DNA of 41,188 nucleotides from an uncultured Clostridia bacterium. Its GTDB lineage: Bacteria > Bacillota > Clostridia > Christensenellales > Borkfalkiaceae. The notes under the pieces were generated by a model. That model was given only the letters and a program-made list of their open reading frames with translations. It had not been told where the DNA came from and made no database searches. Positions 1-41,188 of the stretch are shown here, one piece after another. Position 1 is the first letter of the stretch, and each line of letters opens with the position of its first letter. Made by a program: the position numbers and the translations under genes. Location of the stretch: positions 1-41,188 of the forward strand of contig CAJGCN010000001.1 of assembly GCA_904501815.1 (NCBI GenBank). Direction: 5' to 3'.

Positions 1-73
1 GAAATAAAGAAACGGCTTTTATCCAGAACTTAGAAATAAACAAATTTTTTAAAAATTGACCGAATTTTCTCAT
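1..73 (-). CDS. cdaR: N-terminal fragment (24 codons, runs off the window) of a CdaR/YbbR-like regulator of diadenylate cyclase
   Basis: ATG at 73 follows GGAGAAAG (77-84), which overlaps the end of cdaA. The translation MRKFGQFLKNLFISKFWIKAVSLF resembles a CdaR signal-anchor, and cdaA-cdaR synteny is standard in Firmicutes. The fragment is too short to verify. Confidence 0.4.
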   Translation of the reverse strand, partial: MRKFGQFLKNLFISKFWIKAVSLF

Positions 74-84
74 TTTCTTTCTCC

Positions 85-954
85 TTATTTGCGTTTTTTA
101 TCGGTAAGCAACATTTCTTGCCAGTAATAATCGTGCAACGCATCGGTGAGCATATCGTAGTCTGCATAGCGAATGACGTTGCCTTGTTTAACGATAGAAA
201 TAATCCCCGTTTCTTCCGAAACGACCAAAGAAATTACGTTCGCAACTTCGGTAATCCCAATCGCCGCGCGGTGGCGAGTGCCGTATTCTTTGGGATAACT
301 CGTTTTTTGCGTAAGGGGCAAGAAGCACCCTGCCGCTTGAATTTTATGGCCGTGCACGATTAACGCGCCGTCGTGCAAGGGCGATTTCGGGAAAAAGATA
401 CCTTCAATGAGCTGAGTGGAAATTTCCGCTTCAATACTCACGCCACTTTGCAAAACCTGCTTAGGCAGACTACCGCGCGAAAGCACGACCAGCGCGCCTA
501 CATTATTTTTCGACATATTTTGAAGGGCTTTAATAATATTTGAAATACAGCGATCCACGTCCTGTTGCGAAGAAACGTCCGAGCTTCCGCCGAACATGGA
601 TTTTTCCGCCCCGTCTTTTTTAGAAGTATGCACGTCCCAAAGGCTCTTTTTTACTTCCACGCTAAAAAGTATCAACATGAACGCGGACATAAGAACCGTA
701 TAGAACAAATAGAACTGTTCGTCGATAAGCGTATCGGTGAAATACAGCATTAACCCGCCAACGACCAACAAAATCCAATAAAAAATCATGAGTTTGGTGG
801 CGTCGTTATCCCTAAGAATTTTAGAAACGTAGTAAAATAAAAGGAAGAAAAGCAATATTTCTACCGCAAACAACACGGAAAAATCAGCGAAAAACGCCGA
901 CAATCTTGCTTGAAAAGCTTCAAATCCTTTTGCAAAACTCAATAAATTCTGCAA
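85..954 (-). CDS. cdaA: Diadenylate cyclase CdaA (three N-terminal TM helices plus DAC domain)
   Basis: DAC-domain motifs are present: GALVVLSRG, HDGALIV, GTRHRAAIGITE and VVSEETGIISI. I prefer the TTG start at 952-954, which lies 7 nt after a perfect AAAGGAGG (961-969). The ORF-track start at 987 sits upstream of that RBS. Confidence 0.9.
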   Translation of the reverse strand: MQNLLSFAKGFEAFQARLSAFFADFSVLFAVEILLFFLLFYYVSKILRDNDATKLMIFYWILLVVGGLMLYFTDTLIDEQFYLFYTVLMSAFMLILFSVEVKKSLWDVHTSKKDGAEKSMFGGSSDVSSQQDVDRCISNIIKALQNMSKNNVGALVVLSRGSLPKQVLQSGVSIEAEISTQLIEGIFFPKSPLHDGALIVHGHKIQAAGCFLPLTQKTSYPKEYGTRHRAAIGITEVANVISLVVSEETGIISIVKQGNVIRYADYDMLTDALHDYYWQEMLLTDKKRK

Positions 955-1065
955 GTTCGTTCCTCCTTTGCTCACGCCTTTGCGCAAGGCTCTCGTTTTT
1001 ATTATATATTATATAATAAAATAATAAAAAAATAAAGCGTTTGTATGAAAAAATCCAGTTATTTT

Positions 1066-2064
1066 TTATTTATTTTGAAAAAATAAGCCTGCAATCACCT
1101 TTTTCAGCGCAGAATCGGGTGTAATCTCCCCGCTTTTTATGCGCGACACCGCTTGATATATCTTTTGATAATGCTCAAACAGCTCTTTTTTAGAAAACTT
1201 AGATGCCTGTTCACGGTTCTTTTTAACGGCGTATTCTTTTAAGCCGAGCAATGCCGCCGCTTCGCCGTCGTTTCCGCGCGTGGTGCTTGCTTCGTATAAG
1301 CCTTTAAAATAGCTCGCGAGTGCGCTCAACAGCGCAATCGGGTCGAAGCCTTTTGCTTGCAATTCTTCGGAAATACGGATAAACTCGGTATAATTTCTCC
1401 GAGCTAAAGCGTTGGCAAGCTCGTAAATTTTATACTCGGAATCGGGATAAATCATTTCGTCCACGAGCGCATCTGTTAACGCCGTTTGTCCCATTCCTTC
1501 GCAACAGATAAGAAGTTTTTCCGTTTCTTTGGCAATTCGCGCCATATCGCACACGCAATACGCCGCTATTTTCGCGCAAACTACCCCGTCTGCATACACG
1601 CCCGCTCGCTTACAGGTGAGATAAATCCATCTTCTAATCGTTTCTTCGTCGCTTTTTCCGCAATCGACGAAAGTAATTCCCGTTTTTTTTGAAAGTACCG
1701 CCGACCCTGCTTTCCCTTTGCCTTGATTTACGATAATCAGCATACCGCTTGGGGGCGGGTTTTCCACCGTTTTTTTAAGATAACTTTCATATTCTTTTTC
1801 GGTAGGATAAAACTCGGTTGCGCGCACCACCCGTTTTTGGCTTGCAAACGGGAAACAATTCAGCGCGTCCGTCAAGGCTTTGATTTTTTCGCCTTTAAGT
1901 TCCGAGCCGTCGAAAGAAATATAGTCTAAAGTAGGTTGTTCCAAAAAACGGGTTTTTAAAAGTTCTTCCCCCTTTTCCCGAAAATACCCTTCTTCCCCTT
2001 CCAATAAATAGACGGGTTTCGCGCCGTTTTCGTCGGTAAATTTTTTAAAATCGATATATTTCAT
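1066..2064 (-). CDS. holA: DNA polymerase III delta subunit
   Basis: The size (332 aa) and the N-terminal PVYLLEGEEGYF motif fit HolA. It lies immediately downstream of comEC, as in Bacillus and Clostridia. Confidence 0.8.
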   Translation of the reverse strand: MKYIDFKKFTDENGAKPVYLLEGEEGYFREKGEELLKTRFLEQPTLDYISFDGSELKGEKIKALTDALNCFPFASQKRVVRATEFYPTEKEYESYLKKTVENPPPSGMLIIVNQGKGKAGSAVLSKKTGITFVDCGKSDEETIRRWIYLTCKRAGVYADGVVCAKIAAYCVCDMARIAKETEKLLICCEGMGQTALTDALVDEMIYPDSEYKIYELANALARRNYTEFIRISEELQAKGFDPIALLSALASYFKGLYEASTTRGNDGEAAALLGLKEYAVKKNREQASKFSKKELFEHYQKIYQAVSRIKSGEITPDSALKKVIAGLFFQNK

Positions 2065-2181
2065 ACCCGTCCCCTTTGTTTTTTCTCACGGAAACTTTGT
2101 CCGCATAGTGGTATTATATCATATTCCCTTGAAAATTGCAAGAAAATACGCAAGGAAATCTCTCCCGCTTTTTCTAAGCAC

Positions 2182-3843
2182 TCAAACGAAATAGGGCGCA
2201 AGCCACGTAAAGAAAAAGAGCGCCAACGCTACCGCTATTAACGGCAATTTTGCTTTTTTTAAGTTCAATTTATCCGAAGAAAGCACGAGAAATAGATAAA
2301 AAGCCCACACCGCGCCGAACGGCAGGCTACCCGTCAACGCAAACCCCGAAAAATCCACCGCTTCGAACAAGAGCGAAAGCACCGACCAAAGTAAAGACGG
2401 AAAAAACAAAATTACGCCCGATAATGAAATTGGCAATATCGCGGAAAGGGCTACGAGAAGTAGCAACAACGAAAAACTCGCGCTTACGAGCGGTACGAAC
2501 AGAATATTTAAAAGCAATCCCCAACCCGATACAAACCCGAACGCGTTTATTAAAACGGGAAACGTGCCCATTTGCGCAGCAAGACTCAAAGAGAATACGC
2601 CCGCAAACCATTTCCAAGCCTGTGCCGTAAGTCCGAGCGGTACGCGTTTTTTATGAAGCGTGGCTCGACGGGCAAGCTCGTCTTTGCCTATGAGCAAATG
2701 ATTTAACCACACCCCGTCCCCGCCCATTCCGCGACGAATAACACCCGAAAGCAAGCCTATCCCGATACACGCGGTAAAAGTTAGTTGAAAGCCTACGTCG
2801 AACAAAAGAGTGGGAAAAAGCAATAACACGATCGCGCCAGCCAAGCCCAAACCTTCGAGCATATCGTAGTTAATAAAGACCAGCCGACAAAAATAAGCGG
2901 TTAAACACATTACGATTGCCCGAACGACGGAAGAAGAAAATCCGCAAACTCCGCCGTAGAAAAGCACGATAAGCGAAACGAACAAAAACTTCGTCCAAGC
3001 GGGCGCGCGGGAAAACCTCGTTTTATCGGTAAGCAATCGGCAAAAGGCGTAGAGCGCGGCAATATGAAGTCCCGACACCGCAAAAATATGCGCAATCCCG
3101 CCCGCGCGAATATTTTCAAGCAAACCTTCTTCGATCCCCGCCGTATCCCCAAGCAATAGCGCGAGCGTGAGCGACGCAGAAGCTTCGTCCATGCCCGCGC
3201 GAACGACTTCTTCTATTCTTGCTCTTACCGTCAAAAACAAATCGTCCGCTTGCCCTACCGCTTGCACCCGCTCGTAGCAAAAACAATAATATTTCACCCC
3301 GTCGGCAATTTTTTGCCCGATAAAGCTATCGTTTTGCATTAATTCTTGATAAGTATACACCTTTCCCCGCAAAACCACCCTATCCGACACCCTTATATTT
3401 CCCGAAAAAGACGGGGACAGGTATGCGACGAGTTTAAAATCGGAAGGTTTTTCGGCTATGTAAATATCCGATAACAACACGCGCGTATAGCTCTCGGCTT
3501 GCACTTTTTCGCATACCGTGCCAACGACGTTGTGTTCCCCAGAAAAGTTTTCCGCGCTTTGGTATTCGTCTACTTTTTCATAAAACAGTAAAAAACCGCA
3601 AATAAACGCGAGCGCAAACGCAAGGGTTGTCATGAGCGTTCGTTTCCTATCCGTTGAAAAGACGAAGGGAATAGGCAAAATCGGCACGAAAAAAAGCAAC
3701 CACAAAAAGGAAGCTTCTAAACAAAGCCGAAAGAAGCCAAATAGCACGCCAAACGAAAGCATAAACGCAAAAAAGAAAATATAGCGGACGTTAAAAAAAC
3801 GTTCTACCACCACTATACTTCCTTTTTTACGTTCTTTCTTCAT
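2182..3843 (-). CDS. comEC: ComEC/Rec2 family competence channel protein, short form without the C-terminal metallo-beta-lactamase domain
   Basis: It is a polytopic membrane protein with the competence-domain signature GIAHIFAVSGLHIA. No HxHxDH motif is present, and it is only 553 aa. Confidence 0.8.
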   Translation of the reverse strand: MKKERKKGSIVVVERFFNVRYIFFFAFMLSFGVLFGFFRLCLEASFLWLLFFVPILPIPFVFSTDRKRTLMTTLAFALAFICGFLLFYEKVDEYQSAENFSGEHNVVGTVCEKVQAESYTRVLLSDIYIAEKPSDFKLVAYLSPSFSGNIRVSDRVVLRGKVYTYQELMQNDSFIGQKIADGVKYYCFCYERVQAVGQADDLFLTVRARIEEVVRAGMDEASASLTLALLLGDTAGIEEGLLENIRAGGIAHIFAVSGLHIAALYAFCRLLTDKTRFSRAPAWTKFLFVSLIVLFYGGVCGFSSSVVRAIVMCLTAYFCRLVFINYDMLEGLGLAGAIVLLLFPTLLFDVGFQLTFTACIGIGLLSGVIRRGMGGDGVWLNHLLIGKDELARRATLHKKRVPLGLTAQAWKWFAGVFSLSLAAQMGTFPVLINAFGFVSGWGLLLNILFVPLVSASFSLLLLLVALSAILPISLSGVILFFPSLLWSVLSLLFEAVDFSGFALTGSLPFGAVWAFYLFLVLSSDKLNLKKAKLPLIAVALALFFFTWLAPYFV

Positions 3844-3874
3844 AAACTTTCTTTCGTTCCTTTTTTCGCTACCG

Positions 3875-6800
3875 TTAAGCGAGCGAAATTCTATCGCTTA
3901 CTGAGCGCACGAACAAGCCTTTTTCTTCCCCAAGCGAAACGCAATCGTTTAAATACACGAAGAACTTATCCGACGGCTTTGCAATCCGCAACGCGCTCGA
4001 CACGATAATTAACAATTCGTCCATATACAGCGCGACCTTGTCTTCCAACGCACCGCGCACGAGCGCAATAATTTCGTACGGCGTATAGTCCGTTTCGTAT
4101 TTTCGAATAGGTTCGCCCGTTTCCACGCGGTATCGATCAAATCCCACCGTTTTATCCGTTTTGCGATAAAAGGTTGCGCCTACGAGCCGTTCGCTTTTAA
4201 AGCCGCACAACGCAATAAGCGCCTGCATACGCCCTTCCACTTTCACGCCGTATTTGGTAATTCCTAAGCTCGTCAAGCATCTTCTAACCAAAAACTCGTA
4301 GGAAATAGGCTCTTCCGCCAACACGATCGCTTTCAAACGGGCAAGTATTTCCCCGTCGTTTTCTCCCGACGTCACGAAATTCGCCGTTTCTTCCCTATTT
4401 TCAAGCTCCGCCGCCTTATACGCCTTTTTGCCCCTATTCAAGCCCGTACCGCCACGACGGTCCGCGCCCGTGAGTTTATCCAAAAGGTCTTTAATTTTCT
4501 TAATTTCCCGTTTGGGATTGTTATAATAATTGACGGAGAAAATTCGCGCAACGTTCCAATTATTGCGTTTAAGCGTTTGCACTTGCAATACGTTTCTATC
4601 CTTGATTGAGAAAGGAGTAGGCACGTCACACATCACGGCGAGAATAAACCTGTGCTTATTCTTCGGGTCAAGCACCGCCACGTCGATTTTAAAATCGGAT
4701 ACGCCCACGTCGTATCGACAATCGTAGCCATACGAAGAAAGCTCTTCCGCGAGATATTTTCCAATCCCTGCTTTTTTCGACGGAAGTTTTCCCGACGGAA
4801 TTGCGAGCGTAGTTCTGCCCTTTTCGGCAAATTCAAGGAACGCTTTTAAACCCGCCACCCCACGCGAGTTGGTTTTGGAAATATCGATCATTGCCCCCGT
4901 CATAGACGCAAACACAAGCATTTCTTCTCTCGCTCTCGACACCGCAACGTTGAGTCTTCGCCAGCCGCCCGCTTGATTTAACGGCCCAAAATTCAAGGAA
5001 ATTCTACCGAGCTTATCAGGTCCGTAGCATACGGAGAATAAAATCACGTCCCGTTCGTCCCCCTGTACGTTTTCCAAGTTCTTGATAAACAACGGTTCTT
5101 CTCTATCGTACGCCGCGCTTTCTAAACGTTTTTCGATAATGAGCGCGGAGAGTTTACGCTCGATATATTCCTTTTGCGCGTTGCTGAACGTGACGATACC
5201 CATGCTTGATTTACGGCAAGCAGGGTCGGCAAGTCTACGTAAAACTTCTTTGATAAGCTCGTCAGCTTCCACTTTGTTGCGCTTGGTAAAGCCCCTGTCG
5301 TATAACCCGTCTTCCACGAAGATAAATTTGACTTTGCTATCGGGCGCGTCAGGCGAAGGGAACGTACAAAGCCCGTTGCCGTAATACATCAAATTCGAGA
5401 AAGCAATCAAGCTTTCGTGCTTACTTCTATAATGCCACGTCAAATGCCGTTCGGGAATTCCAAGCGCTAAGCAATCGTCTAAAACGCTTTCCATATCTTC
5501 GTTTTCTAAATTGTCTTCGTCTACGTAGGTGGTAGAGAAGAAAGTAGTCGGCGGGAGTTGTTTGGGATCGCCTACGACGATTGCCGATTTCGCACGGGCA
5601 AGCGAGCCGATCGCTTCTGCCGTTGGCATTTGCGAAGCTTCGTCGAAAATCACAAGATCGAACAATCCGCTTTCCGCTTGCAAATACTGTGAAACGGTAA
5701 TCGGGCTCATCAACATACACGGCGCAAGCACCTTGCTGAGTTCGGGAATTTCTTCAAAGAGCTTTCTAAGCCCCATACCCCGCAAATTATTCTTAGACAG
5801 CCGTTGAAAATTCGCAAGCTCTAAGCTCAAACTTCCGTCCGTTGACGGAGTAGGCACACGCTCTATCAATTTCGCGCGAATATGTTCTTTGGAAAGCTTG
5901 GAAAACTCGTCTAACGACAAGCGAAGCGCTTCCGCGCCTTCTTCCGTGATCGCCGCCGAAAAACGGGATAATACGGGGTCGAGCGGGATATTCGTCTGCA
6001 AGAAATTTTTGTAAATATTCTTCTCGAAACTATCGAGTATATTTTCGCTCGAAACCGACCCGTTTTCCAGCGCGTCGGTAATAAACGTAAGCCCCGCTTC
6101 GTCTAATTTTTCCGCCGTAGCCTTATACATACACCAGTTCGCAAGCATATCTACGTTGTCGATCAACGCGCCTGCTTTGGTCGTGTAATATTCCAAAACG
6201 TCTTCTTCGGGGATAAGCCTTGCATCCGCTTTCGTAATTTTCAAAAAGCTTTCTTCCGCTACGCTAAAACTATCCAGCGAGCGCACCAAGCCTTGCAAGA
6301 CGGGTACGCTATACCCGTTTGCCGCGCGAATACACATACTGTTAAAGCTATCGGGGTTATAATCCATAAATACCGAAGCGCAAGTTTCGTGCAGTTTATA
6401 TAAATCGGAAAGGAAGTTTTTGCGCGCGTCGAAATAATCCACCCGACCGAACGCATAGGTGAAATACTTGGAAAGACGGGTGCAAGATTTAATCCGTTCC
6501 ATTGCTTCAAAAATATCGTAGACGGTTTCCAAGTGCTTATACACGTCGTCGCCCAGCTCTTGAAGGGAAACTTTGGAAAGCTTTTTCACTACGGACAGCA
6601 CCGTTTTTTCTTTGGTATAGTCCGTTTCGCCCGTATCCAACCATTCGCCAAGCTTTTTATATTCTTTTTGAATATCTACGAGCTTTTTAAAATGCTTAAA
6701 ATAACTTTCTAACGACAAATCCAACCGTTTATTCGCATTGAAAAACACGAAAAACTCTTCTTCGTTTTCCTTGAAATATTTATTCAAATTTCCGCTTGCT

Positions 6801-9523
6801 AAAAGTTCCGCAATTTCTTTGAGCGCAAGCAATTTTTTGCGGGTAAGCGTGCTAATTCTTTGGCGGTACAGTTCCAAAAACAAAGCGAGATAATTTTTTA
6901 AATGCTTGATTTCCGCTATCACGACTTCCGACGAGCAATACACGGAATCCCTTGTTTCCAAGCTATATTCCGTTAAATTTACGTTCGCAAACGGCGAGTT
7001 CGCCACCCCGCCGCATTCCTTCGCCGCCGCTGCCGCCTGCACCATCATTTTCTCGTACGCTTCGATTTTCTCTTTAGTCAAAGAATCGTAGAAAGTGCTT
7101 TCGATATTCATAATATCGGGTGCGTTTTTATTCTTTAAACAAACGAGAATCGCTTCGTAGACGGACACGCCGAGTCGGCGTTTTTTATGAAGGGCGGAAA
7201 GCGGTTCGGCAAGCTCGGCTTTGAGCTTTTCAATCGCCCCCGATTTTTCGGAAAGATAAACTTTTTCCTGCGTACCCGCTAAGGCAAGCACGGAAGAAAG
7301 CTTTTGCAAAACTTCCGTTTTATTGGTTTTGTTCGAATGAAGCTCTAAGCAAAACTCTCCGATCCCGATCCCGTCTAAGCGTTTTTTAACGACGGACAGC
7401 GCGGCTTGCTTTTCCGCAACGAACAGCACCCGTTTCCCGTCGTTTAAAGCGTTTGCGATAATATTCGTAATCGTTTGGGATTTTCCCGTGCCCGGCGGGC
7501 CGTGCAAAACGAAGGTTTTCCCAGTTTGCGAAAGCGCAACGGCTTCCCATTGCGACGAATCGGCAGGCAAGGGCATCAGCGTTTGGTCGGGAGCGGTTTC
7601 ATCTTCTTTAAGTTCCATGTCGGAAACGTCGGACAGCTTGGATCGGTTGGAAAGCAACGAGGCTATCAACTCGTTTTTAGAAAATTCGGGCATATTTTGC
7701 CGAAGGTCCTGCCACATTTGATAACGCGCAAAGGAAAACGCCGCAAGATACACGTCTTCAAAGACTTCCCACTTACGCATTTTTACGACTTCCATTCTCA
7801 CCATTGCGAGAATTTCGGAAATTTTTAAGCCCTTAGACGCTCCGTCTAACCCCCGAATATCAATATTAAATTCCTGTTTTAAATATTCGAGCAACGTGGA
7901 ATTGACGGAAAAATCTTCGTCGGTAAGCGACACCGAATACCCCGCTCCGCCTTTGCTCTTTTTAATTTGTACGGGTTGCAAAACGAGCGGAGCGAAATGT
8001 TCTTCGCCGTCTTCTCGGCTATACCAACGCAAAAAGCCGAACGCAAGATATAAAATCTTCGTTCCCGATTCTTCGTCTGCTTCTTTGTTTTTGCGAATGA
8101 GTTTTTGCGTGGTTTCCGCAAGCGACGGTTCGTCGAGATAGGTGCGCAAAATCCCCGAAGCATTTTCAAGCTCGATAAGCTGACGGAGCGCGCGCAACTT
8201 TGCCGCCGACCCGAAATGTACTTTTTCTTTTTTTATTTCAGCAAGTTCGGAAGAAGCGGGCGATAACTGCATTTCTCCGCCCGCAGACAGCGCTTCTATC
8301 GTAGCGTCAGGCGAAGCGGATACGACGTGCGCCACCGTTCTTTCAGGCGGAAAGTGCAAGAGCGTATTTTTCAAAGAAAGGTCTAACAGCCGCCGTTCCC
8401 ATTGCTTGTCTTTCGTTTGACGGTTATCCCCTTCGAATTTTTTCATACCCAAAAGGTTAGACGGTGCGGCGAACGGCGACATTGCGTCTTCCCCTAAAAT
8501 TTCAAAGCCCTTGATCCCTTTTGCCCTTAACGGCAACGACGGCACGGAAGCAATACGGCAACGGCGTACGTCCACGAACTTTTCGTAATACCCGCCCGAA
8601 AGCTTTTGCTTGAAATGCGTTTCACTCGTGGAATAGGCGCAAGTTTTGTCGGCGTATAAATCGTCGATATCAAAACAGCTTACGTTGTTAATACCGTCGG
8701 CGATATATTTTTCCAAAAGACCCGTATCGTCAGACACGGTGTCCATAAAACAGCTTTGATATAACCAAACGCCGCAAGTAATATGCTTATCGCCAAACAC
8801 CAAAACGGGGTGCAAACCTAAGCTTTCCAAACACGAACAAACGAACAGCGCAAGCTCAGGCGCGCTTGCCTTGCGCTCGGCAAGAATTTTTACCCCGCCC
8901 CCGATTTCCGAAGGTTCGGAAAAATCACAAGGAGTGCGGTTGATAGAATACCGCCTAATACACGCAAACGTTGCGGCGACAATCCGCCTTACGGCGTTTT
9001 TATCGTTGCCTTCGTAGCCGCCAAGTTCCGCGCCGACTTCCCATTTTCTAAGCTGTTCTACAATCTCCGTGCGAATTCTCGCGCAATCGGCAAGACGGGG
9101 GCGTACGAACACGGCAAGCCGTTCGGCGTTTCCGCTCGTACCTTCCCAAAAATCAATCGGCAACGCTTTAATTAAAAAGCTTTGCGTAGCGATTAATTTT
9201 TTGTCCTTTTTCAAACAAACGGTGAGTTCTTCTTCTCGGATTTCTTCAAGCTCTGCAAAATATAAAGGAGAAAGCAACTCCCCGATTTCCACTTCCACCG
9301 CACTTTCAAAAGGTATTTCCACGAGCTTTTGTTTTTCCACGATTAACCCGTTGCCACCGCTGATACAAAGGAGCAAATCCTGCACCCCTTCCCCGCTTGC
9401 ATTTTTCACCTGCAAGGTAGGGAATAAAGGTTTTTTCGTGTAATAATCGGCGTAGGAAACGACCTTTAAAGCTTCCACGTGTAAGCTGATAAATTCTTCG
9501 TATTTTTTGCTTTTAACTGCCAT
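3875..9523 (-). CDS. Giant DUF4011 / Upf1-like SF1 helicase / Vsr-DUF559-like (MTES_1575-type) nuclease-like / DUF3320 protein (Hhe-like architecture)
   Basis: A DUF4011-like segment contains RRLLDLSLKNTLLHF. Walker A GPPGTGKS is at 7478-7501 and Walker B DEAS at 5633-5644. Other helicase motifs are VVGDPKQLPPT, YRSKHESLI, QGDERDVI and LNVAVSRAR. About 600 aa are inserted between Walker A and Walker B. A nuclease-like block lies at 4496-4750 and a DUF3320-like C-terminus at 3878-4363. I prefer the ATG at 9523 (GGTGG upstream) over the GTG at 9535. Confidence 0.85.
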   Translation of the reverse strand: MAVKSKKYEEFISLHVEALKVVSYADYYTKKPLFPTLQVKNASGEGVQDLLLCISGGNGLIVEKQKLVEIPFESAVEVEIGELLSPLYFAELEEIREEELTVCLKKDKKLIATQSFLIKALPIDFWEGTSGNAERLAVFVRPRLADCARIRTEIVEQLRKWEVGAELGGYEGNDKNAVRRIVAATFACIRRYSINRTPCDFSEPSEIGGGVKILAERKASAPELALFVCSCLESLGLHPVLVFGDKHITCGVWLYQSCFMDTVSDDTGLLEKYIADGINNVSCFDIDDLYADKTCAYSTSETHFKQKLSGGYYEKFVDVRRCRIASVPSLPLRAKGIKGFEILGEDAMSPFAAPSNLLGMKKFEGDNRQTKDKQWERRLLDLSLKNTLLHFPPERTVAHVVSASPDATIEALSAGGEMQLSPASSELAEIKKEKVHFGSAAKLRALRQLIELENASGILRTYLDEPSLAETTQKLIRKNKEADEESGTKILYLAFGFLRWYSREDGEEHFAPLVLQPVQIKKSKGGAGYSVSLTDEDFSVNSTLLEYLKQEFNIDIRGLDGASKGLKISEILAMVRMEVVKMRKWEVFEDVYLAAFSFARYQMWQDLRQNMPEFSKNELIASLLSNRSKLSDVSDMELKEDETAPDQTLMPLPADSSQWEAVALSQTGKTFVLHGPPGTGKSQTITNIIANALNDGKRVLFVAEKQAALSVVKKRLDGIGIGEFCLELHSNKTNKTEVLQKLSSVLALAGTQEKVYLSEKSGAIEKLKAELAEPLSALHKKRRLGVSVYEAILVCLKNKNAPDIMNIESTFYDSLTKEKIEAYEKMMVQAAAAAKECGGVANSPFANVNLTEYSLETRDSVYCSSEVVIAEIKHLKNYLALFLELYRQRISTLTRKKLLALKEIAELLASGNLNKYFKENEEEFFVFFNANKRLDLSLESYFKHFKKLVDIQKEYKKLGEWLDTGETDYTKEKTVLSVVKKLSKVSLQELGDDVYKHLETVYDIFEAMERIKSCTRLSKYFTYAFGRVDYFDARKNFLSDLYKLHETCASVFMDYNPDSFNSMCIRAANGYSVPVLQGLVRSLDSFSVAEESFLKITKADARLIPEEDVLEYYTTKAGALIDNVDMLANWCMYKATAEKLDEAGLTFITDALENGSVSSENILDSFEKNIYKNFLQTNIPLDPVLSRFSAAITEEGAEALRLSLDEFSKLSKEHIRAKLIERVPTPSTDGSLSLELANFQRLSKNNLRGMGLRKLFEEIPELSKVLAPCMLMSPITVSQYLQAESGLFDLVIFDEASQMPTAEAIGSLARAKSAIVVGDPKQLPPTTFFSTTYVDEDNLENEDMESVLDDCLALGIPERHLTWHYRSKHESLIAFSNLMYYGNGLCTFPSPDAPDSKVKFIFVEDGLYDRGFTKRNKVEADELIKEVLRRLADPACRKSSMGIVTFSNAQKEYIERKLSALIIEKRLESAAYDREEPLFIKNLENVQGDERDVILFSVCYGPDKLGRISLNFGPLNQAGGWRRLNVAVSRAREEMLVFASMTGAMIDISKTNSRGVAGLKAFLEFAEKGRTTLAIPSGKLPSKKAGIGKYLAEELSSYGYDCRYDVGVSDFKIDVAVLDPKNKHRFILAVMCDVPTPFSIKDRNVLQVQTLKRNNWNVARIFSVNYYNNPKREIKKIKDLLDKLTGADRRGGTGLNRGKKAYKAAELENREETANFVTSGENDGEILARLKAIVLAEEPISYEFLVRRCLTSLGITKYGVKVEGRMQALIALCGFKSERLVGATFYRKTDKTVGFDRYRVETGEPIRKYETDYTPYEIIALVRGALEDKVALYMDELLIIVSSALRIAKPSDKFFVYLNDCVSLGEEKGLFVRSVSDRISLA

Positions 9524-9592
9524 ACTTAAAACCACCGTAGGGTAAAATTTTCCATCATTTGCAATACTTACCTATATTATAGCCGAAAACGT

Positions 9593-9623
9593 AAAAAAAA
9601 GCAACCCCTACGGGGTTGTTTTT
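9593..9623 (-). terminator. Rho-independent (bidirectional-looking) terminator ending the rimP-to-nrnA operon
   Basis: An A8 run is followed by stem CAACCCC (9602-9608) / GGGGTTG (9612-9618) with loop TAC, then T5. Confidence 0.65.
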
Positions 9624-9653
9624 CCTGTTCCTATAAAATTTTACGGAAATTTT

Positions 9654-10634
9654 TTAAAGGTATTGCGAAACGGTGTAGGAAAGTTTGTCAATCACTTCTT
9701 CCAATTCCCCGAATAACATACAGCCTGCCGCGCGAATATGTCCGCCTCCGCCGTATACTCCCGCGATTTTATTTACGTCTGCATATGTTTTCGAACGCAA
9801 GGAAATTTTATACTGACCCGTTTTTACTTCCATAATCGAAGCCGCAACTTCTACCGTTTCTACGTTCAAGGGAAAATCGACGAACCCTTCCGTCATTCCG
9901 TTGTCTGCGCCGACCTTTTCCATCATTTGTTTGGTGATAAAAATTAACGCAAATTTCTCGTCGAAGAAAAACCGCATTTTGCCCATTACTTCCGAATGAA
10001 GCGCGGCTCTTGCTCTGGGTTGTTTTTTAAAAAGCTCGTAAGTTAAACTGCGAATATCCGCGCCCGCTTTCACGAGCTTTGCCGCAAGCAAAAAACACTC
10101 TTCGCCAACGTCGTCGTGAGAAAAATTCCCAGAATCGGTCAACAATCCGCAAAGCAAATAAGTTGCCGTTTTTTTATCAAACGGAGCACCCAGATACGCG
10201 ACGAGTTTGGCAACGTTCATACAATTCGCCGCACATTCCCGCACGAAATTAACTTCCCCGTAGCGAGTGTTCGAAATATGATGATCGACGTTGACGGTAG
10301 GAATTTTCTTGGCTTTCGCGCGACGGAATAAATCCGTCAACCCGCCTAAACGCTGGTCGTCAGCGGAGTCGAGCGCAATCACCAAATCAAACTCTTTCGT
10401 AGGCGTTTTGCCCACCCGTTCAATCCCTTCCAAAAAACGAAGATTCGACGGACAGTCCGATTCGTTGACGATTTCGCAAGAAACGCCGATATTTTCAAGC
10501 GCACAGCCAAGCGCAAGACAGCTACCGTAGCAATCCCCGTCGGGTCGCATATGCCCTACGATTAACACCTGCTTTGCGCTTTTCAGCTTTTTGGCTATAT
10601 TTTCAAGCTCCGTCAAATCGTCAAATTTTTTCAT
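9654..10634 (-). CDS. nrnA: DHH/DHHA1 phosphoesterase, NrnA-type nanoRNase/pAp phosphatase
   Basis: Motifs GHMRPDGDCYGS, DHH (VDHHISN) and GGGH are present. It overlaps the rbfA stop by 4 nt. Confidence 0.85.
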   Translation of the reverse strand: MKKFDDLTELENIAKKLKSAKQVLIVGHMRPDGDCYGSCLALGCALENIGVSCEIVNESDCPSNLRFLEGIERVGKTPTKEFDLVIALDSADDQRLGGLTDLFRRAKAKKIPTVNVDHHISNTRYGEVNFVRECAANCMNVAKLVAYLGAPFDKKTATYLLCGLLTDSGNFSHDDVGEECFLLAAKLVKAGADIRSLTYELFKKQPRARAALHSEVMGKMRFFFDEKFALIFITKQMMEKVGADNGMTEGFVDFPLNVETVEVAASIMEVKTGQYKISLRSKTYADVNKIAGVYGGGGHIRAAGCMLFGELEEVIDKLSYTVSQYL

Positions 10635-11023
10635 TCTTCGTCCTTTTCGTCTTCCTGTTTAGGTTGATTTTCGTGCAGTTTTTTAAACAACTCGTCCATC
10701 TTCGCCCCGTAGCTCATACTCCCGTCCATTCTGAACGTAAGCGCGGGAACGGTGCGCATACGCATCACCTGCGATAATTCGTGCCGAATATACCCTGCGT
10801 GTTCTTTTAACGCCGCAAACGAACGCGCTTTTTCCGTTTCGTCTTTGGCGTAAATACTAACGTAGATAATCGCCGTTTTTAAATCAGGCGCAACGTCGGC
10901 TTCCGTGACGGAAATCAGACCTTTAAGGTCGGGCGATTTATCCTTTAAACGACGAATAATCTCGCTGATTTCCTTTTGATATTCGCCGTTTAAGCGTGAA
11001 GTTCTCGAACCCTTTCCTTTCAT
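10631..11023 (-). CDS. rbfA: Ribosome-binding factor A
   Basis: The size and the motifs ISVTEADVAPDLKTAIIYVS and LTFRMD fit RbfA. It lies directly after infB. Confidence 0.9.
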   Translation of the reverse strand: MKGKGSRTSRLNGEYQKEISEIIRRLKDKSPDLKGLISVTEADVAPDLKTAIIYVSIYAKDETEKARSFAALKEHAGYIRHELSQVMRMRTVPALTFRMDGSMSYGAKMDELFKKLHENQPKQEDEKDEE

Positions 11024-13620
11024 TACGCTTTAATCTCCTCCGTGATATAACACTCGATAATATCCCCGATACGAATTTCGTTGAACCCTTCGATTGCGCA
11101 CCCACATTCAAAGCCGTAAGCGACTTCTTTCACGTCGTCTTTAAAGCGTTTGAGCTGTTTCACGCCACCTTCGCAAATCATAATATCTTCACGGTAAATT
11201 CTCAGTTTTCCGCCACGAACAATCTTGCCGTCCGTCACGTAGCAACCTGCAATCGTGCCCACGCCCGTGATATTAAAGGTCTGGCGCACTTCGCATTTAC
11301 CCGTAAGCACTTCGCGAAGCTTAGGCGCAAGCATACCTTTGAGCGCGGCTTCCATATCGTCGAGAAGCTCGTAGATAATACGATAGGAACGAACGTCCAC
11401 TTTCGAAGTTTCCGCAAGCTTTTTCGCTTTCGTATCAGGGCGTACGTTAAACCCGATAATAATCGCGTTCGCGCTGTCCGCAAGCATAATGTCGCTTTCG
11501 TTGATTGCGCCCGCCGCGCCGTGAATTACTTTGACTTTGACTTCTTCGTTTGAAAGCTTTTCCAAAGACTGTTTTACCGCTTCAACGCTACCCTGTACGT
11601 CCCCTTTGACGATTAAATTCAGGTTTTTCATCTTACCTTCTTCCACCTGAGCGAATACGTCGTCGAGCGTGACACGGCTTTGTTCTTTAATCATGCTTTC
11701 GCGTTCTTTATTCTTTCTTTCTTCCAAAACTTGCTTCATAAGCGACTGGTCAACCGCCATAATGCTATCCCCAGCGTTCGGCACTTCTTCAAACCCCAAA
11801 ATAGACACCGCCATCGAAGGGCCTGCCGTTTTCACCGCTCTGCCCTTATCGTCGAACATAGCGCGCACACGGCCCATCGTCGTACCCGAAAGAATATTAT
11901 CGCCCGTTTTCAGCGTACCGTTTTGCACGATAATGCTCGCCACAGGACCTTTGCCCTTATCGAGTTTTGCTTCGATAATCGTACCCTTTGCCTGACGGTC
12001 GGGGTTAGCTGTGAGTTCTTGCATTTCCGCCACGAGATTTACCGAATCGAGAAGCTCGTCGATACCCATACCCGTCTTTGCCGAAACGGGCACGATCATG
12101 GTATCCCCGCCCCATTCTTCGGGAACGAGCTCGTGTTCGATAAGTTCTTGTTTCACTCGGTCGGGATTGACTTCGTGCTTATCCATTTTATTCATTGCCA
12201 CGATAATAGGCACGTTCGCCGCTTTTGCGTGGTTAATAGCTTCCACCGTTTGGGGCATAATGCCGTCGTCCGCCGCTACGACCAAAATAACGACGTCCGT
12301 CACTTGTGCGCCACGCGCACGCATTGCCGTAAACGCCGCGTGTCCGGGCGTGTCGATAAAGGTGATTTGTTTTCCCTTTGCCGAAACGGTGTAAGCACCG
12401 ATACTCTGCGTAATCCCGCCAGCTTCTCCGCTTGTCACGCTCGTCGCGCGAATCTTATCGAGCAACGAAGTTTTACCGTGATCGACGTGTCCCATAACGG
12501 TGACGACAGGGGCGCGGGGTACGAGCGTGCTTACGTCGTCTGCCACGTAGTTTTCTTGCAATACGTCTTCCGCCGTCTTTTCGGGTTTATATTCAAGGTC
12601 GATACCCATATCCGCCGCCATCAACGCCGCGTTATCGTAGTCAATGGAATCGTTAATCCCTTTCATAATCCCTTCTTTAAACAACCGCTTCGTGATTTCC
12701 ACCGCCGAAACGCCAAGCTTTTCGGAAAGTACTTTTAAGGGAATGTCTTGCGTGGTCACGACCGCGTGTTCAATCTTGATTACGGGGATTTCCTGTTTCT
12801 TTTGCTTTTTAGGCGAACGCACCTTTCTGTATCCCGACTTATCTTCGTCGAAATCTTCCACCGTCATACCCATTTGCTTAACGAGCGCGCGTTTAGATAC
12901 GGGTTTTTTCTCGCTATACGTCTTTTCATACGTCTTTTTCTTCGCAGGCGCACCGAAAGACTTCGTGTCGCGCGGAAGATTTACGGGTGCAGCCCCGCCA
13001 CTTACGGCAGGACGAGCAGGACGGGCGTTTGCCGTTGCCGTACCCGTTCTCGGAGGTCTATCCCCTTGCGGGCGCACGGTTCTTTCACCCGATTGCGTGC
13101 GGGGACGGTAGGTTGTCGACGTAGGCGCGGTTTCCGCGCCGGGTTTGGAAACGTATACCCCTTGTTCCTGTCCGTTTTTGAAATATCTCGGCGCTCTCGG
13201 CGCTGCGGGAGCTTTGGGCGCGTACGTTTTCGCCGGCTCAGCCTGCGTAGGCTCGGCTTTTACTTGCGGTTCTTCCGCCTTTTCTTCAACCTTTTGCTCT
13301 TCTACCGGTTCAACCGCTTTTTTTCTCGTTTTCTTAGGTTTTTCAGCGGGTTCTTCCGCTTTCGTTTCCGCCGCTTCGGGAACGGCTTTTGCCTTTTCGG
13401 CAGCTTCTTTCGCCGCCTGAGCCTCCGCTGCAAGGCGCGCGGCTTCTTCCGCCGCTTTTTGCGCGTCGCGTTCGGATTTTTCCGCTTCTAACACGGAAAG
13501 CTTACGCATAATTTCCGCAAGGCTCTTTTCTGTGGAAGACAGGCGTTTTTGCAACCCGCCGAGTTGACCTTCGCCTAATAGTTCCGTTATCTTTTCCACA
13601 TTTTCGTATTTCTTTGCCAT
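11023..13620 (-). CDS. infB: Translation initiation factor IF-2
   Basis: The GTPase motifs [13 protein letters not shown] and NKMD are present, with a low-complexity A/E/K/P-rich N-terminus. The real start is ATG 13618-13620 behind GGGAGGA. The ORF-track start at 13752 would overlap ylxQ. Confidence 0.95.
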
Positions 13621-13624
13621 AAGT

Positions 13625-13966
13625 TCAGTTCGTTCCTCCCGAATAAATTTTAAGTTGGGGCTCGCCGTCCGCAACGGAAAGTATCGCGTCGGCAAGGTGT
13701 TTGTCTTTAATAGCCACCGCTTTAACTGCGGGGCGGTGCAATAATTCTCCAAGTTCGCCGCGCGGACATATTATCATCTCGCACGAAAATTTTTCTTGGA
13801 GTTTTTTCAGCGTTTTAAAAGAGCTTTCGCCTAAAGCTTCGTCCGCGAGCAATAACACCACGCCTTTGCGCAGAGATTCTATCCCGTCTACGCCGAACGT
13901 GATTTTTCCCGACCGAATACAAAACCCTAAATAGGTTTGGAGTTTTTTAAGGCTCGTTCTTTCCAA
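13625..13966 (-). CDS. ylxQ: L7Ae/L30e-family RNA-binding protein YlxQ
   Basis: It sits between ylxR and infB. The motifs GFCIRSGKITFG and KAVAIKDKHLA fit the family. The TTG start follows AAGGAGAG. Confidence 0.75.
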   Translation of the reverse strand: MERTSLKKLQTYLGFCIRSGKITFGVDGIESLRKGVVLLLADEALGESSFKTLKKLQEKFSCEMIICPRGELGELLHRPAVKAVAIKDKHLADAILSVADGEPQLKIYSGGTN

Positions 13967-14225
13967 AACCGCTCTCCTTAATCGTTTGATAAACGCCTTC
14001 GTCTACGCTCGCCGAAAACGCTTTGTGTAAAAGTTTTTTATCGGCAAGCTTTTTCAAGCATTCTTCTCCGCTACATATATACGCGCCACGCCCAGCCGCT
14101 TTGCCCGTGTAGTCCGCAAAAATTTCCCCGTCCGCGTTTTTCACCACGCGAAGCATTTCTTTTTTCGGTTTCATTTCACGGCAAGCAATACAGGTGCGCA
14201 TAGGTATCGTTTTGGTTTTCGCCAT
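13947..14225 (-). CDS. ylxR: YlxR/DUF448 RNA-binding protein
   Basis: The MRTCIACREMKPKKEMLRVV signature and GRGAYIC are present. Its start overlaps the nusA stop (TAATG). Confidence 0.85.
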   Translation of the reverse strand: MAKTKTIPMRTCIACREMKPKKEMLRVVKNADGEIFADYTGKAAGRGAYICSGEECLKKLADKKLLHKAFSASVDEGVYQTIKESGFGKNEP

Positions 14226-15346
14226 TATTCTTCTACCGTTTCCTGCGTTTCGTCCGTTTCTAAGGCTTCCGATTCAGCAGTTTCTTGCATAGCCAAAATT
14301 TCCGCAGCTTCGGGCGAAGACGCGCTCTTTACGTCAATCTTCCAGCCCGTAAGGCGTGCCGCAAGCCGAGCGTTCTGCCCGTCGCGACCGATTGCAAGGG
14401 ATAACTTATCGTCGGGCACGATAGCCACTGCGCTGCGTTCCCCTTTTCCCGTCACCGACAACACGGTAGCAGGCGAAAGCGCTTTATAAATAAACGCAAG
14501 CGGGTCTTCGTTCCAAAGGATAATATCAATCTTTTCTCCGCCAAGCTCTTCCACGACCGCGTTAACTCTCGCGCCTCTGTTGCCTACGCACGCACCGACG
14601 GCGTCTACTCTTTCGTCGTTGGAATGAATCGCCATTTTAGTACGTTGACCAGGCTCACGCGCGATTTCCTTGATTTCTACGATACCTTGCGCGATTTCGG
14701 GTACTTGTTCTTCAAAGAGTTTTCTCACCAAGCCCGCCGAAGTACGCGAAACGACGATTTGAGAATTTCTGCCGCTGTTTTTTACCCGTTTTACGAACAC
14801 TTTAATCTTTTCGCCAACGACGTATCTTTCGGTATTCACTCGGTCTTGCGGGGGCATTACCCCTTCGATTTTCTTATCGCTAAGTTCAACGTAAACGTTT
14901 CTATCGTCGATTTTACGAATCGTACCAATCATGAGTTCCCCTTCTTTATCGGAGAACGCCGAGAAGGTATTGTCGCGTTCGGCTTCGTGCAATTTTTGCA
15001 AAATGACCTGTTTTGCCGTTTGTGCCGCAATACGCCCGAAGTTCTTCGGGATAAATACTTTTTCAATTTTATCGCCCACTTGATAATCGGGATTCAGTTC
15101 CTGCGCCGCTTCCAAAGAAATTTCCTTATCCTTGTCTTCTACTTCTTCCACCACGTAGCGAGTTGCTTTGAACTCAATCGTACCCTTTTCTGCATCCAAC
15201 GAAACGGATACTTCCGCACCGCCGTCGTATTGCTTTTTATACGCCGAAGCAAGTGCATTTTGAAGCGTTTCAATGAACGATTCTTCGCTGATACCTTTTT
15301 CTCTTACCAATTCGGTAAGCGCTGCAAAAAACTCCTTGTTTTCCAT
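14225..15346 (-). CDS. nusA: Transcription termination/antitermination factor NusA
   Basis: The N-terminal, S1 and KH domains are recognisable (IGTIRKIDDRNVYVEL, GACVGNRGARV, LAIGRDGQNARLAARLTGWKIDV). The real start is ATG 15344-15346 behind AGGAGATAAT. The ORF-track start at 15445 would overlap rimP. Confidence 0.95.
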   Translation of the reverse strand: MENKEFFAALTELVREKGISEESFIETLQNALASAYKKQYDGGAEVSVSLDAEKGTIEFKATRYVVEEVEDKDKEISLEAAQELNPDYQVGDKIEKVFIPKNFGRIAAQTAKQVILQKLHEAERDNTFSAFSDKEGELMIGTIRKIDDRNVYVELSDKKIEGVMPPQDRVNTERYVVGEKIKVFVKRVKNSGRNSQIVVSRTSAGLVRKLFEEQVPEIAQGIVEIKEIAREPGQRTKMAIHSNDERVDAVGACVGNRGARVNAVVEELGGEKIDIILWNEDPLAFIYKALSPATVLSVTGKGERSAVAIVPDDKLSLAIGRDGQNARLAARLTGWKIDVKSASSPEAAEILAMQETAESEALETDETQETVEE

Positions 15347-15386
15347 CTTTATTATCTCCTGTTTATAGTTGCTTAATTTTTTTTCG

Positions 15387-15857
15387 TTAGTCCAAGCCGT
15401 CAAAATCAATCGCCAAGCAAATTTTTGCGATTTTATTCTTTTCAAGCTTAAAAGTTTCTCCGTTTTCTTCGAGCACCACGCAATTCTCGTCGTGTTCTAC
15501 GAGCACGGCTTCAAACGCCTTACGCCCTTTCAGGGGAGCGAACAGTTTCACTTCTACCTTTTCGCCAAGCCGTCTTTCAAAATCTCTTGCCGTTTTAAAC
15601 GGTCTATCCAGTCCGGGACTGGAAACGTTCAAGGTATACGCGCCCCCGAACGTAGGGTCAAGCTCGTCGAGCGCAGGGTCGATAGCGCGGTGGAATTTCT
15701 CGCAGGTATCCAAATCCACGCCGTTTTCCGTATCGATAAACACGGTTAAGGCGGGGGCTTTGCCTTGTTTAAACTCCACTTCTACGATTTCGATTTCCAG
15801 CTCGTCGGCAATGGGTTGCAAAAAGGCTTGAATCTCTTCGATAGGTTTAATTTTCAT
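15387..15857 (-). CDS. rimP: Ribosome maturation factor RimP
   Basis: It is the first gene of the nusA operon. The motif YTLNVSSPGLDRPF is present and the RBS is AAGGAGTAG. Confidence 0.9.
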   Translation of the reverse strand: MKIKPIEEIQAFLQPIADELEIEIVEVEFKQGKAPALTVFIDTENGVDLDTCEKFHRAIDPALDELDPTFGGAYTLNVSSPGLDRPFKTARDFERRLGEKVEVKLFAPLKGRKAFEAVLVEHDENCVVLEENGETFKLEKNKIAKICLAIDFDGLD

Positions 15858-15879
15858 TTTCTACTCCTTAATAGCAATA

Positions 15880-15905
15880 TTGAGAGTGGCGCGAACCACT
15901 CTCAA
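15880..15905 (-). promoter_or_regulatory. 10-bp leader hairpin between the rimP promoter and the rimP RBS (possible attenuator)
   Basis: The stem is TTGAGAGTGG (15880-15889) / CCACTCTCAA (15896-15905) with a 6-nt loop. On the minus strand it is followed by UAUUGCUAUU. Confidence 0.4.
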
Positions 15906-15935
15906 CATTCATCATCTGAATTATTAAGTACTAAT

Positions 15936-15964
15936 AGTATAGCATCTTTTTCCATTTTACGCAA
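15936..15964 (-). promoter_or_regulatory. Candidate sigma-A promoter of the rimP-nusA-infB operon
   Basis: On the minus strand: TTGCGT (15959-15964), a 17-nt spacer, then TATACT (15936-15941). Confidence 0.5.
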
Positions 15965-16008
15965 GCGTTTTAACGAGTTTTTTGAGAAATTTTCTTCAAG
16001 CGGGAATT

Positions 16009-16230
16009 TTACTGTATATAATCAGGCGAAAAAAATTCGGATAATTTTATTTGCAGGGCTTTACATAAATAGTATACCGTAGTCAAATAAATAACTTTAT
16101 TCTTTTCTTTCAAGATAGCGTATATCGTAGTTTTTGACACTCCCGACAATTTTGCTAATTGAGAAACGCTTATAGATTTTTCCTGCATAATTCTTTTTAA
16201 ATTTTTACTTGCAATTTGTACATATTCCAT
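16009..16230 (-). CDS. XRE-family helix-turn-helix transcriptional regulator (73 aa)
   Basis: It has an HTH_3-like core: ISVSQLAKLSGVSKTTIYAILKEKN. The ATG at 16228-16230 lies 9 nt after GGAG. The ORF-track GTG start lies inside that RBS. Confidence 0.75.
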   Translation of the reverse strand: MEYVQIASKNLKRIMQEKSISVSQLAKLSGVSKTTIYAILKEKNKVIYLTTVYYLCKALQIKLSEFFSPDYIQ

Positions 16231-16282
16231 AGATTTCACTCCTTTGTGTTTTAATTTTTACGTTTTATGTTATTATAATATC

Positions 16283-16324
16283 ACACCATTTGGTGTAAGT
16301 CAATCAAAACGCACCGTTTGGTGT
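16283..16324. promoter_or_regulatory. Two operator-like sites between the divergent XRE genes
   Basis: ACACCATTTGGTGT (16283-16296) is a perfect 6-2-6 inverted repeat, and GCACCGTTTGGTGT (16311-16324) is a second copy. Both extend as ACCnTTTGGTGTAA, and their centres are 28 bp apart. Confidence 0.45.
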
Positions 16325-16335
16325 AAAATATAATT

Positions 16336-16551
16336 ATGAATAATGAATATATGGAAGCTTTCGCACAAAACTTAAAACAACTTATTGGAAATATGACCAT
16401 ATCTGAATTTGCAAAAAAGGTTGATATTCCCCAACAAACAATATCCAGATATCTTTTATGTCAAAGAAAAATTACTATTGAAAATCTTTGTAAAATCGCC
16501 GATTATTTTGGAGAAGATATTGATATTTTATTAGGTAGAAGAGATTTCTAA
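16336..16551 (+). CDS. XRE-family helix-turn-helix transcriptional regulator (71 aa)
   Basis: It has the HTH core MTISEFAKKVDIPQQTISRYLLCQRKITIENL. I found no obvious Shine-Dalgarno sequence. Confidence 0.7.
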   Translation: MNNEYMEAFAQNLKQLIGNMTISEFAKKVDIPQQTISRYLLCQRKITIENLCKIADYFGEDIDILLGRRDF

Positions 16552-16561
16552 AATTTTAAAA

Positions 16562-16596
16562 AGCAACGAATAATTTCAACCATTCGTTGCTTTTTA
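16562..16596 (+). terminator. Rho-independent terminator after the plus-strand XRE gene
   Basis: The stem is AGCAACGAAT (16562-16571) / ATTCGTTGCT (16582-16591), followed by a T-run. Confidence 0.7.
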
Positions 16597-16640
16597 TTTT
16601 ATTAGTCCACTATCAATTTTTACGATTTATAAAATTTTTA

Positions 16641-16826
16641 GATTGTCGCAGTCGCTTGCGCTCCTTCACAATGACCGTCTATATGTCATTGCGACCCCGT
16701 GCGACGGGGAGCGTTTCGTGGCAATCTCTTCGTTTAACCTTCTCCTGCGGGAGAAGGTGTCGTGAGCGCGAAGCACGGCGAGCCGAACGACGGATGAGGA
16801 GTATACAAAATCATAGCAATCTCTTG
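16641..16826. repeat. GC-rich structured intergenic element (REP/MITE-like) made of several hairpin modules
   Basis: Three hairpins are present: CAATGAC/GTCATTG (16669-16691), CCCCGT-GCG-ACGGGG (16695-16709) and CCTTCTCC-TGCG-GGAGAAGG (16738-16757). A 10-nt direct repeat GCAATCTCTT occurs at 16721-16730 and 16816-16825. The element is embedded in AT-rich spacer. Confidence 0.5.
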
Positions 16827-16855
16827 TCATATTTCAAGGGCACGGCTCGTACAAT
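16827..16855 (+). promoter_or_regulatory. Sigma-E-like promoter candidate directly upstream of the spoVB-like gene
   Basis: TCATATT (16827-16833), a 14-nt spacer, then CGTACAAT (16848-16855). As I recall it, the Bacillus sigma-E consensus is ZHATAxx-14-CATACAHT. The -10 ends only 6 nt before the ATG, so the transcript would be near-leaderless. Confidence 0.3.
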
Positions 16856-16861
16856 AACGGT

Positions 16862-18376
16862 ATGAGAACACGTTTTTATAAAACCGCCACGCTCGTGACG
16901 GGGTTGTCTGTTGCGGAGCGTACGCTCGGCTTTTTATACCGTATGATTTTAGCGCGTATGGTCGGCGCGGAAGGGTTAGGGATTTATCAAGTCGCGCTGT
17001 CCGTCTACGCCGTATTTATAACGATTAGCGGGGGCGGTATTCCCCCGACGGTTTCTCGGCTAATCTCGAAAAGCCGCGCGGAAAACGATTTGCAAGGCGA
17101 ACGAAAAGCCGTGAGCGCGGGCGTTTTTCTTGCGCTTGCCCTTTCTTTACCCGTAGTCCTGCTCTTTTTTTTGAGCGGGAATTTATTCTCTTTTCTTTTT
17201 CACGATAAAGGCGGGCTTGCCGTATTCCGCGTTTTGTTAATCGGGCTTGTATTTTGCTCCGTCTACGGCGCTATCCGCGCTTGGTTTTGGGGGCAAAAAC
17301 AGTTTTTAACGTCGTCTATGTTTGGGATTATCGAAGAAAGCGTTGCCGTGATTACGGGCGTACTCCTTCTTAAAACCGCAACGACGACTATTCAATCAGC
17401 GGAATTTGCGGCTTTGTCTAACGTGCTTTCTCACGTGGTCGCGTGCGGTTGCGCGTTCCTTTGGTTTTATCTTAGGAAAGGCAAACTCGTTTCTCCAAAA
17501 GGCGAGATAAAAAACCTTCTTACTTCCGCAACCCCCATTACCGCCGTACGAACGGGCGGATCGCTCGTTGGCTCTGCCGTTGCCGTACTCCTGCCCGTAA
17601 TGCTGGTGCGAGCAGGTATGACGCAATCAGACGCTTTAAAAACGTTCGGAATTATTACGGGTATGGTCATGCCGGCGCTGTCTATCGTGGCGACGGTGAT
17701 CGGATCGTTTGCGCTCGTACTCGTACCTGAACTTTCGGAAGACTACTACGCAAACCGTCAAGAGCGGTTGCAGAAAAATATCGATCGGGGGTTAACCGCT
17801 TCCGCGCTCGTGGCGTGCCTTTTAATGCCGTTTTTCTTCGTACTTGGAGAAAGCTTAGGTTTACTCGCTTATTCTTCGAAAGAAGCGGGGGAAATGATTG
17901 TCAAAAGCTGCCCTATCCTACTGCCTATGAGCCTTGCTATGATTTCCACGAGTATTTTAAACGCAATGGGATTTGAAAAACAAACTTTCGGATATTATTT
18001 TATCGGCGCGGCGTTTTTACTTGCGTGTATTTGTTTCCTTCCCGCCCTGCTCGGTGGCTACGCTTATATTATCGGTATAGGCGGAAGCTACGCCGTTTGC
18101 ACGATTTTAAACTTGCGTTGCCTTTTCAAAAAGGTACTCACCCCCAACCGTCAATTTCACTTTTTCAAAAAGACCTTACTTTCTATCGCGTTAATCCTAC
18201 CCGTTTCCTTCGTAGGGCAAACTTTTAAAAGTTTTTTCACGCGGTATTTTAGCGAGATAATCGCTGACCTTTTTATCGGCGGGATTATGTTGCTCGTGAG
18301 CGTAATTTTCTATTTTTTAATGCACCTTATCACCGCAAACCCCGTTCCTAAGCCCCGCAAAGCCAAAAACAGATAA
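16862..18376 (+). CDS. spoVB: MOP-superfamily polysaccharide/lipid II flippase, SpoVB-like
   Basis: The protein has about 14 TM segments. Its N-terminal region, LGFLYRMILARMVGAEGLGIYQVA and GGIPPTVSRLISK, resembles SpoVB more than MurJ. Confidence 0.7.
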   Translation: MRTRFYKTATLVTGLSVAERTLGFLYRMILARMVGAEGLGIYQVALSVYAVFITISGGGIPPTVSRLISKSRAENDLQGERKAVSAGVFLALALSLPVVLLFFLSGNLFSFLFHDKGGLAVFRVLLIGLVFCSVYGAIRAWFWGQKQFLTSSMFGIIEESVAVITGVLLLKTATTTIQSAEFAALSNVLSHVVACGCAFLWFYLRKGKLVSPKGEIKNLLTSATPITAVRTGGSLVGSAVAVLLPVMLVRAGMTQSDALKTFGIITGMVMPALSIVATVIGSFALVLVPELSEDYYANRQERLQKNIDRGLTASALVACLLMPFFFVLGESLGLLAYSSKEAGEMIVKSCPILLPMSLAMISTSILNAMGFEKQTFGYYFIGAAFLLACICFLPALLGGYAYIIGIGGSYAVCTILNLRCLFKKVLTPNRQFHFFKKTLLSIALILPVSFVGQTFKSFFTRYFSEIIADLFIGGIMLLVSVIFYFLMHLITANPVPKPRKAKNR

Positions 18377-18414
18377 AAAAATTTGGTAATTTTAAGGATT
18401 TTTCGTTCGTATCC

Positions 18415-18443
18415 TTGACAGAAACGCAATTTTCGTCTACAAT
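18415..18443 (+). promoter_or_regulatory. Sigma-A promoter of pgi
   Basis: TTGACA (18415-18420), a 17-nt spacer, then TACAAT (18438-18443). The RBS GGAGG precedes the ATG at 18473. Confidence 0.6.
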
Positions 18444-18472
18444 AATAGAAAGATTATTTTTGGAGGACTGCT

Positions 18473-19906
18473 ATGAGCTACAAAACGAGAGAATGGCGCA
18501 ACGCAATGCGTGTTAGCCTTGACTACAACAATATGACGGACACCTTTCTCGGCGAGAAAGGCTTTTCGAAAAAAGACCTTGCGGCGTATTCTACGCGCGC
18601 AAAACAGGCGTTTGACTACGTAAAAGAAAACAGAGGCAAGGACGAGCTGTATATGGGTTGGACGGAACTTCCTTACAATCAAAAGGAAATCGTGGAAGAT
18701 ATTTTGCAAACGGCAAAAACCGTGCGCAAGAATTTTCAATACTTCGTCGTGCTCGGTATCGGCGGAAGCGCGCTCGGTCCGATTATGGCGTTTAACGCGC
18801 TTTGCCACTTGCACTACAACGACTTACCTAAATACAAGAGAAAAGGCCCTAAATTCTACGTGGAAGACAACGTTGACCCTGTGAGAATGCGCGACCTTTT
18901 AGACGTAATCGAGCCTGAAAAAACTTGCTTTAACGTAATTTCCAAATCGGGCGCGACCAGCGAAACTATGACGCAGTATTTGATTATTCTCGATCTTTTA
19001 ACCAAAGCGGGCGTGAACGTAAAAGACAACGTAATTTTCACCACCGACGAGAAGAAAGGCAATTTGAAAAAGATTTCCGACGAATGTGGCGGAATTAAGA
19101 GCTATATTCTCCCCGACGGCGTAGGCGGAAGATTTTCTCAGCTTTGCCCCGTAGGGCTTTTGCCCGCGGCAGTGCTTGGCATTGATATTAAAGGTTTACT
19201 CGCAGGCGCGGCGTATATGGACAGCGTTTGCCGTCAACCGTCTATGCATAAAAACCCTGCTCTTATGTCTGCCGTTTTACAAATCGCGGCAATGGAACAA
19301 GGCAAGAATATCGGCGTTATGATGCCCTATTCGGATAACTTGAAATTCCTTGCGGACTGGTATTGTCAACTTTGGGCGGAATCTCTCGGCAAAAATATCA
19401 CGCTCGACGGCACGCCTTGCAACGTTGGACAAACGCCTGTGAAATCGCTCGGCGTCACCGACCAACACTCGCAAGTACAGCTCTACACCGAAGGCCCGTT
19501 CGATAAAGTCGTCACCTTCCTTTCCTTGAAAAAATACGGCTGTGAAATGCCTATCCCGCACGGTTGCGAAAATATCCCCGACGTAGCGTTCTTAGGCGGA
19601 CACACGATGGAAGAACTCATTCAAGCGGAAAACGCCGCCACCGCTTACGCTTTGACGAAAGCGGGAAGAATGAACTATACGCTTTGGATTCCCGAACTCA
19701 ACGCCTTTACGTTAGGTCAGCTGTTGTTCCTGTTCGAATTGCAAACGGCGTACGCAGGGGCAATGCTGAACATCAACACCTTTAACCAACCGGGCGTGGA
19801 AGAAGGCAAAAAGGCGACCTTTGCGTTGCTCGGCAAAGCTGGCTACGCCGAAAAGAAAAAGGAACTCGATTCCCTGCCCGAAAAGAACGCGAAATGCATT
19901 ATCTAA
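18473..19906 (+). CDS. pgi: Glucose-6-phosphate isomerase
   Basis: Motifs VVLGIGGSALGP, ISKSGATSET, GGRFS and DQHSQVQLYTEGP are present. Confidence 0.93.
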   Translation: MSYKTREWRNAMRVSLDYNNMTDTFLGEKGFSKKDLAAYSTRAKQAFDYVKENRGKDELYMGWTELPYNQKEIVEDILQTAKTVRKNFQYFVVLGIGGSALGPIMAFNALCHLHYNDLPKYKRKGPKFYVEDNVDPVRMRDLLDVIEPEKTCFNVISKSGATSETMTQYLIILDLLTKAGVNVKDNVIFTTDEKKGNLKKISDECGGIKSYILPDGVGGRFSQLCPVGLLPAAVLGIDIKGLLAGAAYMDSVCRQPSMHKNPALMSAVLQIAAMEQGKNIGVMMPYSDNLKFLADWYCQLWAESLGKNITLDGTPCNVGQTPVKSLGVTDQHSQVQLYTEGPFDKVVTFLSLKKYGCEMPIPHGCENIPDVAFLGGHTMEELIQAENAATAYALTKAGRMNYTLWIPELNAFTLGQLLFLFELQTAYAGAMLNINTFNQPGVEEGKKATFALLGKAGYAEKKKELDSLPEKNAKCII

Positions 19907-19922
19907 AACGCTTGAACGCGAC

Positions 19923-19958
19923 CCTGCCCCACTCAAACGAACGGGGCAGGTCTTTTTT
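19923..19958 (+). terminator. Rho-independent terminator of pgi
   Basis: The stem is CCTGCCCC (19923-19930) / GGGGCAGG (19943-19950), followed by TCTTTTTT. Confidence 0.75.
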
Positions 19959-20085
19959 ATTCAATTTTCTTTTTCCGCGCGTATAAAAAAATTCCCGCAA
20001 GGCAATACTTTTACTGACGAAAACCTTCGCCCCTACATATAATAAAGTAAGGGAGTTTTTTCGGGTTTTCAAAAGAGGTACGACT

Positions 20086-20436
20086 ATGAACGTTAAAAGA
20101 GGCGAATTATACTACGCGGATTTATCCCCCGTAGTGGGTAGCGAGCAAGGGGGAATACGCCCCGTACTCGTGGTGCAAAACGACGTGGGCAATAAATATT
20201 CCCCTACGATTATTGCGGCTGCCGTCACGAGCAAAATCAACAAAGCGCGCCTGCCCACGCACATTGAACTCCCTTCCGCCTACGGGCTTGCAAAAGACAG
20301 CGTAATTTTATTAGAACAAATCCGAACGCTGGATAAACGCCGTTTAAAAGAACGCATAGGAGAGCTTCCGCCCGCTACGATGAACCGCGTAAACCGCGCT
20401 ATTTTAATCAGCTTAGGCTTTCCCGTAAACAATTAA
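20086..20436 (+). CDS. mazF: MazF/PemK-family endoribonuclease toxin, EndoA (NdoA/YdcE)-like
   Basis: [29 protein letters not shown] and [20 protein letters not shown] closely resemble B. subtilis EndoA. The RBS is AGAGG. Confidence 0.9.
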
Positions 20437-20480
20437 CGTTTGCGGGATTTTCGTCGAAAAAGCCCTTGTATTTTCAACCT

Positions 20481-20514
20481 TTTACAAATTTCGCCCGCAA
20501 AAAAGTTATATACT
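20481..20514 (+). promoter_or_regulatory. Candidate spoIIE promoter with an over-long spacer
   Basis: TTTACA (20481-20486), a 22-nt spacer, then TATACT (20509-20514). The palindromic box TTTTCGTCGAAAAAG lies at 20448-20462, just upstream. Confidence 0.3.
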
Positions 20515-20548
20515 AAACCCCGAACGAAATTATTCGGAGGCTAACACT

Positions 20549-22846
20549 ATGACTTCATCAAAACGTACGACGTCTACGCAAGTATTCGTATACGCGGCAG
20601 TACTTGCGGCGTTTTTATTTCTCTTCCACGTGGGAGATTACGGCGAGCCTTACGGGCTTGCTTTTCTTTTCGCCTGTCTTTCAGCGGAGCTATCTTTCGG
20701 CGTTTGCGGGTTATTTTATTTATTCTCCGTCGCCATTACGGGTCAATGGATTCTTACCCTGCTCTATTTCGGCCAAGCTCTGCTCTTATGCCTTTCTTTC
20801 GCCTTTAAACGACGTCTTACTCCGCCCAAACTACATATCCTTTCCTTTTCCGCCTTATTCCTTTCGCTTGCTTCGTACGTGCTGTTCGCCCCCTTTTCAG
20901 GCTATGAAACACCGTTCGGGATTTCCTTTTTCGAACAATCGCTTACGCAAAGCATTTTACTTTCCGCGTTCGTCTTTCTCTTAGCCGCCGCCTTTACGGT
21001 TGCGCTCAAAGCCCTGTTGCAAAAAGCCTTAAAATGCCGTTTGAAAACGGAAGAAATTCTCTTTTCCGTGCTTTTATTCCTGCTCGTCGGCGTAGGTATT
21101 TGCCGTTTTTTAAGCGTTGCCGTCTACACGGGCGTGGCATTCTTTTTACTTTTGATTATCTCCTACGTAAGCAAAGATGCCACCGCGCTCGTCGGTGCGT
21201 TCGTTTTATCCCTGCCGTCTGCGCTAATCGGCGGAATTTCCCCCGAACGTTTTTTCGTTTACGGAATTGCCGTCGTCCTTTTCGCAAAATCGGGTAGACT
21301 TGCGCAAACCTGCTCCGCCCTTATCGTCTTTTTCTACTACGGCTTTCTCGACGGCTTATACGATTTTCCCCTTTCCATGCTCGTGCAAAGCGTACTTTCT
21401 ACCGTCATTCCCTGTCTTTTATTCCTGTTATTGCCTGCGCCTTTATTGCACCGCTTAGAAGACGATTTGGTGTTTTATCGGGAAAAACATCTTTCCCGCA
21501 TTGCAATCAACCGCAACCGCGCGGCAATCGGAGAACAGCTCTTTGAGATTTCCGCCGTATTTAGAGAAATACAAACCACTTTCAACTCACTCGGCTCGTC
21601 CCAAGCGGAAGATGAAGCCAAAGAATATATCCGCAATCTCGTTTGCGATAAGGTCTGCAAAAAATGCCCGCAATATTCTCAGTGCGCGGCGGAAAACGTG
21701 CAACGTCATCTCGTTTCGCTCGTTTCCGTCGGTTGCTTGAAAGGCAAAGTCAGTTTAATCGACGTACCTGGCGCAATGGCGCAAAAATGCGTTAATCAAA
21801 GCGGAATACTCTACGCGGTCAACCGTCAGCTCGTAGAGTTTAAAAACTATATGTTAGAAGCGGAAAACGCCGCGACGGGGCGAGCGCTCCTTGCCAAGCA
21901 AGCGCAGGGCGTAAGCGAAATTTTGCGTGGGATTGCCTTAGAGCAAAGCGAGCCGTTGCTTTTGCATAAAGAAAAAGAACGCGCGCTCAGTTTAGCCCTT
22001 TTAAAAGCAGGGGTCGTTTGCTCGGAAGTGCTTATCTACGGCGAAGAACGGGAACTTACGCTTTCTTTAATTACGTTCGGAAACGCATCCGTCAAAAAGA
22101 TTGCCGACGTTTCTTCGGCTTTTTTCGGCTCGCCTATGATTATTTCTAAAAGACTTCCTTTAAGCAAGGAAAAATACTGCTGTATTTTGCGCAAAAAACC
22201 TTATTTCGACGCGGCGTTCGGCGTGGCTTGCGCCACTAAATACGGCGAAACGGCAAGCGGGGACACCCATTCCGTCACGAGAATAGACGAACGGCGGTTT
22301 ATGGTCGCGCTCTCCGACGGTATGGGAAGCGGGGAATACGCGCGCAAAATTTCCGAAAGCACCATTTCCCTGCTCGAAAGCTTTTACCGCGCGAAAATGC
22401 CGTCTGCTTTAATTCTTTCCACCGTCAACAAACTGCTCGCTTTCAACCGCGAAGAAAGCTTTGCTTGCGTGGATATCGCCGTCGTGGACTTGGACAGCGG
22501 GGAAGCCAACGTCGTGAAAATCGGCTCACCGACGGGCTTTATTTTATCAGGCAACGCTTTGAAAATTCTCGACAGCGCCACCCTACCGCTCGGAATTCTC
22601 GATTCACTCCATCCCGAAGCGTCTACCTACGTATTAAAAGAAAACGACGTACTCTTGTTTTTAAGCGACGGGATTACTTCGGCGTTCGGCTCAACCGCCG
22701 ACTTGTATGAAAACTTAAAAAAGCTCCCCGCATCTAACCCGCAAGAGCTTGCCGACTGTATTTTGCAAAAAGCCATAGAAGAATACGGCAATCTTTCCAA
22801 AGACGATATGACCGTCGTTGCAGTACGCCTTTTCAAAGCCTCCTAA
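20549..22846 (+). CDS. spoIIE: Stage II sporulation protein E (polytopic membrane region plus PP2C phosphatase)
   Basis: About 10 N-terminal TM segments are followed by a C-terminal PP2C domain with SGDTHSV, ALSDGMGSG, LFLSDGI and DDMTVVAVRL. The RBS is GGAGG. Confidence 0.88.
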   Translation: MTSSKRTTSTQVFVYAAVLAAFLFLFHVGDYGEPYGLAFLFACLSAELSFGVCGLFYLFSVAITGQWILTLLYFGQALLLCLSFAFKRRLTPPKLHILSFSALFLSLASYVLFAPFSGYETPFGISFFEQSLTQSILLSAFVFLLAAAFTVALKALLQKALKCRLKTEEILFSVLLFLLVGVGICRFLSVAVYTGVAFFLLLIISYVSKDATALVGAFVLSLPSALIGGISPERFFVYGIAVVLFAKSGRLAQTCSALIVFFYYGFLDGLYDFPLSMLVQSVLSTVIPCLLFLLLPAPLLHRLEDDLVFYREKHLSRIAINRNRAAIGEQLFEISAVFREIQTTFNSLGSSQAEDEAKEYIRNLVCDKVCKKCPQYSQCAAENVQRHLVSLVSVGCLKGKVSLIDVPGAMAQKCVNQSGILYAVNRQLVEFKNYMLEAENAATGRALLAKQAQGVSEILRGIALEQSEPLLLHKEKERALSLALLKAGVVCSEVLIYGEERELTLSLITFGNASVKKIADVSSAFFGSPMIISKRLPLSKEKYCCILRKKPYFDAAFGVACATKYGETASGDTHSVTRIDERRFMVALSDGMGSGEYARKISESTISLLESFYRAKMPSALILSTVNKLLAFNREESFACVDIAVVDLDSGEANVVKIGSPTGFILSGNALKILDSATLPLGILDSLHPEASTYVLKENDVLLFLSDGITSAFGSTADLYENLKKLPASNPQELADCILQKAIEEYGNLSKDDMTVVAVRLFKAS

Positions 22847-22855
22847 CCGTACTTC

Positions 22856-22895
22856 AAAAAAGACGGATGAGTGTTTTTTCTCGTCCGTCTTTTTT
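22856..22895. terminator. Bidirectional rho-independent terminator shared by spoIIE and the convergent membrane-protein operon
   Basis: An A6 run is followed by stem GACGGATGAG (22862-22871) / CTCGTCCGTC (22880-22889), which contains one G-U pair, then T6. Confidence 0.8.
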
Positions 22896-22901
22896 GTAAG
22901 T

Positions 22902-24494
22902 TTATTCTTGCGTTTCTTCTGCGCTTTCTTCTTGCGCAGGAGTTTCTTCTTTTTTTACCTTTTGCAACTGGAATACTCTTCCGCAAGCCGCGCAACGATA
23001 ACCAGGCGCGCCTTGTTTAATTTTGAGCTTCTTCGCGCAATACGGGCAATTGATTTCACGGGTTTTGCCGTTCGGCTCCCATTCAAAGGTCAATCCGTCC
23101 CATTCGTTGAACGCAGGCGTTTCGGGTTGCGCCGTTTCTTCTTTCTTTTCCGTTTGCACGGGGGCAGGTACGGGCGCAGGCATAGGGATAGGCGCAGGCA
23201 CAGGAACGGGCATAGCCGTTTCGGGCGTTTGATACATAACAGGCTGACCGTTTTGCATAGGCATTACCATTACGGGTTGACCGTTGGGTTGCATAAACAC
23301 GCCGGGACGGGTAATGCATTGCAAAGGAATACGGTAGGAAGGTTGCACGGGCTGTTGCGACGCTTCTTGGGCTTTGGGTTCAACACACGCGTTGCGTACT
23401 CTATCGTTGTTTTTCGTTTTGATAACAAGGTCTAAAACAAACGCAAGAAGCGAAGCAGGCACGATTAAAAGAATCCACCACGTCCATTCGCTAACGGCAA
23501 AATAATGCACGAAGAACCACGCAAGCGCGTTGACAGCCACAAACATAGAGAACACGCGGTAATTCTTCATACCCTTTGCGTTCATACCGTCGATAGAATA
23601 CTCCGTCGCGTGGAAAGCGTGATTATATAACACGAACGTCCAAACGAGCAAAAGCACTTGTAAAACGGTGTCTAAGAGTAATTTTATATTTCCCGTAAGA
23701 TACGAAAATCCGCTCACGGAAACGCCCGTCAACGTAGCGTTCAAGTTGGTTGCTTTTGCAAAGAAGAACGCAATTGCGACCACGACGAGAATATGTATTA
23801 AATTACGGAAGAAATACGCCGAAACTTTCGAAGAACGCTTATATTCAACGACCGTTTCTTCAATGTCGTAGCGACCGATTTTCGCAGAAACGGGTCCTGC
23901 AATCAAGCGCACCAACACGCCCACGCCGATCGGAAGATATACGAGCGCAGAAAACTCCGCTTTCGCAACCGCATAGATAAGCAAAAGGCCGAACAGAACG
24001 GTGATAAGCGTGCCCGAGAAACAATTCCCAAGCTTTTGCATTGCGTAGAAATTGCGGTTATACCCTTTATTACGCGTGGGGTTTTTCTTAGAAAGACCGC
24101 TGAGCTTGGAAAAGCTTACGAGCAAATTAATAAACCCAACGAGAAGCATAAGCGCGTACAACGCGCAAACAGGCAACAGCACGAGCGAGTTATAATTCAA
24201 ACCGCCGAGATTAAAAACGGGGTTTAAAAAGGTGAGAATGGAAACTTCCCAAGCCTTGTTATCCGCCGTTTGAACCGTTAAAAACGGAACGAACAAAAAC
24301 GCAAACAATGCAATCGAGCCAATCAAATACAAAACTCCCGCGAACTTCGCCTTTGCGTGCGCCTTTTTAATACGGCGTTTCATAGACGAAATTTCTTCGC
24401 AGTTTTCGCTATTTATAAACGCGCCCGCCGCCGCGTCTTGTTGCTCAGTCGAAACGGGTTGCCCGTCATTTTTTAAGCGTTTGTCTTTCTTCAT
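22902..24494 (-). CDS. Uncharacterised ~8-TM membrane protein, paralog 1, with Met/Pro/Gln-rich tail, PxP linker and C-terminal zinc ribbon
   Basis: It shares these motifs with the ORFs at 24819-26123 and 26265-27419: GYNRNFYAMQKLGNCFSGT, FFRNLIHILVVVAIAFFF and HATEYSIDG. The zinc ribbon is CPYC..17..CAAC (22983-23048). The ATG at 24494 follows AAAGGAGAG. Confidence 0.8.
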   Translation of the reverse strand: MKKDKRLKNDGQPVSTEQQDAAAGAFINSENCEEISSMKRRIKKAHAKAKFAGVLYLIGSIALFAFLFVPFLTVQTADNKAWEVSILTFLNPVFNLGGLNYNSLVLLPVCALYALMLLVGFINLLVSFSKLSGLSKKNPTRNKGYNRNFYAMQKLGNCFSGTLITVLFGLLLIYAVAKAEFSALVYLPIGVGVLVRLIAGPVSAKIGRYDIEETVVEYKRSSKVSAYFFRNLIHILVVVAIAFFFAKATNLNATLTGVSVSGFSYLTGNIKLLLDTVLQVLLLVWTFVLYNHAFHATEYSIDGMNAKGMKNYRVFSMFVAVNALAWFFVHYFAVSEWTWWILLIVPASLLAFVLDLVIKTKNNDRVRNACVEPKAQEASQQPVQPSYRIPLQCITRPGVFMQPNGQPVMVMPMQNGQPVMYQTPETAMPVPVPAPIPMPAPVPAPVQTEKKEETAQPETPAFNEWDGLTFEWEPNGKTREINCPYCAKKLKIKQGAPGYRCAACGRVFQLQKVKKEETPAQEESAEETQE

Positions 24495-24519
24495 AGTTCT
24501 CTCCTTTAAAAAGCATTTC

Positions 24520-24548
24520 GATATGCGCCCGAATTTTGGACGCATATC
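24520..24548 (-). promoter_or_regulatory. Intra-operon hairpin between the 85-aa ORF and paralog 1
   Basis: The stem is GATATGCG (24520-24527) / CGCATATC (24541-24548) with a 13-nt loop. T-rich sequence follows a few nt later on the minus strand. Confidence 0.3.
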
Positions 24549-24559
24549 GCTTTTTCTTT

Positions 24560-24817
24560 TTATTTCTTTCTCTTTTTATCCGGCACGACGATAGGCACGG
24601 TTTCTTGCGCTACGGGCATCATAGGCTGACCGCTCGCAATCAAAGGCATAATCATCACGGGCGTACCGTTAGGTTGCATATACACCCCTGCTTGAATAGG
24701 TCCGCGATTAACCCCCATAGAATAATTAAGGGGAGCAGGTTGTTGATACGCTCTGTATTTATCCGCATCAATCATCATTTCGTAATCGTCTTTCGATTTA
24801 AAAACCTTTCTCTTCAT
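24560..24817 (-). CDS. 85-aa soluble protein that mimics the cytoplasmic tail of the flanking membrane paralogs
   Basis: The RBS GAGGAGGG precedes it, and it starts 1 nt after the paralog 2 stop. GVYMQPNGTPVMIMPLIASGQPMMP matches GVFMQPNGQPVMVMPMQNGQPVM of paralog 1. Confidence 0.6.
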   Translation of the reverse strand: MKRKVFKSKDDYEMMIDADKYRAYQQPAPLNYSMGVNRGPIQAGVYMQPNGTPVMIMPLIASGQPMMPVAQETVPIVVPDKKRKK

Positions 24818-24818
24818 C

Positions 24819-26123
24819 TTAATATCCCTCCTCGTCCACGAAATAGTATTCCACAGGCGCGGCGCTTTCGTAGTTCGGCGCGTTGTGCGACATAGGCATT
24901 ACCATATATTGCTGACCGCCGTAGGTGATAACACCGGGTTGCGTGAAGCAATGCAAGGGTACGCGACTGGTTTGGGGCATATTCGTAGGCACGTACTGCG
25001 CGTCGAATTCTTCCTTTCTTCTAATCGAGCCTTTTACTTTCGGGAAACGGCGCAAGCAACATTCCAAAATAAAGGATACGAAAGCGACTACCCCAAGCAA
25101 AATCGTTTGCAAGTTATCGCCAAAGCCTACGCCTTGAACGAAATATTCAAAGCACACGAGCCCTGCCGAAAGCAAGAAAATGAAGAACGTAAAGATACGG
25201 AAGTTATGCATACCGCTCGCTTGCGCGCCGTCGCGGTCAAATTCCGTCGAAGCCGTCGTGTGCTTAACGAGCACGAGCCAGCAAACGACGATAACAAGTT
25301 CGATAGCCGCCACGATTAACGCATTGATATCGTTAAGTATTCCTTTAAAGTCGCCCGTTGCGAACAAATCGGAAACGAACGCTTTAAGCGTGTTCATTTT
25401 CAAGAAGAAGAACGCGATACCCGCCACCGCCGCGATTTGGAACAAATTGCGAAGGAACACGGAAAATCTGCCGTATCTTCTCTTTTCTTCTTCCACACCG
25501 CCACGCGCCGTGAACAAGCTGACGTTTCCGCCTACGAGCCCGCACCAGAAGTGGAATAAAAATCCAACGCCAACTGCGATATAAGCCATTAACGTAAAGC
25601 TATATCCCGTAAGATACAATAAACAGCTAAAAAATACGACTGCGAAGAACGAACCAGAGAAAATTCTGCCGAGATCTTCCATTGCAAACGCGTTGCGGTT
25701 AAACCCGTACGTTCTGCTCGCTTTCTTTTTATACAGCCAACCAAACTTGCCAAAACAGCGGAAAAAGTTGATTAACAGCACGAGAAGCATAATCGTATAA
25801 ATCAACGGCTTAACCATAGGTTTAATCACTTCGAGCGTAAAGCCGTTTTTGATGTCAAGGAAAGGTTTCCAAAAGTTTGCCACCCAAAGATATTCGATTG
25901 CGCCCTTGTTGTCGTAGCTGAACATTCCCAAACACGCCAACGCAAGAAATGCAAGCGTACCGAAAAAGTAGAAAAATCCCATCCACTTTGCTTTGCCTTG
26001 CGCTTTTCTCACACGCTTACGCATATTCACAGGCGTCGTAGGAACGTGCTTTTGTTGTTTTACTGTTGGCGCACAACCGATATCCATACCGTAGTGTTGT
26101 TGAATCATTTGTTGATTCTTCAT
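24819..26123 (-). CDS. Uncharacterised ~8-TM membrane protein, paralog 2
   Basis: It carries the motifs YGFNRNAFAMEDLGRIFSGS, FLRNLFQIAAVAGIAFFF, HTTASTEFDRDG and the tail PLHCFTQPGVITYGGQQYMVMPM. The ATG at 26123 follows GGGAGGAG. The ORF-track start at 26237 adds an Arg-rich extension with no RBS. Confidence 0.8.
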   Translation of the reverse strand: MKNQQMIQQHYGMDIGCAPTVKQQKHVPTTPVNMRKRVRKAQGKAKWMGFFYFFGTLAFLALACLGMFSYDNKGAIEYLWVANFWKPFLDIKNGFTLEVIKPMVKPLIYTIMLLVLLINFFRCFGKFGWLYKKKASRTYGFNRNAFAMEDLGRIFSGSFFAVVFFSCLLYLTGYSFTLMAYIAVGVGFLFHFWCGLVGGNVSLFTARGGVEEEKRRYGRFSVFLRNLFQIAAVAGIAFFFLKMNTLKAFVSDLFATGDFKGILNDINALIVAAIELVIVVCWLVLVKHTTASTEFDRDGAQASGMHNFRIFTFFIFLLSAGLVCFEYFVQGVGFGDNLQTILLGVVAFVSFILECCLRRFPKVKGSIRRKEEFDAQYVPTNMPQTSRVPLHCFTQPGVITYGGQQYMVMPMSHNAPNYESAAPVEYYFVDEEGY

Positions 26124-26264
26124 AGTTATTCTCCTCCCATTTTTTATGTGTATTTTTCTTATCCGTACTTCTTTGCGCTCACGCGCTCCCCCGCCGTATC
26201 GACAAAACCACCTCCCGACTATTTTTTTTCTTTTCAAAAATTTCGTCTTTCGTGGTTAATTTTT

Positions 26265-27419
26265 TTAATCGTCGTAGTATTCGTAAGTTTTAGGTTTTTC
26301 TTGCTCCACAGGCGGTACGAATTCCACGCCGCCTACGTATCTTCCGCCAAGCAAGCTATCCGATTCAATTTCGTCCGAGCGATCGGTATCGTCGGGATAT
26401 TTTCTCAAACATACTTCGATAATAAACGAAAGTAAAGCTACGATAGCGATATACACGCCGTCCAAGCACCAAACGCCTGCAAACAAATATTCCGCTACTA
26501 CCCCACCGATTGCCGTTAAAAAGGTTAAGAAAGTGAAAGCGCGGAAAGTATTTCTGCCCGATGCTTCAAAGCCTTCGCGGTCGTATTCGGCAATACCCGT
26601 CGCGTGCTTGATAAGGGGCAACAGCCACACGAACACTAAAAAGAACGCAAGGGGCGCAACAAGTTCTCTCCATTTTCCTAAAAGACCCGCAAATTCCGTT
26701 TCCCGCAAAATATTCGCAAGCTTTAACACCTGCGCCGAACGCACGAGAAAAAGTCCGACACCCGCCACCGCTACGATTTGCAACAGGTTGCGAAGAAAAG
26801 GAACGAACACGCACCCGCGCCGTTTTTCTTCGTGCAACGTTCCGCCTTCAACGGCAAACAAGGAAATCCCCCCGCCGATTAACCCGCCGAGAAAATGCAC
26901 GAGCGCGCCAACGCCCAACGCAATATATAAGTAGATAGGCTGGGTTGCTATGGCAGGTTCTTTGGAAAGTAAATAAATCAAAAAGCTAAACGCTACGAGC
27001 GTATGAAAAGACCCTGAAAACAATTTGCCGAGCGATTCCATTGCGTAAACGTTTCTGTTATACCCGTTGGAACGGCTGGGTCTTCTTTTAAACAGCCACC
27101 CGAGTTTCTTTAAACTTCTTAAAAAATTGCAAACCACCGTGAGTAAAATCAGCGCGTAGAACACGGCAACCGTCAAATCGAGAATAATCGCAAAGGTAAT
27201 TCCTTGCAGATTTTTCAGAGCCGTGAAGCTTTGCCAAAAGGTAAGCACCCATAAATTTACTCCGCCGATAGAAAGCATAGGAAAAAACGCGAGAACCGCA
27301 AGCGCGATAATCGCCAAAAAATACAAAATACCCACTACCGCTGCACGCGCGTGCGCATTTTCTATTTTCCGCTTAAACGCCGCTCTGTTTTGTGGCGTTA
27401 TCGTTTGAGTGTAGTCCAT
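26265..27419 (-). CDS. Uncharacterised ~8-TM membrane protein, paralog 3 (no Met/Pro tail; acidic C-terminus)
   Basis: It carries the motifs NGYNRNVYAMESLGKLFSGS, FLRNLLQIVAVAGVGLF and HATGIAEYDREG. The RBS is AGGGAGAGAG. Confidence 0.8.
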   Translation of the reverse strand: MDYTQTITPQNRAAFKRKIENAHARAAVVGILYFLAIIALAVLAFFPMLSIGGVNLWVLTFWQSFTALKNLQGITFAIILDLTVAVFYALILLTVVCNFLRSLKKLGWLFKRRPSRSNGYNRNVYAMESLGKLFSGSFHTLVAFSFLIYLLSKEPAIATQPIYLYIALGVGALVHFLGGLIGGGISLFAVEGGTLHEEKRRGCVFVPFLRNLLQIVAVAGVGLFLVRSAQVLKLANILRETEFAGLLGKWRELVAPLAFFLVFVWLLPLIKHATGIAEYDREGFEASGRNTFRAFTFLTFLTAIGGVVAEYLFAGVWCLDGVYIAIVALLSFIIEVCLRKYPDDTDRSDEIESDSLLGGRYVGGVEFVPPVEQEKPKTYEYYDD

Positions 27420-27582
27420 ACTCTCTCCCTTTTTTGCTTTCCGCTTTTTGCGGATTTGATTATTTCTATTATACGATAAACTTTTTCAAGGAAAATTGCC
27501 CTTTTAGAAAAATCTTTGCTTTTTTCGTCGAAAAAGACGATTTTAGTATCCTATTAAATGTATAAAATCTCTAATTTATTCT

Positions 27583-27611
27583 ATTATACAGTATTTAGTA
27601 GTAATTGTCAA
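27583..27611 (-). promoter_or_regulatory. Consensus sigma-A promoter for the three-paralog operon
   Basis: On the minus strand: TTGACA (27606-27611), a 17-nt spacer, then TATAAT (27583-27588). It lies about 165 nt upstream of the ATG at 27419. Confidence 0.6.
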
Positions 27612-27621
27612 TCTTATTTAG

Positions 27622-27655
27622 AAAAAAATCCCGTCTATACAGGCGGAATTTTTGA
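27622..27655 (-). terminator. Terminator of ppa (weak, bidirectional-looking)
   Basis: The stem is CCGTCT/AGGCGG (27631-27646) with one G-U pair. It is flanked by an A7 run and a T5 run. Confidence 0.45.
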
Positions 27656-27660
27656 ATTTT

Positions 27661-28209
27661 TCAGTCTTTTCTCTTGCGCGCTTTGCCGAATTTTTGTTTA
27701 TACGCCGCAATGCATTTGTTGATGATGTCCACCGCTTCGTCGCGATGACAAATTTCTTTCACCGTCGTTTGTTTATGTTCGAGCGATTTATACACTTCAA
27801 AAAAGTGCATCATTTCGTCAAAGACGTGTTTAGGAAGTTCGTGTACGTCGTAATAATTATTATAGGTAGGGTCGCCAAAGGGAATAGCGATAATCTTTTC
27901 ATCCAAAGACTCCCCGTCTATCATCTTAATCACACCGATAGGATAGCAAGATACGAGCGTCATAGGATAAATGGTTTCTCCACCTAAAACGAGTACGTCG
28001 AGCGGGTCGCCGTCGTCGGCGTAGGTACGGGGAATAAACCCGTAGTTTGCGGGGTAGACCGTCGACGTATACAAAATACGGTCGAGTTTTAAAAGCCCCG
28101 TTTCTTTGTCAAGCTCGTACTTCGCTTTACAGCCTTTCGGGATTTCAATAAGTGCTTCGAAATTTTTCGCAGTAATGCGTTCGGGAGCAATGTCGTGCCA
28201 AATGTTCAT
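27661..28209 (-). CDS. ppa: Family I inorganic pyrophosphatase
   Basis: Motifs IEIPKG..KYELDKETG, YPANYGFIPRT..DGDPLDVLVL and DEKIIAIP are present. The real start is ATG 28207-28209 behind AAGGAG. The ORF-track TTG at 28332 adds an unsupported 41 aa. Confidence 0.92.
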   Translation of the reverse strand: MNIWHDIAPERITAKNFEALIEIPKGCKAKYELDKETGLLKLDRILYTSTVYPANYGFIPRTYADDGDPLDVLVLGGETIYPMTLVSCYPIGVIKMIDGESLDEKIIAIPFGDPTYNNYYDVHELPKHVFDEMMHFFEVYKSLEHKQTTVKEICHRDEAVDIINKCIAAYKQKFGKARKRKD

Positions 28210-28361
28210 AAATAAATATACTCCTTTTCCTCTTGTTAGTTCTATTTTAGCATATTTTTTTAATTTCCGCAAGATTATCATGGGGGAATTTCCCGTATTT
28301 TCAAGTTTTACCGAGAAAAAAATTTTTTCCAAAACATTTTCTTATTTTTAGCGAAAAAGCT

Positions 28362-28390
28362 TTGACAAGCTAAAAAAAATATGATATAGT
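28362..28390 (+). promoter_or_regulatory. Sigma-A promoter with an extended -10 for tRNA-Ser
   Basis: TTGACA (28362-28367), a 17-nt spacer, then TATAGT (28385-28390), preceded by TGA (TGn). Confidence 0.6.
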
Positions 28391-28411
28391 ATTATAGCGT
28401 TTTGAATATAT

Positions 28412-28502
28412 GCAGAAGTACCCAAGAGGCTCAAGGGGCTCCCCTGCTAAGGGAGTAGTATGGGAAACCGTAGCACGAGTTCGAATCTCGTCTTCTGCGC
28501 CA
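28412..28502 (+). tRNA. tRNA-Ser (anticodon GCU), CCA encoded
   Basis: The acceptor stem is GCAGAAG/CTTCTGC. The anticodon stem is CTCCC/GGGAG with loop CTGCTAA. A long variable arm and the T arm ACGAG-TTCGAAT-CTCGT are present, followed by G-CCA. Confidence 0.9.
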
Positions 28503-28505
28503 AAA
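28486..28505 (+). repeat. Direct repeat copy 1 (att-like): 3' end of tRNA-Ser
   Basis: TCTCGTCTTCTGCGCCAAAA is identical to 28656-28675. Confidence 0.85.
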
Positions 28506-28537
28506 AAGCGAATAGGCTATTGCCTATTCGCTTTTTT
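28502..28537 (+). terminator. Terminator of tRNA-Ser
   Basis: The stem is GCGAATAGGC (28508-28517) / GCCTATTCGC (28522-28531), followed by T6. Confidence 0.8.
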
Positions 28538-28655
28538 GGCATAGTCGAGTAGCGCGAAAACGCGAATTATCACGAGTTCGCGCGAGGAGCTTACACTGTT
28601 TTCTCAACCTTTTCGCATTGCTGTTAGCGACGAAGCTTTGTTGCTTGCAACAACC

Positions 28656-28675
28656 TCTCGTCTTCTGCGCCAAAA
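28656..28675 (+). repeat. Direct repeat copy 2 (att-like): orphan tRNA-Ser 3' end
   Basis: TCTCGTCTTCTGCGCCAAAA is a 20/20 match to the tRNA 3' end. It is followed by its own terminator hairpin. Confidence 0.85.
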
Positions 28676-28707
28676 GTGTTAGTTTTGCACAAACTAACAC
28701 TTTTTTT
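28676..28707 (+). terminator. Terminator-like hairpin after the orphan tRNA 3' fragment
   Basis: The stem is GTGTTAGTTT (28676-28685) / AAACTAACAC (28691-28700), followed by T7. Confidence 0.6.
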
Positions 28708-28918
28708 ACGCCTGTTGCCCCGTTTTTTGAAGATTTTGTTTAATTTTTTACGTTAATTTCTTTCATACATTTATGCAAAACGAGCCAATGTTGCACTTTT
28801 GCTGCACTAATCGTCTAAAAGCCTTTATTTTAAAGGGAAAAATGAAGTAGTATTTTTCATAAATCACGAAAATTACTTTGATTTACTCACACCAATTCAA
28901 TTTACGCAAATAAAATAT

Positions 28919-28955
28919 AAACAGTCGTTAAAGCTTATCAACTCAACGACTGTTT
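28919..28955 (-). terminator. Terminator of the integrase gene
   Basis: The stem is AAACAGTCGTT (28919-28929) / AACGACTGTTT (28945-28955). T-rich sequence follows on the minus strand. Confidence 0.5.
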
Positions 28956-28963
28956 CCTTTATA

Positions 28964-29932
28964 TTATGTAAATAAATCATCTAACACATTCGCCGCCGCA
29001 ATATCTCGCGATTGAAAACAATAGGCGTAAATATCACTTGTCGTGCTAGGTCTTGCGTGTCCTGCACGTTTCGCCACCGTCATCAACGGCACGTTTTCCA
29101 TCAATTGCAACGTTATATTCGTATGGCGCAAGCTTCTTAGCGTCACTCGTGGAATCTTGGCTTCTTTCATTAAGTCATCCATCCAACGATTCGTTGTTTG
29201 CGGATATATTGCCGTTCCACATTCACTAACAATCAATTTATTTCCTGCCTTCCAAGCCTCCCCGTGTTCCTTTTTCTTATTTTCTCTCCAAACAATATAT
29301 TCGCTCAAACAGTCCACAAGAATTTTCGGTATTGAAAAAGTTCGTACCAACGTTTGATTTTTCGGCTCTTTTTCTATTAAGCCGAACCCATTAACCACTA
29401 CTCTTGAACGACGTACCGTTATCGTTTGATTATTTAAGTCTATATCGGATAATTCCAACCCACAAATTTCCCCACGTCGCAACCCTGTTAAAAGAACGAT
29501 TAACGCTATCGTCCTTTTCTTTATATCTTTACCCTCAACCAAAAACCTATAAAACGCTAACGAATTTTCTTCCGATAAATGTTCGGGAATATTTTTTATT
29601 TGTTCGGGATAATCAAGATATTCTCTCGTAGCGAAATTATGCTCTATTAATCTCAACTTCTTCGCATATGTTAAAATCCCTTGAACCGTCACTTTTATCT
29701 TTCGAATCGTTTGATATGCGTATTTTTGATAAATAATTTGAATATCAAACAATTCATCCAACTTTTTTTCCATATTTTTCGCGACTTTTTCTGCACTTTC
29801 CAATCTAACGTTTTTTCCTTCCAACATAGCCTTCAAACTCACATCGCTTACCCCGAGCACTTTGGCTATTTTATATCTTGCAACTTTATATTTACTCAAT
29901 AACTCGTTTAATCGCTTCTCTTTTACTTTCAC
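28964..29932 (-). CDS. Tyrosine site-specific recombinase/integrase with an N-terminal XRE-like HTH
   Basis: Catalytic-domain motifs are LLTGLRRGEICGL, LRSLRHTNIT and AGHARPSTTSDIYAY. The N-terminal segment KIAKVLGVSDVSLKAMLEGKN is HTH-like. Confidence 0.88.
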   Translation of the reverse strand: MKVKEKRLNELLSKYKVARYKIAKVLGVSDVSLKAMLEGKNVRLESAEKVAKNMEKKLDELFDIQIIYQKYAYQTIRKIKVTVQGILTYAKKLRLIEHNFATREYLDYPEQIKNIPEHLSEENSLAFYRFLVEGKDIKKRTIALIVLLTGLRRGEICGLELSDIDLNNQTITVRRSRVVVNGFGLIEKEPKNQTLVRTFSIPKILVDCLSEYIVWRENKKKEHGEAWKAGNKLIVSECGTAIYPQTTNRWMDDLMKEAKIPRVTLRSLRHTNITLQLMENVPLMTVAKRAGHARPSTTSDIYAYCFQSRDIAAANVLDDLFT

Positions 29933-30080
29933 TTTTACGATTTCTAATTTCTTTTCATCAAGTCTATCATACTAAATTGTATCCGCTACTTCTAATAAGT
30001 AGCGGAATATACTTCTTCTCCCTTTGTTTGATTAAATATTTATAGTGCTTTTTAAGAACTAATACCAAAAAATACACTCT

Positions 30081-30791
30081 TTAATTTAACATTTTAACAT
30101 TTTCAATCGTGCCATACCCAAAAGGCATTTCACTTTCATATAATTTACTAAACTTAACCTCTTTAATTTCCCAAGTCAAATCTCTTATCTTTTTTCCGTT
30201 AATCTTTATGTTTTTATAGTAAACGTTTTTTACTTCACATTCTATATACGGGTCAAAAAGTTCCAATTTTTTTTGTTCAATATATCCGGTTCGTGGACCA
30301 ACCGTTATGAAATGAGACGTCAACGGATAATCCTTCTTATTCATTTCCGCCTTTATATTCGTTAAATATAAATCTTGTATATTTGCCCCCAACTCAAACA
30401 CCCCAAAGTGTCCTTTTCCTAAATCTTTATTCACAAAATTAGAAGTGCTGTCGGTATGCAATAATTGTTTTATTTTTATATTATTAAAACGGATATTTTT
30501 CATCCAACCAACGCCTGCTGGTTCAGGTTTACCTATATAAGGCACTGTTTGAAGATACATTTTTACGGCACATAAGCCCGTCATATTACTTAAATAAACG
30601 TTTTGTATAAAGCAATCGATATCTTCTTCTCCCCCCTTTTTTACACCTGCAAGAAGTCGCACGGACTTTAACCCACTCGTCTTATAAGGATGGATATCTT
30701 CAATTATAAAGTTTTGAATGCTTCCATTATTTATGGTAAATGCAATAAACTTCTCTCGGATTTTCGTCTTCAATTCGTTCAAATTCGTCAT
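30081..30791 (-). CDS. Hypothetical protein, possibly a truncated parallel beta-helix (pectin-lyase-fold) segment
   Basis: It has periodic N-[IV]-x-[FY]-x-N-I-K-I type repeats (NIRFNNIKI, NVYYKNIKINGKKI). There is no Shine-Dalgarno sequence. I recognised no catalytic motifs. Confidence 0.4.
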   Translation of the reverse strand: MTNLNELKTKIREKFIAFTINNGSIQNFIIEDIHPYKTSGLKSVRLLAGVKKGGEEDIDCFIQNVYLSNMTGLCAVKMYLQTVPYIGKPEPAGVGWMKNIRFNNIKIKQLLHTDSTSNFVNKDLGKGHFGVFELGANIQDLYLTNIKAEMNKKDYPLTSHFITVGPRTGYIEQKKLELFDPYIECEVKNVYYKNIKINGKKIRDLTWEIKEVKFSKLYESEMPFGYGTIENVKMLN

Positions 30792-30804
30792 TTTACCAAT
30801 ACAA

Positions 30805-31371
30805 TCATCTCGCGGTTTTATGTTTTCCTTTCGTAATTATTTTCTTGTTTTTATCATAATAAAACTTAAAAATAGCCACTACGTTTGCAAACAATTCAAA
30901 CGCATACGTCAAAACGACAAATAACGTTGAATAACAAATTAAATTGTAAATGAATGCTAATGAAGTTGGAATTAAAGTTGTATATAAAAGTATTTTTTTA
31001 TCTCTAAGTCGAAATGTAAATGCATAAAATACCAACGAAACTACATAAAGAATATCTTGGTATTTCCCTATTTTCTGTATTCCTATATTTACAATAAAAT
31101 AAGAAGCTACTACTAAAATCGCAAAAATAAAAGATAGCGCTATTGAAGCTTCTTTTCCCTTAAGCTCATATATGTAGAAAATCAAAGCTCGCAATAAACC
31201 TAAGCCTATACCGACCATAGCAAAATAATTATTTTTTAATAAGTACGACAGCATCAAACAAACCATTCCAAAGGCTTGAAAAAGCAAATAATTTTTTTTG
31301 CTTGCAAAATAGGAAATAACTATCCATAACAACGCACCAAAACTAATTATTTGAGCCCAAACTTCTTCCAT
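30805..31371 (-). CDS. Small 6-TM membrane protein, YgjV-family-like
   Basis: It is 188 aa and almost entirely hydrophobic helices. Its overall look matches the Imp-YgjV family. This is a recognition-level call only. Confidence 0.5.
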   Translation of the reverse strand: MEEVWAQIISFGALLWIVISYFASKKNYLLFQAFGMVCLMLSYLLKNNYFAMVGIGLGLLRALIFYIYELKGKEASIALSFIFAILVVASYFIVNIGIQKIGKYQDILYVVSLVFYAFTFRLRDKKILLYTTLIPTSLAFIYNLICYSTLFVVLTYAFELFANVVAIFKFYYDKNKKIITKGKHKTAR

Positions 31372-31602
31372 TTTGTTTATCCTTTATAATAAGTGATATT
31401 AATTTCTTCCTAAAAACGGGTCATCTCCGTACCCTTGTACTTTGCTTAGACACCTTTATTCTCTCTTAATGTTTTCACAGCCCCCGTCAGTATTATCTCA
31501 CTATTTGTAGAACGTATCTGCAATGGTTTTTGAGAGCAATATTTCCCGTTCATAATCATATTTACCTATTATTTGTGATACAAATATCAAAATAATTAAA
31601 AA

Positions 31603-31779
31603 TTATTTCTGTAATTTCACATCGTCAAAGATAAAAACCGCACGAGCATCCAAACGGAAAGTTTCAATCTTTACATTATCTAGTGTTAAACCATTTATAT
31701 GTCTAAAATATATACCCTTTGCCAGCAATATCCGTCCATAAACATATACTTGTGGATAATCCTGCGCCACTTCAGGAAC
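31603..31779 (-). pseudogene. C-terminal remnant of a GH28 polygalacturonase-type gene
   Basis: The minus-strand translation is VPEVAQDYPQVYVYGRILLAKGIYFRHINGLTLDNVKIETFRLDARAVFIFDDVKLQK*. This matches the typical GH28 C-terminus (YP..G..PA.G.Y.RH..GL.L.NV.......D.RPA...DDV). An in-frame TAG lies immediately upstream (31780-31782) and there is no start codon. Confidence 0.55.
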
Positions 31780-32053
31780 CTATTTTTTGTATTCCTTTAC
31801 TCCCCATCAAGTTTCAAATAAACGTTTCGTAAAAAAAATAATATTTCAATACTCTTTAAAATATAAAAGTTTAGAAACCCGCTCTTTATTTGAAGGATTC
31901 AGCAACAAAATAAATATCCGTATCGATAAACCCTACTTACTTAAAGTCTTAAGTAAAAAATCAATCAAATATGGTTTGTCGAAAAATTCTGTAAATTCTT
32001 TCAGGTATTTTATATTTTTTTAATCACAGTTTTATTTGATATTTACTTTTATC

Positions 32054-33517
32054 TTATATCTGTTTTGCAACGAAATATCCTTGATATTCTTCCATAAACC
32101 CTTCTGCGTTTTTTATCATTTCCACGCACGCAAGGTCATCCTTAAAACAGAACGTCATCGTGCAATTCCCAAAATATTTATCAATCACCTGTACGTATAT
32201 TTCAAAACGGGTGTCGTCCATCCAAGCCGCAGACACAGCGCAATCGTACATATATCCGTCTGTCGTAGGCAAGCCACCGTATTCGTGAGAATATCCTAAT
32301 TGAGGAAATTTGCAAAACTTGTTGGCGTTGATTGCAAACGGAAGCACCTTCTCGCCTTGCGCGTTCACATATTCGAAAACACCACCGCTTACACCGTCAA
32401 ATGACAAACGAAACTGGGTAATCCCCTGTGCGTTCTCCCCCAAAACCTTATACGTCTTTGCGTTAATTTTGTCTTCTATTTGCGTTTTGGTCATACCGTG
32501 TACGCAATAAAGAGTTAAATTATCGCATAATTTTTGCAGATTTTCTTGCTCTTCGGCACATTCAGGCAACGTATTTTCTGTGATATTTTCAACGATATCC
32601 TCAAAAAAATAATCAAATATCACGCTGTAAGGATAAGGCAAACCTTGACTATCGCTATTGAAAACAAGAATAATATCTTTTTCGGGATTGCAAACGGTAA
32701 GTTGCTTTCCAAGTCCGAGAAATGCGAACGAATTATTCCTCAATCCCCAAATTTGATAGCCGTATCCAATACGGCGCTCCGTAATGGTCAATAAAGAGGT
32801 TGCGTCCCGTAAATACTTTTCATTCATTAAACGCTCGCCTTTCCAAGTACCGTAATTCATAACAAAACGCGCAAAGGACAGCATATCGTTTGGAGTACAA
32901 ATCATAGCGGAGTCTCCCCAGCTTTCCCCAACAGGTCCTTTTAACATTTCTGCGTTTTGAAAAGTACCCATTTTATCAAATAATTTCTCTTTTAAATATG
33001 CGAGCAGCGTTTTCCCCGACACCTTTTCCACTAGCATAGACAAAAGATGCGAACCATTACTATCATACCGCCAAATTGTACCCGCAGGGTGCGTTATTTC
33101 CGTTTGATTGAAATATATATCTACCATATCCTTGTTTTCCGCCGTCAGCCAATTTACTCCAAAATACGAGCTTGTAGTCATTTTAAGCATATCGCGAATT
33201 GTTTGATTTTCTAAGTATTCGGGCAATTTTCTTGTAATTCTATCCCTAAAATAATCGGCAATTTTATCGTCCAAAGAGAGCTTACCCTCTTCCTCTAACA
33301 AACCGACAGCAACGGAAACAAACGATTTTGTTTGAGAATATTGTCTATGGCAAAAACCTTTATGAAACGGCTTCCAATATGCCTCACAACAAATTCTCTC
33401 CCCTCGCATAATGACAACATCATGCATAGGAAAACCTTTTTTAATCAAATGATTGATAAAATTTTTAATCCACTCGCTTTTAATTCCCACACTTTCAGGT
33501 GAAGTCACTTCAAACAT
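32054..33517 (-). CDS. Serine hydrolase of the beta-lactamase/class C-related (esterase) family
   Basis: The S-x-x-K motif is present in QYSQTKSFVSVAVGLL. The size and layout are typical of beta-lactamase-related serine hydrolases. The RBS is GAGGT. Confidence 0.75.
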   Translation of the reverse strand: MFEVTSPESVGIKSEWIKNFINHLIKKGFPMHDVVIMRGERICCEAYWKPFHKGFCHRQYSQTKSFVSVAVGLLEEEGKLSLDDKIADYFRDRITRKLPEYLENQTIRDMLKMTTSSYFGVNWLTAENKDMVDIYFNQTEITHPAGTIWRYDSNGSHLLSMLVEKVSGKTLLAYLKEKLFDKMGTFQNAEMLKGPVGESWGDSAMICTPNDMLSFARFVMNYGTWKGERLMNEKYLRDATSLLTITERRIGYGYQIWGLRNNSFAFLGLGKQLTVCNPEKDIILVFNSDSQGLPYPYSVIFDYFFEDIVENITENTLPECAEEQENLQKLCDNLTLYCVHGMTKTQIEDKINAKTYKVLGENAQGITQFRLSFDGVSGGVFEYVNAQGEKVLPFAINANKFCKFPQLGYSHEYGGLPTTDGYMYDCAVSAAWMDDTRFEIYVQVIDKYFGNCTMTFCFKDDLACVEMIKNAEGFMEEYQGYFVAKQI

Positions 33518-33520
33518 ATC

Positions 33521-34915
33521 TTATACCTCATATTCTTTTAAATATTCTTTTGTGTTTTCAACCATAGTATCAAACAACTTTCTTGCGTCCGCCAAAGAAC
33601 AACGCACTTGCGGACTACCTGCAAATACGGCAAATGCTTTATCCAAATTTCTTTCCGCAATCGCTTCGTCCAACGCCTCTTGCTCGCCTACGATATGCGC
33701 AATCATAGCGTATAATTGCTTGGGAATTGCCCCTGCAAACACGGGTTTTACTTCGTCCGTTCTAAATATTGCGTTAGTTTCCACCACCGCACCCAAAGGT
33801 AAGTTCGGAATTTGTCCTTCATTAGGGATATTTACGTTCGTAATCATTTCGTGTAAGCCAAGTAGCGCACGCATTTGATTGACTCCATCTTCGCCCGTAG
33901 GCGTAATTTCCGGTTGGATTGCACCCGACACTAAATCTTCACTCTTTTTCTTGCGGTTTTTCAAATCTTCTTTGCGATAGGCTACGTCCGTAATAGCAAA
34001 CATCCATTCATCCACCGTTTTTCTGTCTTTTAAATACCAGTTTCCAGGACAAAATTCGGATAAATGCCGATCACCCGCCGCCGCGATTACCCCATAGCGT
34101 TTGAATAAATCCATCTTTACCCGTTCGGCACGTTTCCAATATCTATCCGCCCAGTTTTCTTCTTTGTCCTCCTTATACCCGCTTTCGTAGTATTTATCCA
34201 CGAATTTTTTATACACCTCAAAAAGGTCGTATTCGTTGTATCTTGCGGACGTAAGCCAAGTGAAATGATTAATACCGATAGGATTTACCTTGACTTCTTC
34301 TCTCTTTACGCCCTTTACGCCGTAAATATCTTCCAAAGCCGTTGCCAACAATTTTTGCGTTGCAAAAACCTCGTGGCAACATCCAAACGCTTTAATTTCA
34401 GGGAATGCACGGTATAAAGTCTTTACGCACATTGTCATAGGATTTGTGTAATTAATTACCCAAGCGTTGGGGCAATTATCCCGCACCGCAAACGCGATTT
34501 CTTCTATCATGGGGCAACAACGCAAAGAACGCACGACACCTCCTGCCCCCACCGTATCGCCTACAGATTGATAAATACCGTATTTTTCAGGTTCGTGTAC
34601 GTCGCTTTCCATCTCGTCAAAAGTGGCAGGTTGAATGGATATAATGACAAAGTCTGCACCCTTTAACGCTTCACTAAGCGTATTAGATACTTGGTAATTC
34701 CAATGACTTACAGCCCCTTTTACAGCGTTAAATTTTTCACCTATGATTTTATTGCTTTCCGCTGCCGGCTTGTCAATGTCGTATAAGCGGACTGTACCCG
34801 ACATATCTTCACACGCCACTAAATCGCTCATCAACGCCCACGCCCAACCGCGCGAACCGCCACCAACGTACGCAATGTTTACATCTTTTGCTTTTTTGTT
34901 TACAATTACAGCCAT
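33521..34915 (-). CDS. Glycoside hydrolase family 4, LplD-like (alpha-galacturonidase type)
   Basis: The N-terminal NIAYVGGGSRGWAWALMSDL resembles B. subtilis LplD. Motifs CHEV, GINHFTW and a Rossmann-type NAD site are present. Confidence 0.85.
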   Translation of the reverse strand: MAVIVNKKAKDVNIAYVGGGSRGWAWALMSDLVACEDMSGTVRLYDIDKPAAESNKIIGEKFNAVKGAVSHWNYQVSNTLSEALKGADFVIISIQPATFDEMESDVHEPEKYGIYQSVGDTVGAGGVVRSLRCCPMIEEIAFAVRDNCPNAWVINYTNPMTMCVKTLYRAFPEIKAFGCCHEVFATQKLLATALEDIYGVKGVKREEVKVNPIGINHFTWLTSARYNEYDLFEVYKKFVDKYYESGYKEDKEENWADRYWKRAERVKMDLFKRYGVIAAAGDRHLSEFCPGNWYLKDRKTVDEWMFAITDVAYRKEDLKNRKKKSEDLVSGAIQPEITPTGEDGVNQMRALLGLHEMITNVNIPNEGQIPNLPLGAVVETNAIFRTDEVKPVFAGAIPKQLYAMIAHIVGEQEALDEAIAERNLDKAFAVFAGSPQVRCSLADARKLFDTMVENTKEYLKEYEV

Positions 34916-35144
34916 TTTACACCTCGTTAAATTTAAAATTAAAAAATTTTATTTATAAGTCTTATTTTAAGACTACCTTCCAAAATTAGGTTTCGATTTT
35001 GATAATATCGTTATTTATCTGATAACTCCATTCTGATTATCCCGTTCTTTGATAATCAGCAAAGCTTTGCCTTTATTCCTTTTCCGCAAGAAGATAAACC
35101 GATTGCGTATTTCATAATTTTTCTCCTATTATCTTTTTTATGAA

Positions 35145-36365
35145 TTAAAACGTATCTTCTAACCAAATCGGCTTCTTATAAAAGAGTTTCTTCAAATTCT
35201 CACAATTAGATAGGATGCGTACGTTTTCTAACAGTTCTAAATTGTCGAAAGCATATCTTCCTAAAATCGCAGAAGAAAAAGCATTAATATCCATTTGTAT
35301 ATCCGGTTTTCCGCCTTTTGTTATCTTTCTTTCTTTTCCAAATTCAATCGTATAACAACCGTTATTCCACGACGCGTAATGATCGCCCACGATTTCTATG
35401 CAAACCTGTCCCGTTCCGTCTATTTTTGCTAATTTTAATACTTCTTCGACGTCAACGACGCGGCTTGTTCCGTTATTTGTTAAACTATGTAAGGCATCTT
35501 TATCCTTTCTGCCCCAACCGCCCGTGCTGTCAATAAACGCCGAAACGTCTAACTCTTTGGGCAATTTTATGATTACTCGATTGCAATATTGTTTTTGCTT
35601 TTCAAATAAAGATAAGCACCCCTTCAAGCCTTCCATCGTCGTATACCAAAGAGTTTTTACTTCTAAATCTTGCGTACCGTCCTTTTTGATTGCTATAAAA
35701 TCCATATATCCGTCCGGTACGTTCTCGTCATTATAATGCACGAATGAACTTCTATTTTGATAAGGCACGCGATTATTGTAAAACAGCCTCCATTGCGTTC
35801 TATTTTTAACGACCGCTAAATTTTGATTAACACTAAACTGTGCATACACTTTTTCAATATCCGCTTTCATCTTATCCGAGCCGTCAAAATATATATTTTT
35901 TCCGTATTGCGGAAAAGACATTCGTTCTACTGGCACGTTCCAAAACGCGTATTCGGCACTCGCGTCATATCCGAACTGCCGATAATAGTTTTCCGCGAAG
36001 GGATATAAATGAGAAAAAATTTGTCCGTTTTGACGCATTTTTTCAAAAGCTTTTACATAAATTTGCTTAATTGCTCCCTTAGGTCCGTTAAAATCGGAAA
36101 CGACTCCCCCAACGCCACACATTTTACATTGTGTCCCATCAAAATAGATCGTATGACCGCTACATTCAATGGCGGCATACAGCTTATCGCCGATATACGC
36201 CCCCATACGGAAAAATCCGTCTTCTTGGTTTTCATCTTCCTCTACAAGTTGCTTTTTGAATTCTTCGGGCTTATTTAATTGCGCATTCTGCCAACGAAAC
36301 ATCATACACATAAGTTGGCGATAGGCTAATCCCTCTTCTCCATAAAATTCTCTAATCGTATACAT
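35145..36365 (-). CDS. Eis-like GNAT N-acetyltransferase (GNAT plus SCP2-like C-terminal domain)
   Basis: MCGVGGVVSDFNGPKGAIKQIYVKAFEKMRQNGQIFSHLYPFAENYYRQFGY is typical of Eis-family proteins. It is 406 aa and its RBS is AAGGAG. Confidence 0.7.
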   Translation of the reverse strand: MYTIREFYGEEGLAYRQLMCMMFRWQNAQLNKPEEFKKQLVEEDENQEDGFFRMGAYIGDKLYAAIECSGHTIYFDGTQCKMCGVGGVVSDFNGPKGAIKQIYVKAFEKMRQNGQIFSHLYPFAENYYRQFGYDASAEYAFWNVPVERMSFPQYGKNIYFDGSDKMKADIEKVYAQFSVNQNLAVVKNRTQWRLFYNNRVPYQNRSSFVHYNDENVPDGYMDFIAIKKDGTQDLEVKTLWYTTMEGLKGCLSLFEKQKQYCNRVIIKLPKELDVSAFIDSTGGWGRKDKDALHSLTNNGTSRVVDVEEVLKLAKIDGTGQVCIEIVGDHYASWNNGCYTIEFGKERKITKGGKPDIQMDINAFSSAILGRYAFDNLELLENVRILSNCENLKKLFYKKPIWLEDTF

Positions 36366-36377
36366 ACTATTCTCCTT

Positions 36378-39300
36378 TTATTTAACGAGCTTCAATAAAA
36401 TAGATTGTTGCCGTAAAATTCCCACCGAAATTGCGGAAATCTTTCCGTTTTTCATACGCTTTCCTATCTGTTCACAACCGTAAACACCTACTGCATTACA
36501 ATACGTATTTTCAGGGAGCTCCACCTTTACCCGAATGGGTTTTTCATAAGTAGCCCCGCCCAAATCTTTGGAATAATCGACGAGCAATAACACGTCTTCT
36601 CCCCGTTCATTCACAAAAGGCGTTATACCGCAACGTTTATCCGCTATATATCCCGAAGTAGAAAGTTTACGCATACAATCCGTAATCGTACTTTCCAACA
36701 ACGCACTAATGTTGTACGCCGTATTATACACCGAATGTTTCACGCTATCTATTCCTACTTGACAAATAGGAGCGTTGAGTAGAAGGGTATTCTCTCTGCG
36801 TATTAAAATCGGCGTGTTATCATCCGCCCAAAGCAACGCTTCTCCGTCAACCGCGTCGTAATACAATTCTACTTCGTAAGGAGTGATGTATTCCTTAGAG
36901 CCTCCGTCCGTTAAATAGGTCAAGCGTTTTTTACGACGGTTGCGTTTTACGCCAAATACGTCTTCTAAGCCGTCCACGTTATGTACGGCTATAAGCGGTA
37001 TACCCTCTTTATGCAATGCGCGCAATGCCTCGATTGATTTCTTATCCGCTTTGGTAAGGGAGGGTAAAATCACCATATCGCAGTTTTCTTTGGTTAAAGA
37101 TTGCAAGCGGGCATAATCTATCGCCCCGCTAACGGGAAGCCCTCCTTCTCGCAATGCTTTATACATATACGCTAAACCCGAATCGCTGATATTATGTGCA
37201 GCGTGTCCGCTGTATCCGTAATCCCCACCAGAATATTCGTCATAGCACTTGTTTTTGTCAAATCTATCGTCGTCACTGGTAATTTCATATACGAGTACGC
37301 TTCCCTTTTTGGGGGCAACAGGAATATTTTCCATTGCCTTTCCCCAAGCATATAGAAATTCGTTTAGCTTATCCGCCACGCTGTTATATAAATATTCTGG
37401 GAACAACATAATCCCATAATCTTTCCAATAACTATACGCTTGTTTTTCCGAACGATAGTGCGGGGTATTGAAAATATATTCGTATACTTGCGTCACGCAC
37501 ATATACGGCTTACAAGTAAACAAACCAACAGGCGGTTTTGCAGGGCAAATTGCGGTGTCTGGACAACCTTCACGCCAGCCGTCATATAATTCTGGAAACA
37601 AACGTATGCGCGGGTCTAAAAATTTCGCCGTAGTCAATGCCCACGCCCCACGAGTTGTCGTATATCCACACACGTGCGGATAATCTTCAAATTGATAATA
37701 CCCGTCCGTATGTTCGTATGCTTTCGTTGCGTCCACGCCGTACCAACGGGAAGAATATGCCCCTATGTACGGCGAAATATATACATTCCAATGCCCGTAA
37801 GTAGTACGCTTTACCTTTGGATTAACTCTTTTTACTTTTAACCATTCCTTTCGTTCACATTCGGCAATAATCGGTAAGCAATAGTCTATAAATTCACCAC
37901 AGGCAAGCGACATAAAGTTCTGATAATCTTCCAACGTAAACCTTTCTTGTACGTTTATCAATCCTGCTTTTTTTCGAATATCTTCGTGTAAGCATAAAAA
38001 CTCTTCCAACATATCGAGCATTTGATTGCGGACAACCCGATAGATGAAAAAGTCGTATCGCCCATACAACCTATCTTCTCTGCGCCCGCCGTTTTTAGAA
38101 TACACGTAATCGGCATTTTGCGTAATTCCCCAATCCAACGTCGCATCAGAAATCAAATCAGCCCTACTCACGCAACGGCCATTCATCCATGCAAATATTT
38201 TTCTTTTGAACAGGGGATAAATTTCCCAAGCGCGACGCTCTTCTGCTACGTTAGGCAAAATCAACGCGATATCGACGTAATGTTGTACGTTGCAATCGGG
38301 CATCGGAAACCAAAAGTCAGGCACCGCATTGATTCCCCCCAAAGGCGCGCCGTCCCCCACGTGCGAATGGAATAATCCACTTGCTTCTTGCGGAGATATA
38401 TCGCTGTTTTTATCAATAACTTCAAACGCCGAACGGTGTTCTTTGACGAGTTCGCCGAAATAATACACTTCCACTGACAAATGATATACGCCCAAAGCAA
38501 GCGGAGATATTTTTACCTCATACGCCTTAAAAGGGTTTACTGGATATTCATTAGGGGTTTGTTTTTGAAAATACTCCAATTCTCGAATAGGATTAAAGAA
38601 CGCGTCTTGCAAAATAAATCTTACCGAAATATCTTCTACGGTATGTATCGTGCGAATATCAACGTAAAACGCCGCTTCCTGCGTGGTATAAAAATAGTGA
38701 TTGCCTTGCAAATGGCGTATAATATCGGCGCGATTATAAGCCGTTTCGGGAATCATTTCGGCTAATTCTTCATTCAGCGGCGAACGAACAGATACGGTAA
38801 ATTCCATATCTAAGGATTCCCCGTTATAAATTAAATTCCCTTCTTTATCATAAATAAACTCGCGTGCGCCCTTGTACAATTCCGCATACATTTGCTCAAA
38901 CTCATTGTATCCTACGCACAACTGTTCAATTTCACCCAAATTTTGCAATAAAAACGTACCGGAAAACGGCTTTTCTTTTACCTTACAAACAGCACGATAG
39001 GTTTGCAGTACTCCGTCTATTGCCGCTAATTCACCTCCATTGTCGGCATTTACTTTCGACGTATAATTCATGTCTAAAACACGGAACGCACCGTTTTCAA
39101 TATACAAGCGTTTACTATTGTTAATTTTGAAATACAGCCCCGTGAATTCTTCATAAATCGTCGCCCAACAAGCTCCGTGTACTTTCTCGGCAGGCGGACG
39201 GGCATACAAGCCGTCGGCGAAGGTATATTCGACCTGCGAGATATTTTCCCCAATGTCAGACACGGTTAAATGTAAGCTATACGGCAAAACCCCACCGTTA

Positions 39301-39914
39301 TCACGGGGAATAATAAGGTGATATTCTCCTACTTTCTTAGGCTCAATTTCTTGCGTTTGTAAGCGTAAATCGGAAATGAAAATTTCACGGAATGCATTTT
39401 CTCTCGTAAAACCGATTTTTCCTTTCTTCTTTTCAACGGGGCATTCCAACACACACTCGCCCATTTGACAACGCATTTTTTTGCCATCTACTATGAGATC
39501 TACTCCGTATTTTTTATCGTATTCACGAGTAAACGTATATTCTTTTCTTTCTAATAATTGAGTATGTATTCCCACGATTTCATACAAGGCGATTGCCGTC
39601 CCGCCCTTCGACAAAGCGGAAATTTCGAGTTCGTATCCCGTGCGGTTTTGTCTGTCATACCCAAATACTACGCCAAAACTTTCATTTACGTTCACGCATC
39701 CGTTTTTATAATGCATTAAATCAAAATGCAACGTAAACGTCGAAATGCTCGGCACGTTGATATACGCTCTTGCTCCGCTAAAAGTCAAAGCATATCCTTG
39801 CTCTTTTACCGTACCGTTTAAATGATAGTAAGGATTATCTTTTTCCACTTCAAGAGAATAGGGTTGATTATTGTCGTCGTGATTATATAAACCATTTTTA
39901 AATTCAAATTCCAT
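36378..39914 (-). CDS. 1178-aa protein of unknown function (possible novel carbohydrate-active enzyme)
   Basis: It is a long uninterrupted ORF inside a tightly packed operon. The N-terminus looks like a jelly-roll domain. The segment MVILPSLTKADKKSIEALRALHKEGIPLIAVHNVDGLEDVFGV looks like a class I glutamine-amidotransferase-like or GH42-trimerisation-like module. I recognised no catalytic signature. Confidence 0.6.
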   Translation of the reverse strand: MEFEFKNGLYNHDDNNQPYSLEVEKDNPYYHLNGTVKEQGYALTFSGARAYINVPSISTFTLHFDLMHYKNGCVNVNESFGVVFGYDRQNRTGYELEISALSKGGTAIALYEIVGIHTQLLERKEYTFTREYDKKYGVDLIVDGKKMRCQMGECVLECPVEKKKGKIGFTRENAFREIFISDLRLQTQEIEPKKVGEYHLIIPRDNGGVLPYSLHLTVSDIGENISQVEYTFADGLYARPPAEKVHGACWATIYEEFTGLYFKINNSKRLYIENGAFRVLDMNYTSKVNADNGGELAAIDGVLQTYRAVCKVKEKPFSGTFLLQNLGEIEQLCVGYNEFEQMYAELYKGAREFIYDKEGNLIYNGESLDMEFTVSVRSPLNEELAEMIPETAYNRADIIRHLQGNHYFYTTQEAAFYVDIRTIHTVEDISVRFILQDAFFNPIRELEYFQKQTPNEYPVNPFKAYEVKISPLALGVYHLSVEVYYFGELVKEHRSAFEVIDKNSDISPQEASGLFHSHVGDGAPLGGINAVPDFWFPMPDCNVQHYVDIALILPNVAEERRAWEIYPLFKRKIFAWMNGRCVSRADLISDATLDWGITQNADYVYSKNGGRREDRLYGRYDFFIYRVVRNQMLDMLEEFLCLHEDIRKKAGLINVQERFTLEDYQNFMSLACGEFIDYCLPIIAECERKEWLKVKRVNPKVKRTTYGHWNVYISPYIGAYSSRWYGVDATKAYEHTDGYYQFEDYPHVCGYTTTRGAWALTTAKFLDPRIRLFPELYDGWREGCPDTAICPAKPPVGLFTCKPYMCVTQVYEYIFNTPHYRSEKQAYSYWKDYGIMLFPEYLYNSVADKLNEFLYAWGKAMENIPVAPKKGSVLVYEITSDDDRFDKNKCYDEYSGGDYGYSGHAAHNISDSGLAYMYKALREGGLPVSGAIDYARLQSLTKENCDMVILPSLTKADKKSIEALRALHKEGIPLIAVHNVDGLEDVFGVKRNRRKKRLTYLTDGGSKEYITPYEVELYYDAVDGEALLWADDNTPILIRRENTLLLNAPICQVGIDSVKHSVYNTAYNISALLESTITDCMRKLSTSGYIADKRCGITPFVNERGEDVLLLVDYSKDLGGATYEKPIRVKVELPENTYCNAVGVYGCEQIGKRMKNGKISAISVGILRQQSILLKLVK

Positions 39915-39938
39915 GATTTGTTACCATTTTTTTACTTT

Positions 39939-40847
39939 TTATATACTTAATAAAACAACGGATACTATACCGCAAACATAGCCGATATATTGCCATTTCG
40001 TAAAACGTTCTTTATAAATAATTAGTCCTGTTATAAACGTAAAGACGATCAATCCTGCCGAAACGGAAGGATATAATACTACGCCTGGTAAAGCCGTCGC
40101 TAATAATAACATTAAGATATTGCATCCTGCATTTGCGACACCCGTAGCCGAAGCATACGAGCAACTCTTTTTTATCAATGTTTTAAAATTCTTAGGCTTT
40201 TTAGAAATAAGGCAAATTCCAAAAATCACCGTCACCGCTAACATTGCAAAGAATTGAAAACATACTGCGTAATCATTCGCTTGCATACCTTGCGCCGACA
40301 AATTGCTTTGATGTACTTTTTGCAATGTACTTCCTATCCCATTCCCTAAAAAAGAAAGTATGGCAAAAAACAACCATTTAAAATTAAATTTTTTCTCCTT
40401 TTCTATCGTATTCACCAAGATAAGCGATGCAAATAACAAAAATAAACCGATAATACCCAACGTCGTAAATTTTTCGCCCAAAATAATCGCGCTGTATAAC
40501 GCGGGTATAATAATGGAAAACGACGAAATTAACGCGCTTAATGAAAGAGAGCCTGTTTTTATTGCCATATAGGAAGAAAAAATACAAGTAGAAAATGAAC
40601 AAGCAAATCCCATTGCAAAGAAAAACGTCGTCCAAGAAAAATTGAAATTAAATATAAACAATATTCCTAAAAATATAGTTGCTGCTAATACTTCGAAGAA
40701 CAAAAAAAACATTTGAGCATTTTCTGCATCTTGCGTTTTTTTATCGTTTTGTTTTATAAAAATATTTTGTATGTAGGCCAAAAAAATAACAAAAAATAAA
40801 AGAATATATTCCATACCGTGCCTTCGTCTTAGTTTATAAGTGTTCAA
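39939..40847 (-). CDS. EamA/DMT-superfamily transporter (10 TM)
   Basis: It has two EamA-like halves and 10 predicted hydrophobic helices. The start is uncertain: TTG at 40847, or the internal MEYILL. Confidence 0.75.
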   Translation of the reverse strand: MNTYKLRRRHGMEYILLFFVIFLAYIQNIFIKQNDKKTQDAENAQMFFLFFEVLAATIFLGILFIFNFNFSWTTFFFAMGFACSFSTCIFSSYMAIKTGSLSLSALISSFSIIIPALYSAIILGEKFTTLGIIGLFLLFASLILVNTIEKEKKFNFKWLFFAILSFLGNGIGSTLQKVHQSNLSAQGMQANDYAVCFQFFAMLAVTVIFGICLISKKPKNFKTLIKKSCSYASATGVANAGCNILMLLLATALPGVVLYPSVSAGLIVFTFITGLIIYKERFTKWQYIGYVCGIVSVVLLSI

Positions 40848-40876
40848 TTCCTATTTCTTATATTTTGTCTTTTCTC

Positions 40877-40911
40877 AAAGTAGCCACTCGCTTCACAAGT
40901 GGCTACTTTTT
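40877..40911 (-). terminator. 12-bp stem terminator between the partial upstream gene and the DMT operon
   Basis: The stem is AAAGTAGCCACT (40877-40888) / AGTGGCTACTTT (40898-40909) with a 9-nt loop. Confidence 0.6.
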
Positions 40912-40945
40912 GATTGAACACTATAAAATTTTATTGATTGCTTTG

Positions 40946-41188
40946 CTAATTCGCCGTATTCCATACAGGAGCTTTGCTCGTTGTCGTCCAATACGCGCCG
41001 AAGCCTTCCAACGAAGCCGTATTACTACTTTCCATTGTAGCTCTGTTAGTAAACACTGCCACACCAGTACAGCTCGTAAGACTGTTGTTCAACGCAACGC
41101 TACTCAACACGATTACGTTTTCTCTCTTGGGCTTTTCGGCGTCAGTAAACGTTCCAGATCCAATAAACGAACCGAACCCTGAACTTAA
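40946..41188 (-). CDS. C-terminal 80 codons of an unidentified protein (5' end outside the window)
   Basis: The minus-strand frame is open from the window edge to TAG at 40946-40948. It translates as ...GSGTFTDAEKPKRENVIVLSSVALNNSLTSCTGVAVFTN...GFGAYWTTTSKAPVWNTAN*. A strong terminator follows. Confidence 0.4.
   Translation of the reverse strand, partial: LSSGFGSFIGSGTFTDAEKPKRENVIVLSSVALNNSLTSCTGVAVFTNRATMESSNTASLEGFGAYWTTTSKAPVWNTAN

Follow-up and report, generated by a model that had tools for sequence, protein, structure and literature searches.

Tandem paralogs of a previously undescribed eight-helix membrane protein family in gut Clostridia and a possible vegetative membrane complex

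We describe an array of three paralogous membrane proteins (named A, B, and C) and one small soluble protein in a 41,188-nucleotide stretch of DNA from an uncultured Clostridia bacterium (named the window). Our tentatively preferred reading, possible rather than probable, is that the array encodes an abundant, oligomeric, transporter-like membrane complex of vegetative cells and not a sporulation machine. As judged from searches of Pfam, NCBIfam, PADLOC, PHROGs, PDB sequences, and Foldseek, the family is previously undescribed, which agrees with its first designation as unrecognised. The transmembrane (TM) core has no match at or near the curated threshold in Pfam-A or NCBIfam, the family has none in PADLOC, PHROGs, or the PDB sequences, and Foldseek against the PDB returned no significant match (E-values of 0.09 or more, global TM-scores of about 0.2).

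Architecture of the array and its proteins

The minus strand carries four ORFs in the order A, B, small, and C, with boundaries identical to those in the preliminary description (Table 1). Each has a Shine-Dalgarno sequence of its own, as first reported (GGGAGAGAG, GGGAGGAG, GAGGAGGGA, and AAGGAGAG). Longer start options of B (TTG at 26237) and C (ATG at 24545) lack a Shine-Dalgarno sequence, whereas the starts originally given have one. The small gene starts 1 nt past the stop of B. The RNA hairpin ahead of C, a possible attenuator or transcript-stability element, is kept in the window and in the related loci L001 and L013 and is not present in L011 and L004. The terminator is formed by a 17-bp stem between an A-run and a T-run and sits where the genes for C and spoIIE converge, between their stops; spoIIE was identified by PF07228 and PF19732. 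The terminator closes the unit as originally proposed.

Table 1 Features of the array and its surroundings in the window
Feature	Position	Strand	Description
Paralog A	26265..27419	-	384 aa, 8 TM, without Zn ribbon
Paralog B	24819..26123	-	434 aa, 8 TM, without Zn ribbon
Small protein	24560..24817	-	85 aa, soluble
Paralog C	22902..24494	-	530 aa; 8-TM core, then acidic and Pro-rich tail, then C-terminal Zn ribbon
Zn ribbon of C	22965..23063	-	Residues about 478-510, CPYC-X14-CAAC
Promoter of the array	27583..27611	-	TTGACA-17-TATAAT, sigma-A-type consensus
5' leader	27420..27582	-	About 155-163 nt, from promoter to gene A
Palindromic box TTTTCGTCGAAAAAG in the leader	27522..27536		Putative operator, resembles the Spo0A box (cGTCGAA)
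Second exact copy of the box	20448..20462		Some 90-100 nt ahead of the start codon of spoIIE
RNA hairpin	24519..24549	-	Gap between small gene and C; 12-bp stem, -24.7 kcal/mol, z -5.5
Bidirectional intrinsic terminator	22855..22896		Common to the array and spoIIE
Soluble family I inorganic pyrophosphatase	27661..28218	-	PF00719, E 6e-59; upstream neighbour of the array

By pairwise alignment, A, B, and C are true paralogs far beyond chance, with identities of 39% between A and B (E 2e-78), 32% between B and C (E 7e-48), and 30% between A and C (E 2e-43), and B is the sister of A. The similarity had been described as confined to motifs, and these values correct that view. The four motif blocks named at that time are present, whereas the spacing of the last one was wrong and should read H-(A/T)-x-x-x-x-E-(Y/F)-x-x-x-G. 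Of the 28 family-conserved residues, 28 are retained in A, 27 in B, and 26 in C, so none of the three is a degenerate copy.

Hydropathy, two AlphaFold models, and the positive-inside rule agree on the eight TM helices that had been estimated, with both termini inside. The mean number of Lys and Arg residues per loop is 9.7, 7.4, 3.8, and 3.6 for the inside loops and 2.3, 0.6, 1.3, and 0.7 for the outside loops. Of the 48 conserved positions, 23 fall in the cytoplasmic loops. Variation is highest in the outer loops, and the conserved intramembrane polar residues all lie within the inner half of the membrane. Eight nearly invariant residues (R200, R210, N211, N121, N123, E197, E278, and H272) are all on the cytoplasmic side; such charged residues could be structural salt bridges and not a substrate site. 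In the model of C (pLDDT 83 overall, core above 90), the N-terminal half runs in the order TM1, two strands, a short helix, TM2, TM3, one strand, and TM4.

The tetracysteine ribbon, found in 77 of 166 retrieved family proteins, belongs to the last copy in all 27 complete arrays, exactly one per array. In C it is predicted as stacked hairpins (pLDDT about 88), and the tail of C has at most weak, sub-threshold matches to generic Zn ribbons in Pfam-A and NCBIfam. The 85-aa protein, for which no TM segment was found, matches this tail (BLASTP E 2e-11) through the common motif GV(Y/F)MQPNGxPVM(I/V)MP and by sequence is this cytoplasmic tail motif of C copied as a separate protein. Each of the six species in the A-B-S-C clade has it, and the tail motif itself is kept in 121 of 149 family members. 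In relatives such as P0126 and P0102, the tails extend up to about 750 residues, with P-x-x-V-N-V-P-K-Q-type repeats and a conserved Zn ribbon at the end.

These long tails, the wide retention of the tail motif, and the very strong promoter, which would make the protein abundant, favor a membrane-organising scaffold or tether. Such a protein would be a tetraspanin or claudin analogue without transport, and its Pro-rich arm and ribbon would recruit a cytoplasmic partner, be it a protein, the ribosome, or a nucleic acid. A claudin-like match over roughly one four-TM module points the same way: claudin-15 is matched with a probability of 0.82 and, normalised to the claudin chain, a TM-score of 0.46. 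This match falls short of significance (E 0.51), and the conserved intramembrane His, Tyr, and Gln residues, like the invariant charged cluster, suggest a site more than a scaffold. We therefore regard a scaffold without transport as unlikely.

Promoter, leader, and gene neighbourhood

The consensus promoter first noted upstream of the array proved to be real: it matches at 12 of 12 positions with a 17-nt spacer, and its hexamers are invariant among six diverged genomes. At the equivalent position, 20 of 29 related loci have a perfect match and 3 more match at 11 of 12 positions, so that the sigma-A consensus promoter is kept in about 23 of the 29 loci. Judged by its hexamers, the promoter is of the vegetative sigma-A type rather than of a sporulation-sigma type. 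The leader has no family match in Rfam; among relatives its length ranges from 22 to 185 nt, and a comparison of their leaders gave no common element.

At about +45 from the inferred start, the leader contains the 15-nt palindromic box TTTTCGTCGAAAAAG, of which the window has exactly two copies, against 0 expected by chance. This leader box is conserved in the window, L001, L013, and L011 and was not found in L004, L014, or any other lineage. In L001 and L013, a related box, TTTTCGGCGAAAA, has been kept ahead of spoIIE. In the 0A box, the protein contacts G2, C4, and G5 of the core TGTCGAA (PMC3485338), and we infer that the palindrome is a putative 0A-box-like operator. Its identical copies in the operon leader and upstream of spoIIE hint at co-regulation in this subclade only, and the position downstream of the promoter would suit repression rather than activation.

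The identical boxes, the related ones kept at both places in close relatives, and the convergence of the array with spoIIE on a common terminator in six species are consistent with a sporulation or envelope-remodelling machine tied to spoIIE, acting at the asymmetric septum or forespore membrane. This reading is distinctly improbable. The perfect vegetative promoter, the restricted occurrence of the box, and its position, better suited to repression, all speak against it, and none of the four proteins matched a sporulation family. The gene order argues likewise. Adjacency to spoIIE is limited to the A-B-S-C clade (the window, L001, L004, L011, L013, and L014), whereas ProRS follows the array in some 20 loci outside that clade, with spoIIE elsewhere, and sits between the array and spoIIE in L036. 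The functional link once drawn from the neighbouring spoIIE is not supported: ProRS follows in most lineages, the deep conserved neighbour is the pyrophosphatase, and the proximity of spoIIE is mostly an accident of gene order.

Across 36 loci the array occupies a fixed chromosomal slot, in which a pyrophosphatase gene is followed by one to four tandem copies and then by ProRS or spoIIE. Wherever a locus includes upstream DNA, the gene immediately preceding the array is the pyrophosphatase, on the same strand. Only 16-66 nt without a promoter separate the two in six species, so they are probably co-transcribed there. A second, inverted unit of pyrophosphatase plus family member in L024 indicates that the pair can duplicate together. 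The flanking genes seen in the ten fetched places are pyrophosphatase, ProRS, spoIIE, PemK, and PGI, with no MCE/MlaD gene among them. The same flanking genes appear in a tblastn map of the other loci, a map that had no MCE query.

This linkage gives some weight to a membrane enzyme or exporter coupled to pyrophosphate metabolism. The conserved cluster of Arg, Asn, His, and Glu residues, which faces the cytoplasm, would bind a PPi- or phosphate-bearing, possibly lipid-linked substrate, and the pyrophosphatase would remove PPi or supply Pi. We hold this to be rather unlikely, since most loci have a separate strong promoter between the pyrophosphatase and the array, and no sequence or fold likeness was found to polyprenyl-phosphate, PAP2, UppP, MraY, or ANKH-type proteins. 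All of the genomes, moreover, belong to one narrow lineage in which the pyrophosphatase is 80-95% identical, so the linkage could be inherited gene order.

Evolution of the family

The family comprises 280 clusters among 1.84 billion proteins, and all members come from Candidatus Scatosoma-like gut Clostridia. In six species with saturated synonymous sites, the orthologs of each paralog form a monophyletic group, in keeping with the old, maintained triplication proposed at the outset. Against their orthologs, the dN/dS ratios are 0.154 for A, 0.095 for B, 0.087 for the small gene, and 0.156 for C, and this purifying selection (0.09-0.16) indicates that all four ORFs are real genes. Many related species carry a single copy, so one paralog is enough. 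Lineage-specific, independent duplications occurred in L007, L010, and L032.

These duplications, the copy number of one to four between related species, the variable outer loops, and a family identity of 30-45% where the flanking genes are 80-96% identical may recall a fast-evolving surface array under host-parasite pressure, namely a phage receptor, a decoy, or a superinfection-exclusion or abortive-infection module. We consider an arms race of this kind very unlikely. The dN/dS ratios are close to that of spoIIE (0.11), and in three species pairs, at three divergence levels, the ratio of the family's non-synonymous rate to that of PGI stays at roughly 7; this constancy fits clock-like, vertical evolution and gives no sign of allele swapping. 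The array keeps one fixed slot among housekeeping genes, its proteins turn their conserved face towards the cytoplasm, and no copies were found on viral contigs, phages, or plasmids, nor any match in PADLOC or PHROGs.

Proposed complex and comparison with known systems

Our preferred reading, a vegetative transporter-like complex, would work as follows. The array would be transcribed in vegetative cells from the very strong sigma-A promoter, and in some relatives it may be read through from the pyrophosphatase gene. The products would form an oligomer, homomeric in single-copy species and an A/B/C hetero-oligomer in this genome. The hetero-oligomer is plausible, because each array has one Zn-ribbon copy and all three copies keep the conserved residues, whereas the many single-copy relatives argue against an obligatory three-part machine. 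The working surface may be a polar cleft of conserved residues that is accessible from the cytoplasm and the inner leaflet and is lined by the NRNxxAM helix, the E-x-x-R beta-hairpin, RNLxQ at the start of TM5, H-A...E-Y after TM6, GMKNFR, and the His in the glycine-rich TM4, and the outer loops would be free to vary. One subunit per complex, the product of the last gene, would keep the acidic Pro-rich tether and the Zn ribbon. By analogy with the ribbons in LetA, this ribbon and the tail-mimicking 85-aa protein may stabilise or regulate the assembly. In the weakest step of the model, the molecule that the complex handles at the inner leaflet would be small and either polar or amphipathic, possibly lipid-linked or phosphate-bearing. 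At most, and in this subclade, the 0A-box-like leader operator might shut the strong promoter when the same regulator turns on spoIIE.

Among known systems, ZipA-like proteins carry a flexible, Pro/Gln-rich cytoplasmic tether that ends in a small binding domain. The family shares with them the long, low-complexity, Pro-rich linker from a membrane anchor to a small folded terminal domain. No homology was found; here the anchor is a conserved 8-TM core with a putative site and the terminal domain is a Zn ribbon.

Claudins, TARPs, and tetraspanins resemble the family in having four up-and-down TM helices and beta-strands in both outer loops, a single one in the second. The likeness (TM-scores of 0.43-0.46, normalised to the claudin chain, over about 185 columns; probability 0.66 for claudin-19) lacks significance at E 0.5 and could extend over no more than half of the protein, and there is no sequence relationship. 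Claudins act through their outer loops, whereas the conserved residues of the family are cytoplasmic.

LetA and PqiA (PF04403) are, according to PMC13017536, proteobacterial inner-membrane proteins that partner the MCE tunnels for lipid transport, and the same paper gives the LetA Zn ribbon as CxxC-Xn-CxxC with n = 11-18. LetA (9n8w_A) is the top Foldseek match of the high-confidence model in the PDB (E 0.093, probability 0.57, TM-score 0.19-0.23) and is not among the matches of the first, lower-confidence model. Taken from such models, the LetA/claudin fold is the best structural lead and a weak one; the order of elements in the N-terminal half presumably also fits a claudin/LetA module.

Most of the comparisons with LetA/PqiA speak against membership. 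With A, B, C, and 17 family members as queries, Pfam searches with E limits of 1-10 gave no match to PF04403, and hhalign of the 149-sequence profile aligned the Zn ribbon alone (11% with LetA and 26% with the LetA/PqiA alignment). LetA consists of pseudo-twofold modules with a ribbon before each, whereas the family has no detectable internal repeat (hhalign probability 0.2% between the N- and C-terminal halves) and a single ribbon, in the last gene only, which a long disordered tether places at the very C terminus. LetA has an MCE partner of the LetB/PqiB type, in contrast to the MCE-free surroundings of the family in the ten fetched places. The host of LetA is proteobacterial, and that of the family belongs to the Bacillota (Clostridia), which we assume to have no outer membrane for lipid delivery. 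Beyond the Zn ribbon the two have no sequence likeness. Their resemblance lies in the overall plan: both have eight TM helices in total, a cytoplasmic CxxC-Xn-CxxC ribbon (n = 14 in C), and a conserved polar surface on the cytoplasmic side, the LetA module and the N-terminal four-helix half of the family both carry an extracytoplasmic three-stranded sheet with a short helix, and in both the modules may sit in adjacent genes.

Gene content and novelty of the array

The four minus-strand open reading frames that the preliminary description had located between 22902 and 27611 are all present where it placed them, and their coordinates are collected in the table below together with those of the other features. 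A, B and C denote the three large proteins with eight transmembrane (TM) helices, and the small gene encodes the 85-residue protein between B and C. Longer alternative starts exist for B and C, and a Shine-Dalgarno sequence is found only ahead of the starts listed.

Features of the array and of other loci in the window
Feature	Position	Strand	Description
Gene A	26265-27419	minus	384 aa
Gene B	24819-26123	minus	434 aa
Small gene	24560-24817	minus	85 aa
Gene C	22902-24494	minus	530 aa
Promoter	27611-27583	minus	12/12 match to TTGACA-17-TATAAT
TTTTCGTCGAAAAAG, leader copy	27522-27536		about +45
Hairpin	24519-24549		between small gene and C; -24.7 kcal/mol, z -5.5
Terminator hairpin	22855-22896		17-bp stem flanked by A- and T-runs, between convergent stops of C and spoIIE
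spoIIE	20549-22846	plus	divergent SpoIIE
TTTACAAATTTCG block and TATACT	20481-20514	plus	upstream of spoIIE
TTTTCGTCGAAAAAG, second copy	20448-20462		~90-100 nt upstream of spoIIE start codon
PemK/MazF-type toxin gene	20086-20436	plus	116 aa, between PGI and spoIIE
tRNA-Ser(GCT) gene	28412-28502	plus	just past pyrophosphatase gene
Tyrosine-recombinase gene	28964-29932	minus	phage integrase family
Open reading frame	36378-39914	minus	1178 aa
Open reading frame	3875-9535		1886 aa

Alignment of A with B gave 39% identity over 363 residues (E 2e-78), and C aligned with A at 30% (E 2e-43) and with B at 32% (E 7e-48); judged by sequence, the three are clear paralogs. Every motif block previously reported was found again in the sequences, and the observation as a whole proved real and accurately described. 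The window was then compared with orthologous loci of three other species. Against the closest of these, dN/dS was 0.154 (A), 0.095 (B), 0.087 (small gene) and 0.156 (C), with spoIIE (0.114) and PGI (0.035) for comparison, all of these figures resting on saturated synonymous sites (dS 0.8-3 even for the closest pair). By these ratios all four reading frames are under purifying selection and are real, maintained genes.

The membrane core matched nothing in Pfam, NCBIfam, PADLOC or PHROG when the four proteins and 17 family members were scanned, and weak generic Zn-ribbon matches were confined to the last 40 residues of C. Profile searches against all PDB sequences likewise returned nothing beyond Zn-ribbon noise. 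A word-indexed search of 5.8 billion proteins yielded 19 relatives, all unnamed or "hypothetical", and when 1.84 billion cluster representatives were searched exhaustively by HMM, 280 matched at E <=1e-3, 208 of them at E <=1e-30. Scanning 185,579 species genomes identified 25 loci, all in Candidatus Scatosoma or unclassified Clostridia MAGs with isolate names pointing to animal-gut samples (deer, sheep, faecal MAGs), and a metagenome scan added merely three short loci. The family was not found in IMG/VR, GenBank phages or PLSDB plasmids. A CPBP/Abi-type protease, prompted by an EEKRR stretch, was rejected: its spacing is unlike EExxxR, it falls within a hairpin on the cytoplasmic side, and Pfam gives no match. 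The family is thus new by every test applied, as the description of an unrecognised family had held, with no curated-family or significant solved-structure match for its core. Orphan lineage-specific membrane families are common in metagenomes, and the hosts here are uncultured.

Genomic slot and composition of the arrays

Placing the window's genes on 36 related loci revealed that the family occupies one fixed slot, directly 3' of a soluble family I inorganic pyrophosphatase gene and on the same strand, with one to four tandem copies, followed in most lineages by ProRS. Convergence of spoIIE on the array is confined to the clade of the window (the window's own locus and loci L001, L004, L011, L013 and L014), and in L036 ProRS lies between array and spoIIE; the array therefore has spoIIE beside it as a matter of local gene order. 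What stays constant at deep divergence is the neighbouring pyrophosphatase gene, to which, rather than to spoIIE, the array is genomically tied. A conserved linkage does exist, with its one to four copies, but it attaches to pyrophosphatase, and the position beside spoIIE no longer serves as a hint of a functional link. A PPi-coupled enzyme is the rival reading that this invariant neighbour brings to mind.

Several further observations concern these surroundings. ProRS, usually the next gene after the array in L007-L010 and L016-L036, is absent from the slot in the window's clade (22902-28218 in the window), where the extra 85-aa gene is found instead, and L024 (1-2911) has a second, inverted unit of pyrophosphatase and family gene beside its normal array. 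Past the pyrophosphatase gene, the tRNA-Ser(GCT) gene is followed by the tyrosine-recombinase gene, and the corresponding place in L001 (1-8590) carries TraG-like, TnpV and integrase genes; this tRNA gene appears to be a hot spot at which mobile elements integrate. The PemK toxin is 97-99% identical across species with PGI at 91-97%, and the 180-nt gap upstream of its gene contains no plausible antitoxin reading frame. Elsewhere, the 1178-aa reading frame has no Pfam match at E <=1e-3, and a larger one encodes 1886 aa.

Regular rules emerged from 71 family proteins of non-redundant loci. In all complete arrays (27/27), exactly one copy, always the last, bears a C-terminal CxxC...CxxC Zn ribbon, and in single-copy genomes the sole protein bears it. 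In a neighbour-joining tree the copies cluster mostly by array position, and L007, L010 and L032 show independent duplications of their own. In the clade of the window, the orthologs of A, B and C are each monophyletic with the same species order, A and B being sisters, so the triplication is old and maintained, as had been proposed. None of the three is degenerate, since 28, 27 and 26 of the 28 positions conserved family-wide in at least 85% of members are kept by A, B and C, respectively. The fixed pyrophosphatase slot, one to four tandem paralogs, a single Zn-ribbon subunit per array and a near-invariant consensus promoter would, if the favoured reading is right, make the family a good test case for the transition from homo- to hetero-oligomer by tandem duplication.

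The 85-aa protein has no TM segment, and its sequence is homologous to C's tail (E 2e-11, motif GV(Y/F)MQPNGxPVM(I/V)MP). Its gene starts 1 nt past the stop of B and was found only in the clade with the order A-B-small-C. A Pro-centred tail motif can be aligned in 121 of 149 family members. In four proteins from other genomes (P0126, P0102, P0059 and P0130) the cytoplasmic tails reach as much as ~750 residues, with dozens of near-identical Pro-rich repeats (P-x-x-V-N-V-P-K-Q-type, such as T-P-I-V-V-N-V-P-K-Q-A-K-A-E) or Gln/Ala-rich coiled-coil-like stretches, and all four end in a W-E-(I/V)-x-CPxC...YHRCPxC-x-K-V-F Zn ribbon. Long-tailed relatives measure up to 1146 aa, and their C-terminal extensions contain nothing beyond Pro-rich repeats and the Zn ribbon, so they gave no further clue.

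Between these genomes, identity is 80-96% for flanking proteins but 30-45% for family proteins. This divergence speaks for a rival reading as an arms-race surface protein; against that reading stands the non-synonymous rate of A, which is ~7-fold that of PGI and steady at three divergence levels; such steadiness fits clock-like vertical evolution with loose constraint, not allele swapping.

Transcription signals and the spoIIE box

The consensus promoter and the terminator shared with spoIIE were both confirmed. TTGACA and TATAAT are invariant in six genomes, with the surrounding intergenic DNA only ~49% identical. Of 29 loci, 20 have a perfect 12/12 promoter between the pyrophosphatase gene and the gene that begins the array, and three more have an 11/12 match (TTGACT); the remaining six have a gap of 16-66 nt and no promoter, implying read-through from the pyrophosphatase gene. 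The promoter sequence points to a vegetative sigma-A-type element of maximal strength, and so to a probably abundant protein that is not a member of a sporulation-sigma regulon. The leader has no Rfam match, hence no known riboswitch or T-box, and no leader element common to all lineages was found among the related loci. The hairpin between the small gene and C is kept only in the three closest genomes and may tune the amount of C.

A sporulation machine is the rival reading suggested by spoIIE. The residual sporulation link is a 15-nt palindrome, TTTTCGTCGAAAAAG, which occurs exactly twice in the window against 0 expected by chance. The leader copy is kept in the window, L001, L013 and L011, and a one-base variant upstream of spoIIE in L001 and L013. 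The palindrome contains cGTCGAA, which agrees with the Spo0A core box TGTCGAA at 6/7 positions, the contacted bases G2, C4 and G5 among them (PMC3485338). Spo0A of C. difficile binds DNA upstream of spoIIE, and spoIIE is reported as a Spo0A target in other organisms (PMC3485338). A window-specific hairpin around the box (TCGTC/GACGA) is not kept in L001, so the conserved element is the DNA palindrome. In the window's subclade, one regulator, possibly Spo0A, would activate spoIIE and block the strong array promoter from its putative downstream site. We infer such shared regulation from the box sequence for this subclade, not for the rest of the family; the shared box earlier taken as a sporulation hint is present at both places but is not family-wide.

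The identity of spoIIE is secured by PF07228 and PF19732 matches; its product scores 303.8 bits against the NCBIfam equivalog cut-off of 490.8 and is fast-evolving, at 69-80% identity among close species with a dN/dS of 0.11-0.15. Upstream of it, five genomes share an invariant TTTACAAATTTCG block together with a -10-like hexamer, TATACT, at a spacing of ~20-22 nt, longer than the canonical 17. The Bacillus subtilis spoIIE promoter has an over-long spacer and is Spo0A-dependent.

Predicted architecture and comparison with LetA

Hydropathy and two AlphaFold models (pLDDT 76.5 for A; 83, with a core >90, for C from a 149-sequence alignment) give eight TM helices per protein. Across 149 members, mean K+R counts are 9.7, 7.4, 3.8 and 3.6 for the N terminus and loops 2, 4 and 6, and 2.3, 0.6, 1.3 and 0.7 for loops 1, 3, 5 and 7, which indicates an N-in, C-in topology, with the Zn ribbon accordingly on the reducing, cytoplasmic side. 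Conservation is markedly one-sided: variability peaks in the outer loops, and 23 of 48 conserved positions lie in cytoplasmic loops, namely in NRNxxAM, which opens the helix to TM3, a beta-hairpin with E-x-x-R, RNLxQ, with which TM5 begins, KHA...E-Y...G after TM6 and GMKNFR before TM7. Within the membrane, the conserved polar residues (Tyr in TM1 and TM2, His in TM4 within a G-x3-H-x3-G-x2-G helix, Gln in TM5) occupy the inner half of the bilayer and suggest a putative polar cleft accessible from the cytoplasm or the inner leaflet. A scaffold or tether is the rival to be set beside this cleft, with the Pro-centred tails on its side. The best-supported reading, which we hold tentatively and at somewhat less than even odds, is an abundant vegetative oligomeric membrane complex with a cytoplasm-facing putative polar site and one tethered Zn-ribbon subunit, transporter-like, with LetA as its nearest analogue. 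If true, this would define a cleanly delimited and very probably abundant membrane family that lacks any detectable relative among solved structures or curated families; it would also be a candidate for a new type of transporter or scaffold in uncultured gut Clostridia, with a fold that may be new. A tempting but weak spoIIE link gives way to links that can be tested: a coupling with pyrophosphatase, an architecture resembling that of LetA, and a 0A-box-like operator through which the array would be repressed.

In Foldseek, the first model (pLDDT 76) drew nothing but GPCR and ABC noise from the PDB and had no match in BFVD. With the better model no PDB match reached significance; the top-ranked entry was LetA, from the LetAB lipid transporter of E. 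coli (E 0.093, probability 0.57), followed, also below significance, by claudin-15 and claudin-19 (probability 0.82 and 0.66; TM-score 0.43-0.46 normalised to the claudin chain, ~185 columns), with XKR8 near the top. This model-based ranking, LetA first and then claudins, is suggestive. According to PMC13017536, LetA consists of two modules, in each of which a Zn ribbon on the cytoplasmic side precedes four TM helices, an interfacial helix and a three-stranded periplasmic sheet in a claudin/tetraspanin-like fold, and such modules are sometimes divided between adjacent genes. The predicted N-terminal half of C (TM1, strand, strand, short helix, TM2, TM3, strand, TM4) contains the same elements. 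Unlike LetA/PqiA, however, the family has no match to PF04403, and hhalign against LetA and the LetA/PqiA alignment aligned the Zn ribbon alone (11% and 26% probability), the latter profile being shallow and built from close enterobacterial homologs only. Unlike the two-module LetA, the halves show no internal repeat, an internal 4+4 TM duplication being rejected by hhalign of the two halves, and no MCE partner gene was present near the array in the ten neighbourhoods inspected. Because LetA membership fails every sequence test, we take LetA as the closest known analogue and not as the family. It is improbable, yet worth stating, that the locus represents the recently defined LetA class in a Bacillota (presumably single-membrane) and MCE-independent form, a tetraspanin/claudin-fold Zn-ribbon transporter of one to four paralogous subunits, one bearing the Zn ribbon, whose cargo at the cytoplasmic membrane of gut Clostridia would be a lipid or a lipid-linked phosphate compound. 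Were it true, LetA-type architecture would extend beyond Proteobacteria and beyond MCE systems.
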